Part shown: one piece after another, positions 1 through 64,000 of the stretch
Layout of the letters: each line of letters opens with the position of its first letter
Position numbering within the stretch: position 1 is the first letter of the stretch
IMG/VR virus record: IMGVR_UViG_3300045977_000216
Coordinates: 5,638-69,637 of that record
Length of the DNA: 64,000 bases
Direction: 5' to 3' (one strand)
DNA from: a virus
Notes under the pieces: generated by a model
What the model was told of the DNA's origin: nothing
The model's database searches: none
What the model saw: only the letters and a program-made list of their open reading frames with translations
Position numbers and translations under genes: made by a program

Positions 1-210
1 CGGGACCCTGTGGTCCAGCTCCTCCACGATGTGCTTGTTGTAGGCGAAGAAGGCACTCCTGTGGTGCCGCGGAACGTGATCCAGGCTCTTGACGAGCACC
101 GTCGTCTTGCTGGACCCCGCCACAGCACTGACGAACGCGGAGCCAGTGCCCCGCTCCACGAAGTCGAAGATCCCGATCTGGTACCTGCTCCACTTAATGT
201 TCATGCTCAT
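1..210 (-). CDS. UvrD/Rep-like SF1 helicase, N-terminal part (runs off the window edge)
   Basis: Hand translation (not in the ORF track): MSMNIKWSRYQIGIFDFVERGTGSAFVSAVAGSSKTTVLV...FFAYNKHIVEEL. This gives a Q-motif, a Walker A-like AVAGSSKTT and a motif Ia-like AYNK. GGAG RBS upstream. Confidence 0.75.
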   Translation of the reverse strand, partial: MSMNIKWSRYQIGIFDFVERGTGSAFVSAVAGSSKTTVLVKSLDHVPRHHRSAFFAYNKHIVEELDHRVP

Positions 211-302
211 GTTCTCCAGATTGATTTCGCGACCTCTACTAACAACCACGCGAACCACCGAACGAAGCAGAGGGCGGCGATCAGGAGGAAGAGGACGATC
301 AC
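207..302 (-). CDS. 31-aa hydrophobic membrane peptide
   Basis: GTG start. Translation VIVLFLLIAALCFVRWFAWLLVEVAKSIWRT. Overlaps both neighbours by 4 bp (GTGA and ATGA), typical of translational coupling. Confidence 0.55.
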   Translation of the reverse strand: MIVLFLLIAALCFVRWFAWLLVEVAKSIWRT

Positions 303-502
303 TTGATCTTCCCAGCCTTCCTCAGGTGGTGGTAGGCGGCCTCGATGCAGGCGTCTGACTGCCCGTCCGTCATGTAGATGACCTGACCCTTCCTGTCCCA
401 GACCTTCAGGTACGTGAACGGTCCCGTGCCAATGGGCACCAGCTCCACGCGGAAGCCGGCCTCCTCGATGATGCTCTTGCGAGCCTTGGCCCTAAGCTCC
501 AT
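299..502 (-). CDS. hypothetical protein
   Basis: 67-aa ORF coupled to its neighbours, with a purine-rich RBS. Confidence 0.55.
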   Translation of the reverse strand: MELRAKARKSIIEEAGFRVELVPIGTGPFTYLKVWDRKGQVIYMTDGQSDACIEAAYHHLRKAGKIK

Positions 503-1046
503 TGCTCTCCCTCCTCATCTGCCTCCAGCTCTCGCGGAGGTGGTCCATGACCCTGTGCCTGTTCGCGTGCTCCGAGTTCCACACCCTCGGGACGAGCAGT
601 GCGGCCCCTCCGGCGATGCGGAAGGGCCTCACGTTGCTGTCGGCGTCGTCGATCAGTAGGTGGCCCCTGCTCGCGAAGAAGTCCTTTCGTTGCGTGGTCA
701 CGGACGCCGGTAGATTGGGGTAGTGCTCCCGCAACCAGCGGACCTTGCCCACGACGCAGGACGGCAGGTCCTTGTAGCCGGCGTCGCTCGGTGCATGCGT
801 CAGGACCGTCACGTCCATGCTGATTCCGCAGGCGAACGCGAAGATCTCGTCGGCGTCCGGCATCTTGGGGAGTCTAGCCCACCAGTCCGGGCCATCCGCC
901 CCGTGCCAGAAGTCCTTGCCGAGCGAGAAGGCCGTGGCTATGTTGTACTGCCCAGGAGGCCAGTTCCGCTCGTCAAATCCATGAATGACCCTCAGACCAG
1001 CGACGAGGTCGCAGAGGACCCCGTCCATGTCAAGGAATACTCGCAT
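492..1046 (-). CDS. HAD-family 5'(3')-deoxyribonucleotidase (NT5C-like)
   Basis: Motif I FLDMDGVLCD, K..W motif and motif IV LLIDD..N. Confidence 0.85.
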   Translation of the reverse strand: MRVFLDMDGVLCDLVAGLRVIHGFDERNWPPGQYNIATAFSLGKDFWHGADGPDWWARLPKMPDADEIFAFACGISMDVTVLTHAPSDAGYKDLPSCVVGKVRWLREHYPNLPASVTTQRKDFFASRGHLLIDDADSNVRPFRIAGGAALLVPRVWNSEHANRHRVMDHLRESWRQMRRESNGA

Positions 1047-1144
1047 GGCACTTGTCCTCCCTGAGTGACTTCGCGAGCTCCCTGGCCTCGGCCACGTCAG
1101 CGGTCAGGGCCTGCATGGTCGACTGAAGTATCCTGAACCGCCTC

Positions 1145-1405
1145 TCAATCAACTCCAGCTTCTCCTCCAGTGCTCTCGCCACCTGCTGCTCTCGTTGGTT
1201 CATTCTGCTCCTCCAGCTTCTGGAACCTGGGAACCAGTATCCCGTTGGACATGATCCCCTCGTTCCACATGTTGATCGGGCGAGCCCAGAGGACCTCGCT
1301 GCCGACCAAACGGTAGATGATGAGGTCGTTCAGGGTCTCGCTGTGCTTGGCAACTCCAACGACCTCGTACACGCTGCCCTTGTAGTGCTTGTACAGTCCT
1401 TTCAC
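1145..1405 (-). CDS. DUF1653-like protein
   Basis: Signature GLYKHYKG..YEV.GVAKHSET...IIYR......WARP. Confidence 0.85.
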   Translation of the reverse strand: MKGLYKHYKGSVYEVVGVAKHSETLNDLIIYRLVGSEVLWARPINMWNEGIMSNGILVPRFQKLEEQNEPTRAAGGESTGGEAGVD

Positions 1406-1620
1406 TTGGTCTTTCCCTTGAGGAATAGGTTACGAAGAAACAGGTACTCTGGGTGCCCCCTCTTGGTCACGCACCCTGTCCTGCGGTACTCGTAGTACCT
1501 ATACTGGCCATCTTCTCCCCTCACGTCAAAGATGGTCGTGTCGAAGAGCCTCACAAGCTTCCGAACGTCCCCATCAAGAGGTCCTCCAACGAGGGCGACG
1601 GTGTGCTTCTTCGTCGGCAT
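1402..1620 (-). CDS. hypothetical protein
   Basis: Probable start MPTKKHT. VGGPLDG motif is common in small phage proteins. Confidence 0.5.
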   Translation of the reverse strand: MPTKKHTVALVGGPLDGDVRKLVRLFDTTIFDVRGEDGQYRYYEYRRTGCVTKRGHPEYLFLRNLFLKGKTK

Positions 1621-2238
1621 TTTTCGTAGTCCTCTATCTTGATCGCGAGAGCCCTCATGGCCAGTGACTCCTCGCCGAGCCACGGACCGCAGGCCTTCAG
1701 GACCTCTGCGTCGAAGTCCTGGTCGCCGGTGCTCTCCATGCTGAACTTGCGGAGCTTGACCCAGGTCTCCCTGAGGAAGGCGTCTCGGTCGATAGCCCCG
1801 ATCTGCTTCGGCGTGAGCTTCATTTCTTCACCTCGAAACCACAAGTCCCGTAAACGGAGAATTGTTCAAGTGTTACGACTTGTGCTAATTTCTTGTCTGC
1901 ACAAACTGTGCAAATGAAATTCAACCCAAGTCAAACATGGGATACGACGTTGCTTTTGCAGAGCTCACACAGCAATGGCGGGGTCATTCTTCCACCTTTC
2001 TCACTGTGCAGAGTAAGTGGAGATTCTTTGGTTGACTTCACATGTCTCGGTATCATGTTCATGCTCTTGAAATCTAGAGAGACCTTGGTGGGAGCCGGAC
2101 TCTCCGGCTTGCCAGCCGCCCGTTTCCTAAGCCCCTTTTTACAGTTAGGGGATTCGCACTGTTGGTCGGACCTTGCTGCCCGACCTCCCCTGGGTAAACA
2201 CGCGGCGACCAGCACCGTGCGATCCCACCAGGGTCCCT

Positions 2239-3243
2239 CTAGTATCTGTTCCTCTGACCCCGCACCAGATCCTGCAACCACTTGTCTTGATCGCTGCCGG
2301 ACCCCTGGAGGGCCGTCGCATACTTGTCCAGGACCTCGCACCTGTTCTGACTCTCCTCCTTCGGCAGATCGCGGAAGAAGTGGTCGCTGCACACGACTTC
2401 CCACGCGTGCCTCACCATCTCGAACCACTCCCGCTGGTACTTGCAGCTGATCCGGAGCCGGTGCTCGGCCACCCTGACGGTGGGCGGTCCACCCACGTTC
2501 TCGGAGCAGGCGAGTTGGTCGATGGCCGTCACGAACTCGCTGCCCACCTCCTCGCCGGAGAGCCAGCCGTAGATCGACAGCTGGTTGGCCCACTCCTTGC
2601 TGGACTGCTCCAGCATCATGGCCCCGTTGATCTGCATCCCGTTGTACAGCATAGGGAAGCAGTCTCGGTGCATCTCGTGCGTGTTGCGGCCGCGGAGCCT
2701 GAGGTAGCCACGCATCGGGCTCTTGTTGCCCCTGCTGCAGTACCCGTTGACCTTGAAGTCGAAGATCACGTGGGCACCGGACCTGGAGATGAAGAAGATG
2801 TCGAGCTTCCCCAGGAGTGGGACTCCTCCCACCGTCGCCTCCACGCTCTCCCGCTGACCGTCGACGATTCCGCCGATCTCGATCTCGAACCTCGGCTTCA
2901 TCACGGCTCCCTGGAGCTCCGTGAGGAGGTCGACCAGGGCACCGCACGCTTGGTACTCGCCGAAGGCGTGTTTTCCCGCGACCATGGCGAAGTCGCGGTT
3001 CTGCTTCTCGACCTGAGCTTCGAAGATCGCCCTGAACTCGAACTTCGGGTCACTCCCCTTGCCAAACAGGGCCTCGTGCAGCCAGCTCTTGACGTAGGCG
3101 TCGAACGACGACCCGATGGCCATGGCTGCCGTTTGCGGAAATCTCTGCGGTCTCGTGTCTGCCATGTACGACAGGTAGTACTCCTCCCTGTCCTTGTAGA
3201 AGGTCGCCAGGGAGGAGGGGCTCATATACTTCGGTCGCCTCAT
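2239..3243 (-). CDS. PD-(D/E)XK exonuclease (RecB/RecE-like)
   Basis: N-terminal SPSSL, then GSSFD, GKLD...IFDFK catalytic spacing and a QLSIY motif. Confidence 0.75.
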   Translation of the reverse strand: MRRPKYMSPSSLATFYKDREEYYLSYMADTRPQRFPQTAAMAIGSSFDAYVKSWLHEALFGKGSDPKFEFRAIFEAQVEKQNRDFAMVAGKHAFGEYQACGALVDLLTELQGAVMKPRFEIEIGGIVDGQRESVEATVGGVPLLGKLDIFFISRSGAHVIFDFKVNGYCSRGNKSPMRGYLRLRGRNTHEMHRDCFPMLYNGMQINGAMMLEQSSKEWANQLSIYGWLSGEEVGSEFVTAIDQLACSENVGGPPTVRVAEHRLRISCKYQREWFEMVRHAWEVVCSDHFFRDLPKEESQNRCEVLDKYATALQGSGSDQDKWLQDLVRGQRNRY

Positions 3244-3612
3244 TGCAGGTACTCCTGGTGTGCTTTCTTGACCATCTTGTGTGCCGTCAGCCTCGGGCAG
3301 TCGCAGAATATCACCCCTATCGAAACCACTCCTGGGTGTGCTCTCACGAGCACCTCGGCCTCTCTCCTGGTGTAGGCGAAGTCCACTTGCAGCCAGTGGA
3401 CTATCGGGACCTCGCAGTCGAGTAAGTATTCGGCAGGCATGGTACCTCCGCTATCGTTATCATGGATGGCTTGTACCTCGACACCGTCAGCATGGCCCTG
3501 TGGTTCTTCCAGTTGACAGTGCCCAGGTACATCTCGCGACCCAAGATCAGCCTGTAGGGACTGTTCGGGTACGAGCCGTTGTGCTCGTGGTCCACGGTGG
3601 CGAACCTCAGCA

Positions 3613-4293
3613 TCACTGAGACCACTTGTCTTTGAACCGCTTTCGGAATCTGTCGAAGATTTCCTGGGAGCGGAACCACCCCGCCGCCTCCTGGACCTTC
3701 CTGCCCAGCCTCTCGTCGATCTCCCTGAAGGTGTAACCCTCGAAGCGGAGCTCGACCACCGTCCTCTCCTCCTCGTCTCTTATGCATAGGTCCATGATCT
3801 CCTTGAACTCGGGGCTCAGGCCGGCTGGCTTGGCCACGCCGGTGAACCTCCCACTGGTCTTGGGATTCTTCTTATTCTTGGCAGTCTCGTTGACCCTCTC
3901 CGTGTCGAACTGAACGACCTTGTCCAGCTTGATCTTCTCGCCGTTCTTGATCTTGCGACGCATCGTCACCACGGGCATCTGGATGAAGTGCGTCCTGAGC
4001 ATGAAGAGTTTGAGGGCGAACCGGACCCTGGTGCAGATGTACGGTGTGATGTTGTCGTCCCACATCTGGAACTTTCCGGTGCGGACGCGGTCGACGGCTT
4101 CCGAGACCGCGAGTGCGGCCTCCCCCTCCAGGTCGAGGCGGTAGTGTGGGTGCTGCCTCGCAACCGAAGCCACGATGAACATTGAGATGCGGAGGTGGCT
4201 CTCGATGATCTTCCTGCTCGTGTCCTTGCCGGTCTTGAGCTCGGCGACGAGTTGCTCGACGTTTGGGGCGACCTCTGGCAATACGACTTCCAT
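3613..4293 (-). CDS. sigma-70-family RNA polymerase sigma factor-like protein
   Basis: Region 2-like IIESHLRI...DLEGEAALAVSEAVDR...PYICTRVR. Region 4 HTH VVELRFEGYTFREIDERLG. AAGGGAG RBS before MEVVLP. Confidence 0.7.
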   Translation of the reverse strand: MEVVLPEVAPNVEQLVAELKTGKDTSRKIIESHLRISMFIVASVARQHPHYRLDLEGEAALAVSEAVDRVRTGKFQMWDDNITPYICTRVRFALKLFMLRTHFIQMPVVTMRRKIKNGEKIKLDKVVQFDTERVNETAKNKKNPKTSGRFTGVAKPAGLSPEFKEIMDLCIRDEEERTVVELRFEGYTFREIDERLGRKVQEAAGWFRSQEIFDRFRKRFKDKWSQ

Positions 4294-4562
4294 CTTCAGC
4301 TCCCTTGTGCTGGTTGCCCCTGTTGGGGCTCCGGTGTTTAGACTTCTACTCCTGCGATAGCCTCTAAGTTCCGATGACACTCTTTGTCATCTGCCTTCGC
4401 CGCCTCGCTCGTGGCCCTTGCGAGGGCTACCGTTCCGTCGGTGTGGCAGATCGTGAAATCGTCTTGCGTCTGCTCGACGTTGAGGACAGTTTGTTATTGT
4501 CCTCCAGACGCGGACGCGGTAGCGGTGGTTGCTGAGGGCGGTCATGCTTTCGTAGATGCGGC

Positions 4563-4811
4563 TCATATCTGGTAGTCTCCGTTGGGCTGATGCAGGCGCT
4601 CGTAGTCATCGTAGTAGTAGATGGGCCGCAGGTCATTCCGCAGCCAGTCGGCGTGGATCCTGGCCTGGGTCAGTGGTCGGCCCTCGAAGTACAACTCCCA
4701 GGGGTGGCGGTTCTGCTCGCGGGCTCGGCAGAGGCTGCAGCGGCACATTCCGTCGGGCAGGACCAGGTCGAAGCTGTCTCCTGGTCTTACGATCAGAGTC
4801 TTGTGCGTCAT
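4563..4811 (-). CDS. hypothetical protein (CxCxxC)
   Basis: First ORF after the sigma-70 promoter at 4880-4908. GGGAG RBS. Confidence 0.5.
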   Translation of the reverse strand: MTHKTLIVRPGDSFDLVLPDGMCRCSLCRAREQNRHPWELYFEGRPLTQARIHADWLRNDLRPIYYYDDYERLHQPNGDYQI

Positions 4812-4879
4812 GGTCTCGTCTCCCTGTTTTGCGAAATCAAATCCAGCCGCGTTTGGGTCGTCGATAGAGTCCCCTAGTC

Positions 4880-4908
4880 ATTATCGGAAAATGCCTCCCG
4901 TATGTCAA
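4880..4908 (-). promoter_or_regulatory. sigma-70-type promoter
   Basis: Minus strand reads TTGACA-17 nt-GATAAT. Confidence 0.7.
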
Positions 4909-5396
4909 TGGCATTTTCCAAAATACTTTACGGCTTGAATTGATCGTGCAATTTCTACGAGCCGGAAGAAGTGCTCCGGCTCGAAGTAGTTGATCGCGTA
5001 CCTGTGGCCCATCGGGTCCAGGCACATGTGCCTGTCCCAGGCGACGGCGTGGTCCTTGCCCTCCATCGTCTTGCCGACCAAGATGCCGTCGTAGGTCATC
5101 ACGACCTCTTCGAACCTCGCACTGTAGTCGAGCTTGTGCGGCGGCATGTCCATTTGCACGTAGGACGTAGGATGCTTGTCGTACCTCACGAGCGACATTC
5201 CGCAGGCCTCGGCGGCCAGGAGGATCTCTTGGTCGTGGAAGCCCTGCCTGCAGGCCGGGTCCTCCAGCTCCGGCCATATGACGGCGGAGCCGTCGTGGCC
5301 TATGGCCAGGATCACGTCGTCGACCTTGACGCCGAGGCAGATCGCCAGAGCGGTCGGGAAGCACGACCACTTGTTAGGTTGCACTTGGAGCTTCAA
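4905..5396 (-). CDS. C39-like cysteine peptidase domain protein
   Basis: Q.....SC..TAL at the N-terminus, then H-A-V and a downstream DP, matching papain-like C39 spacing. Confidence 0.5.
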   Translation of the reverse strand: MKLQVQPNKWSCFPTALAICLGVKVDDVILAIGHDGSAVIWPELEDPACRQGFHDQEILLAAEACGMSLVRYDKHPTSYVQMDMPPHKLDYSARFEEVVMTYDGILVGKTMEGKDHAVAWDRHMCLDPMGHRYAINYFEPEHFFRLVEIARSIQAVKYFGKCH

Positions 5397-5844
5397 GCAT
5401 GTCCTCCCTTATGTCTAGGTGCTGGTTGCAGACTTCCCTAAGCTCCTTCTGTGCGCCGTGTGCGAATGCCACGCACCATATCCTCTGCTCTCGCACGTAG
5501 CTCGCGAGCTCGCTCATGGAGCCGTCGCTCGTACCCAGGACCACGACGTCGAGTTTCTGGAGTAGGCGGACCACGTCCAGCGTCATGCCGACGTTCCACG
5601 ACGACCTCTTCACGTCGTTCGTGTGCAACCTCTTGAACCGGACGTCATAACCCTTGCTCCTGAGAGCCATCTTGAAGCCAGCGGCCTCACCGTTCACCTC
5701 CAGACCGTAGGCCACGGCCCTGTACAACTTGCCGTACTGCTTACAGACCTCCAGGTACCGACCGTAGTCGAGCTTTCTTCCGGGAAACTTCTTGAACAGA
5801 TTCACGTACAAGTTCGACACGTCCACGAACACTCCTACGTTCAT
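5374..5844 (-). CDS. NYN/LabA (PIN-like) domain protein
   Basis: VFVDVSNLY...LDY, AVAYG, then VVVLGTSDG..ELA.YVRE and S/Q..L...C.....I. This is the LabA/DUF88 layout. Confidence 0.75.
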   Translation of the reverse strand: MNVGVFVDVSNLYVNLFKKFPGRKLDYGRYLEVCKQYGKLYRAVAYGLEVNGEAAGFKMALRSKGYDVRFKRLHTNDVKRSSWNVGMTLDVVRLLQKLDVVVLGTSDGSMSELASYVREQRIWCVAFAHGAQKELREVCNQHLDIREDMLEAPSAT

Positions 5845-8033
5845 GTTGCGGCCTCGCAGGATGAGGAATCGCAGTACTTCTCGTCCACTCCGTCGCTTCC
5901 GGAGAGCTTGTGCCAGGGAATCGGCCTCAGGGCAGATAGGCGTCGCTCGTACTCTTCCTTGCTCAGTCCCTCTTCAGGCATCTGGTTGTAGACTCCTTTG
6001 GCTGAGTGTGGCAAAAACGAGGCCGACTTCACGAGCGGTGCGATACACGAGAGCACGGCCTCGATGTCGTCCTCCTCATGATCCTTGTTGTAGACGTATA
6101 CGTTGTACTTGCCACTTGTTGCAGCGACGACCTTCCTCTCTGCAAAGATTCCCATCACCTCCTTGGAGGAAACGTAGTCCTCGAACTCGACTTCATCAAG
6201 GAGCTCCTCTAGGTCGTGGACGCTGGCCTCGGAAGCAACGAGCTCCCACTTCGGTTTGAAGTAGAGCGTGTTCGACACACTGTTGTCAGCCCACTCCCTT
6301 TGCATCCACACCAAGTTCATCGCCTGCTCCCACAAGCTCACTTTGTCGGCAGGTTTGGCGGGGAGCTGGATGATGGGGTACTCGTAGATCCTCGTGTTCT
6401 GAGACACGAGGTCCATCTCCCAGGGAAGACCTGACTCCGCCATGAGGAACCGATCGACCGGAGACCCAACGCCTATCCGAATCCTGCGGAGCGTCTCTAC
6501 ATAGGTCGGATGACCGATGCCAGGGGTCCTACCGGCGAGCTTCGGCGTGGTTCCTCCTGGCTTGATCGTCGTGACCTTGATCGCCGGAGGGACGCCGGCC
6601 TCCTGGTTGAGCTTCTTGTTGGTCTCGCGGACGATTTTGTAACCCTCCCTCAGCCACCTCGTGACCTTGTGCACACCGTGTACGTGCTTCCATCCAGAGA
6701 CGTCAATGATGGAGCAGCCGATCCTCCTGTTCCTGGCGATCACAGCGTTCGTGCTCTGCTGGTGCGTCGGGAGCAGGGACACAGTGCTCATGTACATCGT
6801 GGCCTGCTCGCACGAGCGGTACCAATTCTCCGGACCGCTGCACATGGTTGGGAGCGTCTCGGCCACGTTGCAGAGCTCCTTGTTCTCCAGCGTGATCTCG
6901 CCGCACGGGTTGAGGCCCGTCGCCCTGTCGTTCGACTTGTTCTTCTTCTTCCCGATTCTGCCGTACGGAAAGTTCCTCAGGTTCGCGATCCCAGGCTCCC
7001 CGCGAATAGGCACCCTGTAGGCGACCTCCCCGAGTCTGTCGAAGTCCTCGTCGTCCACGAGCTTCGCAGAGTTATTGCTCATCCAGCCATGTGCCGCACG
7101 GTCGGGAAACTTCTCATAGTCCTTGAGGTCCAGGAACGTCCGGTCCTTGATCGGAGCCATCAGGAGTTCGGCACTCCTCCTCACATTTCCGGCCACCACG
7201 CAGCACCCCACGCAGTTGGCTATGTCGGCCTTCAGGTGGACGCTGTCGTAGTACTTTCGCTCCTTGAACCGCTCGCAGAAGCTGCGTACTTGCTCGTGCA
7301 GCTCCATGAGCGGACCAGGACCGCTCGACACGCCGCCGAATCCCCTGATCGGGAGACCGGCCGGCCTGACTTCGTCGTACACGAGCTTCACGCGACGCTG
7401 GTTGGGCCTGACGTACGAGTTGATCAAGCGAGCGGTGGCCTCGACCCAGCCCTCCCTGCTGTCCGGTATGACGTACACGCATTGGCCGGTTGGGTGGTGG
7501 AGCTCCATCGAGTCGTTTCTGATTGGGTAGAACCCTATCCCCACCCCGAGCATCAGGGAGTCCATGAGCCACCCAACGTCCGACGCCACGTCGTCGCCGA
7601 TCTCCGTGTAGCCGCAGTTGTAGAGGCTCATGGAACCACGCTCGTATATGAACGGCGTCCCCATCGCCCAGAGCCCGCGTCCAGGAGGGAGCCACTCCAT
7701 CTTGTACATGGCAACGGCCATGCTCTTGGCGACCTCCGTCCACCGATCCTCGCTCCAGTGAACGTTCGTCCTCCTGTACCAGTCCTTCCTGATGGACATG
7801 GCCCCGTTGATCACGCGGACGACGCAGTCTGCCCAATTCTCCTGGTGGCTGTCCTTGCCGGCCGGCAGGTGGTCCTGCCAATACTGCTCGGCGAGGTCAT
7901 CCTTGGACCAGAACCTGGAGTACCGAGTGTAGAACACGAGCTCGCCGAAGCCGTTGTACCCAAACGGTGGCGTCATGTCGTTGAGCAGGTGTCTGAACCC
8001 TGCGGGGAGCCGGAAGCGCTCTTTGACGAACAT
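5841..8033 (-). CDS. nrdJ: adenosylcobalamin-dependent (class II) ribonucleoside-triphosphate reductase
   Basis: PPGRGLWAMG, YNC, VVAGNVRRSA, catalytic GLNPCGEI, LCNVAE, TTIKPGGT, WADNSVSNT and a C-terminal CD.S.C pair. Confidence 0.95.
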   Translation of the reverse strand: MFVKERFRLPAGFRHLLNDMTPPFGYNGFGELVFYTRYSRFWSKDDLAEQYWQDHLPAGKDSHQENWADCVVRVINGAMSIRKDWYRRTNVHWSEDRWTEVAKSMAVAMYKMEWLPPGRGLWAMGTPFIYERGSMSLYNCGYTEIGDDVASDVGWLMDSLMLGVGIGFYPIRNDSMELHHPTGQCVYVIPDSREGWVEATARLINSYVRPNQRRVKLVYDEVRPAGLPIRGFGGVSSGPGPLMELHEQVRSFCERFKERKYYDSVHLKADIANCVGCCVVAGNVRRSAELLMAPIKDRTFLDLKDYEKFPDRAAHGWMSNNSAKLVDDEDFDRLGEVAYRVPIRGEPGIANLRNFPYGRIGKKKNKSNDRATGLNPCGEITLENKELCNVAETLPTMCSGPENWYRSCEQATMYMSTVSLLPTHQQSTNAVIARNRRIGCSIIDVSGWKHVHGVHKVTRWLREGYKIVRETNKKLNQEAGVPPAIKVTTIKPGGTTPKLAGRTPGIGHPTYVETLRRIRIGVGSPVDRFLMAESGLPWEMDLVSQNTRIYEYPIIQLPAKPADKVSLWEQAMNLVWMQREWADNSVSNTLYFKPKWELVASEASVHDLEELLDEVEFEDYVSSKEVMGIFAERKVVAATSGKYNVYVYNKDHEEDDIEAVLSCIAPLVKSASFLPHSAKGVYNQMPEEGLSKEEYERRLSALRPIPWHKLSGSDGVDEKYCDSSSCEAAT

Positions 8034-8041
8034 CTGATCTC

Positions 8042-8260
8042 CTACAGTAGGGACAGGAGCTTGTCGCAGGCTCGCGAGAGCTTACGCTCCGCGTCCTGCA
8101 TGTTGACGACCAGCGTGTTCCACTGATCCCTGTTCTCCGGCAGGAGCCTGCCGCCGCTGGCGTTGGCCTCGATCTCAGCAGCTTCCTCAACCTCTCGGAC
8201 CAGGGCCTGGAACTTGAGGACCTTGTCCTCGGACTCTCCGATAAATTCCTTCCTCGCCAT
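8042..8260 (-). CDS. hypothetical coiled-coil protein
   Basis: 72-aa ORF in operon context. Confidence 0.5.
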   Translation of the reverse strand: MARKEFIGESEDKVLKFQALVREVEEAAEIEANASGGRLLPENRDQWNTLVVNMQDAERKLSRACDKLLSLL

Positions 8261-8261
8261 G

Positions 8262-8630
8262 TTAGTGAAACCTAAATCCTGACAAGTAGTGATGCCAGTT
8301 AGCCGGCCCGAATAGCTTGTCGATCTCGGAATCGTCGTCTGAGGTCAGGACCCACACGCCGACTCCGTGGGCCGTCATCGTCTTGAACTCCTTGAGCTGG
8401 GCGGCGGTAAAATGGAAGCCCTCCCTGTTCTTTACCTCTATCCACCGCGTGCCGTACCTCGGGTGCATGGCGTACAGGTCCGGAAAACCGGACTGGTACA
8501 TGTTGCCGTGAGTCTCCATTACGTGCCAGCCGAGCAGGAACAGCTTACGCTTTATCGCGTCCTGTATCTTTCTTTCTGGCCTGTTCCCCTTGGCTTTGAA
8601 TGGCTCCACGGTAGTACCTCGCCAGTGCAA
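8262..8630 (-). CDS. VRR-NUC / Holliday-junction-resolvase-like endonuclease
   Basis: PERKIQ..I, GFPDL, WIEVK and Q......M...G. Confidence 0.85.
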   Translation of the reverse strand: MHWRGTTVEPFKAKGNRPERKIQDAIKRKLFLLGWHVMETHGNMYQSGFPDLYAMHPRYGTRWIEVKNREGFHFTAAQLKEFKTMTAHGVGVWVLTSDDDSEIDKLFGPANWHHYLSGFRFH

Positions 8631-9430
8631 GTAGTGAGATCGCGTGGACCAGGCACCTGTCGTACTCAGGATTCTGCTGTCCCTTGTGGAAGGTCTGGGC
8701 CTCAGTCACGAGCTCGATGGCCCTCCTGGTGTAGTACTCGGTGTCAGGGTTGTCTAGCAGGGCCCTCCAGAGTGGGTTGGTCGGCTCTCCCCGAAGGTTC
8801 GACTGGCTGAGGACCTTTTGGAGTTCTCTTCGGTTTGGTCTTTTCATAGAGTGACCTCGCGGCCTTCCTGAAGGCCGTCACGGCCTTCGCCAAGTTGTCC
8901 TGCTCCCACAAGCCGGTGACCTCCATGAGCCTGTACTGCTCCCAGACCTCCGGCGACACAGCTCTCCTCGCCCTCAGGAGCTCCTGGTACTCTCCCCCGT
9001 AGATGGCTGCAACATCGACCCTGAGGGCACCGGCGTGCCCAAAGAGCCTGTCGTAGCTCTCCATGTGCAGGTTACAGGCGAGGGCCTCGTCACGCATCTG
9101 CTGGACCATCTCGATCGCCGTCATTCTTCCTCCTCTTGCTGATCTCTGACAGTAGTAACTGCTTTGTGAGATATCCATACTTCGGGACGCCGAGGTCCCT
9201 CGCCATCCTCCTGAGCTTGGTGACCGGCAGACTCTCGAAGCTGTCCTGGAGCTGAGAGTCGATCCACCGGATCAACCTGTCCCTGTCGACCGAGAAGAGT
9301 ATACGCTCTAGAATCTGGAGTTCCTTTTCCGAGGCTGAGAAAAAAGCATCCTCAAACCTGCTCGTCTCGAGCAGGTTCTCTATCTTCCTCGCTTCCAGTA
9401 GCAGGATGTGGAACTCACGTCGAAGGTGGC

Positions 9431-11842
9431 TCACTTGTCGGCCCACGTGACCATTTCGCTGCTCCAGTCGATCTCCAGCAGCGGCACCGTCGGCCTGAAG
9501 CTTGCTACCGTCTCCTTCACTGTGTTCTCGATCGTTTTTATCAGGTCCGGCCGAGTCGGACACATGATCTCGTCGTGTATGTTCATCGGCTGTACTGACC
9601 AAGGGTGTACTCCAGGTGGTTGGAGGTCCCAGATTCTACGCTGGCATCGCTTGGTGATCTGGGCACCGGTTGACTGAATCACGTGATTGGCAGCGGCCCT
9701 CATGTTAGACTGCTGCATCGCGAAGGCGGCGGCGTATAGTGCCGACTGAACGGCCCCCGAAGCAGTCTGCTCGCGATCTCGCCTAACGACCTTGATCTTA
9801 ATAGCCTGCCACTCCCGCGGTGGCTTATTGGCGAGATCGAAGAGAGCTTTGCAAATCATGTTCTCTAAGGTAAAGTACCTCGGGAATCCGAGCATGCTCT
9901 CGATCTTCTCGGCAGGTTCGTGCCACTCTACGCGAGTGCCGATGCCTCCGGGCTGCCTCATCGAGCAGAACTTTTCGTAGACCAGCATCCGTGCCCGCCT
10001 GACGCCAGGGAACCTGGCCTCGAACCTCCTCGAAGCCTCCTCTGCGACCTCCATCGGTACGCCGAGCTTCGTGTGGAGCGTGTAAGCTTCCCCACCGTAT
10101 ATTTTCGCAAACACGCCCGACTTAGAGAGTGTATACAAGTCCCTGGAGGTCCCCTTGGACCTCATGATGTCCTCATAGGTGTTGCCAGGAAACAAGTCAA
10201 CTCCAAAAATTCCGTGAATTGACTTTCCGCTAAGCAGCTCCTTTCTCAGCTCCTGATCGTTGTAATTCGCGTCCGCGAGAACTACCTCGAATGATATGAA
10301 GTCTCCGCCAACAAGCTGATATCCATCGTCGGAGAGCGGGAAACTGCTCCTGACGACCTTGGTTTTCTTTATCCCCTGTGCGTTCAGCTTGTCGGAGCCG
10401 GCCATCCGGCTGCTGAGCGTCCCGATCACTACGAACGACGCGTGGAACCTACCGGCGGTGAGGAGCTTGTCGTAGAGCTCCACCTCCTTGCTCGCCTTCC
10501 TGGCCTCCAGGACCTCCTCGGCCCTCAGTGCTGCTGGGTGCCTCGTCGCACCGGTGCCTCGACACGTTGGACACTTAAGCTTCCACTCACATGAGCCGTC
10601 GCTCGTGAGGAGCATCTCCTCACCGCTCACGTATGCTATCGGTTTGTTGAACTCTACGTTGTGGGCGTCCGTCGCACGACCTCTGTCCAGCTCGCCTGAG
10701 CCACCACACCGTTCGCAATCACTCTCGATCCTGCTGATCTCCTCGAGCACGACCTTGGCGGTACTGTTCTCCATGCCGAGCTTGAGCGTCTCGTCCATGA
10801 CAGCCTGGATATACTCCCTCGCCTTCTTCGGAGCCGTCGGCGTCCTCGCCCGCTTCCTGATCGCAGTCTCCCTAAGCGACCTGATCTTGTCCTCGTTTAT
10901 CCTGTACCCACGCCATCTGTTCGCACCGACCTCACAGGCCAACACGCTGTCATCGTCGCCTGGCTCTGGAGAGCCGAAGTGTCTGTACAGGTCCCTGGTG
11001 TACACGACGTCCTTGGTCGCGTACTCCCTGGCCATGTCGTTGTACGTCCAGTGCGAGACGTGGACCTTGATGACCTCTGGCCAGGGACCCCTCCTCTGCT
11101 TGGCCAACACCCGCATGTCGTGAGCGATCCTAGCTCTCCGGAGCTCGGCGATGGCGGCCTTGGCAAACGGTGCGTAGCCGAGTTCGAATGGCCAGAACCT
11201 CCGCTCTACCTCGACGTCCGAGAACAGGAGCACCACGTCCTGCGGGAGGTTGAGTGCGTCTACAGCGAGGGCTTTGAGAGCGGAGGAGGCCCTGAACTTG
11301 AGCACTATGTTCTTGAAGTCGGTGCAGTCCTCGATGTCCTGCACCTGCCACTTTGGGAGGTTCTTCTGCTTCCGGCGAGCGAAGTAGATGTCCTTAAGCT
11401 GCACCCTCCTCTCGAGCTCCGCCGCGAGCTTGTAGGCGAGCGGGGTCGGGATACGCTTGATCCTGATGTCGGACCTGTCCATCGTGGACTGGTACGGCCC
11501 CTTCCTCGCGTGCAGCATGATGTCGCAGGCCGACCTCGGCTTCAGGCAGGGGCCGAACCTCGCCAGCGGCTCTGCCTCCACGTACTCCTCAACCTGGTCC
11601 TCGGCGGGGAGGTTGGGGTCCAGGTGCAGGAAGGTCGTGTAGAGCTGACAGACGTGAAACCAGTCGAAGGCTAGGTTGAAACCAACGACCTCGCTCTCGA
11701 CGAGTTTCTCCAGAAGCACGAGCACGTCCTGGACGTCCTCTTTCCATACGGAGCAGAGGCGTACAGGACCGTCGTCCTCAGCATACTGTAAGAGAACTAT
11801 CGGTCCATGCAGACCGCAGGTCTCTGTGTCGAAGAAGATCAT
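9431..11842 (-). CDS. polA: family A DNA polymerase with 3'-5' exonuclease
   Basis: Exo motifs FFDTET, GFNLAFD and YATKD. Polymerase motifs GTLSSRM, NAQGI, A (GDFISFE), B (KSGVFAKIYG), NHVIQSTGA and C (IHDEI). Confidence 0.9.
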   Translation of the reverse strand: MIFFDTETCGLHGPIVLLQYAEDDGPVRLCSVWKEDVQDVLVLLEKLVESEVVGFNLAFDWFHVCQLYTTFLHLDPNLPAEDQVEEYVEAEPLARFGPCLKPRSACDIMLHARKGPYQSTMDRSDIRIKRIPTPLAYKLAAELERRVQLKDIYFARRKQKNLPKWQVQDIEDCTDFKNIVLKFRASSALKALAVDALNLPQDVVLLFSDVEVERRFWPFELGYAPFAKAAIAELRRARIAHDMRVLAKQRRGPWPEVIKVHVSHWTYNDMAREYATKDVVYTRDLYRHFGSPEPGDDDSVLACEVGANRWRGYRINEDKIRSLRETAIRKRARTPTAPKKAREYIQAVMDETLKLGMENSTAKVVLEEISRIESDCERCGGSGELDRGRATDAHNVEFNKPIAYVSGEEMLLTSDGSCEWKLKCPTCRGTGATRHPAALRAEEVLEARKASKEVELYDKLLTAGRFHASFVVIGTLSSRMAGSDKLNAQGIKKTKVVRSSFPLSDDGYQLVGGDFISFEVVLADANYNDQELRKELLSGKSIHGIFGVDLFPGNTYEDIMRSKGTSRDLYTLSKSGVFAKIYGGEAYTLHTKLGVPMEVAEEASRRFEARFPGVRRARMLVYEKFCSMRQPGGIGTRVEWHEPAEKIESMLGFPRYFTLENMICKALFDLANKPPREWQAIKIKVVRRDREQTASGAVQSALYAAAFAMQQSNMRAAANHVIQSTGAQITKRCQRRIWDLQPPGVHPWSVQPMNIHDEIMCPTRPDLIKTIENTVKETVASFRPTVPLLEIDWSSEMVTWADK

Positions 11843-11992
11843 CCTCTCTCCGAGGGTAGCCTTAAGAAGGCTGCGAGGAGCTACCTCGCGAGCACCAGAG
11901 CCGCCGGCTGCGGCTTCCGATTGAGCGTCCTATAGCAAATCTGGCAGCGTAGGTAATACCCACGCTTGCCCTTCTGGGCGACCATGATTCCA

Positions 11993-12835
11993 CTACGACA
12001 AAATGGACAACGCGTCTTGTGGAATTTCATACTGGATACCTCTCTCCTCCGCTTCCGACTCAATGTCCCTGTAGAGATCGAGGTCGTTGATCTCTCCGGC
12101 ACACCACGCCATCGCCCGAGTGTAGAGGCCGTTCCCGATGGTGTTCTGCATGTGCTCCATCATCTCGAAGATCTCGGCTGGATTCCGCTTCTTCTTCTGA
12201 AGCACGTTCTTCTTCGGTCGCACGAGCTTGATCGTGTCACCCCTGATCTTACTGTCCTTGATCTTGCGGACGGCTTCGTACTGCATGGCCGTGGTCTTCA
12301 TCGACCCAATAGCACGTATCTGCTCCTGGGAGAGGAGTCCGGTCTCCACGACGCTCTGAATCTCATCGGGGAGCTTCAGGGCGATCTTCCTCACCTGTAT
12401 CCACCCTCGGCTCATCCCAAGCTCCGCGATGAGGGCATCCTCGTTGTACCCGCGACGCATGAGCCTGTCGACCGCCCTCGCCTCCTGCATGATGTTGAGG
12501 CTCTTACGCTTCAGGTTCTCCGTCAGGTTGAGGATGAGGGCGTCGTCGTCCGAGAGCTCGTGCATCACGATCGCGGGAATCGTGGGCAGCTTAATGAAGT
12601 ACTTGTAGGCGGCGTACCGCCTGTGTCCGGCGACGATCCTGTACTTGGCTGGCGGGTGCTTGTCGTATGGCTGGAGGCAGATCGGCTGGATCAGACCACC
12701 GACCTTCTCGATGCTCCTCGCCAAGTCCAGTACGTCGGTCGATGGAATTATCCCGCGGCAGTTAAAGTCGTCGTCGGAGAATATGTCCTCCATCGGAACG
12801 GCCTGGACCTGCTTCTGCTCAATGGTCACCGGCAT
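11993..12835 (-). CDS. ParB/Srx N-terminal domain protein (ParB-like 1)
   Basis: LARSIEKVGGLIQPI, YRIVAGHRRYAA, ENLKRKSL and an HTH-like IAELGMSRGWI. Confidence 0.9.
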   Translation of the reverse strand: MPVTIEQKQVQAVPMEDIFSDDDFNCRGIIPSTDVLDLARSIEKVGGLIQPICLQPYDKHPPAKYRIVAGHRRYAAYKYFIKLPTIPAIVMHELSDDDALILNLTENLKRKSLNIMQEARAVDRLMRRGYNEDALIAELGMSRGWIQVRKIALKLPDEIQSVVETGLLSQEQIRAIGSMKTTAMQYEAVRKIKDSKIRGDTIKLVRPKKNVLQKKKRNPAEIFEMMEHMQNTIGNGLYTRAMAWCAGEINDLDLYRDIESEAEERGIQYEIPQDALSILS

Positions 12836-14762
12836 AGAATGCTCCCGTAAGTTCGCCCATGGTCATGTCCTGGAGCTTACGCTTCAGCTTCACGTTGTCG
12901 AGGATGAGCTGGTCCGTGTCCAGGTGAATGAGGTCTATGATCGTGGCACCTCTGTTCTTGTCCATCCCGATCCTGTGGATGCGATCCTCGCTCTGGATGC
13001 GTGACTCCCCGTTGAAGTCGTTGCTGTAGTAGCAGATGGTCGGGGAGGCCGTGAGCGTGAGGCCCATACCAGCCGAGCTCGGCTGACCTACGAACACGAG
13101 CCTCGGGTGATCCTCGTGACCTCCCTGGAAGGTCCTGAGCATGTCGCTCGCACGAGCGAGACCGGGCACGCTGCTGTGCCACCCCCTGCCGTCGACCCTG
13201 ACGACTTCCCACTGCTGTCGTCTGGCTATGCTGCAGCACCGGTCCACGCTGCCGGTGAAGCCAGCGTACACAACGAGCCTCCCGTGCTCCTCGTGGTCCT
13301 CCAGAATGCTCTTGAGAGCGTCCTCCTTGGGGCAGGGGACTTCCTCCACGCCCCTCGCGACCTTAGCCTGCTGTCCAGTGCCGGAGCACCAGTAGCAGTC
13401 GATCTTCCTCTTGCCCACTCGGAAGGGTTCGCTGCCGATGGGAATCCCATTCTCATCGTACGTGAACCTGAGGCCAGCGACGAGCTCCTCCTGCGTTGGG
13501 TACTCGTCCGGCCTGTCCTCGAAGAAGCATTCGTCTACGACGCCGGCCCCCTTGCAGTTGCTGCAAGTCTCGACCCCGACCTCCTCGTCTCTATACTGGA
13601 AACCGTCCGACAGCTCCCTGAGCAGGGTGAGGGCCGTGATCGCTCGCGGCGACCTGGCCACGATCAGCTTCGCCGCACTGAGCGTGGAGGGACTCGGCTT
13701 CAGGCGGATTATCTTGTACCGCTTCTCCGGCAGGTCCAGGCAGTCCTTCTTGAGCTTCACCATGACGAGCCCGCTCATCCGCTTGTACAGGTTGGCGACC
13801 TCATTCTTTCCCTGAACCCACATGTGGAAGCCAGGCACGCTGATGTCGTGCCTTGGGTCGTCTCGCATCAGCCCGCACTGCCCGCAGCGGTCCTCGCTGT
13901 CCTTCCAGGCCACGAGCCTCGGATACGTGCCACCGGTCACCGAGTCCACATTCTCCACGTGGGCGAGCCGCCGCTTGAACTTGAAGAGGTCGCCCTCCCT
14001 CAGGAACCCCGGGCAAGCGATCTCGCAGATGTTCCACCAGTCGGCCGGGCTCTTGGGAGCTGGCGTACCCGACATCAGTAGAACGAAGGCATCCCTCCCG
14101 TACTCCCTACGCATGGCGTCCGTCAGGTGCCTGACGGCCTGCGACCGCTTCGCCGTCGGGTTCTTCGCTCGCGAAATCTCGTCGCCCACGAATCCCCTCG
14201 GTGGCTTCTTACCAGTCGGCCACTCTTCGAGCAGCTTCCGCAAGCTCTCATAAGTGTGGAACTCTGGCCACACCTTCGCACGCCACGTTAAGAACTCGAG
14301 CCTGACAGCCTCCAGTGCCGATCTCGGTCCCACCCAGAGCCAGTCCTCCGTACCGAGGGTCGCAGCGACCCACTCCATCACCTCGATCGCGGCGAGCGTC
14401 TTGCCGGTTCCCATCTCTCCGCCCACCACGCACTGCCTTCGGGTCACCATGTGCGACTTCATGTCGAACTGGTGGTCGTAGAGTGGCCGCTCGCTGGTCA
14501 CCTGAATCAAGGCAGTCTCGTACGGGGCGTACGGGTTCTCTCCGGCCAAGTACGAGAGCTGGAACTTGTTTCGCTCCGAGTCGAGGATGCTCCAGACCTT
14601 CTTTGGTACGGGGTCGAACCCATGCCACTTCGCACCCTCCATGTTCCTGATCTCGTCGAGCAGGGTGACGTTGTACCTGAAGGCTACGAATATCCTGTTG
14701 CCGTCCCTGCTAAGCTCAACCGGAATTTTGTACTTTCCCGCCCTCAGTTTCAATGTAGCCAT
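12819..14762 (-). CDS. SNF2-family SF2 helicase
   Basis: EMGTGKT, DEIS, MSGTP, GMGLTLT and QSEDRIHRIG. Confidence 0.9.
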   Translation of the reverse strand: MATLKLRAGKYKIPVELSRDGNRIFVAFRYNVTLLDEIRNMEGAKWHGFDPVPKKVWSILDSERNKFQLSYLAGENPYAPYETALIQVTSERPLYDHQFDMKSHMVTRRQCVVGGEMGTGKTLAAIEVMEWVAATLGTEDWLWVGPRSALEAVRLEFLTWRAKVWPEFHTYESLRKLLEEWPTGKKPPRGFVGDEISRAKNPTAKRSQAVRHLTDAMRREYGRDAFVLLMSGTPAPKSPADWWNICEIACPGFLREGDLFKFKRRLAHVENVDSVTGGTYPRLVAWKDSEDRCGQCGLMRDDPRHDISVPGFHMWVQGKNEVANLYKRMSGLVMVKLKKDCLDLPEKRYKIIRLKPSPSTLSAAKLIVARSPRAITALTLLRELSDGFQYRDEEVGVETCSNCKGAGVVDECFFEDRPDEYPTQEELVAGLRFTYDENGIPIGSEPFRVGKRKIDCYWCSGTGQQAKVARGVEEVPCPKEDALKSILEDHEEHGRLVVYAGFTGSVDRCCSIARRQQWEVVRVDGRGWHSSVPGLARASDMLRTFQGGHEDHPRLVFVGQPSSAGMGLTLTASPTICYYSNDFNGESRIQSEDRIHRIGMDKNRGATIIDLIHLDTDQLILDNVKLKRKLQDMTMGELTGAFYAGDH

Positions 14763-14782
14763 TTTATTATGCTCATGTTAGT

Positions 14783-14813
14783 AAAAGCCGGCGGCGGCTC
14801 CACCGCCGCCGAC
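14783..14813 (-). terminator. probable rho-independent terminator
   Basis: CGGCGGCGG/CCGCCGCCG stem followed by TTTT on the minus strand. Confidence 0.5.
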
Positions 14814-14832
14814 CAACACCAGAGAGACCTAC

Positions 14833-15357
14833 TCACTTGGGCAGGAGCGTCACCGTCAAGTCGCCCGCGTCCCGCCTCCTGTACTCGGACCACAGCTCCC
14901 CGAGCCCCAGCTTCTCGAAGATCTCGTGGCACCTGTTCATGAACTCTCGGAGCCCCTGGCTCTCGTCTCCTGTCGAACAGTTAATAACGGAGGACCTCCA
15001 CTGCTGGAGGTCCCCCGTCACGACGGTCAGGTAGTACTCGTCACGCCGCGTTCCGCTGCTCTTGCAAGCCAATCCAGTCTCCTGACCGACCTCAAGGGCC
15101 AGCTCCCTGCTCCCGACCAGGAGCACGGAGACGCAGTAATGTTGCAAAAGGTTCCCAGCCGCCCTTATTGCACTCTTTGTTGAGAGGCCTGGGTGCCAGA
15201 TCTCCGACAGTGCGGAGATGTAGCTCGCGGCGTCCCACGAGTTGCAGTTCTCGTTGTCGAGCTGGTTTGCAACGCTGCGTCCGAGAGCATCCCTTGAGAC
15301 GGACAGGAAGCCGTCCCAATTCACCGAGGTTGCAGAGAGCAACGTGACGTGCACCAT
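14833..15357 (-). CDS. divergent ThyX-fold-like protein
   Basis: LLQH..VSVLL.GSRE, LTVVTGDLQQWR and Q.LRE resemble ThyX segments (LEH...F....SR, TxNxRxW, QxEIR). The RHR/S motif is absent. Confidence 0.45.
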   Translation of the reverse strand: MVHVTLLSATSVNWDGFLSVSRDALGRSVANQLDNENCNSWDAASYISALSEIWHPGLSTKSAIRAAGNLLQHYCVSVLLVGSRELALEVGQETGLACKSSGTRRDEYYLTVVTGDLQQWRSSVINCSTGDESQGLREFMNRCHEIFEKLGLGELWSEYRRRDAGDLTVTLLPK

Positions 15358-16004
15358 CAGCGGTCTCGCTCGGGTTCCTCGGCGAGCTCCTGCTCGCTGT
15401 CCTTGGGATTCACGAAGGCCGTCGCCTGGCTCCGCATCTCCTCCGGATCTGGCATCGCCAGGGTCTCGCTGCAGGTCGTAACGAGCGGTGCGTAGTACGT
15501 CCCGTACTTCTTCGTCGGGATCGCCTGCACCTTCAGCGAGGCCGGGCGACCGATGAGGGCCACGAGGTTCGGGGCCTCGCCCTGTGCCGTCTCGCTGTTC
15601 ATGAAGAATGTGGCGAAGCACTTCGCCGACGGGATCCAGATCAGAAACTCCGGACCGGCCATGCAGCCGTTGCCGAAGGACTTGGAACCCTCCTGAATCT
15701 TCTTGAACTCGGGAGTGTTCGGGTTGTAGTAGTTGACGCTGTTGTTGATGTCGGCGGCCTTCGGACGCCACGCGAGGGCCATCACGTCAACCTGCTGCGT
15801 CATGTCGTCGATCAAGTTCCTGCTCTTCACGAGCCCATAGCGATTGACCTGGAACTTGCCCTCCTTGCACGCCGTGCTGCTCGCGATGAACAGCTGCAGC
15901 CGAGGGAGCCACCCACGTCCGGACGCCACGAGGGAGAGGTTCTCCTTCGTCGCGAATTGGGAGGTCGGGAGGGACGCCAGGACGTTCGCAACTTCACTTG
16001 CCAT
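15357..16004 (-). CDS. putative ssDNA-binding or replication accessory protein
   Basis: 215 aa with an acidic C-terminal tail and a GGAG RBS, in the replication module. The function is inferred. Confidence 0.45.
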   Translation of the reverse strand: MASEVANVLASLPTSQFATKENLSLVASGRGWLPRLQLFIASSTACKEGKFQVNRYGLVKSRNLIDDMTQQVDVMALAWRPKAADINNSVNYYNPNTPEFKKIQEGSKSFGNGCMAGPEFLIWIPSAKCFATFFMNSETAQGEAPNLVALIGRPASLKVQAIPTKKYGTYYAPLVTTCSETLAMPDPEEMRSQATAFVNPKDSEQELAEEPERDR

Positions 16005-16039
16005 GCTGATGTTCTCCGTTTGATGTTCGTGGAACCATC

Positions 16040-16068
16040 GGCACGGCCCTCACCGTGAGGGCCGTGCC
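16040..16068. terminator. perfect GC-rich intergenic hairpin
   Basis: GGCACGGCCCTCA-CCG-TGAGGGCCGTGCC, a 13-bp stem with no clear U-tract. A second GGGCCGTGCCC copy lies near 16107. Confidence 0.45.
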
Positions 16069-16150
16069 CCAGTCAGTCTCGGCTCTACATTCACTCACCT
16101 CCCGTCGGGCCGTGCCCAGCTCGTGAAATCAAGCTGCCTCGACGCCGTGC

Positions 16151-17134
16151 CTACTTCGGCGCAGCCCCGACCGAGTGCATGAGGTCGCCCTCGGCCGCTG
16201 CCTTCTGGACTCGCTCGGCCGCGTCCTTGGCCTTCTTCTCCTCCCGCTCCTTCTTCCGAGCGGCCTTCTGCTCCTCCTCCTCCTTCTTGCGGGCCTCATA
16301 CTTGGACTTGCCGGCCGCGATGCTCCGGTGGTCCATGTGCCCGACGAACTTGATCGCGAGAGCGAAGCCCTCCTCGGGGGTCTTCGCACCAGACTCCTTG
16401 CAGAGCACCGGACCCATCTGTGGGTGCTCCATCTCCTCCTTGAGGACCGCGAGCTTCTGCAGGTGGTACACCGGCACAAAGCCCTCGGGTGCCGCATCGC
16501 GACCCTTGCGGGCGGCGTCGCGGAGCTCCTTCGCACGGGCACCGACGGTGGGGAGGAACTCGCCTGGCTGCTGCGTCATCGCACGGTCCAGGAAGTTCAT
16601 CTGCTCCTCGACCGGCAGCTTCGCCAGAGCGTAGGCGTTGGTGAGGTTGATCTTGTTCTCATCGACCAGCTCCTGGATCTTCGGCTGGAGCTTGATGAGG
16701 TTGAGCCTCTCGTTGAGCCAGGCCGGGCTCTTGGCGAGCTGGCCAGCGAGTTCGGCGAGCGTCAGGAGTGGGTCGCCGGCGAGGATGCGGAGAAGCTGCT
16801 TCGTGTACTCAACTGGCCGCGTCTCGATCTTGTGGACGTTGGCGATGATCTGAGCCCTCAAGATCTCGGCGTCTGCCATGTCGCGGACGTACGCCGGCAT
16901 CTCCAGCAGTCCGGCGTCCTTCGCTCCCGAGAAGCGGTGGAGGCCGTCGATCAATCGGTACTTGTTCTCGCCGGCCGGTCGGACGGAGATGGGGTTGATG
17001 ATCCCCTCCGTACGGATCGAGTCCACGAACGCGATGTACTTCTCCGTCTGCTTGTTCACGCTCCTGAGAGCGACCTTGTTCTCCTCGATCTGGTCGAGGG
17101 GAATCATCTTCAGGACTCCGTTGGTCTCGGACAT
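16151..17134 (-). CDS. ParB/Srx N-terminal domain protein (ParB-like 2)
   Basis: SIRTEGIINPISVR, YRLIDGLHRF, HTH LAELAGQLAKSPAWL and a charged C-terminal tail. GGAGG RBS. Confidence 0.88.
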   Translation of the reverse strand: MSETNGVLKMIPLDQIEENKVALRSVNKQTEKYIAFVDSIRTEGIINPISVRPAGENKYRLIDGLHRFSGAKDAGLLEMPAYVRDMADAEILRAQIIANVHKIETRPVEYTKQLLRILAGDPLLTLAELAGQLAKSPAWLNERLNLIKLQPKIQELVDENKINLTNAYALAKLPVEEQMNFLDRAMTQQPGEFLPTVGARAKELRDAARKGRDAAPEGFVPVYHLQKLAVLKEEMEHPQMGPVLCKESGAKTPEEGFALAIKFVGHMDHRSIAAGKSKYEARKKEEEEQKAARKKEREEKKAKDAAERVQKAAAEGDLMHSVGAAPK

Positions 17135-17568
17135 CTTCCCTCCAGTATCAGTAAGACTCAATGGTACAGTGAATCACAGGACAACCGCAACGTGGTGCCT
17201 GATCAGCTCTCGCGAGCAACGTACTCTCCTTTCTTATCGGTCGCGAAATCAAGGATTGCGAAATCAAATCCGTTCACGTTTGCAGTCTCCTCACTCAATC
17301 CTACTTTCCATTCTGGGAAAGTTACGGTCAATTTTTTCTTACTGACCTACCAATTTTTTCCTTTCTCCTATACGTTTCCCTGCCCCTTATCCTTCTATTG
17401 AGCAAGTTGAACCAGAGTAGTATGGAAAAGACGGAAGTGTATGGTACGATTAGACTTGCGAAAATTGCCGTAACATTCAGTAAATGGAAAGTATGATAAG
17501 GATCGGAGTATCGCTTGTGGCTCGATTTGATCGTGAAATCTTTATTCAGCTCGCGGGAGCAACGTCCT
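17135..17568. promoter_or_regulatory. AT-rich divergent control region
   Basis: Visibly lower GC between divergent operons. Tandem GCGAAATCAA at 17243 and 17258. Confidence 0.6.
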
Positions 17569-20316
17569 ATGGTTTTCAAGAGCGAGGCCGTCAAGAACTT
17601 TCTATCTGCGAGGACCCACGCGGACCTGGCTAGCTCTTACGATCTATGTATGGAGGTCCAGGTCAACGTCTCCAGAGACGGGGGACAGCGAGTTGACAAC
17701 GAGTTCAAGGGTCGTCAGTGGAACGCCTGGACGGACGGGTTCCAAACTTGGTACCCGTTCCGGATACCGCGGAACGCCAACTCGGAGCCGGAGAACAACG
17801 ATTCTGAGATCAAGTTCGACCTGGACCAGCACGCCGAGGGGATCGGCATGACCGGCTGGGACTGGCTTCGCAGGAGCAGCAAGTGGGTCGCCTTCGACTT
17901 CGACGGGATGACGGGCCACAGCACCAAGCACGAGCGAAAGCTCACCGAGGCAGAGCTCCAGGACGTTCAGAAGGCGGTCGCCGACATCCCGTGGGTCACG
18001 CTCCGGAGGTCAACTTCCGGCAAGGGACTGCACGTGTACGTTTACCTCGATCCAGTCGAGACGAGGAACCACACGGAGCATGCAGCCCTCGCTCGTGCGA
18101 TCCTAGGCACCATGTGTGCAGTGACCGGCTTCGACTTCGGGGGCAAGGTCGACATCTGCGGCGGTAACATGTGGGTGTGGCACAGGAAGATGGTCGGCAC
18201 GAACGGTCTGGAGCTCCTGAAATCAGGAACTGTGCTCACTGAGATCCCAGCCAACTGGAGAGACCACACCAAGGTCGTGTCCGGACGCAGGAAGAAGAAC
18301 CTCCCAGCCTTCATCGACGAGACCAAGATGACGGAGGCCGAGAAGCTCTTCATGGAGCTGACCAGCCAGCGTCCGGCCACGCCCCTCGATGAAGGACACA
18401 AGAGGCTGATTGCGTGGCTCACTGAAAATAACTGCCAGTGGTGGTGGGACCAGGACCACCACATGCTCGTGACGCACACATTCCACCTGAAGGAGGCCCA
18501 TGACGCCCTCTCGCTCAGGGGCATCTTCAAGACCCTGGCGACTGGAACTGAGGCCGGCGTGGACCACAACTGCTTCGCGTTTCCGCTCAGGGGCGGAGCG
18601 TGGACCGTACGCAGGTATACGCCTGGCGTGGCCGAGGACTCATCGTGGGACCAGGACGGCTCCGGCTGGACGCGGTGCTACTACAACAGGGAGCCGGACC
18701 TGACCTCCGCTTCCAGAAGCAACGATGGCATCGAGCTGACGACCGGAGGCTTCTCCTTCAGGCACGCGGAGCTCGCCGTCAAGACGACCGAGGCCTTGGG
18801 AGTCACCGTAAAATTACCGACCTGGGCGATGGGTCAAAGCGCCACACTGAAGCAGCATAAGGACGGTCGCCTAATCATGGAGGTCGAGGCAGACAAACGT
18901 GGCTTCTCGGACGGCATGGAGGGCTGGCTGCCGGACAAGGGGAAGTGGAAGCGGATACTCAACGCCCGCGTCACCGCTCCGGCGGAGGCCGAGGCGACCA
19001 ACTACGACGACCTCATACGTCACCTGGTCACGGAGACCGGCGGAGACTACGGGTGGGTGCTTAAGTCCGAACAGGACTGGCGAATCGAGCCGCTGGAGCA
19101 CGTGAAGATTGCTCTCAGGAGCATGGGGCACAAGCCGAGGGAGGTCGACGCGATCCTCGGTACGTCAGTATTCAGGTGCTGGACAGTGGTCAACAAGCCA
19201 TTTCAGCCAGAGTATGGACTGGATCGCAGGTGGAACAGGGGAGCGGCACAGCTCCGGTTCTTCCCGACGGAGAACAGAGACAATCTGAAGTACCCAACCT
19301 GGCTGTCCATCCTGGAGCACTGCGGTATGGGCCTGGACGAGGCTGTCCTCAATCACGAGTGGTGCAAAGCCAACGGCATCCTCAAGGGGGCAGATTACCT
19401 GAAGGTCTGGATCGCCTCCCTGCTCAAGGAGCCACTGGAGCCACTGCCCTATCTATTTTTCTATGGGCCGCAGGGCACCGGCAAGTCCATCTTCCACGAG
19501 TCTCTGGAGCTCCTCCTGACGCACGGGTGCGTGAGGGCGGACAACGCACTGATTTCACAATCAGGATTCAACGGGGAGCTGGAGCACGCCGTACTCTGCG
19601 TCATCGAGGAGACGGACCTGAGGAAGAACAAGACGGCCTACAACAGGATCAAGGATTGGGTCACGTCCCCGCTCCTGCCGATCCACAGGAAGCAGAGGAC
19701 GCCGTATACCGTCCGTAATTGCACTCACTGGATCCAGTGTGCCAACGACTACTTATACTGTCCGGTGTTCAGCGGAGACACCAGGATTACCATGCTGTAC
19801 GTCGCCCCGCTCTCGAAGGCCGTTCCCAAGAAGCAGTTGTTTCCAATCCTGGAGAAGGAGGCACCAGATTTCCTCGCCGAGTTACTGAACCTCGAGCTTC
19901 CGCCGACCACAGACAGGCTCAACATTCCTATAGTCGTGACGAGCGAGAAGCTGCACGCCGAGAAGAGCAACCAGACGCTCCTCGAATTATTCCTGGAGGA
20001 GCGGTGCCACTGCGTGACGGGGCACGTTATTAGGTTCGCAGAGTTTTATGAAGCGTTCAGGGAGTGGGTCGACCCTTCAGAGGCTGCCTACTGGACCAAG
20101 GTCCGCGTCGGCAGGGAGCTGCCACCTCAGTACGTCAGGGGCAGGCTCCCACAAACCGGCAGTCACTTCATCGCCAACATATCGTGGGCGGCGTTCCGCC
20201 CGGGCGACGAAGTACTCCCCAAGATCACGGTCAAGGGAGAGTTCCTGCACGGAGTCGACTACGAGAGGTTCAGGGACTACGTTTTAGGAAAGGATGGAAA
20301 CTCTTGCTTACCTTAG
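17569..20316 (+). CDS. primase-polymerase (AEP) fused to an SF3/D5-like helicase
   Basis: AEP motifs FDFD and STSGKGLHVY. Walker A GPQGTGKS, Walker B-like VIEE, then KDWVT, CAND and DTR. Confidence 0.85.
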   Translation: MVFKSEAVKNFLSARTHADLASSYDLCMEVQVNVSRDGGQRVDNEFKGRQWNAWTDGFQTWYPFRIPRNANSEPENNDSEIKFDLDQHAEGIGMTGWDWLRRSSKWVAFDFDGMTGHSTKHERKLTEAELQDVQKAVADIPWVTLRRSTSGKGLHVYVYLDPVETRNHTEHAALARAILGTMCAVTGFDFGGKVDICGGNMWVWHRKMVGTNGLELLKSGTVLTEIPANWRDHTKVVSGRRKKNLPAFIDETKMTEAEKLFMELTSQRPATPLDEGHKRLIAWLTENNCQWWWDQDHHMLVTHTFHLKEAHDALSLRGIFKTLATGTEAGVDHNCFAFPLRGGAWTVRRYTPGVAEDSSWDQDGSGWTRCYYNREPDLTSASRSNDGIELTTGGFSFRHAELAVKTTEALGVTVKLPTWAMGQSATLKQHKDGRLIMEVEADKRGFSDGMEGWLPDKGKWKRILNARVTAPAEAEATNYDDLIRHLVTETGGDYGWVLKSEQDWRIEPLEHVKIALRSMGHKPREVDAILGTSVFRCWTVVNKPFQPEYGLDRRWNRGAAQLRFFPTENRDNLKYPTWLSILEHCGMGLDEAVLNHEWCKANGILKGADYLKVWIASLLKEPLEPLPYLFFYGPQGTGKSIFHESLELLLTHGCVRADNALISQSGFNGELEHAVLCVIEETDLRKNKTAYNRIKDWVTSPLLPIHRKQRTPYTVRNCTHWIQCANDYLYCPVFSGDTRITMLYVAPLSKAVPKKQLFPILEKEAPDFLAELLNLELPPTTDRLNIPIVVTSEKLHAEKSNQTLLELFLEERCHCVTGHVIRFAEFYEAFREWVDPSEAAYWTKVRVGRELPPQYVRGRLPQTGSHFIANISWAAFRPGDEVLPKITVKGEFLHGVDYERFRDYVLGKDGNSCLP

Positions 20317-20891
20317 CTTTTGGCCACCGGAGAAGGATGGGAAAGGACACCTGTGCCAAGTTTGCCGAGACGGAGCTCAGGATCGTGGAGCGGAACGTGA
20401 AGGTCCTGAGGCAAGGTTTCGCGAGCAAGCTCTACGACGTCTGCACGCAGCTCTACGGCTGGGCGGGGTTCAAGACCTACAACCACTACGACCAGTTTCC
20501 GGAGGAGAAGGAGGTCAAGCTCAAGGCCATAGGGAAGTCGCCGAGGGATGTACTGATCGAGGTCGGCAACAAAATCAGGGAGGTCCACTCCGAGACGTGG
20601 ATCAACCTCCTGCTCTCGCGAGCGAGGGACCTCGACGTCCTGCTCATCGGTGACCTCAGGTACCCCGACGAGATCACGAGCGTCAGGATGATCGGAGGGC
20701 TCTGCGTCAAGGTCGACCGCCCCAACGTGGAGCGGTTCAACGACGTCGCTGACCACAACCTTGACCAATACACCGAGTGGGACTTCATCATCCGAAACGA
20801 CGGCAACCTCCAGGACTTGTACATCAAGGTCCAGAGGCTCCTTCAAGTCGCCAGAGACAATCCCCCCAGAAGTACCAACATGGAGATCTGA
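20304..20891 (+). CDS. deoxynucleoside monophosphate kinase
   Basis: GHRRRMGKDT P-loop, FASKL, PRDVLIEVG, IGDLRYPDE and IRNDGNL. TTG start. Confidence 0.85.
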   Translation: MLTLAFGHRRRMGKDTCAKFAETELRIVERNVKVLRQGFASKLYDVCTQLYGWAGFKTYNHYDQFPEEKEVKLKAIGKSPRDVLIEVGNKIREVHSETWINLLLSRARDLDVLLIGDLRYPDEITSVRMIGGLCVKVDRPNVERFNDVADHNLDQYTEWDFIIRNDGNLQDLYIKVQRLLQVARDNPPRSTNMEI

Positions 20892-20893
20892 CC

Positions 20894-21778
20894 GTGAGCG
20901 AAGACCTGCTCGCCATGCTCTACAGCCTAGACGACACTCCCCAGAGCAGGGAGACGTACGTCAGGATGCCGTTCGGCTACCCCGGAAACAAAGCTGAGTC
21001 AGCAAAGTACATCCTGCCAAGGCTCCCGTACAGGAAGAAGTATGTGGAGCCGTTCGGCGGGACCGGTGCCATCCTCGCCCTCAGGAACCCATCGCCAATG
21101 GAGGTCTTCAACGACCGCCACGCGGGCGTAGTCGCCTTCTACCGCTGCTTACGAGAGCAGGCGAAGTGCGACGCCCTCGCAGACAGGCTCCGCCTGTTCC
21201 TCCACTCGCGGGAGGAGTTCATCTGGTGCAAGGAGACGTGGAAGAACTGCGAGGACGACGTGGAGCGTGCGGCCCGCTGGTACTACATGCACCAGATGAG
21301 CTTCGCGAACCAGGGAAGACACTACGGGAGGTCCCTCAAGAATCCGGAGCGTAGGATCAGAAGGGTCCTCGAGAACATTCCGAACTTCCAGTGGTTCCAC
21401 GACCGATTCCTGTACGTCAGCATCGAGAACCAGGACTGGAGGCAGTGCCTGGAGGACTTCGACAGTCAGGACACGGTGTACTACATGGACCCGACGTACC
21501 TGAACACGAACGCCTCGATCTACGAGCACGAGCTCTCGCGAGCTGACCACAAGGAGATGCTCGACAGAGTGTTCAAGCTGCACGGCTTCGTGGCCATGTC
21601 GCACTACGACCACGAGCTCTACAGGTCATACCCGTGGGACGCCAGGTACACGTGGAAGGTCAACGTGACGATGCTCGCACTGACATTTCAGGAAGAGAAC
21701 AAACTCAAGGGGCACGAGCACCTGCAGAGGACCGAGGCCCTGGAGGTCCTGTGGATCAAGGAGGCCAAATATGGGTAG
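20894..21778 (+). CDS. Dam/D12-class DNA adenine methyltransferase
   Basis: PFGYPGNK, YVEPFGGTGA, EVFND, catalytic DPTY (a DPPY variant) and EVLW. Confidence 0.88.
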   Translation: MSEDLLAMLYSLDDTPQSRETYVRMPFGYPGNKAESAKYILPRLPYRKKYVEPFGGTGAILALRNPSPMEVFNDRHAGVVAFYRCLREQAKCDALADRLRLFLHSREEFIWCKETWKNCEDDVERAARWYYMHQMSFANQGRHYGRSLKNPERRIRRVLENIPNFQWFHDRFLYVSIENQDWRQCLEDFDSQDTVYYMDPTYLNTNASIYEHELSRADHKEMLDRVFKLHGFVAMSHYDHELYRSYPWDARYTWKVNVTMLALTFQEENKLKGHEHLQRTEALEVLWIKEAKYG

Positions 21779-22376
21779 GTCGATGATCCACCTCAACGGA
21801 AACATGCTCTGTGCCGTGGACGTCGAGACCACTGGCGAGATTCCAGGCCACCACGACATGTGGCAAGTGTGCTTCCTGCCACTGAACGAGAAGCTCGAGC
21901 CGAGCAAGGAGGTGCTCCCGTTTTACATGGACCTCCTCATTAAGAGGCCGGAGAACGTCAACCTGGAGGCGATCAAGAACCAGCACAGGTTCATAGAGTC
22001 GCAGAAGGGTGGAGTCGACCCGTGGTTCGCAGCTGACCTCTTCGACGAGTGGTTTCAGAAGCTGAACCTCGGCTTCAGGAAGATGATCTCGCCCCTGGCC
22101 CAGAATTGGGTCTTTGACAGGGGCTTCGTCGCCGACTGGATGGGGAACGAGTCCTTCAACCAGTACGTGGACGCCCGCTACAGGGACACGATGGTCGCCG
22201 CCCTCTACCTGAACGACGCGGCCGACTTCGCGGTGGAGCAGACACCCTTCCCGAAGGTGAATCTCGCGTACCTGTGCTCCCAGCTGAAGATCGAGCACGA
22301 CAAGGCCCACGACGCCCTGGCGGACTGCGTAGTGACGGCGGAGATATACAGGAAGATGGTCATGAGGAGGTATTGA
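21771..22376 (+). CDS. DEDDh 3'-5' exonuclease (DnaQ-like)
   Basis: VDVETTG, N..FD and HDALAD. Confidence 0.9.
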   Translation: MGRSMIHLNGNMLCAVDVETTGEIPGHHDMWQVCFLPLNEKLEPSKEVLPFYMDLLIKRPENVNLEAIKNQHRFIESQKGGVDPWFAADLFDEWFQKLNLGFRKMISPLAQNWVFDRGFVADWMGNESFNQYVDARYRDTMVAALYLNDAADFAVEQTPFPKVNLAYLCSQLKIEHDKAHDALADCVVTAEIYRKMVMRRY

Positions 22377-22381
22377 CAATG

Positions 22382-23569
22382 CTACGGCCACTGCTCCCCG
22401 CCGAAGTAGTCCAGGGCCTTCTGGATGAGGGCGTCAGCGATGGCTGACGGGCTCGTGTCGCCCGTGAACGGCTGAGTGACGCCGAGCTCCCACGTATAGC
22501 CGGCGTTGGGGAGGGCTCCGGACACGCCGGCATTCGCCGCCGCCATGTCCTGGGCGGCCTCCCCATCATTCCACCTCGCCCAATTCACGCAGATTCTTGT
22601 GAGTCCGGCGGGGTCGTTGAAACCGCACACGTTGATGACGGGGAAGAAGAACGGTCCGCAGTACTCCGAAAAGCTCCAGTTCACAGCCGTGAAGTCCATG
22701 ATCGCGAGCTCCAGCTTGTAGCTGAAGGACTCGATCATGTGGTCTTCAAGCAGGTCCTGGTCCTGGGCCCTACTTCCAGGAGGATCAAAGCCAGCCGCCA
22801 CGTTGTCAAGCGGACCATACGGAACCCAATAGTCGCCGTTCTCAGGATCAGGAAGCTGCGAATGGATGATTATGACAATCAGCGGACAGCCAGTGAAGTT
22901 TCGTCCAGACCCTCCCTGGTTGAACATATGCTGGTCCACGTCAGCGTGAGCCCAGCTCTCGAACTCCTGGAGCTTGGTCTGCGAGAGCGTGAGGTACAGC
23001 GTGTAGATCTCACCGCCCACGTACTCGTCGACTTCGGCCTTTGGCGTATAGATTTGAGCCGGCGTGTGCAGCTGACCTCCCAGGAAACTGGTCGGAGCCT
23101 TCATGAGTACCGGAGTCACCCTGTACTGAGCGAGGGCACTGTCCAGGAGGTTGAGGATATGCTGCGTGAACAGGTATCCGTAATCTGACGGGCTGGGTAT
23201 GGAGGCCTTCCACCCGTGCAGGAAGATGTCGCCGGCCAAAATGAACGGGTGGTCCGGGCCGAACTCGGTTGGGTCCGGAGCCGTGAACTCTCCGTCCAGG
23301 CGAGGGAAGGAAGCTCCGCAGATCACCCTGAACACCCTTGGTCGCCGAATCAGGAAGTTCTTCCTGGCGAACCAGTTGGTGCCGACCTTTGACTCCACTG
23401 TATTGAAGGCCTCGCTCAGGAGCCCGTGCTCATCCGCGACGTCCTTGTAGTAGATGTGCCACTTGCTCCTGCCCTCCGATCGCAGGAGCAGGCCGACGTC
23501 TGCCGGAACCGTCCTGCAGATCGTCTTTGGCTTGCACGGCCTGATGTTCAGCTGCGTGTAGACGCTCAC
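22382..23569 (-). CDS. hypothetical protein, probably virion or tail-tip
   Basis: 395 aa, last gene of the late operon. No motif recognised. Confidence 0.5.
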   Translation of the reverse strand: MSVYTQLNIRPCKPKTICRTVPADVGLLLRSEGRSKWHIYYKDVADEHGLLSEAFNTVESKVGTNWFARKNFLIRRPRVFRVICGASFPRLDGEFTAPDPTEFGPDHPFILAGDIFLHGWKASIPSPSDYGYLFTQHILNLLDSALAQYRVTPVLMKAPTSFLGGQLHTPAQIYTPKAEVDEYVGGEIYTLYLTLSQTKLQEFESWAHADVDQHMFNQGGSGRNFTGCPLIVIIIHSQLPDPENGDYWVPYGPLDNVAAGFDPPGSRAQDQDLLEDHMIESFSYKLELAIMDFTAVNWSFSEYCGPFFFPVINVCGFNDPAGLTRICVNWARWNDGEAAQDMAAANAGVSGALPNAGYTWELGVTQPFTGDTSPSAIADALIQKALDYFGGEQWP

Positions 23570-23703
23570 CGCTTCTTCCTCTTGAAGTACTCGACCTGCC
23601 TCAGTCGCTTTCTTGCTTGCCGCTTGCTCTTGTACGGGCCTCCGAGGTTCTTGCCCCTCTTCGACCTGACTGAGTAGCCACCCTTGACCTTTCTGATGAC
23701 CAT
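23566..23703 (-). CDS. small basic phage protein (45 aa)
   Basis: Hand translation MVIRKVKGGYSVRSKRGKNLGGPYKSKRQARKRLRQVEYFKRKKR. GGAGG RBS, coupled to the next gene. Confidence 0.6.
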   Translation of the reverse strand: MVIRKVKGGYSVRSKRGKNLGGPYKSKRQARKRLRQVEYFKRKKR

Positions 23704-23704
23704 G

Positions 23705-23959
23705 TCACTTCCCTCCTACGGTACATTCTTGACACACCAGCAGTGTGACCTCCTTCTGGAAGTAGGCGCATGCCCAGGTCGCCCTGACCTTACCGCACGG
23801 GAGCTCGCAGAAAGTCGCCGCCCTGTACTTGCACGGACCTGGAGCGGGGTGAAAGACGTTCGGCTCAGCCGCATCCCTCACGTAGCCAGCCACCTCAGTC
23901 GGGACGCCTCCCCTAGAGGGAAAGACCACGTCCCCGTTTGGCATTAGCCTGTACCGCAC
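23705..23959 (-). CDS. small Cys-rich protein
   Basis: 84 aa with six Cys. Confidence 0.5.
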   Translation of the reverse strand: MRYRLMPNGDVVFPSRGGVPTEVAGYVRDAAEPNVFHPAPGPCKYRAATFCELPCGKVRATWACAYFQKEVTLLVCQECTVGGK

Positions 23960-24109
23960 GGTCGTGCTTCTCCACCTGCTTGATCGCGAAAGCAGCGACC
24001 AGTATGAAGTACTGCCTCGTCCCAGCCGCCTCCTGGAGGAGGTGCGAGAAGTTACCGAGGTCGTCCTTCTCCTGGAGCTGTCCGTAGGCCTCCTTGATCT
24101 GCTCGATAA

Positions 24110-26797
24110 TTACATCCATACTGGCACCTGTATGTAGTACTCGACCTCTCCGGTGAAGGTGTCCTCGCCGGAGTTCATCGACGCTCCCCTGACCACTCTT
24201 GAGATCAGGCACCACGTTCCAACCGGTATCTGCTCCGACCCGTCGATCTGAAGCTGCTTCACGTTCTCGATCTGGATCTTCGCCGCGTTTAGTCCGTCTG
24301 GGTAGAAGTCTGCCGTATACGTCTTGCCGGAGCCTCCGGTGATCATGCCCGGGGCGGTCACGGACCGCAGGTAGCCGGTAAACGGAGACCTCTGGTCTGG
24401 GTCGTAGTCCTTATACTCGTACTGGAAGTTAGGGGGAGCTCCTGAGTCCGGGCCTGCCTGCTGGTCACTCGGAATACCCGCACCCTCATCCAGGGCCTGC
24501 TCGTCTGCCACGGGGTCTGGATCGGCCCTATCGTTGGTGTTCTTGAAGTCAGGACCGCTCCCACCAACGTCGCTCGTGGAGAGCCCCGTCGGAGCCGGCA
24601 TCTCCTCGCCAGGGAGCGGCGTCAGGTCGGTCACGGCCCCGTCGTTCGGGGTGCTGATCCCAGGGTCCGGGATGTTGGAGTCGATCACCTGGATGGTGAT
24701 GTTGGCTGGCCACGCGAACACGAACGGGGCCATGGTCCCGAGCAGGATCGGCGTCCAGAGCTCCAAGAACACAGTGTTGTCCGACGGGTCGTAGGTGCAG
24801 GTCTCCACGAGGGCCTTGAACGAGGCGTCCGCCGCCTGCTTCCCGACGAGGTCCACGAGCACCGTGTCGAAGGACTCGAGCTTGATGTTCTCCATGAACG
24901 TCTTGCAGCGAATCTTCTTCCACGTGTTCGCGTACCTGATGATCCAGAAAGTCGCCGCCTTGAGCACGTACTTCTTGTCGTTGTAGATGTAGAAGTCGTA
25001 CTCCTGCTCCTGCGATCCATACTTCTTCGTATTGTACCTGAGGATCAGCTTGTTCGGGTCCGGCCTGTAGTAGTTGGGCCTCCAGGTCGCTACGAGCTTC
25101 GTCACGAGCTCCTCTGTCTCGGTCGTGGTGAGCTCGAAGGACCCCTCCTCGATGCTCCCCTCGTCGAGCGTGGCGACGGAGGCGACCTCCTCAGGGAGGT
25201 ACTTGATGTAGACAGTCTCACCGACCACCCACAAAGCACACCTCGCTTGCCACGCCATGTCCTTGACAGCGTCGAGGACCTGCGGCCTGTCTAGGAAGGC
25301 GAAGTTACTCGGGTACTTCAGGAGCTTCGTCCTGACGTACGAGAAGGTCGCTGGGTCGCAGGTGAGGTCGGTGTACGTCTCGATGAGGTACTGTATTTGG
25401 TCGGCCGTGTTATTACCAACCTCGTCCTCGATGAAGGTCACGTAGACGTCGCCCTCCCACCCCTCGTCTGTGTTCGGAAGTGCGACCACCTTCCCGTCCG
25501 GCATCCTCTTGCCTACGGTTATCACCTTTGCCTTGATTGCACCGAAGTCCTTGTAGCTCTTGTCGATGATGTAGTCCTTCGGTATCCTCCTGAGCTTGCC
25601 GTTTCTGACTGCGTAGCATGCCCTGATTTCGCAATCGAGTAAATTGATGACGTACTGTATCTTGCTCGTCGACCTCCACACGAACTCAGTACCAGCCTCA
25701 ATATGGTGGAAGCCGAGCTTAGTGATCCTCTCACGCTGTACGCTATTCACGTCGATCGCGACAGACGGGATCGGCTGCTCCACGAGCATGTTGACACCAG
25801 GAGCACCAGGATGCTCGACGTAAGTGAAGTAGAACGTGCTGCCGTTGAAGAATCCCTGGGCATTGGTCCCCCTGAGTTGGACGGGGACGCTGACTCCCTG
25901 AGGGAAGTCACCCCTGGTCTGGATGTTGATCGACGGGTTCATCTTGGCCCGCTGTTGCCCACGCATGGAGGACAGGGCGGATGCCGTGAGGCCGACATTA
26001 GCCGCCTGCTGAAAGTACTGATTGGCCTGGTTAGTGAATTGCTCGTACAAGCTGTTCCACTGACTCTCCTCCTCATCACTGACGGAGTGGAAGTCTCTGA
26101 TGAAGGCGGCGTACCCAGCCGCGATCACCCAATACATAGCGAGCTCCTCCGTGGCTCCCTGGTTCCCCAGCGTGAGGCCGATCTGTGGAGCCAGGCTGGG
26201 GTCCTCGACCCCGTACTCTGCGTCAATGGCCGCGGTCACATTGCTCGGGATGTTATTGAGGGCAAGGGCTGGAACCTTGACGCACTTCCCGAACCCAAGT
26301 GGCCACGGTTTCCCGATCAGGCTGTCGGGAATGTTCTTGTACTGGCCCTCCTCAACCGAGAACCCGATCTCCTGATCCTCGACCTTCGTCACGACGTCGA
26401 ACGAAAGCGTACGCTCACGCTCGCTCCACACGAGCGGGCTCGAGATGTAGCCGATGAAGAGCAGTATCTTCTCGGAGAGCGGGAGTCCGCCAAACCACTG
26501 ATAGACCTTCACCCTACGCTTGTGTATGTCGCACTGGTTGAAGATCTCCTTGATCGTTCCGTCAGTGTCCGTGAGGGTGACGCTAAGCGTAGCGGAGGTG
26601 CTGTTCTTCTGAATGTCGAGGACGCTCTCGAGCTCCCCAAGCGACAGGATGCGTCCCTCGATACCCTCCACGCTCTTGTCGCAGTACATCGTCGAGTTAG
26701 GGGAGTCGACGTGCCAGAAGATCTCCAGGAGCACGAGGGGCTCCAAGCCCTTTTTGTTCTGGAGGAGAGACAAGGTCGCCGGAGAGATCGGATGCAT
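24110..26797 (-). CDS. tail tip / baseplate hub protein
   Basis: 895 aa, three genes downstream of the tape measure. PLGFG..KVP and N.AD.I.YL segments are typical of siphovirus hub/Tal proteins. Confidence 0.65.
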   Translation of the reverse strand: MHPISPATLSLLQNKKGLEPLVLLEIFWHVDSPNSTMYCDKSVEGIEGRILSLGELESVLDIQKNSTSATLSVTLTDTDGTIKEIFNQCDIHKRRVKVYQWFGGLPLSEKILLFIGYISSPLVWSERERTLSFDVVTKVEDQEIGFSVEEGQYKNIPDSLIGKPWPLGFGKCVKVPALALNNIPSNVTAAIDAEYGVEDPSLAPQIGLTLGNQGATEELAMYWVIAAGYAAFIRDFHSVSDEEESQWNSLYEQFTNQANQYFQQAANVGLTASALSSMRGQQRAKMNPSINIQTRGDFPQGVSVPVQLRGTNAQGFFNGSTFYFTYVEHPGAPGVNMLVEQPIPSVAIDVNSVQRERITKLGFHHIEAGTEFVWRSTSKIQYVINLLDCEIRACYAVRNGKLRRIPKDYIIDKSYKDFGAIKAKVITVGKRMPDGKVVALPNTDEGWEGDVYVTFIEDEVGNNTADQIQYLIETYTDLTCDPATFSYVRTKLLKYPSNFAFLDRPQVLDAVKDMAWQARCALWVVGETVYIKYLPEEVASVATLDEGSIEEGSFELTTTETEELVTKLVATWRPNYYRPDPNKLILRYNTKKYGSQEQEYDFYIYNDKKYVLKAATFWIIRYANTWKKIRCKTFMENIKLESFDTVLVDLVGKQAADASFKALVETCTYDPSDNTVFLELWTPILLGTMAPFVFAWPANITIQVIDSNIPDPGISTPNDGAVTDLTPLPGEEMPAPTGLSTSDVGGSGPDFKNTNDRADPDPVADEQALDEGAGIPSDQQAGPDSGAPPNFQYEYKDYDPDQRSPFTGYLRSVTAPGMITGGSGKTYTADFYPDGLNAAKIQIENVKQLQIDGSEQIPVGTWCLISRVVRGASMNSGEDTFTGEVEYYIQVPVWM

Positions 26798-27681
26798 TAG
26801 GTCATGACTCCTTCGAACTCGAACGACAGATTGAACCCGCTCCTAGTTCCCTGGATGATCTCAGACTCCGGAGTGGTCACGAAACCGACCCACCCGATCC
26901 CCTGGTGATCGACGATGGATATGTCCTTGCCGACGGAGTGCGAGAAGAAGTAGGCTGCATCCTTGACCTGCTTCTCCGTCAGGTGCTCGAAGTCAAATGC
27001 AAGTCTCTGGAATTTTGGCCAGATCGGGTCCCTGTAAACGTCGAGTTCATTGCCGGAGGTCCTCCTGCTGATCCTGGAGTAGTGCATCCTCTCGGCATTC
27101 TGGAACACCGGTCGCCTAAGGCTGATCTCAAAACCCTGGTAGGTCAGCGTCATCTCGCCTGGATTGCTGGTGAGCGGTATCGGCTGAAGGATGAGGTCGT
27201 CATCGTACTTGTAACCTACGGCACTCGACTTAAGAACAAGCTGAAGATTCCTCGTCCTGCTGAACCTGACAACCAGTTGCACGGTGCTCGACAAAGCCAG
27301 CTGCGACTTGGTGCCCTTCGTCCTGTGGGCGACCACCGTCTGGTTAAGAGTCAGTCCCTGCTGCAGGAGAAACGTGTTCTTAGTCAGCGTCTGCCAGCAG
27401 AAGAACGCCTGCACGACCGACCTATCGAAGACTCTGTTACCACGTTGGCCGAGGTACAGACCGTCGAGGACGGATCGCGAGAGCGTTTTCTTGGCAGACG
27501 CTGACTGAGAGAACACGACCTGCGAGGGCGGCAGGAACCGTCTGATTCCAGAAGCAGCGTGAAACGGCTGAAAGAGCGTGACGGGATTTCCGTGGTGGAC
27601 GATCCCTCCCGTGCCAGTGACCCGCTTGAGGTCCTGGTGGAAGATGATCGCTTCAGAAACCCAGATCTCGAAGATCATCAC
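26797..27681 (-). CDS. minor (distal-tail-like) tail protein
   Basis: Position. The C-terminal RRP...RRTSG..Y......L.F.F...W.G domain is shared with 39911-41152. Confidence 0.55.
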   Translation of the reverse strand: MMIFEIWVSEAIIFHQDLKRVTGTGGIVHHGNPVTLFQPFHAASGIRRFLPPSQVVFSQSASAKKTLSRSVLDGLYLGQRGNRVFDRSVVQAFFCWQTLTKNTFLLQQGLTLNQTVVAHRTKGTKSQLALSSTVQLVVRFSRTRNLQLVLKSSAVGYKYDDDLILQPIPLTSNPGEMTLTYQGFEISLRRPVFQNAERMHYSRISRRTSGNELDVYRDPIWPKFQRLAFDFEHLTEKQVKDAAYFFSHSVGKDISIVDHQGIGWVGFVTTPESEIIQGTRSGFNLSFEFEGVMT

Positions 27682-28250
27682 GCACTCACAGTGTAGGTCA
27701 CCTTCAGCTGGTCGCCGTTGGTAACGGCCACGTCGGCCGAGAACAGAGCAGTCGCCCAGAGCGTACCAGTCGTACCACCCTTGCCATTGGCGTTACCAGC
27801 CGTCGGGTCGCCAACGACGAACACACCCTTGACGGTGCCGGTGGCGTTGATGTCGAAGGTCGCCGGCGAGGCGTTGGTAGTCGACTGGCTGCTCGCGGCA
27901 CCAGGTCCCCAGGCCACTCGGTTAGCCTGCGTGTAGCTGGTGAACTCCTGCCAGCCGGAGTGGCTGGACATCGTGTCGCCAGCAGCCAGGGCCGTGAAGC
28001 CGGTCAGGTCGATCAGGCCGATGAACCAGTTCGCAGCCGGTATCTGCGTGGCTCCGAAAAACATCTCGTCGAGGATCTTGTTCTTCCCGACGTTGACGAT
28101 GCCGTTCGGCATGTCGTACAGGCCGATCAGTCTGGCACCTCGCCAATGCTCGATCTTCGGAAAGTGACCCTTGACCTGCATCAGGTCGGTGATGAGTCGC
28201 CTCCTCACGATCTGTAGACCGGTCGACTGACTGAGCTCGATCTCGTTCAT
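27678..28250 (-). CDS. minor tail / virion structural protein
   Basis: NGIVNVGKNKILD...FIGLI...Y...R.AW...F...GDQLKVTYT. Gly/Thr/Ala-rich, directly after the tape measure. Confidence 0.65.
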   Translation of the reverse strand: MNEIELSQSTGLQIVRRRLITDLMQVKGHFPKIEHWRGARLIGLYDMPNGIVNVGKNKILDEMFFGATQIPAANWFIGLIDLTGFTALAAGDTMSSHSGWQEFTSYTQANRVAWGPGAASSQSTTNASPATFDINATGTVKGVFVVGDPTAGNANGKGGTTGTLWATALFSADVAVTNGDQLKVTYTVSA

Positions 28251-28260
28251 TTGAGCCTCC

Positions 28261-31200
28261 TCAAGAGCTGAACTTGAAAACACCTCTTCGTATCTGCCTG
28301 TTGAGTCCCTTGCCGATGGACCTGATGGTCTGCTCGGAGGTGCTCCCTCCCTGCACATGGATGGTGATCCCACCGACATTCGTCACCTCGCCACCCTTGG
28401 CAAAGTGCTGCACCCTACCGGAGTTAAGAGCCAGGAGCTGGGACTTGAACTTTTGAGAGACTTCCCTGTTCATAACGATTTCTCCAACGCGGAGCATGGC
28501 CGGTACCGTATCCATTCCCTTCGGCCTGAACATGTTGACCATGCCGCCATGAGCGAACGTCTGAACCGTTCCCCCACCCCCACCACCGCCGACGGCGACC
28601 TGCGGACTAATGACGATGTTGTTGAGCGACAGTAGACTCTCCCTCAGGGATGCGACCTGTGCCTGGGCGCTCGAGAAGAAAGAGTCCATCGTTTGGATGG
28701 ATGCCCCGACGGCCGAACCGACAGTCTGAACGCCCTGCGTCGCCTGATTGTTGAGACCCTGCTGTCCCTGCTGCAGCTGCTCTTGCTGACGCTGCCTGAG
28801 CTCGTCCATGATCTGGAAGTGCTGCAGCTGAGCCTGCCTGAACACCTCGAACTGTTCCCTCGTGAGGATGCCAGTGAGGGGCGTGTTGGTCTTCTGAACG
28901 ACTTCGCCAAACTGTCTGTTGATCCCAGCTATGGCCTCCTGAATCTGGCGGAGCCTGGCCACGTCGTCCGGCTTCGTGAAGTCGACCTTCTTCGACTGGA
29001 GAGCTAGCTGAGTCATCTGGTTCTGGAGCTCCTTGATCTGAGCTCCAACGTCGATCTGCCCAAACTGTCTGCCTCCTTGTTCAAGTCGCTCGCCTTGTTG
29101 TACAGGACGCAGTAACCGGTCCCTCTCAATTCTGAGGTTCTTGATCTCCGTGGTAATAGCCTCGAGCTGCGTCTTGACGCTCTGCGTCGTGCCAGGAGGT
29201 ATGACGCTCGCAGGATCAATGCCAGTGAGCTTGAAAGCGCTCTCCAGCTCCGCCTTAGCTTTCTCGAAGGCTGTGTTAATTTCTGAAATCTTGATGTCGA
29301 AGGCTGCAATATCGCTCGTCTTGATCGTGCCAGCAGAAATAGCAGACTGTAATCTCTGGAGCTCTGAGGTGCTCTGCTTGATCGATGCGGCTAACTGCTG
29401 GAAGCTGACTCTGGCATTCCTTGCCTGGACACCTGGACCCTGAGCACCTATTGCAAGCTCGTTGAACTCCGTCGCAGCTTTGAAGAGAACATCCGGGGCG
29501 AAGTTCTTTGAAAAGTCCTGTGAGCCTAGATTAGCTTTCTTGGCGATGGTTTCAAGAGCCCCCATCCTGTCCACGATGGACACTAAGCTAGCGTCCATTT
29601 CCTGCAGTTGCCTGTTGACCTCCGCCACGTTCTGCTGGACCTGCTTAGTGAAGCTGGCCGCACCCTCGACCAGGGCAGACGAGTCGAGCTGACCCTTGGC
29701 CACGAGCTCGGAGAGCTGGTCCCTGACCAATTGGATCTGGCGAGCGAAGTCCTGCTCCAGCTTGAACCTGAGGTCCACCGACAGACCCTCTGGCAGACTC
29801 TGCCTAATCCTGTCCTGAAGGGTCCTCAGTTGACTGATGGCCTCCTGCGGTGCGTTCTTGAACTCGTCCTTTAGTTTGCCGGCGGGGTCCAGGAGGCTGA
29901 ACTTCTCCAACCTGCTGGTGTCCTGAGCCGTTCTCCTCAGGTTAGCCTCCTGCTCCGCAAGCTCGGCCCTGAGTTGGGCAGCACGCTCCTCCGAGGCCGC
30001 GATGATCGCTTGGTCAGAAGCCAGACGCTCTCTGTTGAGGGTCACGATCCTAGTGATTGCAGAAGCTTCCAGACCGCTGTTGCTGACGGTAGCCCTCGCA
30101 AGTTCATCGGAAGCTTGCTTGACGCTGCCGAGTAGATTAGCCTGTTCCTGCTGCTTCTTAAGCAGCTCTTGCGGTGCGAACTGCCTGCCTACATTCCTCT
30201 GCTGGAACTGAGCGAAGTCAGCCTGAGCTTTGGCGAAGGCGTCGAATTTCTTCCTGAGGTCATCGCTGGTCGCACCGAGGCCCTTGTCCTTCTGCGAGAG
30301 CTTGACCTGCTCGACGATGAGCTTGTTGACGTCCTCGAACATCTTCCTGACGAGGGCGAGATCGTCCTTGATGAAGCCAAGACCCTCAGTGTCGGCCGTG
30401 CCGAGGTCGCTAAGCGACCTTTGAATGATCTCCCTGGCCCTAGTGGTGAGGGCCTGTATCTGACGTTCCATCTCAGCAATCTGACGCTGCGGACTAGCTC
30501 CTGCGAGCGACTCCGAAAAGAGACTCTCTCCGAGATTTCGAAAGTTCTCCTCGAAGTCACCCCTCGCAGACCTGGTGATGGACCTGAGCGTCGTCAAAGA
30601 GCTCCTGATGTCGGCAATCTTCTGCCTGATCGTGTCGAGGAACTCACCGAGGTTGACCTTCAAGTTGTCGATCGTCTCAGCATAGGCCGCGTTCGTGTCC
30701 TCAGCTGCCTGGAGCGTGGCCCTCCTGCCCTCGGCAACGGCCTGGAGCTGAATCTGCTTCTGCCTGTTGAATGCGTTTATCGCCGCCTGAGCTCTGAGAT
30801 TGAGGTTGGCGACTGTCTCCTTCGTCTGATCGGCGAGCTGCTTCCTCAGATTCTCAACCTCAGTAGCCCTCCGCCTCTGCTGGTTCTGCTCGATAGTGTT
30901 GTTAATCCTCTCGAATAACTGCTCGATCGCAAAACCAGCGGTGAATGCATTGGCCAAATTCGAGCCGAGGTTCGGGTCCGAGAGGGCCTGCTTCCAGGTC
31001 TCAGTCTCGATCCTAATGTTCTTAAAATTGGTGAAGAGACTCGTGGTGATCGGGACTATGGCCTGGAGGCCCCTCGTAGCGGGCTCTATGGTGAGGAGCG
31101 AGAGCCTCCATACCAGGAAGGTCTCCGTACCTCCCTTGACGATTTCAAACAGGGCTGTGAGCGGCTCCCTTACGTCGCCGACAGACTTGGACATCGCCAG

Positions 31201-32529
31201 AATGCCGCGGACGACCTGTCCCCCGATCTCGTTAGTAAAGAAGTTAGCGATTTGCTGCTTCAACTGATTGAACTGAAATGCGTCAGTCTGCTCCACGATC
31301 CTGCGAGCATTCTCAAACTCAACCGTGGCCCTGCTCCCTAGAGCAGCGAGGTCCCTGTCGAAGTTCTGGAGCTCCCTGGTGAGGGCCGTGATGCCCTTGA
31401 GACCGCGGATGTTCTCGAAGAGTTGGGCAATGTGCGTGTGGCCCTTCTCCGCCTCCACCGCGAGCTTCTGGAGAACGCCGGCGAGGCCGAATGTCTGGAC
31501 CGCCGTCTCGCCACTCGACACCCCTATGCCATCGAGGAATTTCTTCATAGCCTCTGTCGGCTTGAGCAAGGCTGTGAAGATATTATTGAGGAAGGTAATG
31601 CTCTCGGAGGCCGGAACGCCAGTCCTCGTGATAGTGGAGAGTGCGGCAGCTGTTTCTTCCAAGCTCACGCCAAGCTGAGCCGCGAGCGGACCGACCCTAC
31701 CAAAGGTATTTGCGAGCTCGGACGCCTTGATGCGACCGAGGTCGATGGTCTTGAAGAAGATGGCCGAGATCCTGTCTGAGGACGAGACGTCTAACCCGTA
31801 CGAGTTGATGGCAGAGCTCAGTAGGTTGACAGAGTCGGTCGCCGAGCTGTTCGTCGTGATCGCGAGAGCGAGGGACGACCTCAGGAAGTCCGCGGACTGA
31901 GCTCCCTTGGCGATCTGGTTCGACAGGGTCTCGTAGGCGGCCTGTGCCACGTCGGCCTGTGGCTTACCGAACTCCTCCGACAGACCGGCGAGTTGCTTCG
32001 TCCACGCCTCGGTGGTCTGCTGAGCCGACTGAGAGATCGTCCTGATCTCAGCGACCTTGGTTTGGAAATCAACCGAGGCAATTACAGACTGCTGTATTTC
32101 ATTGGACAGAGCACCGAAGACCTGGTGCAGAATCTGGACCTGGAAGAGCCTGAGTAGACCAGACCAGGTGAGCGTCACTCCGTTGAACCCCTGGATCATC
32201 TGCTGAGCGGTACTCTGCGTCTGCTGAGCGAGCTGCTGCTGTGAGGCACGCAGCGACTTCGTCGCCTCGTTGACTTGCTGAATCTTCTTGATCTGGATGT
32301 TCTGTATGTTCTGCTGTTGCCTGAGGGCGTTGGTAACAGCCTGAACAGCCGCCGGCTGACCCTTGATCGTGGCCTGGTACCCGTTGCTCGTGGTCGTCAA
32401 CCTGCCGATGGTCGCACCGAGGCCGTTGGCGGTAGCCTCGAGCTGCCGCATCACGGCGTCCATCTGCTGTAGTGGACCAGTCACCCCCGCGGTGCTCGCG
32501 GTGAACGACATGGTCTGCTGTAAGGCCAT
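28261..32529 (-). CDS. tail tape measure protein
   Basis: 1422 aa, helical and Ala/Gln-rich, with a TP901-type core. C-terminal AHGG...DTVPAML..GE.V motif. Confidence 0.93.
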   Translation of the reverse strand: MALQQTMSFTASTAGVTGPLQQMDAVMRQLEATANGLGATIGRLTTTSNGYQATIKGQPAAVQAVTNALRQQQNIQNIQIKKIQQVNEATKSLRASQQQLAQQTQSTAQQMIQGFNGVTLTWSGLLRLFQVQILHQVFGALSNEIQQSVIASVDFQTKVAEIRTISQSAQQTTEAWTKQLAGLSEEFGKPQADVAQAAYETLSNQIAKGAQSADFLRSSLALAITTNSSATDSVNLLSSAINSYGLDVSSSDRISAIFFKTIDLGRIKASELANTFGRVGPLAAQLGVSLEETAAALSTITRTGVPASESITFLNNIFTALLKPTEAMKKFLDGIGVSSGETAVQTFGLAGVLQKLAVEAEKGHTHIAQLFENIRGLKGITALTRELQNFDRDLAALGSRATVEFENARRIVEQTDAFQFNQLKQQIANFFTNEIGGQVVRGILAMSKSVGDVREPLTALFEIVKGGTETFLVWRLSLLTIEPATRGLQAIVPITTSLFTNFKNIRIETETWKQALSDPNLGSNLANAFTAGFAIEQLFERINNTIEQNQQRRRATEVENLRKQLADQTKETVANLNLRAQAAINAFNRQKQIQLQAVAEGRRATLQAAEDTNAAYAETIDNLKVNLGEFLDTIRQKIADIRSSLTTLRSITRSARGDFEENFRNLGESLFSESLAGASPQRQIAEMERQIQALTTRAREIIQRSLSDLGTADTEGLGFIKDDLALVRKMFEDVNKLIVEQVKLSQKDKGLGATSDDLRKKFDAFAKAQADFAQFQQRNVGRQFAPQELLKKQQEQANLLGSVKQASDELARATVSNSGLEASAITRIVTLNRERLASDQAIIAASEERAAQLRAELAEQEANLRRTAQDTSRLEKFSLLDPAGKLKDEFKNAPQEAISQLRTLQDRIRQSLPEGLSVDLRFKLEQDFARQIQLVRDQLSELVAKGQLDSSALVEGAASFTKQVQQNVAEVNRQLQEMDASLVSIVDRMGALETIAKKANLGSQDFSKNFAPDVLFKAATEFNELAIGAQGPGVQARNARVSFQQLAASIKQSTSELQRLQSAISAGTIKTSDIAAFDIKISEINTAFEKAKAELESAFKLTGIDPASVIPPGTTQSVKTQLEAITTEIKNLRIERDRLLRPVQQGERLEQGGRQFGQIDVGAQIKELQNQMTQLALQSKKVDFTKPDDVARLRQIQEAIAGINRQFGEVVQKTNTPLTGILTREQFEVFRQAQLQHFQIMDELRQRQQEQLQQGQQGLNNQATQGVQTVGSAVGASIQTMDSFFSSAQAQVASLRESLLSLNNIVISPQVAVGGGGGGGTVQTFAHGGMVNMFRPKGMDTVPAMLRVGEIVMNREVSQKFKSQLLALNSGRVQHFAKGGEVTNVGGITIHVQGGSTSEQTIRSIGKGLNRQIRRGVFKFSS

Positions 32530-32530
32530 G

Positions 32531-33211
32531 CTACTTCACCAGTACCTTCTTTGACGAACTCTTGTTACCTTTGGCGTCGACAGTGATCGTCGTGACCTCC
32601 AGGAACCCCTCGATGGTCGGGTAGCTGTTGATGTCACTCGCCAGCTTGTCCATCGTCCTCATGAACGCCAGGGTTCCCTTCCTGAAGCTTTCCCATGGAG
32701 ACGTAGGAGACCTATGTGCCCTGACGTCCTGCAGCGTGTAGTACGAGATGTCTACATTGTACTGAAAGGTGATAGTCCTTCCCTCACGCCGGATGACCTC
32801 GTTGATCGGAGTAGCAAACCTTACACCAGAGGCCGGAGTCTTGAGAACACGCCTGCCCCTCGACGGATAGTAGTACTCTTTCCTCGCAAAACCGGACGGG
32901 TCTATACCATGAAGCAATAAATCCTGACCGTGTGCTTGTGCGACCAACTCCTGTAGCCTGTTAATGGCACTGAACGGTCCGAGGTCTTTCAACTTCGCCG
33001 TTTCACCGGGCCTCTTGCCTGCAGCCGTCAGCAAGTTGCCTAAGCTGCCGGCCGCGAAACCAGTCCGCTTCGGCACGGCCTTATTCGCCTCAGTCGCGAA
33101 GGCCAACACGGCCCTCCGGACCATGATCATAACCGTACCGTCGATGGCCTGCTCCAGGTCCTCTTCGTCAGTGAAGGTCGGCACCTCGATCTTGCACTGG
33201 ATGAACGGCAT
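32531..33211 (-). CDS. tail-completion-like (HK97 gp10-like) protein
   Basis: Start MPFIQ. VPKRTG...GS resembles the gp10-family PVDTG motif. Confidence 0.45.
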   Translation of the reverse strand: MPFIQCKIEVPTFTDEEDLEQAIDGTVMIMVRRAVLAFATEANKAVPKRTGFAAGSLGNLLTAAGKRPGETAKLKDLGPFSAINRLQELVAQAHGQDLLLHGIDPSGFARKEYYYPSRGRRVLKTPASGVRFATPINEVIRREGRTITFQYNVDISYYTLQDVRAHRSPTSPWESFRKGTLAFMRTMDKLASDINSYPTIEGFLEVTTITVDAKGNKSSSKKVLVK

Positions 33212-33420
33212 CAGAACCACCCCTCGGCTTCTTCGATCTGGCGTATCTGGTCGTAGGCGATCATCTGTGCTTGCGTCCACGCCGAGCACTCGTCCCACTC
33301 CGCTCTCACGAACGGAGGCCTCACGCCGAAGCGCTCGCAGGCCCTGAAGATGGCGTACTCTTCTGTCCGTCCTTTTGGGACGATGATTCGAGTTTGGCCT
33401 GCGATGCTTCGAGTAAAAAA
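33211..33420 (-). other. -1 programmed frameshift extension (gpGT-like chaperone)
   Basis: TTTTTTA at 33420-33414. The -1 frame is open (..TRSIAGQ..RACERFGVRPP..QAQMIAYDQIRQIEEAEGWF*) and its TGA overlaps the next ATG. Confidence 0.75.
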
Positions 33421-33860
33421 CGCTCCCTCGCCTCCTCGATCTTCTTGTCATCGAGAGCGTTCGCCTGCATGACCCCGATCACGATCCTCTTGACCTCGTA
33501 GTCGCTGAAGCCAGAGTCCCTGAGCTCCCTCTCGTAGTTCGTCCAGGTGTTCGGATCGGAGAGGCTGACGGTGTCCCACTCGAGCCCGTCGGTCGCCGCG
33601 AGCGACGCCACGACCATGTACGCCGACCTCCTGTCGGCGTACTCGTCGATGCTCCTCTTGTAGTTCTTGTCGTCCACGTCGAGCTTGATAGTGCCGCCTT
33701 TGCCCATGACTTTCGGAGGCTCTGGGATCGGACAGAGCCTGTGGAACTCCGACAGGTCCAGGACGGCCCTGGCCCTGAAGATGATGTCTCCTCCTTCTCC
33801 CCTCGGGATGGGGATGATCTCGACGTTCGGACCCTTGATCTCGCGACCGTGAATCTTCAT
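33321..33860 (-). CDS. tail assembly chaperone (gpG-like)
   Basis: Lies between the tail tube and tape measure genes and carries a slippery T TTT TTA. Confidence 0.8.
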   Translation of the reverse strand: MKIHGREIKGPNVEIIPIPRGEGGDIIFRARAVLDLSEFHRLCPIPEPPKVMGKGGTIKLDVDDKNYKRSIDEYADRRSAYMVVASLAATDGLEWDTVSLSDPNTWTNYERELRDSGFSDYEVKRIVIGVMQANALDDKKIEEARERFLLEASQAKLESSSQKDGQKSTPSSGPASASA

Positions 33861-33869
33861 AGACTTTCC

Positions 33870-34823
33870 TTACGGGGCACGGGTGATAGATGCTTCCTTC
33901 ACGTTGCACTTGCCGGTCACCGAGACAGTCGCCTGCCTCAGGTCGTGGTCGAGTTGCTCGTGCCGGAAGTCTTGGAGGAGGATGATCTCCTTCTCCTCAC
34001 CGCCACACGGCGGGTCGTACTCGATCTCGATGTCCACTGCGTACGGCTCGCACTCATCGGCGGAGGACGACGTCCAATCGGACGCCTCGCCTCGTTGCTT
34101 GAGCACGTCCTCGATGGTCGGGAACTGACCAGTCGAAGCTCGCAAAAACTCCCAGGTGAAGTCGAGCTTCACCTCGACGGGCTCGTCATCGCCCTCCTTG
34201 ACGGTGTCGAGGACCCCTCTGTCCAGGACGTACTCTATGTTCCGCTTCTCGGAGTAGGTCGCGTTCCCCTCCCCGATCTTGACGTCGATCCTCCTCGCAC
34301 CGACCGTGATAGTGTGGTTGTCGCCAACCACTCCATCGAGGGCCGGAGTGAAGGTGATCTCGGTCGTGGGACCCCCGGACGGCGGGACGGTGGCCGTGAC
34401 GGTGTGCGTGAGTGTGCTCCCCGTCACTGTGAAGGTCTGGTTCTTGAGGATCTTGCCGTCACCATTCACCGTGTCGATCTCCATCGACACGTCGCCGGCG
34501 ATGTAGTACTTGATCGTGATCAGGGCATTGTCGGCCACCGACCCGTCGAGAGCCGGTGTGAAGGTGATCTCGGTCGTGGGACCACCAGACGTCGGAACTT
34601 TCGCCGTGACGGTGTGCGTCAGGGAGCTCCCCGTCACCGTGAAGGTCTGCCCGACCCTGACGATCCCGTCGCCGCTCACCGTGTCGATGGTCATGGTGGT
34701 GGTACCCATCGGGTAGCCAGCACCGTTGTTGACGAGTGCGGTCTTCGGCTTGTTGACGAGGGCCGTGTGAGTGGAGCCGTCGATCAGCCGGACCGTTGCG
34801 TTCCTCAGGTCGATGGCAGCCAT
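33870..34823 (-). CDS. major tail tube protein, paralog with two inserted domains
   Basis: Core nearly identical to 34827-35537. Two Thr/Gly-rich ~70-aa repeats inserted near the N-terminus. Confidence 0.8.
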   Translation of the reverse strand: MAAIDLRNATVRLIDGSTHTALVNKPKTALVNNGAGYPMGTTTMTIDTVSGDGIVRVGQTFTVTGSSLTHTVTAKVPTSGGPTTEITFTPALDGSVADNALITIKYYIAGDVSMEIDTVNGDGKILKNQTFTVTGSTLTHTVTATVPPSGGPTTEITFTPALDGVVGDNHTITVGARRIDVKIGEGNATYSEKRNIEYVLDRGVLDTVKEGDDEPVEVKLDFTWEFLRASTGQFPTIEDVLKQRGEASDWTSSSADECEPYAVDIEIEYDPPCGGEEKEIILLQDFRHEQLDHDLRQATVSVTGKCNVKEASITRAP

Positions 34824-34826
34824 TCG

Positions 34827-35537
34827 CTAACCCCTTGTTACGGTGGCTTCCTTCACGTTGCACTTGCCGGTCACCGAGACAGTCGCCTGCCTCAGGTCGT
34901 GGTCGAGTTGCTCGTGTCGGAAGTCCTGAAGAAGAATCGTCTCAGTCTGCTCCCCGCCGCACGGCGGAATGTACTCAATCTCGATGTCCACTGCGTACGG
35001 CTCGCAGAGGTCATCCGACGAGGAGACCCAATGCGAGGCCTCGCCACGCTTCTTGAGAGCGTCCGAGATCGTGGGAATCTGCCCAGAGCTCGCCCGCAAG
35101 AACTCCCAGGTGAAGTCGAGCTTCACCTCGACGGGCTCGTCATCGCCCTCCTTGACGGTGTCGAGGACCCCTCTGTCCAGGACGTACTCTATGTTCCGCT
35201 TCTCGGAGTAGGTCATGTTCCCCTCCCCGATCTTGACGTCGAGCTCGTGCGGGAGGACGGTGATGATCGCGTTGTCGAGCACGGCTCCGGTCAGACCCGG
35301 CGTGAACGTGATGCTCACGCTCGGGAGAGCGGGAGTATTCGTGATGGTGTGCACGGCCGAACTCCCGACGACCGTGAACTGGTCCCACTTCTTCAGCTGC
35401 TGAGTGGTGTTGCCGTCGATGGCCATTGTTGTGGCACCCATCGCGTAACCACCACCGTTGTTGACCAAGAAGTTGGGACTGATTACGTAACCGTCCTTGA
35501 TGCGAACGGTCGCGTTCCGCAAGTCAATGGCAGCCAT
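34827..35537 (-). CDS. major tail tube protein, paralog with one inserted domain
   Basis: Follows the tail terminator. Shared MAAIDLRNATVR start and KIGEGN...GKCNVKEA core. Confidence 0.8.
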   Translation of the reverse strand: MAAIDLRNATVRIKDGYVISPNFLVNNGGGYAMGATTMAIDGNTTQQLKKWDQFTVVGSSAVHTITNTPALPSVSITFTPGLTGAVLDNAIITVLPHELDVKIGEGNMTYSEKRNIEYVLDRGVLDTVKEGDDEPVEVKLDFTWEFLRASSGQIPTISDALKKRGEASHWVSSSDDLCEPYAVDIEIEYIPPCGGEQTETILLQDFRHEQLDHDLRQATVSVTGKCNVKEATVTRG

Positions 35538-35552
35538 CTTGGGCTCCTCTCG

Positions 35553-36017
35553 TTACACCGTAATCTCCATCTTATAGTGTGCCTCAACAGTTGCCTGAAT
35601 GAGGTTGACCTTCGGGTCAATCTTCCCGAAGTGGGAGATGAATATAGTCTGGTTTTGAGACTGCTTAATAATGAGACACCCGAGGAGGGTGCTGTCGTCA
35701 CCTGGGTTGTCGCCGTACCTGAACACCTCTATAAACCGCTCGAAGGCCGCGGCCACCTTGCCAACGTTCTTGTAGATTCGGTGAGCGTCCTTCTCGTCCG
35801 GTATCGAGCTCACGAGGACATTGATCTCAAGATCAAGTACCCAGAAGCTCCTGCTTTCCTCGTGGGCATACGGGCCGTCGAACCTGACCTCGGCGTAGTC
35901 CTTCTCCTCGTTCGTCTCCCTGAACTGACCCTCTATAAAGAGCGGAAGGTCAGTCACCTTCGTGACGAAGTGCTTGTGCACACTGGCGGCAATCCAACGC
36001 GGCCAACTAGGGTTCAC
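35553..36017 (-). CDS. tail terminator-like protein
   Basis: Size and synteny. Confidence 0.55.
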   Translation of the reverse strand: MNPSWPRWIAASVHKHFVTKVTDLPLFIEGQFRETNEEKDYAEVRFDGPYAHEESRSFWVLDLEINVLVSSIPDEKDAHRIYKNVGKVAAAFERFIEVFRYGDNPGDDSTLLGCLIIKQSQNQTIFISHFGKIDPKVNLIQATVEAHYKMEITV

Positions 36018-36499
36018 TTCACTCCCCCTGCGACGCTCGCAAAATCAAGAATCGAAGTGCAGCGGTTTTGGTAGATGGCGTTCAGGGGTGCACCCTTTAT
36101 CTCGACCGCCGCCACCATGAACGTCGCGAGCTCCTCCAAGAACTCCACCTGCTTTATATCGTACCTCTTGCCCCTGATGCCGAAGTAGTCATCGAGGGTG
36201 AGCTCGATGTCAAGGTCGGCCTTGTCTATAAGTATGACCCTGTTGCTCAGGTCATAGAATCCGCCCACGGTAAAGTTCTTGTTGGCAGAAATAAACGCCA
36301 GGTCGTAGGTGAACGTCCTGACTAAGTTGGTGGGCAGCAAGATGGCTGTGTTGATCCTCCTGACGGTCCTCACCGTCGTCTGCTTTCCAGTCTCGACGTT
36401 GGTCGCAGCGGACTCGATCCTATACACGTCCAGCTTCAGAGGGTACTCCCTCTTCAGTTGGTAGATCGTGTCCTTGACGAACTCAAGTGCCGTGGTCAT
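36014..36499 (-). CDS. head closure / stopper protein
   Basis: Synteny. The ETG..., D.F.I.GKRYDI pattern fits head-closure beta barrels. Confidence 0.55.
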   Translation of the reverse strand: MTTALEFVKDTIYQLKREYPLKLDVYRIESAATNVETGKQTTVRTVRRINTAILLPTNLVRTFTYDLAFISANKNFTVGGFYDLSNRVILIDKADLDIELTLDDYFGIRGKRYDIKQVEFLEELATFMVAAVEIKGAPLNAIYQNRCTSILDFASVAGGVK

Positions 36500-36764
36500 G
36501 GATGAAGTCCCTGATGAGCTTGTCGAGGTCCTCGAACTTCTTGTCGACCTTTATCATGAACTTCTCCATGTCGACCTTGAGGTCGGTGAGCCTCAGGATT
36601 ATGTTCTTGTTCTCAGCCTCCAGCAGGGCCAGCTTCACCTGGATGATCGGAGAATCAGGACTCTTGTCCCTTCTCTCACGCCCTGGTATGATCTTCCAGA
36701 CCACCGCCAGGATCGAAGCTATCACTCCGAGGAGGACCGCTGCAGTTTGCCAATCAAGCATCAT
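36483..36764 (-). CDS. single-TM coiled-coil protein (holin-like)
   Basis: N-terminal TM helix AAVLLGVIASILAVVW, then a heptad coiled coil. Confidence 0.55.
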   Translation of the reverse strand: MMLDWQTAAVLLGVIASILAVVWKIIPGRERRDKSPDSPIIQVKLALLEAENKNIILRLTDLKVDMEKFMIKVDKKFEDLDKLIRDFIHDHGT

Positions 36765-37219
36765 CCCTCCTTCTTGATCTCGTCGAGCTTCTTGATGAAG
36801 GAGTCGATCTTGTTGATCTTCCGCTTCTGCTCGTCCTTCTTTGCCTGTACTCTACCCAGGGCACAGAACAAATTAGACAAGATTGACTCAGATGACTCGA
36901 TCATTCCCTTCGCAAGAAACCCGTCAGCCGAGAGCTTGCCTGCCTCGAAGGCGTTCTGGTACCCGATCCATTCTCCAGTCAGAATGATGACGGGTGTGTC
37001 TCGGTCCAGGTCCCTGAACTTCTTGAGCGTTTCGAGACCACGAGAAGTAGTCAGGTTGAGGTCCAGGACGACGAGGTCGACGTCCTGTTCTCGGAACGCC
37101 TCCTCCAGAGAGGACGCTGTCCTGATCTCAAGATCAGCGATCCTCTCGGAGGTGAGCAGTTCCTTGAGGAGCCTGGTGAACCCCTCGTGGTCCTCAACGA
37201 TCAAAAGCTTCGTCACCAT
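36761..37219 (-). CDS. response-regulator receiver (CheY-like) protein
   Basis: LLIVEDH, DLVVLDLNL (phospho-Asp), PVIILTG and ADGFLAK. All key receiver residues are present. Confidence 0.9.
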   Translation of the reverse strand: MVTKLLIVEDHEGFTRLLKELLTSERIADLEIRTASSLEEAFREQDVDLVVLDLNLTTSRGLETLKKFRDLDRDTPVIILTGEWIGYQNAFEAGKLSADGFLAKGMIESSESILSNLFCALGRVQAKKDEQKRKINKIDSFIKKLDEIKKEG

Positions 37220-37233
37220 CGAAGCACCTCCGG

Positions 37234-38625
37234 CTATCCGAGCATCACGGCCCCGAGGGCCTCGTCGAGCAGTGCGATGCCGAAGAGCATGTCGAGCACC
37301 ACGAGGTGTCCCTGGTCCTTGCCCTGGTAGGTGATCGTGGCACGCATGGACAGGTCGTTGAAGTTCACGACTCCGCTGATCGCACCGCTGCCCTCCTTCG
37401 GCCTCGCGAGCGGGCGAACGACGAGGGCCAGGGCATTCCGGTGAAACGCGAAGTTGTAATCGCCCGGAGGTCCGATGCCGACGATGTCGTTGTCGGCGAT
37501 GGCGAGGTCCAGCGGTCTGTCGAGGATGACGCTCGTGGTCGTTCCGGACATGACCGAATAGACCGGTGCCGCCGTACCGAAGGACAGCAGCTGGCCAACC
37601 TTCGGAGCCACCGTGAAGCCGTCCACGGTGATCACCTTGTAGTGACCGGCGGGGTAGCCGGCACCGTTGTTCACGGCCCCAGGCGTATAGGCATTGATGA
37701 CGGCGTTGTCCGCAACGGGGCGGAAGAGGCCCGGACTGATGGTGATCGACGTCGTGTTGCCGAGGGTCTCGGCGTGGGCCGTGATCCTCTGCGGGGCGTC
37801 GTCACCGTCGATCTCGAGCCAACCGCCCGTCACGACCGCTCCGGTGAACGAGTCCGTCGTGAGTACGGTCGCACCGACCCCGTAGCCGCCAGTGTTGTTG
37901 ATTGCTCCCGAGAGCTTCGTGTTGCCCTCAGCGACGCTGCTCATGTTCTGGCACATGAACATGTCGAAGCCCATTTTTCGCCCGAGACTCGCCTCCCTGA
38001 GGGCCGTACCGTCGTCGCCGACCTCCCCCGCCGAGATGAACAGATTGAGCTTCAGGAGCTCCGTCTCACTGTTCGGAGTTAAGATGAGCCGCCGTCCGGC
38101 GGGGTACACCTTCTTGATGTTCATCACCTCGCGGGTGTCCAGGAGGTAGTTCTTGGCCGTAGCGTCCGTGAGGCCGAGGAGCTGACCGCCGTTGTTGTTG
38201 CGGAACCGATAGACTTGGCCGAGGACGACCTTGTCGAGGAACTGTGCTTGTGCGAGCATCGCCGGCTTCATGTAGACCTCAACGAGGTCCTTGAAGGCCA
38301 TCGACTCCTCGCCGTCTGGGATCATGAAAGCCGTGTGGAGCCACTGGTTGAGCGGCACCAGCACGTCCGTGGCCGTAGCGTCGAGGACCGTAACCGGGTC
38401 CGCGTTTCCCTTTCGGGAGGCGACGAATTCGCCAGGCTTTCGAGTGTGGACGATGTCGCCGAACTTGGCGATGATGTTCTCGAAATCACGGTGGATCAGT
38501 GCGGACGCCACCATGTTCTCTTCGAGAATCGCCAAAGACTCGTTCGCCCAATGCTCGGGGATGAACGCGTCAACGCTGTTGGCCTTGAACAGATTGCAAG
38601 CCTTCTGCGTCCTGAGCAGACTCAT
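37234..38625 (-). CDS. major capsid protein (P22 gp5-like)
   Basis: IPE.WA.E.L..L, GD.VH..KP, LREASLGR..GFD.F..QN, NFAFHRNA.ALV.RPL and D.LFG. Confidence 0.9.
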   Translation of the reverse strand: MSLLRTQKACNLFKANSVDAFIPEHWANESLAILEENMVASALIHRDFENIIAKFGDIVHTRKPGEFVASRKGNADPVTVLDATATDVLVPLNQWLHTAFMIPDGEESMAFKDLVEVYMKPAMLAQAQFLDKVVLGQVYRFRNNNGGQLLGLTDATAKNYLLDTREVMNIKKVYPAGRRLILTPNSETELLKLNLFISAGEVGDDGTALREASLGRKMGFDMFMCQNMSSVAEGNTKLSGAINNTGGYGVGATVLTTDSFTGAVVTGGWLEIDGDDAPQRITAHAETLGNTTSITISPGLFRPVADNAVINAYTPGAVNNGAGYPAGHYKVITVDGFTVAPKVGQLLSFGTAAPVYSVMSGTTTSVILDRPLDLAIADNDIVGIGPPGDYNFAFHRNALALVVRPLARPKEGSGAISGVVNFNDLSMRATITYQGKDQGHLVVLDMLFGIALLDEALGAVMLG

Positions 38626-39386
38626 GTTGTCTTTCTCCCTAGTTTCTTGCTCCGCCACTCCCTGAACTTGGCAGGGTCGGTGGGCGGCGTGTTTGGATCA
38701 GTGCTTCCTCCAGCCGAGCCGGAGCCGGACGACAGGCCCAAGCCTCCGGATGAGGTGCCCTCAAAGAGGTGAAGGTACTCGGAGTTCTCCTTCATCTTCT
38801 TGACGGCGTCCAAAACCGTGAGCTCGAGCTGAATCGTCTTACCATCCTTGACCTCAGCGTACTTGACCTTGGGAACGAGGTCCCCCGTTGGCTTCCCGTC
38901 GTCTCCGATGACCTGAACAAGGTGAGTCAGGGGCTGCAGGAGGGCGATGATCGGCTTCACGCTCCTGGCCTTCTCTCCAACGGAGGCGTCCGTGATCGCA
39001 CGACGGATTTCCGCAGTCGTATACCGGTTCTTCCAGTCGTCGCGGTCCCTCACGGCCTCCTCGTTGTCCTTCTTCGCCTTCTTCATGTCCTTGTCGTACT
39101 GAGACTTGAGTTGTTCCTCCTTCGTCAAGTTCTCAGTCCGGAGCTGGTCCACCTGGGCAGCGAGGTCGTCCTTCTCCTGCTGCGTCAGGCCAGACTTCTT
39201 CTGAAGGTCCTCGAGCTGAGTCGCGAGTTGGTCGCTCCTCTGCTTCATCTTCCGCCTCTCGTCCCCAAGAATCTTGTCCAGGTCGGCCTGGGAAAAAGTC
39301 TTGGGAGCTGGGGGCGGTGCCGGCGGCGGGTTGCCGACGGTGTCATCGCCATCGCGAACGACCTTCCACCAACGAAAGCTAACCAT
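38622..39386 (-). CDS. capsid scaffolding protein
   Basis: KTFSQADLDKI followed by a coiled coil, YLHLF and a Gly/Ser tail. Directly upstream of the capsid gene. Confidence 0.8.
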   Translation of the reverse strand: MVSFRWWKVVRDGDDTVGNPPPAPPPAPKTFSQADLDKILGDERRKMKQRSDQLATQLEDLQKKSGLTQQEKDDLAAQVDQLRTENLTKEEQLKSQYDKDMKKAKKDNEEAVRDRDDWKNRYTTAEIRRAITDASVGEKARSVKPIIALLQPLTHLVQVIGDDGKPTGDLVPKVKYAEVKDGKTIQLELTVLDAVKKMKENSEYLHLFEGTSSGGLGLSSGSGSAGGSTDPNTPPTDPAKFREWRSKKLGRKTT

Positions 39387-39468
39387 AGCATCCCCAACTT
39401 GCCGTCTGACGCCGTGCGGCTCGGCGACTGTTCGCCGCAACTGATCCTCCCGAGGCAAGGAAGAAAGA

Positions 39469-39918
39469 TCAGTTCGTCCTGCTCAGAACAACGCCGTTCG
39501 GATCGGCGAGGTACGGCTTCAGGTACTCCCAGGCAACGAAGCTCGGGATACCGGCAGCCAAGTGCTCCGAAACCACGGTCGGGTCGTAGGACGTACTGAC
39601 TGGACCGTAGCGTCTAGCGGTAACCTTCTGCTGCTCGTGCATCTTCTCGACGCTCGCTCCGGCGAGCAGCACTATGGTGATTTCAGAAGCTGCGTTCTTG
39701 ACGTCCTGGGGCACGACTAAGTCCTCGCCCCTGGGAAACTGGAGCTCCTGCCCCTCGTCGGCCTTCTGACCGGCGAAGTTGAGCCTGTCTATGGCCCTGG
39801 TGGCCATGATCCTGGCCTTCAGTCTCTCGCTGGGGACGGCGTCGAACCAGGCCTCGGAGCCAAGTCGCTCGGAGGCGTATGCGTCTACCTCAGCGTCGGA
39901 CACGTAGGTACTAGCCAT
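39469..39918 (-). CDS. head-tail connector (DnaT-like phage domain)
   Basis: YVS.AE.DAY...R, ATRAID...F.G.K....Q.L.FPR and VP.DVK.A. Confidence 0.75.
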   Translation of the reverse strand: MASTYVSDAEVDAYASERLGSEAWFDAVPSERLKARIMATRAIDRLNFAGQKADEGQELQFPRGEDLVVPQDVKNAASEITIVLLAGASVEKMHEQQKVTARRYGPVSTSYDPTVVSEHLAAGIPSFVAWEYLKPYLADPNGVVLSRTN

Positions 39919-41152
39919 ACAACTTCGTCCCCTCGAGCTCCAGCGTGATGACCACGGCCTCCTTGCAGGGCTTCCACGACCTGTCGTATACCAGTTCAAA
40001 CGGGTCGTTCATCAGCCTTACCTGCCAAATCTCGCCCTTGAAGTTCTCCATCCTCATCAGGTCGGCAGGGTGCTTGTCGATAAAGGCCTTGAGCTCCAGA
40101 GCCTTGTCGGTCCGCATCTGGAACGTGTACGTCAACCTCTTGGTCTCAGACGTCCTGACGTAGGTCCTGACCACCCCGCTGATCGACCTCTTCACGTCAA
40201 CCAAGTTGGTGGACGACTCCTTGTCTCCGAGCAGAGGCCTCGGAAGGACTATCGCGTCCTCAGGAGCCTGCAGGATCACCAGACGCTTGACCTTCGTACC
40301 GACCACAACCTGACTCAACCCCAACTGACTGACCACGAGCTTGTTGAGAGTCTGATCTATGCTCACGACGCTCGCGAGAGCCAGCGAACTAACGAGGTTC
40401 GGCTGCACGACCTTGCTCTTGGCGACCGAGCTTACCAGCACCAGGCTGCTCGACGGCCTCACTATCTTACTGATGTCTACCACGTGGTTCAGATTCATGC
40501 CGCTCGACGCACTGAAGAGTCTGACCCTCTTATGGACGACCGAATGCTGCGGGAACCAGTCGCTCCTCGGTCCAGGATTCATCTTCTGCGTCAAGCTCGT
40601 CCAGAACGTAGTCACCAACCTGTTGAAGATCGTACCGTGGTGACTGGCCGCACTCGCCAAGACCAGCGTGCTGAACGCCTCTCGCCTCACCCTGATCACT
40701 GAGACGTCCTGAACGAGCTCAAGTAAGCTCGGTGCGTGCCTTGACCCAACGCCCGTCACCGCGTGATCCAGCACCAGCGTGCTGGAAGCAGCCCTAACCT
40801 TAACAACGCCAACGGCATGGTCCAAGACGAGCGTACTCGATGCTGATCTCGTGAGCACCCTGGTCAGGACCTGGACCAGAGCGAGGCTGCTCGTCACGCT
40901 CTTGTTGTATGTGCTCCCTGCCAAACTGACGGTTTGAGAAAGAACTAACTTGCTCAGCAGCGGATTCGACAGACTCTGAGTCAGCACCAGCATGGAGCTG
41001 ACCTGCTTGGCTGGCACCTTTACGCACTGTGCCGCCTGGAGGAGGACCAGGGTAGAGCTCGCCGACCTAGAAAGGGAAGGTCCAAACTGAAAGACCTTCT
41101 GCTTCTTCTTCCTGTAGTCGTGCGGTCTCCTGAAGACCCAGCGGTTAGCCAT
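39911..41152 (-). CDS. repeat-rich virion protein with a distal-tail-like C-terminal domain
   Basis: Many [AV]SS.L.L.[QH].V repeats. C-terminus resembles 26797-27681. Confidence 0.55.
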   Translation of the reverse strand: MANRWVFRRPHDYRKKKQKVFQFGPSLSRSASSTLVLLQAAQCVKVPAKQVSSMLVLTQSLSNPLLSKLVLSQTVSLAGSTYNKSVTSSLALVQVLTRVLTRSASSTLVLDHAVGVVKVRAASSTLVLDHAVTGVGSRHAPSLLELVQDVSVIRVRREAFSTLVLASAASHHGTIFNRLVTTFWTSLTQKMNPGPRSDWFPQHSVVHKRVRLFSASSGMNLNHVVDISKIVRPSSSLVLVSSVAKSKVVQPNLVSSLALASVVSIDQTLNKLVVSQLGLSQVVVGTKVKRLVILQAPEDAIVLPRPLLGDKESSTNLVDVKRSISGVVRTYVRTSETKRLTYTFQMRTDKALELKAFIDKHPADLMRMENFKGEIWQVRLMNDPFELVYDRSWKPCKEAVVITLELEGTKLYG

Positions 41153-41633
41153 GCGTTATTTCCAGCTTCATGATCGCACGAAGCGTCATCGCGTCAGCCG
41201 GAGCCTCTTCCAGGGACAACAGAACAGCCTCGCTCGGTCCGAACGGATACCTGAGCTCCGGAGTGTAGGTCTTCTCCCACTCTCCGGCAAGTACTGCAAA
41301 GGCACCCGCGTCAACCTCCTCCAGGGTCCCAGAACCAGCCACTGCCTGCGTCGTATTGTTCCTCTCGTTGGTCGCAAGACCGTGCGACGCGTCGCCAGAC
41401 TGGCCCTTGCGAACGTCAGCGGTACCCCCACCGGAGCCGGACGTGAAGGAGCCCGTAGCCCTCTTTAGGGCGATCTTGAGCTGCTCCGCCTCGGAAGAAG
41501 CTTCCTCGGACGACTGCATGATGTAGACACCGTGAAGGAACCCCGCCTGTGCCGATCCGAGCTTGACCTCCAGCAGGTCCTGCACCACGGAAACAGACTG
41601 CCAGCCAGTGTCGATGATGACTATTCTACCCAT
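41145..41633 (-). CDS. hypothetical virion protein
   Basis: GGAGG RBS, in the structural module. Confidence 0.55.
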   Translation of the reverse strand: MGRIVIIDTGWQSVSVVQDLLEVKLGSAQAGFLHGVYIMQSSEEASSEAEQLKIALKRATGSFTSGSGGGTADVRKGQSGDASHGLATNERNNTTQAVAGSGTLEEVDAGAFAVLAGEWEKTYTPELRYPFGPSEAVLLSLEEAPADAMTLRAIMKLEITHG

Positions 41634-41643
41634 CGCCGACCTC

Positions 41644-42708
41644 CTACATCTTGCACAGGACTCCACCACGCCTCGGTATCACTATGTTGCCCACTCCGTC
41701 ATCAAAGGCATCCAGAATGACGCCCATGTATGGCCTCTGCGTCGTCGTCTCGCTCCAGGAACCAGCATCCGTCCTCGTCGTCAGGTGAAAATTTGGCCCG
41801 CTCTTGAGAGCGTCCATCAGGGCCAAGCTGTTGACCGTCACGCCACCGAGCTCCATGGTCGTGGCACTCTCCGGAACCACAGATAGCCTGTAGTAGTTGT
41901 CCCTCTGCAGCTCCACGATGCTCGTGAACGTGAAGGCGAAGAACGCCTCCGCATTACTCCCGAGAGCATCCTTGTCGATCAGGATGTTGATCAGCGTAGA
42001 TGACCCATCTGTGTCGTACAGCTTGATCCTGAAATCATTATCTGGGTCAATATATGCCCAACAACCCCTGACCCTCACCGGAAACGGAAACTTGAACCTC
42101 AGCCCCCTCTCATCTGGGGACGACGTACTCCCGAATGAGGTGTGCGTCAGAGCCACGTATGGGAATACACCCTCGATCGGGAAGTAGGACCCGTCGTCAT
42201 ACTCAAGGGCTAGGATCGGAGCCTGGCTCGCCTGCTTCGTCCAAGCACTTGAGGTGAACCTCAAGTTGTACACGCCTCTGGCGTCTGCCCAATCTGCAGA
42301 CGCCGCCAAGTTCCAGTTCCCGCTGCCGGCGTTGTTGATCGAGAGGGCGATCAAATCACCCATGCTCACCGCCGCGTCCGCCGTCAGAGTGGTCGTCAAC
42401 CACACGTTGTCGTCGCTGCTGTTGATGACCTGCGAACCATTTGTGTTAGTTCCCCACAAGGTGCCGGACGGAGTACCGGTAGCCAAGTCCACCGTCTCGA
42501 GCCTGACGTCGACCGTGGCACCGGTCGTCACCGTCCTCGTGGCGAAGCCGATCTTCCTCACGTTCCCAGCTTTTGGAATCCGGAACACGGAGCCAGCCCT
42601 GTCGCTGGAAGTATTCAGAAGGATGGAGCTGAACGACGGTCCGACAGTAAAGTAACTGTCGGGCGGCTCTGGAAACAAAATGCCTCCTGGCAACTGTGCC
42701 CAACTCAC
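41644..42708 (-). CDS. hypothetical virion protein (two beta-sandwich-like halves)
   Basis: Thr/Ser/Gly-rich, with an internal repeat (G..F..P...VR...; .V.L/I.L; W...T). Confidence 0.55.
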   Translation of the reverse strand: MSWAQLPGGILFPEPPDSYFTVGPSFSSILLNTSSDRAGSVFRIPKAGNVRKIGFATRTVTTGATVDVRLETVDLATGTPSGTLWGTNTNGSQVINSSDDNVWLTTTLTADAAVSMGDLIALSINNAGSGNWNLAASADWADARGVYNLRFTSSAWTKQASQAPILALEYDDGSYFPIEGVFPYVALTHTSFGSTSSPDERGLRFKFPFPVRVRGCWAYIDPDNDFRIKLYDTDGSSTLINILIDKDALGSNAEAFFAFTFTSIVELQRDNYYRLSVVPESATTMELGGVTVNSLALMDALKSGPNFHLTTRTDAGSWSETTTQRPYMGVILDAFDDGVGNIVIPRRGGVLCKM

Positions 42709-44423
42709 TTACCTTCTCCCCTCGTCTTGTCAGAGACCTTGCCGTCCTCAGTCGTGTCCCTCGACTTTTCCTTCTCGGCCTTGCCGCCCGCCGCTGGATT
42801 CGAAGAAGCGTCAGGTACTCCCCTCGCTGCCCCAGCCGCCTCGGCCTGGGCCAAGGCGATCCGTGTGATCCGGTCCTCATGGTCCTTCTTCGCCTTCTCG
42901 ACCTCGCCCTCCGGGTACCCGCGGAGCTTGCTCGCGAGACCAAGGCTAAGTATGCCGACCTCAATGTCACTCTTGATCGTGTCGGGGTCCGAGGTCATAT
43001 TCGGTGCACCATCGATCTCGCTCTCAATCTTGTCCATGTCCTCGGTCGAAATCTTTGGTCCGACCGTTATCTTGGCAATGTTCTTAGCAACCGCCTTCTG
43101 GTACGTGGCAGACGGAATCTTGAGCATCAGGTCCTGGAGCTTCTCTCCCCTAGATATTCGGACCTCGGTCGACTCTAGCGAGTAATTCTCTGGGTAGTTG
43201 ACCGTGGCCGGCTTGTTGCCCTCGTACATGGCCCAGAACTTGGCGATCTTCCTCTCACCGTTCTCGAGCTCAAGGCCAATGTAGCTGAGGCCGCTCTCGA
43301 GCGAGTGCTCGTCAAACTCCTTACTCTCGGCAGAAGCCGGAGTCGTCGGCTCCAAATTCGTGACTGCCAGGTTGATGAGCTGCCGGATCTCACGCTTCAT
43401 TTGCTCCTGCTTGTCCATAGAGGCTCGGAGCGGCTCAGGTGACGGATTCACGAAATCAGGACGTTCCAGACCCACCGGATATCGCCTACCTTCTGCAACG
43501 CCTACCCTAACTTCCTTAACCGACCCCTTGCCATTCGCCTCACCTGGATTGTCGAGGCCGACTGGCATGAGGTGTGGTGACTCGCTCCTCGGATCATACT
43601 GCTCCGTGTAGAAGGCGAAGTTGGCCTTGACGGAGAAGTTAATGTCGGAAGAGTTCATGTTAAGGAGGGCGACCTGGTAGTCCCCAGCATCCTCCAACAG
43701 ACTCCCGCTGATCTCCCAGAGCACGAACGGGATCATGGGAACATCTAGCTCTATGGTCTCGGACGCAAGCTCGCCCTTCTCGTCGTAAAACTCAACGTAC
43801 ACCTTTCCGTTTTCCTTCCAGAGGTACCTGTACCGAGTCTTGCACTCGGTCGGCAGCCCGAATACGGGATCGTACTCGTAGTAGTGGTCCCTGAGTAAAA
43901 GCGTACTGAACTCGTCCGAATTTGGACCGTCGTCGTAGCTCCACGACCTTATGTCCTCGGCGTGGTACTCGCAGATGTACGGTCTCTTGCCGACCTGGTC
44001 CGCGAGCGTGTCGCCATAGAGCGGGGGCATGTCTACGTAGGCACCGACCCTTGAGATCGTCAGGAGCTCTGGAAGAATCTTCCTTCCAACAAACGAGTTC
44101 ATGGAGGACCCGAGTAAGTCGACCCCGAGGTCCACGCCCTTCATGGCCTCCATGTAGCTATTGGACCCACCCTCCCTGGAGATGTCGACCAACCTCTGGA
44201 AGATTGCGTTCTTGATGTCGTTCACGGCAGCCTTAGCAAACGACGGGCAGCAGGTAAGCTTCTTCCTGCTCTTAAAATCTTCCACGTCCTCACGCTTGCT
44301 GTACTGCTCCAGATACTGGTCGACGAAAGCACGCCCGCCTCTGTAAACGAGACGCCACTTCTCCCAATCGGCCGCACAATCCGTGTAGTACGGGTGCGTA
44401 TGAGTACAGACCTCGAAGCTCAT
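42705..44423 (-). CDS. portal protein
   Basis: Follows the terminase. HP.Y......W, Y.GG, Y/F..R, VD..G, IPFV and SAESK..D. Confidence 0.85.
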   Translation of the reverse strand: MSFEVCTHTHPYYTDCAADWEKWRLVYRGGRAFVDQYLEQYSKREDVEDFKSRKKLTCCPSFAKAAVNDIKNAIFQRLVDISREGGSNSYMEAMKGVDLGVDLLGSSMNSFVGRKILPELLTISRVGAYVDMPPLYGDTLADQVGKRPYICEYHAEDIRSWSYDDGPNSDEFSTLLLRDHYYEYDPVFGLPTECKTRYRYLWKENGKVYVEFYDEKGELASETIELDVPMIPFVLWEISGSLLEDAGDYQVALLNMNSSDINFSVKANFAFYTEQYDPRSESPHLMPVGLDNPGEANGKGSVKEVRVGVAEGRRYPVGLERPDFVNPSPEPLRASMDKQEQMKREIRQLINLAVTNLEPTTPASAESKEFDEHSLESGLSYIGLELENGERKIAKFWAMYEGNKPATVNYPENYSLESTEVRISRGEKLQDLMLKIPSATYQKAVAKNIAKITVGPKISTEDMDKIESEIDGAPNMTSDPDTIKSDIEVGILSLGLASKLRGYPEGEVEKAKKDHEDRITRIALAQAEAAGAARGVPDASSNPAAGGKAEKEKSRDTTEDGKVSDKTRGEGK

Positions 44424-46099
44424 GTCACGCCCCTGATGTCCTGACTTCTGTTGAAGGAGGCTGCGAACGGCAACGCGATCTCGGAATAATTGCGAGCGTG
44501 GGCATAGTGGTCCGGACGCTGCTCGCCCTTCTCGTATCTACCCACGGGATTCCCGTCAACATCCTTCGAGTACACTCTGACCAGTGCCTTCAGGTGCTCC
44601 CTGTACTCGGTGGGGACGTCCACTGGAAGGATCAGCATGCCCTTGTTTCTGAATCTCCCCAGCGACAGGTCCAGCCAGCTCGTGCGATCAACCGTGACGA
44701 GGTGCTCATCCACGATCTGCCCGTGGTCGTCACGACCAACCACGATCTGCTTCCCGTTGATCCCCCTGCCATACACGCAGAGCTTGACGTTTCCCCAAAA
44801 CCTGCTCGCGAACTCGTACGACTTCCGGTGCTCCGGCTGACTGTCGATGACGCAGACCAGGACCCTGTACTGCCTCATGAGCGGGTCAAGGTCCTCGAAG
44901 TCCTTGACCTTGAGCATGTTGATGACCTTGCACCTCGCCTGCACGTTGAGGTCCACAGAGCCAGCGTAGGACGGAGGCAAAAACCACTGGTCGATCTCCA
45001 CGTGGAGCATCTTTCCGACGTCCACCCCCATCGTTATGATGCCGGTCGGTGCTGGGTCCCCCTTGCAGTAGGTCGAGTTCTCCCTGCACCTGTCGATGTC
45101 TGCGTCCGTTATCCTGGAGCCTTCTACGGCGTGCGGGAGGCCCATCTTACCGTTCCAGAACTCCTGCTCCGCGGCAGGGTCCCTCAGTGACTCCAGGTAC
45201 TTCGTGGCAACATCTACTGGCGACACCGTACAAGAGTAAAGCTGGTTGATATAGAAGCCCCTGTCGTCCTTGTCGGTGTAGCTCGGAACCCACACCCCCG
45301 TCGCCAGCCACTCACTCTTGCTCTCGTGATCAAGCCTCTTCTTGCACTCCTTGCAGATCAGGTGGCTGTCCTTTAGCCTCTGGTCCTCCAGGCTCTCAGC
45401 GGCGATCACGAGGCAGTCTGGGAAGATCAGCTCAGTCCGCCTGCTGCAATGCGGGCAGATAAAGAAGAAGTGTTCCTGCGTCGTGAGGACGAAGTATTTG
45501 TTGATGCCGACTTCCTCGATGGTCGGCGTCGAAAGCAACACCTTCTTCTTCTCTATCTGCCCGCTCAACCGCTCCATCGCGAGCGGAATGTTTTCTTGAT
45601 CAAACTCATCTACCTCATCCAAGATCACCAAACCAACGGGGATCGACTTCAGTCCAGACCGACTCTTTGAGCCGCGTACATACAAGTTGGTGGACCCTGC
45701 CCTCTTGTGCCCGACGTTCTTCACGTCTGAAAACATGTCCTCTAGGTGCGGACTCAGGTCCAACGCACCATCGAAGCGAGAGGCCGAGAAGTCGGAGGCG
45801 TCCGGGGTCTTTGACGGCAGCACGTACAAAACATCCGCGTTGCGTATGTCAATATAGTAGAACGCGAGGTTGAGTGCCGTCTCCGTGTACCCCATCTGAG
45901 CAGACTTCTGCCCGACCATCATCTCGCTTTCAAAATCATGCATGTCCCTCAACCACGGATGGTGCCTGAATGTCCAGGGGCCCGGGTAGGGGGTCCCCAT
46001 CACCCTGTAGGTCTCGGCCCAGACGGAGCAGGAGGACACCGCCCTCCTCTTCAAGCCGGACTGGATCTTCTGCTTCATCGACTCAAGCAGGGCGTGCAT
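44420..46099 (-). CDS. terminase large subunit (lambda GpA-like)
   Basis: KSAQMGYTE, LDEVDE, STPT, CPHC..CKEC, GVDVG and DHYAHA. Confidence 0.93.
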   Translation of the reverse strand: MHALLESMKQKIQSGLKRRAVSSCSVWAETYRVMGTPYPGPWTFRHHPWLRDMHDFESEMMVGQKSAQMGYTETALNLAFYYIDIRNADVLYVLPSKTPDASDFSASRFDGALDLSPHLEDMFSDVKNVGHKRAGSTNLYVRGSKSRSGLKSIPVGLVILDEVDEFDQENIPLAMERLSGQIEKKKVLLSTPTIEEVGINKYFVLTTQEHFFFICPHCSRRTELIFPDCLVIAAESLEDQRLKDSHLICKECKKRLDHESKSEWLATGVWVPSYTDKDDRGFYINQLYSCTVSPVDVATKYLESLRDPAAEQEFWNGKMGLPHAVEGSRITDADIDRCRENSTYCKGDPAPTGIITMGVDVGKMLHVEIDQWFLPPSYAGSVDLNVQARCKVINMLKVKDFEDLDPLMRQYRVLVCVIDSQPEHRKSYEFASRFWGNVKLCVYGRGINGKQIVVGRDDHGQIVDEHLVTVDRTSWLDLSLGRFRNKGMLILPVDVPTEYREHLKALVRVYSKDVDGNPVGRYEKGEQRPDHYAHARNYSEIALPFAASFNRSQDIRGVT

Positions 46100-46643
46100 C
46101 AGCCACCTCCAGCTTCCTGCCGGTCGCCTCGATCCTGAGCCCGATCTCGTCGGCAATCTTGCTGACCACCGTCGGGTCCTTGACGTAGTCCCCGATGATC
46201 GCCACCATCTCGTTGGCGAGCTGCATTGCCGCCATCTTGTCGATCATGACGCCGAGGGACGACTCGAGCCTGTGGCAGGTCGACACGAGCTTCTCGATCT
46301 TCATGACGAGGTCCGAGATCTTCGAGGCGTACATGATGAGGTCCGCCGGCGTCGCACACTTGATCACGACGCTCTCGAGCGTGAGCCTCAGGATGCCGAT
46401 CTCCTCCCTGAGGCTCTTGACCTGGGGGTTGGTCGCAAAGTCCTCAACCCTGGCCTGCCACTGTGCGATCCTGTAGTTGCGGATGTTCTCTCGCTCCTGC
46501 TTGTTCAGCGTCGGTCCGCCAGCGTGCATCTTGCAGCGATCGATGCCTTCCTCCGAGACGTAGGGACACTGTCCCCCAGCAAAGACGGCCTGGCACCGCC
46601 TGGGATCGTCGGGCTCGCACCTCTTGAGCTTATGCTCGATCAT
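46083..46643 (-). CDS. probable terminase small subunit
   Basis: Directly upstream of TerL. N-terminal RC....C.......RC.MH.G (HGGxSTG-like) followed by a helical region. Confidence 0.6.
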   Translation of the reverse strand: MIEHKLKRCEPDDPRRCQAVFAGGQCPYVSEEGIDRCKMHAGGPTLNKQERENIRNYRIAQWQARVEDFATNPQVKSLREEIGILRLTLESVVIKCATPADLIMYASKISDLVMKIEKLVSTCHRLESSLGVMIDKMAAMQLANEMVAIIGDYVKDPTVVSKIADEIGLRIEATGRKLEVADARPA

Positions 46644-46936
46644 TCTCTGACGACCTCCCAGCCGAAAACGTTCCCCGTGCTGCTCGTCAAGATGCCCGTG
46701 ATTCTGTTCTGCACGCCGTCCCCATGCTTGCTCTCGAAGACCTCGAGTGGAAACGATGTCGGTGGCCTGATGCCGGTATCAACGGCGGCATCTGCCTCAG
46801 AGCTAATCCACAGCGTTACGCCGGCAGTGAAGTTGATTACGAAACCAACTCGCTTCGGATTCTTCTCGAGGATGGTCTTGGCAGACACCGCGTCGACTGG
46901 TACGGTGAACGGTACGATCTTCGTCTTGACGGCCAT
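46640..46936 (-). CDS. small virion-like protein, paralog A
   Basis: TK.VPF.V...NP.RVG...G..GWE.VR, shared with the adjacent gene. Confidence 0.6.
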   Translation of the reverse strand: MAVKTKIVPFTVPVDAVSAKTILEKNPKRVGFVINFTAGVTLWISSEADAAVDTGIRPPTSFPLEVFESKHGDGVQNRITGILTSSTGNVFGWEVVRE

Positions 46937-46939
46937 CGG

Positions 46940-47239
46940 TCACCTCCTCACTATTTCCCAGCCGTGGACGGTCGCCGACCCACCCTGGGTTATGGCCTGG
47001 AACTCCCCCTGGATCGCCGTACCGTAGTCATCCTCGCTCATCTCTAATACTGGCTGAGATGCCGATCCCGCCAGTCGCACGCCGGCATTCACGGCAGCAG
47101 GAGCATTCTGGTTAACCCACCCTCCGACCGTGACAACAGACCACAGGATGCCGACCCTGTTCGGATTGCGGTCGAGCACCTTAACGGACGCTCCAGTGGT
47201 GACCTGGACGGCAAATGGTACGAGCTTCGTGTTGGTCAT
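46940..47239 (-). CDS. small virion-like protein, paralog B
   Basis: Start MTNTKLVPF. Tandem paralog of 46640-46936. Confidence 0.6.
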   Translation of the reverse strand: MTNTKLVPFAVQVTTGASVKVLDRNPNRVGILWSVVTVGGWVNQNAPAAVNAGVRLAGSASQPVLEMSEDDYGTAIQGEFQAITQGGSATVHGWEIVRR

Positions 47240-47471
47240 ATTACGTTCATGTCCCCTGGCACGGGAGGAGGAAACGTCCCGTTGGCCGTGAAGGTCTTGA
47301 TCCATCGACCGCCGCTCCCGACGAGCTCCAAGGTCACGCCAGCTCCGTCGCACACTGTGAGCGAGACGGACGAGGCGTCGGGTCCAACCACCTCTGTCCG
47401 ATCCGGCTTGCCGGACTCCCTCACGTGTAGCTGTCGGACCTCGGAGCTCTTCGGGAACGCCACGATGAGGT

Positions 47472-48665
47472 TCATAGCAGCTTCAGAATGAGCGGGAGAA
47501 TCTGACCCAGGATCTCGACGAGCTTCGACCAGTCGATGGTCGCCGAGGCCTGCTGGAAGCTGATGCTCTCGCCGCCTTCTCCGATGAGGACGTTGAGGAG
47601 GTCCCTGACCCCGATCATGATCGTGCGAGCGTCCCCGCCGCGGAGTGACGCGACGAGCTTCGTCACGGCACCGATGATTCCTCCGATCCCAGGAGCCGCC
47701 GAGGCGTCCTGGGAAGGCATCAGGGCCTCAAGCTGATCTGCGTACGCTGCGAACTGGTTCATGTTTTCCTCTCCTAGCTTGATTGCTGTCCAGCCCTCTG
47801 GAAGTCGGACGCGAAGCATCTTTTCCTTCAGGCTGAGTTTTAGAACGACGTCCTTCGGTGGTGGATCTGGCGGTGGGGGAGGTGGTGGTGGGGGCGGGGG
47901 AACCACCTGTCTTGGATAGAGCTCCCCCGCCGCCTTCCGGTCCATCTGCGAGAAGTCCTTGCCACCCAGGATAGGCTCACCGTCCTTGGTGATGCTGCCA
48001 GGGAGGCTGTAGGTCATAATCGAGATCTCGTCGGCGTGCTCGGAGCCCCTGAGGGCTGATTCTGAGAGCGGCGTGAGCACCTGCTGCTCGACCGTCATCG
48101 CCGACCACCCCTGCGTCTGCCTGAAGTAGGCGATGGCCTTGTCCCTGTCGATCTGTGCCACGATCTCCGGCCGCATGTGCTCGTGCGGAAATCCCAAGGT
48201 GTGCCCTGCCTCGTGGCGGATGACCCTGCGGCATTCAGACTCGGGGGTCTTCATCGTGAACCCCTGGAGGCACATGGTCGCTCGCGACCGCTGTATGTGC
48301 AGGATGTCGGTTCCGAGGTACGACCAGTATCCGTCGCCGGACCGAGTGATGCGAACCTGCGGGTCCACGTTGGACAGGCGAAACTCAACGTTGCAGAACT
48401 CCCCCCAGGAGTTCATGTGCGAGAGAATCATACGCTGCAGGTCCGCCGGAGTCTCCTCCATGAAGCCCACCGTGAGCTTCACGCCCTTGTTCGGCCAGTA
48501 CTTGGTCACCAAGACCGCCAAGTGGCCGGGATCGAGGACGATTCCAGCAGCCGGAAGACCCTCGACGTTGGGGCGGTTGGAGGGATTGATGTCGATGGCC
48601 GTCTGTGCGGCCACCACCATCTCCTCTTTGCTCAGGGAGACCGGCCTGCAGGCTATGAAGCTCAT
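47472..48665 (-). CDS. metzincin (astacin/M12-like) Zn metallopeptidase with poly-Pro linker
   Basis: HEAGHTLGFPHEH zinc motif, WSYLG and Met-turn SIMTY. Poly-Pro linker and amphipathic C-terminus. Confidence 0.88.
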   Translation of the reverse strand: MSFIACRPVSLSKEEMVVAAQTAIDINPSNRPNVEGLPAAGIVLDPGHLAVLVTKYWPNKGVKLTVGFMEETPADLQRMILSHMNSWGEFCNVEFRLSNVDPQVRITRSGDGYWSYLGTDILHIQRSRATMCLQGFTMKTPESECRRVIRHEAGHTLGFPHEHMRPEIVAQIDRDKAIAYFRQTQGWSAMTVEQQVLTPLSESALRGSEHADEISIMTYSLPGSITKDGEPILGGKDFSQMDRKAAGELYPRQVVPPPPPPPPPPPDPPPKDVVLKLSLKEKMLRVRLPEGWTAIKLGEENMNQFAAYADQLEALMPSQDASAAPGIGGIIGAVTKLVASLRGGDARTIMIGVRDLLNVLIGEGGESISFQQASATIDWSKLVEILGQILPLILKLL

Positions 48666-48739
48666 GTTCGCCTCCTGAAATGGGAGCGGGTGACCAGCAC
48701 CCGCTCCCTACCCAGAGTGCCGCCACGTGCAAGCGGCAA

Positions 48740-48985
48740 TCAGTGTACGAACCGAATCACCCGAGGACGACGATCAACCTCGATCCTGAGGAACGGATCG
48801 AAGAACGGGTCCCGAATGAACACCCGCTCGACCCTGCGGGGCGGCAAGTAGTCGTAGGTGCTGTAGTAGTATCCCAGGCTCTGGCTGGGGCACCCATTGA
48901 CAAACTGCACGCGACCACGGCCGTGGGCCTCGGCGTCACTCGCGAGAGCGAGGACCAGGAACATTGCAATCAGCAAGACACGCAT
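48740..48985 (-). CDS. small secreted peptide
   Basis: Signal peptide MRVLLIAMFLVLALASDAEA and a GGAGG RBS. Confidence 0.65.
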   Translation of the reverse strand: MRVLLIAMFLVLALASDAEAHGRGRVQFVNGCPSQSLGYYYSTYDYLPPRRVERVFIRDPFFDPFLRIEVDRRPRVIRFVH

Positions 48986-48998
48986 TGTGCACCTCCCT

Positions 48999-49307
48999 TC
49001 AAGGTTTCTTCTGCCTGGTCTTGACGAGCAGCAGCTCCTCTGTTCCGACCCCTACTACGATCCCGACCAAGCTGACCCTCTGACCGATCTTCTTCCTCAC
49101 CTCCGCCTCCAGCTTCTTCGCCTCTGCCGCGTCTTGGAACACGAGCCTCGTATTCCCAACGTACAGCTGAATAGACTTCAGGCCAGCGGCATCGTGGTGC
49201 GTCCTCTCAGACACGAGGCCAACGACCTCGTCAGTCTTTGAGAACACCAGACTCTTCGGCTCCTCCGCCACCAGCAGAATCAATCCGATCCAGCAAGCGC
49301 TGCCCAC
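48999..49307 (-). CDS. small exported OB-fold-like hypothetical protein
   Basis: Hydrophobic N-terminus, coupled to its neighbours. The fold is a guess. Confidence 0.45.
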   Translation of the reverse strand: MGSACWIGLILLVAEEPKSLVFSKTDEVVGLVSERTHHDAAGLKSIQLYVGNTRLVFQDAAEAKKLEAEVRKKIGQRVSLVGIVVGVGTEELLLVKTRQKKP

Positions 49308-50347
49308 AGGTTGTACTCCTTCGGAGTGATCTTGCGACCGGGCCCACCCTCTGGGTTCCTCGGCATACGCTTGTCGAGGTCGTGGGTGATGAGTCGCTCC
49401 AAGACAATCTCCTTCGTGATTCCGACCTTGTCCCTGTCACCCGTCGCCGGAAGGGCGGGGTAGGTCGTCCACTCGAAGTTACCCTTCGGCTCTTCGCCGG
49501 AGTGGCACGACGAGCACTCCTTCTTGGCGTGGGCCTCCCAGAGCTTCCCGACGTTCGGTACGTCGACCCTCTCCACCTTCATTCTCCCGTCCGCTCCAGT
49601 CGAGGCCCTGTAGCTGTACTCACGCTGCTCAATGCGAGCACGATCTGGCTCCCTGAGCATTTCCCGTAGAATGTCGCCCTTCGCCCTGATCTCAGCGATC
49701 TTGGCCGCACCGTCGTTAAGAGCACGGACGTTATCTTGATAGTTTTGATTCGCGTTCCCCTCCAAACGCTGCACGCCCTCGACCAAGCGACCAGCCTGTT
49801 GGAGGGCTACGTTGAGGTCTACGCTGGAGTACAGGTCCGCGATGGTCGACCGCTCGTAGCCGTACACGGTGTTCCCCTGAACGCCGGCTGCGGAGAGGCG
49901 GAACCTCAGCGGAGAGGCGTAGGGAACGTGCGACCCGTAGCCCTCCCAACGGAAGTTGTCCTGGAGCCCCAGGACCTGGATGGTCTCTACAAACTCAGCC
50001 TGCTGGAGGGCCTCGAGCTGCTTCTGGGCCTCCACACGGTCGCGATAAGCAACGAGGTCGAGGACCTTCTCACGCCACAGCGGGTCTCGGTAGCTCGGGA
50101 GAGCGGGCTTGACCTCAGCAACCGGCACATACGCATACCGATACCTCTCCCTAGTGTAGCACCGGCCGCAGTAGTAGTACGGCTCGGTGTAGTAGGTCTT
50201 GGTCGCGGTGTAGAACTGGCCGTCCTTGTACCACCGACCCTTCGTCCACACGTAACTATCCACGTTGACGAAGCCCTCGGGGTACGAGTCGCTCGCGAGA
50301 GCCGCCACCGGAGCTGCCATGAGAACCAGGAGAATCACAAACCTCAC
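49280..50347 (-). CDS. exported protein with a C-terminal c-type cytochrome domain (Planctomycete cytochrome C-like)
   Basis: Signal peptide. CSSCH at 49502-49516, then KG.F...VLERL...D...RMP, with a candidate Met axial ligand. Confidence 0.7.
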   Translation of the reverse strand: MRFVILLVLMAAPVAALASDSYPEGFVNVDSYVWTKGRWYKDGQFYTATKTYYTEPYYYCGRCYTRERYRYAYVPVAEVKPALPSYRDPLWREKVLDLVAYRDRVEAQKQLEALQQAEFVETIQVLGLQDNFRWEGYGSHVPYASPLRFRLSAAGVQGNTVYGYERSTIADLYSSVDLNVALQQAGRLVEGVQRLEGNANQNYQDNVRALNDGAAKIAEIRAKGDILREMLREPDRARIEQREYSYRASTGADGRMKVERVDVPNVGKLWEAHAKKECSSCHSGEEPKGNFEWTTYPALPATGDRDKVGITKEIVLERLITHDLDKRMPRNPEGGPGRKITPKEYNLWAALAGSD

Positions 50348-52119
50348 TTGACACCTCCTATCAGCGTCGCCTGCGAGCGACGAGCCGCGAAGGCCGTCAC
50401 CAGCGACCAGTCCACCCTGTTGATCTCAAGACCACTTTTCAGAGCCGCGATCCTAACGTCCTCCGGCACGATGACCCCGTTGACCGGAACTGGCGGCAGC
50501 AAAATCCTCAGGTGCTCGACGGCCTGCTCCCGCTGCTTCCTCCTGGCCTCGTCACCGTCCTTGATCGCGGAATCAAGAGGGACGTCGAAGCCGAGCTCCC
50601 TGAGGGCTTCGACGGGCCCGACCGTGCGGTAGAAGTAGGAGTCCCAATCGGACGCCACCCTCTGAGACGCTAGGACGACTACATCGGTCTGATCCGGCGA
50701 GACCTTCCAGGTGCCGGTCGCCCTCAGGACGGCAGCCGCGTAGGAGTTCCGGAGTGGCTCTAGGGCCTCCTCCGGCTCGCCGCCGTACCAGCCACGTATC
50801 CTGTCCCTGGCGTCCTTCTTAACCAGGTCCCCGAAAACCCCGACGTCCCTCGCGAGCAGAATCTTGACGTCGTTGACTAGTGGCTTCCAGCCATCCCTGT
50901 CCGGCCCGTGGCACCTAATGCACGCCACGGCTCCCTGGAGCGTGTTCGTGTACGGCTCGGGAATCCGGTGGTCGACGGCCACGTTCTGCGGGACGAACTC
51001 CTGCAGGGTCCCGCGACCATTGAACAGTGCGTACCCGAGCATTCCATTCGCCCGAGTGAAGATGACCTCCCTGGCGAAGTCTACGAACTCCACCAGGTTC
51101 ATGATCGCGTGCTGCCCGACGTCTATGTCCTCGTCGGACACGTCGTGCGTCACGAAGCACCAGCCGAGCAGCGTCCTGAAGTAGTCGACCCGCCTCGGCT
51201 TTCCCGTGACCAGACTACGGAAGATCCCGACCCTGCCGTCGCCCCTGATCCTGTCGAAGATGTCGGCGGCGGTGACGCCGGCTGCAATATTCCCGACCCC
51301 GAGGCTCTCGAAGAGCAGGTCCTCGTCCGATCCCTTCTGACCCGCCCTCCGGATGCCGGCGAACTCATAGTAGAGCCCGCCGAAGATCGTCCTGAATGCT
51401 CCCTTCCCCTTGATCGTGGAGAGCATCCTGGCGAAGAGGTACTGGTGGGAGACTATCGGGGCCAGGGACTTCGTGGCTTCCCTCAACTTCGGGAAGTGCG
51501 GAACGTGCTCCGCGTCGAACCTCACCACATCCTTCCCGAGCTCGGAGACCGGTACCTCCACCTCCCTGACGGTCTCCTCGGAGTACGTCTCCTCGACGTC
51601 CCGCACCGCGAACTGGTTCCCTCCCAGGGCCACCCTCTGCTTAACCGTCCGCTTCTTCTGCGTGGTCTCGACGACCTTCTTCTTGACCTTCGGCAGGTCA
51701 AGATCGAGGAGAGGAATGAGGTCCTTGGTCACGAGCAGCGAGAAGTCAGGATCAAATTGCAGCTCGTCCCAGAGCTCGAGCCACTCCTTAAGGTCGGCTA
51801 GGACGGGAGCGAAGTCCTTCAGGTTGACCCTGACCAGGACCGCATCTCCCCTACCCACGGCCCTCGGTTGCACGATCACGGAGGACCGGCTCGTGGTGTT
51901 CAGCACGAAGGCCACGGCCTGGTACGACGCCTGGCTCCCGTTCTTCACCCACACGTACCGAGTGAACGCTCGCTCCTCAGGAGCTACGCTCTCAAGGTCC
52001 TCCGCCGCGAGCTCCGCCGCCACGGCCGGAACGGTCACGGGCTTCGGCTTGACCGGTGCCTGCGGCGTGCCGGTGGTCGCGAGAGCTAAGATCAAAAACA
52101 GCGGTGCCAGGTGCTTCAT
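50344..52119 (-). CDS. exported CxxCH-containing (cytochrome c-type) protein
   Basis: Signal peptide MKHLAPLFLILALA. EVIF..ANG..GY.L..G.G....VP....D, then CIRCH at 50908-50922. Confidence 0.65.
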   Translation of the reverse strand: MKHLAPLFLILALATTGTPQAPVKPKPVTVPAVAAELAAEDLESVAPEERAFTRYVWVKNGSQASYQAVAFVLNTTSRSSVIVQPRAVGRGDAVLVRVNLKDFAPVLADLKEWLELWDELQFDPDFSLLVTKDLIPLLDLDLPKVKKKVVETTQKKRTVKQRVALGGNQFAVRDVEETYSEETVREVEVPVSELGKDVVRFDAEHVPHFPKLREATKSLAPIVSHQYLFARMLSTIKGKGAFRTIFGGLYYEFAGIRRAGQKGSDEDLLFESLGVGNIAAGVTAADIFDRIRGDGRVGIFRSLVTGKPRRVDYFRTLLGWCFVTHDVSDEDIDVGQHAIMNLVEFVDFAREVIFTRANGMLGYALFNGRGTLQEFVPQNVAVDHRIPEPYTNTLQGAVACIRCHGPDRDGWKPLVNDVKILLARDVGVFGDLVKKDARDRIRGWYGGEPEEALEPLRNSYAAAVLRATGTWKVSPDQTDVVVLASQRVASDWDSYFYRTVGPVEALRELGFDVPLDSAIKDGDEARRKQREQAVEHLRILLPPVPVNGVIVPEDVRIAALKSGLEINRVDWSLVTAFAARRSQATLIGGVK

Positions 52120-52285
52120 AAAAAACCGCACGCAATATGGTCGTAAATCGTGCGGCGGGTGGCCCTTCAGAATCCCGCCACTATCATACTTTCCATTCTT
52201 GAAAAGTTACTGCCGGAATATTTTGGACCAAATTGCGTGCCACGACCGTAACCGCCAGGAAATGGATAGTATGATTCTGCGAGCT

Positions 52286-52342
52286 GCATCCTGCTCCAAG
52301 CATCTTGCTCCAAGCATCCTGCTCCAGAGACCAGCATCTTGC
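52286..52342. repeat. 14-bp tandem repeat x3 plus a partial copy
   Basis: GCATCYTGCTCCAR at 52286, 52300 and 52314, with GCATCTTGC at 52334. Confidence 0.9.
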
Positions 52343-52461
52343 GTCTGATTTCAAAATCCGGAAATTTTCTCACAGCATGGGGTGTGCCATTGTGGCAGTC
52401 GTGAGTTGAGGCTCCGCATGAATTCAGACCCTCCCTCACTTTTGCGGCCCCACCTCAATTA

Positions 52462-52508
52462 TTTTGAGGCCACGCCCGAATTTTTGAGGCCACGCCCGAA
52501 TTTTGAGG
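52462..52508. repeat. 20-bp tandem repeat x2 plus a partial copy
   Basis: TTTTGAGGCCACGCCCGAA twice, then TTTTGAGG. Confidence 0.9.
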
Positions 52509-52566
52509 TGTGGCCTGACTGCCATTGTGGCAGGGGTAGTGTACGGCCGTACAGGTAAAATCTCTC

Positions 52567-52595
52567 TTGACATGGGGTGCCGATTGTGGTACAAT
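52567..52595 (+). promoter_or_regulatory. strong sigma-70 promoter (early operon)
   Basis: TTGACA-17 nt-TACAAT with an extended -10 TG. Confidence 0.8.
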
Positions 52596-52743
52596 GGGGC
52601 CATGAGGGAAAGATGCCAGACAGGCAGTCTGGCTCCCGCGACCTACTGCGGTGAACGACCGAGGCACTGTACGTGCGTGCACCTACTTGCACCCGTCAGG
52701 TCTCCAGGACCACCGGCAGGTCGCGGGCTGTGACGAGGCGTCG

Positions 52744-52950
52744 ATGGTCCCGAAACTTGAGGACAGATTGGAGAATCCCGTGTCCAGAATCCGCACCCTA
52801 GAGCTGCAAACAGCAGCTCGTCTTAGGGAACTGGCTGAATCCCTGTCGAAGGATGATGGTCCCGCTGACCTAGAGAGCGTGATCGCCGGAATGAAATGTC
52901 TCGCCTTTGAGATTTCGTCTCTGGCACTAGATTTAGAGATCAATAGGTAG
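52744..52950 (+). CDS. hypothetical helical protein
   Basis: GAGG RBS, start MVPKLEDRL. Its 5' end is duplicated near 52989. Confidence 0.4.
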   Translation: MVPKLEDRLENPVSRIRTLELQTAARLRELAESLSKDDGPADLESVIAGMKCLAFEISSLALDLEINR

Positions 52951-53076
52951 ACTTGCGTACTGCGGGTCTCGCACCCCGCCTACCTACTGGCGTCGATGGT
53001 CCCGAAACTGGAGGGAGATTGTCTGAAATCCGAGCGTCTGGGGTCCGCGTGGGGAATCCCGCGTCCGGTAATATAA

Positions 53077-53320
53077 TGGCCTAGCGGCCACGCTATCTCA
53101 GGCTCGCGAGAGCTTGAGACCTCCTGCGGGTAGAAACCGCTAACGCTTGCAATCCGTGTGTGCCGTGAGGCACGTTCGGTGAGCGGGAGGAAATGTACCA
53201 GGGAGGTTTCGCGTACCTGGTCGGATGTCACCTGACGAGGTGTATGCCAACGGCGGGGTCACTCCCGCGTCAGTCCTGCACCGCGGTCACGGTACCAGCG
53301 GGTGACATGCCGAATCAAAG
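53077..53320 (+). ncRNA. candidate structured RNA / 5' leader
   Basis: Follows TATAAT (53072). Several stems, two capped by GNRA loops (GCGA, GUGA), with G-U pairs on the + strand. Confidence 0.4.
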
Positions 53321-53366
53321 AGTGAAGTGTGCGGGACGAGCGGCCCTCGGGAAAGAGAGGTCCGCC

Positions 53367-53591
53367 ATGAGTCATCGCACAGTGAGGATTAAGGCTTCTG
53401 GAATCTGCGGCCACGTCCTCGGCACCTACATGCGGGACGTCCGCCTGGTCACAGGACCGGACGGACACGCCACGCACGTTGAGGTCCGAAAAGCACTGGT
53501 GGTCCAAGTCTACGACGTGGACTCCAGGGGAAACGTCTACGGCTCCGAGAGGGTCGTCGTCCTTGAGACTGAGGTTGAATTCCTGTCCTGA
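53367..53591 (+). CDS. hypothetical early protein
   Basis: GAGAGG RBS, start MSHRTV. Bracketed by IR pair 1. Confidence 0.65.
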   Translation: MSHRTVRIKASGICGHVLGTYMRDVRLVTGPDGHATHVEVRKALVVQVYDVDSRGNVYGSERVVVLETEVEFLS

Positions 53592-53780
53592 GCACCCCGC
53601 ATCGAGGGTCCCTCGTCCCGCACACTTCCTAGGCTGATAAACTACGTTGCGAACTTTTGGTGGCACGCGGACGCGAAAGCGGCCAATGGTCGCCACGAGC
53701 AAGCCGCGTAGTGGACGGCTACCTTGAATGGGCTCATGGGCCTCAACCACTGATTGCGAAATCAGAAGGGAGACCTACAC

Positions 53781-54965
53781 ATGAGTTCACTCAAGTTCTC
53801 TGACAAGCACATCGACCCCATCAAGTTGGTCGTCAACCGTGACATCAACTGGCGGGAAAAGACCGGTTACGACGTCCCGAGCATGGTGCAAGACATCACT
53901 CGCGACGGTCGCATCACCGAGAGCGTGCACGTGTTGGACCCCAAGGATTGTGAGCGGCTGCAGCTCGCCGAGAACACGGTTCTCCGTGGAAACAGGCGGA
54001 CCGACGCTGCCCACGCCATCCTCGCGGACAAGAACTCGCCGGCTGGCCTCGTGGAGGCTCTGAGGAAGACCCCCGTGAAGTTCGTCAGCGGGTTCGAAGA
54101 CCTGAAGGCCGTGGAAGACTACATGCTCGACCACGGCTCGGCGAAACCGCTGAGCCGAACCGAGGTGGTCCACGCGGTCTGGCGGTTGGCCGCCAACATG
54201 CACTCCGAGTCCGAGATCGGCGAGCGGTTGTACCACTTGCTCGCACGGTACACCGGAAACGTCAAGAAGGCTCAGGAGATGAGCTCGATGACGGACCGGC
54301 AGGCTCGGCGGGCAGCCATTGGAAAGTGGCTGCACGGCACGCTCGGCAACTTCTTGCTGGCCGTCAACGGAATGGGCGAAGCTCTCCGGAGCCAGCTCAC
54401 CCTGACGAGCCACAAGGAGGACGGCGTCCTGACCCAGGACGAAGCTGGGCTCTTCGTCCTGCAGGTCACCCGTGGTCGCGTGACGGAACTCTCCGCCGCG
54501 AAGACCAAGGACAAGGACGCCAAGGGATGGAACCCGCTGGAGAAGGTCGACGTCGTCAAGGACGGCGACGGCAAGATCGTCACGATCAAGTGCAAGGGCG
54601 GCGGCGAGGAGTTCAACGCCAAGGTGGAAACCTTCATCCGCGAGGATGCTGGCGAGTCCAACGGCAACAAACCCCGACCCACGTCCAAGACCTTGGAGGC
54701 ACTCGCGGACGCGAGCAAGTCCAAGGTGGCACGCGGCGTGTTCCTGGCCAGTGCTGGTAAGAAGGCCGACAACCTCCTGGACCTGGACGCCGAGGCGTAC
54801 AGGTGCGAGCGGGTGTGCGAGCTGCTCAAGGAAGCAGCTGACAGGCTCACCGCGAGCGGGGAACACAAGATCGAGGTCACCAGCTCGCAGCTGGCCGACC
54901 TGTTCAACAAGCTGAGCGTCTCGTCCGCCACCGTGGTCGAGGCCGCTCTCAAGACCGTCAGCTAG
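53781..54965 (+). CDS. divergent ParB/Srx-domain protein (ParB-like 3)
   Basis: N.R....Y.V.SM..DI...G.I, VLRGNRR..A and KPLSR.E. AAGGGAG RBS. Confidence 0.65.
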   Translation: MSSLKFSDKHIDPIKLVVNRDINWREKTGYDVPSMVQDITRDGRITESVHVLDPKDCERLQLAENTVLRGNRRTDAAHAILADKNSPAGLVEALRKTPVKFVSGFEDLKAVEDYMLDHGSAKPLSRTEVVHAVWRLAANMHSESEIGERLYHLLARYTGNVKKAQEMSSMTDRQARRAAIGKWLHGTLGNFLLAVNGMGEALRSQLTLTSHKEDGVLTQDEAGLFVLQVTRGRVTELSAAKTKDKDAKGWNPLEKVDVVKDGDGKIVTIKCKGGGEEFNAKVETFIREDAGESNGNKPRPTSKTLEALADASKSKVARGVFLASAGKKADNLLDLDAEAYRCERVCELLKEAADRLTASGEHKIEVTSSQLADLFNKLSVSSATVVEAALKTVS

Positions 54966-55066
54966 TCACCAACCGCAACTGGCCCACGAGCCCATCCAAG
55001 GTAGCCGTCCAGCAAGCCTAGCCCAGACGACACCCGCCGAGGTGCCCTCGGGAAAGCGAGGGTAAT

Positions 55067-55255
55067 ATGCCAAAGTACATCGAGCTGGTGATCACGAAGT
55101 GCAGGGGCGGCAAGCGTTCGCTGTGGAACGCACGCCACCCAGCAGTACCTCACGTGGTCGGTGCCGGCAACACGGCCGACAACGCGATCCGCGACTGGTA
55201 CAAACAAAACAAAGCACACCAGGAGAAGTACAATGGTCATTCTCAGGATGTCTAA
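55067..55255 (+). CDS. hypothetical early protein
   Basis: GAGG RBS. G.G.T.D.AI.D resembles a HicB-like segment. A 26-aa ORF (55248-55328) may follow inside the same IR pair. Confidence 0.55.
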   Translation: MPKYIELVITKCRGGKRSLWNARHPAVPHVVGAGNTADNAIRDWYKQNKAHQEKYNGHSQDV

Positions 55256-55418
55256 CTTCACCAAGGTTTGGTCCGCGTCCGGAACGTGGCTTATCTATGG
55301 CAACTGGCCGGCGGCAATCCGCATCTGAAATCAACAGCGAGGGCACCTCGGCGGGTGCCGTCGGGACTCTAACCTGACGGGGTCCGCCGAGGTGCTCTCA
55401 GAAAGCGAGGACACCAAC

Positions 55419-55724
55419 ATGCGAGACCCAAAGAACATCAGGATTCACCACTTCGACGACACCAGCGAGGCCTACGACTGCTCGCAGTATCGCGACGACA
55501 TCGAGATGGGCGACGTCCTGGTCGTCGAGAGCGAGAAGGTCGTCGGATTCCTCCTGGCCGCATGGCCAGTGGCCGTCACCGTGGAGTACGGCAGCCTGCA
55601 CCGCTTCACAAACAGAAAGCCGCAGCTTGCTACCCACCCCGAGGACGTAAGGGACTGGCGACCGTACTACGAGCGGGCGAAGGAGGTCGCGAAAGCACTC
55701 GGCTACGAGCTGGGAGTTGACTAA
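55419..55724 (+). CDS. hypothetical early protein
   Basis: GAGG RBS. EAYD.SQ..D.I..GDVLVV..E.VVG....WP.AVT motif. Bracketed by IR. Confidence 0.7.
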   Translation: MRDPKNIRIHHFDDTSEAYDCSQYRDDIEMGDVLVVESEKVVGFLLAAWPVAVTVEYGSLHRFTNRKPQLATHPEDVRDWRPYYERAKEVAKALGYELGVD

Positions 55725-55810
55725 CCACCTTAACACGAGAGCACCTCGGCGGACCCCGTCAGCAACGCAGTGGGCTCGCCGAGGTGCCCTTTCCAGAAGG
55801 GAGACCTGAC

Positions 55811-56083
55811 ATGAAGATGCACAAGGAGCTCAGCAACATTCACACGACTTGCGTTCACGTGAACGCAACAAACGTCGTCAAGGTAGCTGAGAACGTCTAT
55901 AGGATCGAGTTCCCCGCTCGCGAGATCAGCGACGCTGAGCGTGAGGTACTCCGCAACCTGTTCCCGAATCTGACCGACAGGGCGTACCAGCTCCTCGATC
56001 AGGAAGCCATGCTGAACATCGTCTGCGAGCCGCCCGCGAAGCCAGAATCCAGCCTCACGGCACACGCGGATTGCAAGCGTTAG
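55811..56083 (+). CDS. hypothetical early protein
   Basis: AAGGGAG RBS. Bracketed by IR. Confidence 0.65.
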   Translation: MKMHKELSNIHTTCVHVNATNVVKVAENVYRIEFPAREISDAEREVLRNLFPNLTDRAYQLLDQEAMLNIVCEPPAKPESSLTAHADCKR

Positions 56084-56175
56084 CACCTAACTAACCGGAA
56101 GGGCACCTCGGCGAGCCCACTGCACAACCGACGGTGGGACCGCCGAGGTGCCCTTCCGGAAAGGACGGGTGACCC

Positions 56176-56409
56176 ATGAAGCTGCACCTGACCATTGAGA
56201 TCACCGACCGTGAGGCCGAGTTGATCTCAGAAGCGAGCATCGAGAGGGTCGTCAACACGACGATCGGCATTCTCGACCGCTCGCGACACCCAGAAGCCGA
56301 TGCGTGCGGCACAGACTGGCGAGACCACAAGCGTACAGTGATCGCACTCTGGCACAGGCTGCAAGGTGCGATCTTCCGCGTGCAGAACAAACTTCCTCCT
56401 CAGGACTAG
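56176..56409 (+). CDS. hypothetical early protein
   Basis: AAGGA RBS. Bracketed by IR. Confidence 0.65.
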   Translation: MKLHLTIEITDREAELISEASIERVVNTTIGILDRSRHPEADACGTDWRDHKRTVIALWHRLQGAIFRVQNKLPPQD

Positions 56410-56465
56410 CGTGAGGAAGGGCACCTCGGCGGACCCACCGTCACAACACCCAAGGGAGAACTGAG

Positions 56466-56825
56466 ATGCTGACAGCAGCGTTTCGACCTGGCACGACGGC
56501 ATGCTCCTGCGAGCTGTGCGAGCAGCCCGTCGGCGAGCACGCGGTTCGCGGACGCACCAAGTACGGTCCGTGGGCACTGATGTGCGTGGGCTGTTGGTCG
56601 CACGTCGGCACTGGAATTGGTCCGGCTCACGGTCGCCACTTCCTGGTCCGGCAGGGCGTCCTCACAGAGCAGAAGGAATCCCACGCCATCCGCAGGAACG
56701 GAATCCTCGTGATCGTCGGAGCCACTCACAGGGCACGCGAGCCAATGGCCTACGAGCCGCACCACGAGTCGTGCTGTCGCTCCGAGGGCAATCCAGTGTG
56801 CCAGTGCAGGTGTCACACGCCATGA
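56466..56825 (+). CDS. Zn-finger-like early protein
   Basis: CELC...RT..GPWA.MC..C....G.G.G. Confidence 0.65.
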   Translation: MLTAAFRPGTTACSCELCEQPVGEHAVRGRTKYGPWALMCVGCWSHVGTGIGPAHGRHFLVRQGVLTEQKESHAIRRNGILVIVGATHRAREPMAYEPHHESCCRSEGNPVCQCRCHTP

Positions 56826-56883
56826 TCTGGGCCATTGTGGTAATCGTCCTGATCACCTGCGTGTTCTACACGAGGAGGAAGCT

Positions 56884-57078
56884 ATGAGGGTGTTCTTCGT
56901 CTGGCTCAGGGGACCTGATGAACCAGGTCCGCTCGCAGACTGGATCGTGCGAGCCGACGATCCCTTCCAGGCCATCGACAAGGTTCGGGCGACCTTCAAG
57001 TCACCCCTTCCCGATGACATGGGGATCGACGCTCGCGAGATCACTGAAGAAGTCTGGGAGATTCCATCACTCATCTAG
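56884..57078 (+). CDS. hypothetical protein
   Basis: GGAGG RBS, 64 aa. Confidence 0.55.
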   Translation: MRVFFVWLRGPDEPGPLADWIVRADDPFQAIDKVRATFKSPLPDDMGIDAREITEEVWEIPSLI

Positions 57079-57092
57079 AAGGGAGGGTCGAG

Positions 57093-57272
57093 GTGTTCCG
57101 AGTTGGGGAAGCCGTCTGGTCGTGCACGCACAAAGCCTACGGTCGCGTGGTGCGTGTACTCGGCGGCGAGTTGCTGATCTCAGTGCATGGTCGCGTGGTG
57201 AACGACGAGCTCGTGGAGGTCGCTACCGAGCTCGTGTACGATTACGTCCCCACGACGATGCACCACTACTAA
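57093..57272 (+). CDS. hypothetical protein (59 aa)
   Basis: Hand translation VFRVGEAVWSCTHKAYGRVVRV...HHY*. GGAGG RBS. Ends just before the terminator. Confidence 0.55.
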   Translation: MFRVGEAVWSCTHKAYGRVVRVLGGELLISVHGRVVNDELVEVATELVYDYVPTTMHHY

Positions 57273-57276
57273 CGCA

Positions 57277-57321
57277 GCGGAGGGAGGTGCCGAAAGGCAC
57301 CTCCCTCCGCATTTTTTTTTT
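57277..57321 (+). terminator. rho-independent terminator of the early operon
   Basis: 15-bp perfect stem GCGGAGGGAGGTGCC-GAAA-GGCACCTCCCTCCGC followed by A and 10 T. Confidence 0.92.
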
Positions 57322-57838
57322 GCTTTCACGAGCGGAGCTCCCTGACCAAGCGAGCCCTATCGTGCATAAAAAGGCCAAGGTAGATGCCCCGCGTCGCGAC
57401 GTTGAGGTCAGTGAGGGCATTCTCTGGATACACGTTCTCATGACCGTGCCGGCAGACCGCCAGCAAGGCCGACGGTCAGAGCAAGTCCTCGCTGATGCTC
57501 CCGTCCCTGATCCCAGAAGCGATCTCCTCCGTCCTGCGGTGCCTCCCGCCCTCGTGCCAGAGCAACTCTGCTCCCTTGGCGTAGCTGAGGACCCTGTCGC
57601 AGACCTTCTTCAAGTGCTCTGTCTCAATCATGACATGATTCCTCCAGTTTCCCGTGGCACGGTTTCCGGACCACTTACGTGCCCACTGAATAGGGGGGGG
57701 TTCCTATTCCCCTATATACTCCCCTATGGTTGTTGTTGTTGTATAGTACAAATAGAATATAAGACGGGGTGACGATCCGGAAGTCGTTGCCCCGCAAGGA
57801 CTTACGTCAATTCAGGCGTGGCATGAACGTGGTCCGGA

Positions 57839-58291
57839 TTACGTGCCGCTGCTCCCGAGTCGATTCTCGCCCCTCTTGGTCTCCGAGAGCTCTTCAACCA
57901 CTCTCACCAGCGGTGCCGACACCTTCTGGATGAGGACCTGGGCGACTTTGTCACCCGCCTTGAAGTGAACGACCTCGCCAGACGTGTTCAGGAGCCACAC
58001 GATCCACTCACCCCTGTAGTCCGCGTCGATGACGCCGGCCAGCGACCTTATCCCCTTCGCACCGGTGCTCCCGCGATCCCACACCAGTGCCACGTGTCCG
58101 GCGGGCACCTCGCAGGCGATCCCCGTGTGAACGGCGATCCTGAAGCCCGGCGGAAGGTCGATGGGGTCCGTACACCTTATGTCGTACCCAGCCGAGTTGT
58201 ACGCCCTCTCCGGCGGCCTCGCACCAGGTCGCAGGAGCTTGACCCTCAGCTCCAGCTCAGTCACGAGCGTGTGTTGACACGGGGGCATCAT
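57839..58291 (-). CDS. dut: trimeric dUTPase
   Basis: Motifs AGYDI, DRGS, GVIDADYRGE, AQ and RG...GSSG. Confidence 0.93.
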   Translation of the reverse strand: MMPPCQHTLVTELELRVKLLRPGARPPERAYNSAGYDIRCTDPIDLPPGFRIAVHTGIACEVPAGHVALVWDRGSTGAKGIRSLAGVIDADYRGEWIVWLLNTSGEVVHFKAGDKVAQVLIQKVSAPLVRVVEELSETKRGENRLGSSGT

Positions 58292-59749
58292 ATCACCTTT
58301 CTCTTTCTGACGACCATCACAGTCGCCGTGTTGCTGACCTTCTGTCGTATCGCCGCCGCCCAAATTCCCCTTCCCTTCCTGGCCCTGCTCCTCGCGTACC
58401 TGATGGCTTCCGCGAGCACGTCGTAGGTGGAGTCTCCCTCCTCCACCTCGACTTCTACCTCGTAGTGGTCCCAGACGTACGTCCTAGACGTCCTGTTCAC
58501 GAGCCTAACTCCACGACCCGCGGCGGTGGCATGACGACCGCCGCCGTGTACTCACCCTTCACCACGAGCCCGATGTTGTGGATGCTGATTATCCAGTCCT
58601 CGTCGCCCTCCAGGTCGAGGACGCCGGACTCCACCTTCCTCACGACTCCCTTGAACGCGAGCTGCCCGATGAAGACGCTCGCGTACTCGCCGATCATCTG
58701 CTTCAGTCGCTCTTCCACGACTCACCTCCAGAAGTAGCAGGTCGCGAGACCGGCGACGAGCGAAAGCTGCCGCGATCAAGTATCCCTGCTTCATTTCTTT
58801 CCCCTCCTGAGTCACTCCCTCCAGATCTTGAGACCTTGTCCCTCGCCCTCAGCTCGCCTCGTCACCTCCAGTACGTGGTGCCCCTTCCCGCCCTCCTCGA
58901 TCCACCCGCCCTCCCTGTCTGGGTACGGGTGGAAGGCCACTTCCCGCACCGTCAGCTTCGCCGGATAGTGGTGCGGCCCGTCCCTGACGAGCAGGTTGAG
59001 GTCGCCGGTTTCGTAGTGCCCGCCCTGAGTATCGCCGCTGCTTCTGCGATCAACTTCGCCAACCTCTCCGGCTCAGTCACCAGGTGATGGAGCACCTTCG
59101 CCGCCTCCTCGTACCCTTCCCGCGTCGCCCCGAGCATGAACCATCTTGCGGCTCCTGGGAGCAGGCACTCGTCGATCTGCCTCGCGATCTCCTGAGTCCT
59201 GTCGTCCGCGAGCAGGTGCACTGGCTTAATCCTCATCTGGATTCTTCCTCCACCTGTTGATTAGGCTCGCCACGACCTCGCACTCCCTGTGAGTGAGGCC
59301 GGCGTTCCTGAGCAAGAGTACCCGCTCCCCTGCCCGCGTGGCCACGATCCCGTCGTCCTTGTACCTCACCCTGCCGAAGTTGAACATGCCCTCTCTTGGA
59401 CTCGGCCTCGTGCAGTACTTGTCTGCTCCCGCGACCGTGTGCTCCGGACCTAACCGCACGGGTACATGTCTATCCAGCCCGCGTCCATGTACGCGTGTCC
59501 GGACGCCCCGCACCGGAGACACCTGACCGCGACGTCCGACCTACCGAAGTCGTCGATAATCCAATCGTGTCGCCTCAGGGTCTCCATCTTCTCCCTGATC
59601 GACAGCCAGTTGATCGTGAGGCCGCACCTCGTGCACTCCCTGATGCCCACCAGCCCACTCTCCTCTAGGATCATCGCCCTGGACACGCAGTTTCGGCAAG
59701 CGGCGGGAGGCAGGATGCTTATTGCTGCTGCTCGTGAGATCACGGTCCC
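58288..59749 (-). other. cluster of short hypothetical ORFs (e.g. 58288-58500, 58497-58718, 58952-59236, and a Cys-rich ORF ending at 59450)
   Basis: Tightly coupled short ORFs with RBSs. Starts uncertain. Confidence 0.45.
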
Positions 59750-60456
59750 ACCCTCCCGTTCTCGCAGAACGCCCTCTGCGTGAGCGGCCACCCCTCCTTG
59801 AAGATCGCCTCGCACGCCCTCGCCGCTTCCTCGATCTCCGCCTGCGGGTACGAGACGAACATGGCGTCCGGCTCGTGGGTCCTCAGGGACAGGAAGTGCA
59901 TGAGGGACCGCGGGTTGCAGGTCACCCAGCACCTTGAGTACGTAGCCACCGGCAGCACCGCCCTCGCGACCTCCTTGGCTATGCCTTGCCGAAGCATTGA
60001 CTTATAGTGCCACCACGCTTGCCTGTACACTTGAGTCATTTGATGACAGACTCCATTGTGTATATTGGAGTCGGCGGGCTGGAGCTTCGGGCGAGCGGGG
60101 CTGAAGTCTGGTCCCGCGATCATCTTCCTCTCCGCCCTCGGCACCCAGAACTTGGGCCTCAGCTCGCTGTAGCGACCGGACTCCTCGTTGTAGGACATCC
60201 CGATCCTGTGGCGGTGCCACTCACGCCAGACGAAGATCGGTGCGTCCACGAAGAACGTCACGGCGGAGTGCTCAAAGGGCGTGCCGTGCCTGTGCTTCAT
60301 CAGGTAGTTGATTCTGCCGTAGGACGCCTCCCCGTCCTGCACTACCCGAAGGGCCTCTTCGGGGTCCTTCGAGACCAGCATCGCTCCCACGATCATGGCG
60401 TCTCCGCCCATGCCGTCGACCCGTCGCACTAGGATCTCGCTCGTTGTCTCGATCAC
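59740..60456 (-). CDS. thyX: FAD-dependent thymidylate synthase
   Basis: HGTPFEH, REWHRHR..SYNEESGRY, EVARAVLP, NPRSLMHFLSLR and Q.EI. Confidence 0.96.
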   Translation of the reverse strand: MIETTSEILVRRVDGMGGDAMIVGAMLVSKDPEEALRVVQDGEASYGRINYLMKHRHGTPFEHSAVTFFVDAPIFVWREWHRHRIGMSYNEESGRYSELRPKFWVPRAERKMIAGPDFSPARPKLQPADSNIHNGVCHQMTQVYRQAWWHYKSMLRQGIAKEVARAVLPVATYSRCWVTCNPRSLMHFLSLRTHEPDAMFVSYPQAEIEEAARACEAIFKEGWPLTQRAFCENGRVGP

Positions 60457-60809
60457 TTCTTCACCTCTTCATAGAGAAGTTTGTAGAATGCGTGGTACCT
60501 GGACTTGAACAGGTCGGCCCACGAGGCTGAGACTATTTCGTGCTCGGGGTTCCCCGTCGGCGTGTAGCTCTTGACCTCCGTTAGGAAGCAATAGGTGTAG
60601 CTCACCTCGTCTGGCGGCCCGTGGAAGATTAGCTCTTGATACATCGCAGTGAGACCGACCTCCTCCATCAGCTCCCTCGCGGCGGCCTGCTTGAAGTCCT
60701 CGCCCGCCTCCGCCCTGCCCCCAGGCAGGATGATTCCACGACCTTTCTTGCACTGGATTCCGACTATCCCCTCGTTCATGTGTATCAGGGAGATGCAGCC
60801 GATGATCAT
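60453..60809 (-). CDS. Nudix hydrolase
   Basis: Nudix box PGGRAEAGEDFKQAAARELMEEVGL. Confidence 0.9.
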   Translation of the reverse strand: MIIGCISLIHMNEGIVGIQCKKGRGIILPGGRAEAGEDFKQAAARELMEEVGLTAMYQELIFHGPPDEVSYTYCFLTEVKSYTPTGNPEHEIVSASWADLFKSRYHAFYKLLYEEVKK

Positions 60810-62759
60810 GTATTCCTCCTGACTACGATCAGCTCCTCGGTCCTGTTCTGAAACTTCATGATGTCGACGTCGCCGGTGAATATGCTCTTGACCTTCCTGT
60901 ACTTGAAGCTCACGATGCCGTCGATGTCCACGATCCCTGACTTCCCGAGCTTCTCCTCGATCACCTTCACGCTCTGGGCCGTATGCCACCAGCCCCTGTA
61001 GTAGTACGCTGAGTTCATGGCTCCTCCTTGTATACCTCGTACTCACCGGTCTTGAAATCAATGTACCCCATGTACTCGCTTCCGTCCATCATGCTCCATA
61101 AGTTTTGCCATGTCGCTTCCTCCTAAAGAAGGCCTCGGCGAGCACGAGCTCGCTGTCTACGTTCCTGCTGATCGCACGAGCGTCATTCTCGACCTTCGGC
61201 GGAACCATCCCGCCCTGTCGCCTCATCCAGTTCCGGCACTCGTTGCCCTCGGTGAGGTCAGGATCGCTGAACCTCCACCAGTACCTGGGGTCGGGACCGA
61301 TGTACCGTGCGGCGTACCTCGCCTCGCCGTCCTCGAACAGCCTGTCTACGACGCCCTCCGTGCTCCAGAGACCGTACCCCTCCGTCAGGTACTGCCTGTG
61401 GTAGCGGACCCCGCCCAGGTTACCGCAGACCTCGTGCATCGCGTCTCTGTCGTGGACGACGTCGACCGAGTCCCTGTCTCCCGCGAGCACCTCCAGCCTC
61501 GTCATCGCCAGGGGTCCTGACGTCGGTCCCTTGTCGATGCTGAAGGTCACCATACCTCCCGCATCCCAGACCTGGACGAGGTTGCTGCCGGCGTCCCGCA
61601 GGACGTCAATCCTCAGCACTCCGTCGTAGAAGCTGGCGGTCGGACCCGCCGGCATCAACCTGCACTCAAGGCACTCGAAATAAAGCATGCATCAACTCCT
61701 CGTTGTTGAAAACCTTGCATCCGTGCGAGTGGTCCAGCTCGCCGACCAGGGCGGCGAATTCCCGCACCTCGTGCTTCGTTGCTCTCGCGAGCCGAACGCA
61801 GTGCGTCCCGCAGCAGCCGCAGGTGCCGGCGTATACGTGGACTCCGGCGATCCAGCCGAGCTCCATTACTACGCCTATTTTGTACGGCTCGCCCTCCTCG
61901 TTGCAGACGGGACACACCATGATTATACCGCCGGAAGTCGCCTCGACTTCCCTCAGGTCAATCCACACTGTCATCTGGCACTCCCTTCTCGACCTGCCGC
62001 CTCACGCTCGCGGCGGCTGACTCAACCTCATGGATGTCGGTGCAGAGGTTGGAGTTCCGGAGGTAGAGCACGGCCTCGTCTAGGCCGTAGAGTTCCGCGT
62101 CCTTCCAGAACTGGATGCTGTAGCCCTCACCTCCTGGTTTTAGGAGCCGGTCGACGGTCATCTCCACCCAGCGGACGAGAGAGCTCCCGTGAGCCAGGTC
62201 GAACTTGACCAGCTCCCTTAGGTAGAGTCGCTTCTTCACGTCTCCTCCTCCATGCTGTTGAGCAGGCGCTCGAGCTCGCCCCTGTTGATCTTCTTCTCTT
62301 CCTTGACCTCCTCGACCTTCTTGACCCGGAATTGGTTGTAGAAGCTCTCGTCAGGATCACCACCCTTGCACCAGCACCGGAGGGCCTCCCTGATGTAGCT
62401 CGCCACCTCCCTCCGGTCGCTCCCGTCGGGAACGACCACCGTGACCCGATACGTCGCCGTCCTCATATTGATTCTCCGATCATTGGCGGCATCAGGCAGG
62501 ACAGGTCGACGGTGATCTGGTGCCCGATCCGCCGCTCGTGTTCCAACAGTGTCCACATCAGCTCGCCGTAGGCGTAGCTCGGCCTGGGGTCCCTCCAGAA
62601 CCTCGGCGTTCCCGTCCACGGCTGCACGTAGAAGCTCGTCACGATCTTGTCACTCGGCTCCAGCCAGTACGTCTCCACGTACTCTCCGACGCAGACTCGC
62701 ATCCTGCCGTCGTCGGTTATGGCGGAGTACGTCGTCTCTTTATAACTCCTGTAGATCAC
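60806..62759 (-). other. cluster of short hypothetical ORFs (60806-61018, ~61089-61655, 61666-61974 Zn-ribbon, 61958-62239, ~62236-62466, 62463-62759)
   Basis: Coupled start/stop overlaps. No family recognised. Confidence 0.45.
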
Positions 62760-63715
62760 GACTCCCTCCTCCAGAACCTAGCCTCCTTCGGCACGCCCGA
62801 GTTCGTCAGCTCGCGGTACCGGAAGGACACGCTGCTGCCTATCGGAAAGCGCCTGCTCGTGGCCTCCTTCACTAATCCCCCTGGGACCGCCACCTCCGCT
62901 CCCGAGAGCTGCCTCTCTGCGTCGGTGAAGCCGCAGAGCTCGAACTCGACAGCTCCCCACTTGACGACCATGGCACCCATCATCCCGAGATACTTGCCCT
63001 GACCCCACACGTAGCCGGCGACCTCACCCGTCCCGTCCAGTGACTTCTTGACCTTGAGCAGGTCCCAGGACCTCTCCGGCCTCCAGTGGCTGCCGGGCCT
63101 CCTGAGCATGATCCCCTCGCCGCCGCGGTTGCAGACCTCGTCCAGCAGGGAGGTCAGGTGGTCGCGGTCCCTGATCAGCTCCTGCGTGGGCACGTACAGT
63201 CGCGTCTGCACCCCTATCAGCTCCCGCAGCTTCGTCAGCGTCGCCTCGAAGGGTCGTGCCTCGTGCGGTCGCACCGGCAGGCCCTGCAGCCAGCGGAGGG
63301 CCGCGTCGTCCAGGAACTGGTCGTGGGCCGGCGAGTCGAACACGGCGTACTGAACGTAGCTCCAGCCGACACCTGGCTCTATGCTCCGCACGGTGCTCAT
63401 GAGGTGTTGGAACTTACCCCTGCCCATGTAGAGCTCCCCGTCGAGCGGCACCTGCGGGAGGCGGTCGAGGAAGCTGTCGGGAGCATGGATCACCTTCCCC
63501 AGCCTGGACCAGAGGCCCGTGGCTACCGGAGGTCGCACGAGCCGACCGTCCTTCTCCGTGTTGGCGAAGGGCACGTCCCTCGCGAGCATCCCCCTCGTGA
63601 CCCCGCCGTCCCAGAGGGCACGCATCCCGTCGAGCTTCTCGCTCGCGTACCAGCCGGCTACACCGTGCTTATCGGGGTCGTAGGTGTGTGCTAGCATTAC
63701 TCTTTCACGCTTCAT
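62756..63715 (-). CDS. ATP-dependent DNA ligase
   Basis: SEKLDGMRALWDG (KxDG), LDGELY, VFD, EGIMLR, LLKVK and an OB-domain P...RF. Confidence 0.93.
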   Translation of the reverse strand: MKRERVMLAHTYDPDKHGVAGWYASEKLDGMRALWDGGVTRGMLARDVPFANTEKDGRLVRPPVATGLWSRLGKVIHAPDSFLDRLPQVPLDGELYMGRGKFQHLMSTVRSIEPGVGWSYVQYAVFDSPAHDQFLDDAALRWLQGLPVRPHEARPFEATLTKLRELIGVQTRLYVPTQELIRDRDHLTSLLDEVCNRGGEGIMLRRPGSHWRPERSWDLLKVKKSLDGTGEVAGYVWGQGKYLGMMGAMVVKWGAVEFELCGFTDAERQLSGAEVAVPGGLVKEATSRRFPIGSSVSFRYRELTNSGVPKEARFWRRES

Positions 63716-63912
63716 GTTGAGGTCCTCTGGTTCCACGCCGCCAGTGCGGCCGTGACAGCCTCTTCGTCTCCGAGGCCGGTCGCGAAGTAGTAGGACGTTG
63801 TCCTGAGATGGCAATTTGTACATTCTACTGAGGCGTATGCCAGGGAAATGACCTTGGCCTTGCCGCCGCAGCACGGGCACGGCTTCACGCTCGCGTCAAG
63901 AACTACTGCCAT
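63712..63912 (-). CDS. Lar-like restriction-alleviation Zn-ribbon protein
   Basis: KPCPCCGG.A...VECTNC...A..AWN.R. Confidence 0.75.
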   Translation of the reverse strand: MAVVLDASVKPCPCCGGKAKVISLAYASVECTNCHLRTTSYYFATGLGDEEAVTAALAAWNQRTST

Positions 63913-64000
63913 GGTATGTCACCTTTGTGTTTTTCACGTTGCCCAAGAACAAGTCCGCGTTGACGAACACCGGCGGTATCCTCCGCCTCCTCCGCTCGGT

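What the first reader, a model, noticed from the sequence alone, without database searches (positions are those of the whole stretch)
53324..56442. Six consecutive early genes, each clamped by its own long inverted repeat (RBS-to-stop gene loops)
Seen directly: each gene unit has a 25-31 bp arm ending just 5' of its GAAAG/GAAGG-type RBS and the reverse complement starting 5-15 nt after the stop codon. Matches: 53324-53349/53603-53628 (24/26), 53712-53742/54981-55011 (29/31, spanning a 1.2-kb ParB-like gene), 55026-55050/55338-55362 (24/25), 55374-55399/55737-55762 (26/26), 55767-55791/56099-56123 (25/25), 56130-56157/56415-56442 (27/28). For the third pair the distance is from the stop of a small second ORF, 55248-55328. 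The arms are pair-specific. Pairs 1 and 2 are unrelated in sequence. Pairs 3-6 share a core (CGCCGAGGTGC/GCACCTCGGCG) but carry different flanks that co-vary with the partner across the gene, so long-range pairing rather than a fixed motif appears to be selected. From pair 2 onward, successive units are joined by linkers of only 4-14 nt. Inference, three models: (a) the early mRNA folds into a chain of loops that puts each stop codon beside its own RBS, allowing closed-loop re-initiation; (b) the stems are RNase III-type processing stems, as in pre-rRNA, releasing end-paired or circularised monocistronic mRNAs; (c) they are DNA-level cassette ends for inversion, excision or shuffling. I know of no described phage system with this layout, and no recombinase is visible in the window.
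Basis: partly seen in the sequence, partly recalled or inferred. Interest (0 to 1): 0.92.

Follow-up and report, generated by a model that had tools for sequence, protein, structure and literature searches.

The report
Phage early genes enclosed by stems
In an uncultured soil phage, six neighbouring early genes each sit between two matching flanks that can pair into a long stem in the messenger RNA, probably so that one long transcript is cut or folded into single-gene units, a layout I could not find described for phage messages.

Summary
All six inverted-repeat pairs exist at the stated coordinates with the stated matches (24/26, 29/31, 24/25, 26/26, 25/25, 27/28). I found a seventh pair: 33 nt, leader against the end of gene 5. 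Such repeats are absent from 100 shuffles. They number 3 in 1.30 Mb of other phage loci.

All arms lie in spacers of one predicted transcription unit (promoter 52567-52595, terminator 57277-57310). Pairs 3-6 share an 11-nt core, but 13 of 31 aligned columns co-vary with the partner across the gene. The cross-gene assignment ranks 1 of 24 by duplex energy.

A distant relative (metagenome contig L123, gene 2 at 36% identity) also brackets its gene 2 with a 27-nt repeat of unrelated sequence.

Best reading (confidence 0.45): long-range RNA stems of 25-33 bp, long enough for RNase III, that divide the early polycistronic RNA into end-paired single-gene units.

Not shown: any RNA end, any cleavage, the host.

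DNA-level cassette ends are less likely. There is no recombinase among 48 ORFs scanned, no rearranged contig in four runs, and the arms fall into three unrelated families.

"ParB-like" has fold-level support only. An SD-masking switch failed its control.

This scan has reported the same layout in at least seven other uncultured phages (unchecked notes). Five literature searches found no description.

The parts
52567..52595 (+). sigma70-like promoter (TTGACA, 17 nt, TACAAT, with TG) at the head of the + strand operon
   Evidence: 11 of 12 matches. It is the only promoter-like site in 52000-58000 (shuffles give a mean of 1.2, so the count itself is not enriched).
53139..53171 (+). Leader element, left arm of the seventh pair (I1); complementary to the 3' end of gene 5
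   Evidence: 33 nt, 32/33, with sharp borders. The single mismatch is U-G on the + strand. The surrounding 53193-53366 is not coding by GC1/2/3.
53324..53349 (+). Pair 1, 5' arm
   Evidence: 24/26 with 53603-53628; duplex -50.8 kcal/mol; ends 17 nt before the ATG.
53367..53591 (+). Gene 1 (74 aa, no family)
53603..53628 (+). Pair 1, 3' arm
   Evidence: starts 11 nt after the stop.
53712..53742 (+). Pair 2, 5' arm
   Evidence: 29/31 with 54981-55011; -59.2 kcal/mol; ends 38 nt before the ATG.
53781..54965 (+). Gene 2 (394 aa); N-terminal domain with a ParB/sulfiredoxin-like fold
   Evidence: 12 homologs besides the window's own protein; pLDDT 82; top Foldseek hits are ParB, KorB and Noc at E about 1e-3; no Pfam, PHROG or PDB sequence match.
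54981..55011 (+). Pair 2, 3' arm
   Evidence: starts 15 nt after the stop.
55026..55050 (+). Pair 3, 5' arm (extends to 55020 at 90%)
   Evidence: 24/25; -53.8 kcal/mol; ends 16 nt before the ATG.
55067..55328 (+). Gene 3 (55067-55255, 62 aa) and a doubtful overlapping 26-aa ORF (55248-55328)
   Evidence: The small ORF has atypical GC1/2/3 (0.33/0.56/0.74).
55338..55362 (+). Pair 3, 3' arm
   Evidence: 82 nt after the gene 3 stop and 9 nt after the small ORF's stop.
55374..55399 (+). Pair 4, 5' arm
   Evidence: 26/26; -60.9 kcal/mol; ends 19 nt before the ATG.
55419..55724 (+). Gene 4 (101 aa); about 150-170 nt are 72-77% identical in DNA to the 5' part of larger genes of Streptomyces phages
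55737..55762 (+). Pair 4, 3' arm
   Evidence: starts 12 nt after the stop.
55767..55791 (+). Pair 5, 5' arm
   Evidence: 25/25; -58.4 kcal/mol; ends 19 nt before the ATG.
55811..56083 (+). Gene 5 (90 aa); homolog in L123 (38% identity)
56052..56084 (+). Right arm of the seventh pair (I1), inside the end of gene 5
56099..56123 (+). Pair 5, 3' arm
   Evidence: starts 15 nt after the stop.
56130..56157 (+). Pair 6, 5' arm
   Evidence: 27/28; -61.9 kcal/mol; ends 18 nt before the ATG.
56176..56409 (+). Gene 6 (77 aa, no family)
56415..56442 (+). Pair 6, 3' arm
   Evidence: starts 5 nt after the stop.
56466..57272 (+). Genes 7-9 of the same operon, tightly packed and without enclosing repeats
57277..57319 (+). 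Intrinsic terminator (15-bp stem, 12 G-C pairs, a run of 9 T) closing the operon; both stem halves carry the 8-mer GAGGTGCC/GGCACCTC of the arm core

Best explanation
The six pairs, and probably the seventh, act in RNA. One early polycistronic transcript of about 4.7 kb folds so that each of genes 1-6 lies in the loop of its own 25-31 bp stem, made from the spacer just before its ribosome-binding site and the spacer just after its stop codon. These near-perfect helices exceed the roughly 22 bp (two helical turns) that bacterial RNase III needs. The most likely outcome is therefore cleavage within each stem. That would release single-gene messages whose 5' and 3' ends stay paired by the inner half of the stem, insulated from neighbours and shielded from end-dependent decay. 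This is the logic of the duplexes that flank 16S and 23S rRNA, applied gene by gene to a phage mRNA. Shown: the repeats, their placement, their partner-specific co-variation, the single predicted transcription unit, and conservation of the bracket around gene 2 in a distant relative. Inferred: that pairing happens in RNA, that a double-strand RNase cuts it, and what that does to stability or translation.
For: (1) Complementarity is kept without sequence conservation. There are three unrelated arm families in one array (pair 1, pair 2, pairs 3-6). In contig L123, whose gene 2 homolog is 36% identical, a 27-nt repeat (24/27) of unrelated sequence brackets that homolog. It is one of only 2 repeats at that threshold in 8.3 kb, against 0 in 100 shuffles. 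Its two arms share two indels that set them apart from the 9 other copies of the same motif. (2) Partner specificity within pairs 3-6: 13 of 31 columns change on both sides, none on one side; the nearest relative of each of the 8 arms is its cross-gene partner; the cross-gene assignment ranks 1 of 24 by energy. (3) All 14 arms lie between one promoter-like site and one strong terminator on the coding strand, with no promoter-like site inside the array; two weak terminator-like matches fall at 55273 and 55350. Twelve of the 14 arms lie in non-coding spacers. The exceptions are the right arm of I1, which is inside gene 5, and the left arm of I1, which is in the leader. (4) Stem lengths are 25-33 bp and duplex energies -51 to -62 kcal/mol; the idealised E. 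coli RNase III substrate is 22 bp (PMC3867540, passage seen), and RNase III binds the duplexes flanking 16S and 23S rRNA (PMC8708148, passage seen). (5) Minimum-free-energy folds of growing transcripts from 55012 hold the cross-gene stems at each of the 7 stages (of 9 folded) at which a complete pair has been transcribed, except one, where junction B is transiently local. The full 3.5-kb fold keeps I1 and pairs 1-4. (6) The half-sites at the ends of the core-sharing array (only a 5' arm before gene 3, only a 3' arm after gene 6) fit gene-enclosing units and do not fit local hairpins.
Against: There is no RNA evidence. The one metatranscriptome that holds the stretch is available only as contigs, which cannot show ends and may be DNA. 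Mismatches give no strand signal: on the + strand there are G-U pairs in pair 1 (1), I1 (1) and the L123 bracket (2), but A-C mismatches in pair 2 (2) and pair 3 (1). Those A-C mismatches would be G-U on the - strand, where pairs 2 and 3 are 8.0 and 4.5 kcal/mol more stable. Co-variation among paralogous pairs in one genome could equally be born by inverted duplication at the DNA level. Only one orthologous comparison (L123) is available, and in L123 the other genes carry direct, not inverted, repeats. Local hairpins at junctions B and D (-53.7 and -67.0 kcal/mol) would form faster than stems closing 300-nt loops. In the full-length fold I1 displaces pairs 5 and 6. The host, and hence its RNase III, is unknown. 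A family-level relative (terminase 55% identical, G001) lacks gene 2 and any gene brackets. The right 43 kb of Streptomyces phage Hiyaa, the nearest cultured capsid relative, also has none.
Confidence: 0.45

Rival explanations
1. RNA stems that are not cut. The gene loops act as folding insulators or translation devices. For example, they might bring each stop codon next to its own start site so that ribosomes re-initiate on the same gene, or delay translation until the whole gene is transcribed.
For: The 5' arm lies at a tightly fixed distance from the ATG in 5 of 6 units (16-19 nt), and the 3' arm begins 5-15 nt after a stop. In minimum-energy folds of each free 5' arm with its leader, the inner end of the arm pairs with the SD or AUG region in all 6 units.
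Against: That SD pairing is not beyond chance. With the arm letters shuffled, 13, 26, 41, 68, 79 and 104 of 200 shuffles reach the native value in the six units. Near-perfect helices of 25-31 bp would be hard to keep from RNase III, which needs about 22 bp (PMC3867540). No known bacterial precedent for stop-to-start looping of this kind turned up in my searches.
Confidence: 0.15
2. DNA-level cassette ends. The inverted repeats are ends at which single-gene modules are inserted, inverted, excised or exchanged between phages, as in PeSL-mediated shuffling in T4-type phages, integron cassettes or elements bounded by terminal inverted repeats.
For: Gene content between genes 2 and 5 differs completely between the window and L123; only genes 2 and 5 of the 14 window proteins tested match L123. 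So this region turns over. I1 is an exact-edged inverted copy of the end of a coding sequence, which looks like a DNA copying event. One contig of the RNA run departs from the window exactly at 56129/56130, the outer edge of the 5' arm of pair 6 (table 7: a single contig, not followed up). PeSLs show that repeated regulatory cassettes can drive modular exchange and mini-circles (abstracts of PMC2839356 and PMC4122927).
Against: No integrase, recombinase or transposase family appears among 48 ORFs scanned, 42 in the window and 6 in the rest of the contig. Roughly 20 ORFs of 150 aa or more that look like real genes, mostly structural, were not scanned. Three unrelated arm sequences in one array argue against one sequence-specific enzyme. 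Contigs of 3 DNA runs and 1 RNA run are colinear with the window across the arms, with 0 joints, though contigs drop rare forms. I read only the flanks of pairs 1 and 2 for target-site duplications and saw none. The units have no promoters of their own, unlike PeSLs.
Confidence: 0.18
3. ESAS-like local elements. Each junction is a local inverted repeat upstream of a start codon, either a protein-binding site or a local hairpin as in Cluster K mycobacteriophages. On this view the cross-gene complementarity is a by-product of the junctions resembling each other.
For: Junctions B, C and D have two arms of 19-27 nt separated by 7-15 nt, followed within 16-19 nt by the ATG. ESAS are imperfect 17-bp inverted repeats with a 4-13 bp spacer just upstream of start-associated sequences (PMC3203893, passages). 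In phage Anaya the shared ESAS consensus also gives a 21-nt, 95% repeat across gene 95 (I16 and I24). In L123 the junctions are local hairpins followed by a 23-nt direct-repeat motif that contains the SD; there are 10 direct copies and 1 inverted copy.
Against: This cannot explain pairs 1 and 2, the lone half-sites before gene 3 and after gene 6, or the 13 columns that co-vary with the partner across the gene rather than with the neighbour. Local pairing is 26/31, 20/31 and 26/31 including G-U, and the local assignment ranks 18 of 24. The SAS consensus is absent from the region: 3 matches with up to 2 mismatches in the window, none in the region, at chance level.
Confidence: 0.1
4. Selectively neutral scars of past inverted duplications.
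For: Paralogous pairs could each be born complementary. No functional data exist.
Against: There are seven pairs in 3.3 kb, against 3 in 1.30 Mb of other phage DNA. All six gene pairs sit precisely between stop and RBS, with 0-2 mismatches each. The same gene is bracketed in a relative at 36% protein identity by an unrelated repeat.
Confidence: 0.05

Closest known systems
Duplexes flanking 16S and 23S rRNA in bacterial rrn operons, cut by RNase III (PMC8708148, passage seen)
   Same: Sequences far apart (0.25-2.9 kb here) on one transcript pair to enclose a functional unit in a loop. The helices are longer than two turns. Several such units lie in series on one transcript.
   Different: Here the enclosed units are protein-coding genes, six in a row, each with a private stem that begins 16-19 nt before the ATG. 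Cleavage has not been shown.
RNase III sites between genes of the phage T7 early and late polycistronic mRNAs, and the processing sites of Bacillus phage SP82 early RNA (recalled; T7 is mentioned only in the abstract of PMC4858673 and in a reference of PMC8708148)
   Same: A phage early polycistronic RNA is divided into gene-sized messages at double-stranded structures in the spacers.
   Different: As I recall them, those sites are local hairpins within one spacer. Here the better partner of each arm lies across the gene, and the ends of the array carry half-sites only.
SAS/ESAS repeats of Cluster K mycobacteriophages (PMC3203893, passages; function still unknown in 2025, PMC12699233, passages)
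   Same: Inverted repeats with a short variable spacer sit just upstream of the start region of many non-structural genes. Neighbouring sites are complementary across a gene (Anaya). The relative L123 has a very similar arrangement of a hairpin plus a start-associated direct repeat, with a single inverted copy.
   Different: ESAS share one consensus per genome, and no partner-specific co-variation is reported. Here the flanks are private to each gene, two pairs have unrelated sequences, and the SAS consensus is absent.
PeSL promoter/terminator cassettes of T4-type phages (abstracts of PMC2839356 and PMC4122927)
   Same: Repeated regulatory elements flank small, fast-changing early genes and could serve as points of exchange.
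   Different: PeSLs are direct repeats, each with its own sigma70 promoter and terminator. Here there are no internal promoters, and the repeats are inverted and pair-specific.
Integron attC sites (features recalled)
   Same: There is an array of promoterless single-gene units separated by imperfect palindromes.
   Different: attC arms co-vary locally within one site, carry conserved R''/R' boxes and need an IntI integrase. Here co-variation runs across the gene, and no integrase family was found in the 48 ORFs scanned. I did not notice such boxes when reading the arms, but I ran no pattern search for them.
End-pairing (fold-back inhibition) of hok-family toxin mRNAs (recalled)
   Same: The 5' and 3' ends of a short mRNA (300-400 nt) pair and close the message.
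   Different: That is a single gene with an antisense partner and a processing-dependent switch. No such features were tested or seen here.

Membership tests
RNase III processing stems (rRNA leader-trailer type) | Double helix of about 22 bp or more formed by sequences flanking the unit | tested here: met
   Seven helices of 25-33 bp with 0-2 mismatches and -51 to -62 kcal/mol for the six gene pairs; the length criterion is from PMC3867540.
RNase III processing stems (rRNA leader-trailer type) | Both arms on one transcript | tested here: inconclusive
   Consensus scan only: one promoter-like site at 52567-52595 and one strong terminator at 57277-57310. There is no promoter-like site inside the array, and two weak terminator-like matches fall at 55273 and 55350. 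No transcript data.
RNase III processing stems (rRNA leader-trailer type) | Staggered cleavage in the helix by RNase III | not testable with these tools
   Only contigs of one RNA run were available.
ESAS/SAS (Cluster K mycobacteriophages) | 13-bp SAS consensus just upstream of start codons | tested here: not met
   3 matches with up to 2 mismatches in 64 kb, none in 53324-56442; 44 of 100 shuffles give as many.
ESAS/SAS (Cluster K mycobacteriophages) | Local imperfect inverted repeat with a 4-13 bp spacer next to the start region, sharing one consensus | tested here: inconclusive
   Junctions B, C and D fit the geometry. Pairs 1 and 2 and the two end half-sites do not, and the flanks follow the cross-gene partner.
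PeSL cassettes (T4-type phages) | Each cassette has a strong sigma70-like early promoter plus a terminator stem-loop | tested here: not met
   No promoter-like site in any junction of the array.
Integron cassette array | IntI-type tyrosine recombinase and attC sites with local arm pairing | tested here: not met
   No recombinase family in 48 ORFs scanned (not every ORF was scanned). The local assignment ranks 18 of 24.
Invertible segments / shufflons | Site-specific invertase and both orientations present in the population | tested here: inconclusive
   No invertase family found. There are 0 joints in the contigs of 4 runs, but contigs at depth 2-12 cannot show minor forms.
Elements with terminal inverted repeats (IS/MITE-like) | Shared terminal repeats recognised by one transposase, plus target-site duplications | tested here: not met
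   Three unrelated arm families. No transposase family was found. No flanking direct duplication was seen on reading the flanks of pairs 1 and 2; the flanks of pairs 3-6 were not checked systematically.
ParB/Srx superfamily (for gene 2) | ParB N-terminal fold with the GxxRxxA-type box | tested here: inconclusive
   Pfam: none at E<=0.01. Profile against PDB sequences: none. hhalign against the phage's own ParB: probability 0.08%. For the AlphaFold model (pLDDT 82), the top 11 Foldseek rows are all ParB, KorB or Noc at E 1e-3 to 7e-3, with TM 0.2-0.46. An invariant 'GNRR' occurs in 13 of 13 homologs; its equivalence to the ParB box is my reading.

The most novel reading that the evidence does not exclude
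Gene-in-a-loop modules are a general, undescribed expression architecture of soil phages. Each early gene carries private 5' and 3' flanks that pair in the mRNA. On this reading the flanks do two jobs: they direct a double-strand RNase to release an end-clamped, individually stabilised message, and they travel with the gene as the unit of horizontal exchange. A transferred gene would thus arrive with its own processing and stability signals. The leader element I1, which pairs with the end of gene 5, would add a higher-order switch between alternative foldings of the whole operon.
Probability: 0.25. Interest if true: 0.85.

Novelty: new variant of a known kind. Interest (0 to 1): 0.72.

Why it matters
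If the stems act as proposed, phages have extended the processing-stem logic of rRNA operons to ordinary protein-coding genes, one stem per gene. That would be a new way to set the stoichiometry and lifetime of individual messages from one promoter. It would explain the unusually long, structured spacers seen in the early regions of many uncultured phages. It might also throw light on the still unexplained ESAS/SAS repeats of mycobacteriophages. It would offer compact natural insulator parts for synthetic operons. The hypothesis is directly testable with a cloned 4.8-kb fragment in a wild-type host and an RNase III mutant.

Tried and rejected
SD-masking switch. In the minimum-energy folds the inner end of each free 5' arm pairs with the SD or AUG region in all 6 units. 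With shuffled arms, 13 to 104 of 200 shuffles reach the native value, so I rejected this as evidence.

Strand of action from wobble pairs. The + strand has 4 G-U pairs and 3 A-C mismatches over the window and L123. This gives no signal.

RNA-run contig ends. The contig limits in X6 (for example 55352-55765 and 56151-56382) partly coincide with arms, but DNA-run contigs break at the same places (56130 and 56151 in X4), so they show nothing. Gene 5 has little cover in X6, and a part without cover is no finding.

Relatives. The following gave none: gene 2 alone and as a 13-row alignment in viral contigs; the 595-aa neighbour; the gene 5 alignment; the gene 2 alignment in genome contigs. The arm-core 14-mer gave 80 listed loci (of 120 found) with single chance matches. 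The L123 motif gave 5 single matches. dUTPase gave 13 loci at 39% identity or less, which are not relatives. Genes 2 and 5 have no match in 50,697 cultured phage records.

The terminase relative G001 has repeats that flank tandem iteron-like arrays, not genes.

Rfam gave only two sub-threshold microRNA-precursor matches to the junction D hairpin.

I looked for a boxA-like signal in the leader by eye only and saw none.

The supplementary files of the ESAS and PeSL papers were not opened. They may hold site lists that bear on cross-gene pairing in those phages.

Full report
WHAT THE WINDOW IS

The window is the last 64 kb of a 69.6-kb linear IMG/VR virus record, estimated 75% complete. Near-identical DNA is held by soil metagenome runs.

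Pfam gives a tailed-phage gene set:
- Packaging and structural genes: a gpA-type terminase, a P22-like coat protein and a tape-measure protein.
- Replication and repair genes: family A DNA polymerase, a DUF5906 primase-helicase-like protein, an SNF2 helicase, a UvrD-like helicase, a DNA ligase and a D12 methylase.
- Nucleotide-metabolism genes: class II ribonucleotide reductase, ThyX and dUTPase.
- Two true ParB proteins.
- Proteins with NYN (RNase-like), NUDIX and DHHA1 domains.

No integrase, recombinase or transposase family appeared among the 48 ORFs scanned (42 in the window, 6 in the rest of the contig). Not every ORF was scanned.

The nearest cultured capsids are about 30% identical over half the protein (Streptomyces phages Keanu, Galactica, Hiyaa). 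About 150-170 nt of gene 4 are 72-77% identical in DNA to Streptomyces phage genes. An actinobacterial host is therefore plausible but not shown.

THE OBSERVATION

All six inverted-repeat pairs are present at the stated coordinates with the stated match counts. Each 5' arm ends 16-19 nt before its ATG (38 nt for gene 2). Each 3' arm begins 5-15 nt after a stop codon. For unit 3 this holds only if the doubtful 26-aa ORF 55248-55328 is counted; otherwise the distance is 82 nt.

The + strand ORFs are the genes. Their GC1/GC2/GC3 (about 0.6/0.4/0.72-0.87) match the phage's known genes, and each has a purine-rich SD. The antisense ORFs and the stretch 53193-53366 do not fit.

The repeats are far beyond chance:
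- There are 7 repeats of >=23/25 within 1.5 kb in 53000-56500, against 0 in each of 100 shuffles.
- The 8 repeats of >=90% among the 25 longest in the whole window all lie in 53139-56442, and the best elsewhere is 83%.
- Only 3 repeats at the same threshold occur in 1.30 Mb of 144 other phage or viral loci fetched for other reasons.

I found a seventh pair, I1. The stretch 53139-53171 in the untranslated leader is complementary (32/33, the mismatch a U-G on the + strand) to 56052-56084, which is the last ten codons and stop of gene 5. The edges of the match are sharp.

THE UNIT IS ARM-GENE-ARM

The arms of pairs 3-6 share the core CGCCGAGGTGC. It occurs 8 times, alternating in strand, and nowhere else in the contig. 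Junctions B, C and D can therefore also fold as local hairpins of -53.7, -37.5 and -67.0 kcal/mol. That is the obvious mundane reading, and several results argue against it.

With all 8 arms oriented alike:
- Each arm is most similar to its partner across the gene (27-29 of 39 positions, against <=25 for any other arm).
- Of 31 aligned pair columns, 14 are invariant, 13 change on both sides and 0 on one side.
- Each 5' arm binds its own 3' arm 7-20 kcal/mol better than any of the other three.
- The cross-gene assignment is the best of all 24 (-245.2 against -217.1 for the next), and the local assignment ranks 18th.

The array begins with a lone 5' arm before gene 3 and ends with a lone 3' arm after gene 6. 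Pairs 1 and 2 have unrelated sequences. A family of local hairpins explains none of this.

ONE TRANSCRIPT

A consensus scan finds one sigma70-like promoter on the + strand (52567-52595; 11 of 12 matches, with TG). It also finds one strong intrinsic terminator (57277-57310, followed by a run of 9 T) just after gene 9. There are no promoter-like sites in the junctions. The prediction is therefore a 4.7-kb early transcript that carries all 14 arms. This is a pattern match, not transcript data.

Both halves of the terminator stem contain the 8-mer of the arm core, in the same 5'-to-3' order as the gene brackets (13 copies in the window against 3.95 expected, of which 6 are in arms and 2 in the terminator).

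A RELATIVE

Gene 2 has 12 homologs in the large protein collection besides the window's own protein, but none in cultured phages.

One metagenome contig, L123 (8.3 kb), could be fetched. Of the 14 window proteins tested, it shares gene 2 (36% identity) and gene 5 (38%) and nothing else. The genes in between have therefore been replaced.

Its gene 2 homolog is bracketed by a 27-nt inverted repeat (1907-1933/3169-3195, 24/27) of unrelated sequence. This is one of only two repeats at that threshold in the contig, against 0 in 100 shuffles. It is 4.9 kcal/mol more stable on the sense strand because two of its three mismatches are G-U there.

The other L123 genes are each preceded by a small G+C hairpin, whose stem changes in a compensatory way from site to site, and then by a 23-nt direct-repeat motif that contains the SD. 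There are ten direct copies and one inverted copy. The inverted copy and its partner share two indels that the other nine copies lack. The bracket around gene 2 is thus kept in two lineages, while the rest of the architecture differs.

A more distant relative (G001, terminase 55% identical) has neither gene 2 nor gene brackets. The right 43 kb of Streptomyces phage Hiyaa also has none.

RNA OR DNA

For RNA:
- Complementarity is kept without sequence conservation, across three arm families here and a fourth in L123.
- All arms are co-transcribed by prediction.
- All arms sit in spacers, except the right arm of I1.
- The helices are 25-33 bp, longer than the 22 bp of an idealised RNase III substrate (PMC3867540, passage).
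- Thermodynamic folds of growing transcripts contain the cross-gene stems at every stage at which a complete pair has been transcribed, except one. At that stage junction B is transiently local, before the next 3' arm exists.
- The fold of the whole 3.5-kb region keeps I1 and pairs 1-4, but replaces pairs 5 and 6 by the local D hairpin, because I1 and pair 5 cross.

For DNA:
- Gene content turns over in this region.
- I1 looks like a copied piece of a coding sequence.
- One contig of the RNA run leaves the window exactly at the outer edge of an arm (56129/56130). It is a single contig and was not followed up.

Against DNA:
- No recombinase family was found.
- Contigs of three DNA runs and one RNA run are colinear across the arms with no joints. 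At depths of about 2-12, and as contigs, they cannot exclude rare forms.

Mismatch types give no strand signal: there are four G-U pairs and three A-C mismatches on the + strand.

My idea that the free 5' arm masks the SD failed a shuffled-arm control.

MECHANISM

I commit to the following, with confidence 0.45. The early transcript folds into a chain of gene loops. A double-strand RNase, most simply host RNase III, cuts each stem. Each gene is released as a message whose ends remain paired. This would insulate the genes from one another and protect both ends.

The repeats, their placement, their co-variation and the conserved bracket around gene 2 are shown. Pairing in RNA, cleavage and its consequences are inferred.

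The rivals are:
- Uncut RNA stems that act on folding or translation (0.15).
- DNA cassette ends (0.18).
- ESAS-like local sites with incidental cross-complementarity (0.10).
- Neutral scars (0.05).

The phage's own NYN-domain protein (5374-5844, - strand) is a possible alternative nuclease. I have no evidence that links it to the stems.

COMPARISON WITH WHAT IS KNOWN

The layout works most like the duplexes flanking 16S and 23S rRNA (PMC8708148, passage). It also resembles RNase III processing of T7 early RNA (recalled), although those phage sites are local hairpins.

The closest published sequence architecture is the ESAS/SAS system of Cluster K mycobacteriophages: imperfect 17-bp inverted repeats with a 4-13 bp spacer just upstream of start-associated sequences (PMC3203893, passages). 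Its function was still unknown in 2025 (PMC12699233, passages). In phage Anaya the shared consensus produces cross-gene complementarity trivially. Here the SAS consensus is absent and the flanks are private to each gene.

PeSL cassettes of T4-type phages (abstracts read) are direct repeats, each with its own promoter; that feature is not met here. The integron, invertase and transposon readings each fail a defining feature.

Five full-text searches for gene-flanking inverted repeats or long-range stems in phage operons found nothing relevant. The library lacks most subscription journals, so this is not proof of absence.

EARLIER NOTES OF THIS SCAN

A word search shows that the same layout has been reported on at least seven other uncultured phage genomes. 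The follow-up agents read it as gene-enclosing RNA stems of the RNase III type. Those are unchecked AI notes. They agree with my reading but are not independent evidence, and no look-alike of my stretch or of gene 2 is among them.

VERDICT

I class the finding as a new variant of a known kind, namely processing-stem logic applied gene by gene to a phage mRNA. All functional steps remain untested. Interest 0.72.

Noticed in passing
window 53139-53171 and 56052-56084: A 33-nt element in the untranslated leader is complementary (32/33, the mismatch a U-G) to the last 10 codons and stop of gene 5, 2.9 kb away, with sharp edges. It crosses pair 5, and in the full-length fold it displaces pairs 5 and 6. 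It could be a higher-order switch, an RNase target that removes the stop codon of gene 5, or a DNA copying scar.
   Followed up: partly
L123 3180-6812 and 1907-1922: The relative contig carries 10 direct copies and 1 inverted copy of a 23-nt motif that contains the SD. Each direct copy is preceded by a small G+C hairpin whose stem varies by compensatory changes. The motif can itself fold so that the SD is paired, with a conserved loop of about 10 nt. This closely resembles the SAS/ESAS of Cluster K mycobacteriophages, including the single copy on the other strand. A second repeat (3135-3158/3485-3508, 24 nt, 88%) brackets the next ORF and interleaves with the gene 2 bracket.
   Followed up: partly
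window 57277-57319: The operon terminator stem contains the arm-core 8-mer GAGGTGCC/GGCACCTC in both halves, in the same order as the gene brackets. This suggests that the brackets and the terminator hairpin share an origin.
   Followed up: partly
window 52286-53014: The control region between the divergent late and early operons is full of direct repeats: a 14-nt unit x3 in tandem (52286-52327); a 20-nt unit x2 perfect, plus three degenerate copies (52404-52520); a 14-nt palindrome twice (52385, 52520); and a 26-nt repeat (25/26) at 52737 and 52989 that flanks a possible small gene. They are probably operator sites.
   Followed up: no
window 5374-5844 (-), 60453-61061 (-); L132 1241-2053 (-): The phage encodes a NYN-domain (PIN-like RNase) protein (E 5e-21), a NUDIX hydrolase and a DHHA1-domain protein. 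These could act on RNA ends, but no link to the stems was tested.
   Followed up: no
window 11993-12835 (-), 16151-17161 (-), 53781-54965 (+): There are two canonical ParB proteins (ParB_N plus HTH_ParB), and a third, divergent protein (gene 2) with a ParB-like fold, in one lytic-looking phage genome.
   Followed up: partly
window 56129/56130, run X6: One contig of the metatranscriptome run matches the window from 56130 (the first base of the 5' arm of pair 6) and carries 127 unlike letters before it. Those letters include a variant of the arm core. It may be a related phage with a different upstream unit, or a chimera.
   Followed up: no
window 55438-55607: Part of gene 4 is 72-77% identical in DNA to the 5' part of 445-489-aa genes of Streptomyces phages PapayaSalad and Tubberson. 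This is a shared small N-terminal domain and a hint at an actinobacterial host.
   Followed up: partly
L131 17100-18300 (G001): The 68.9-kb relative with direct terminal repeats has a long A+T-rich non-coding stretch with several families of tandem iteron-like repeats flanked by 23-27-nt inverted repeats. It is probably an origin or packaging region.
   Followed up: no
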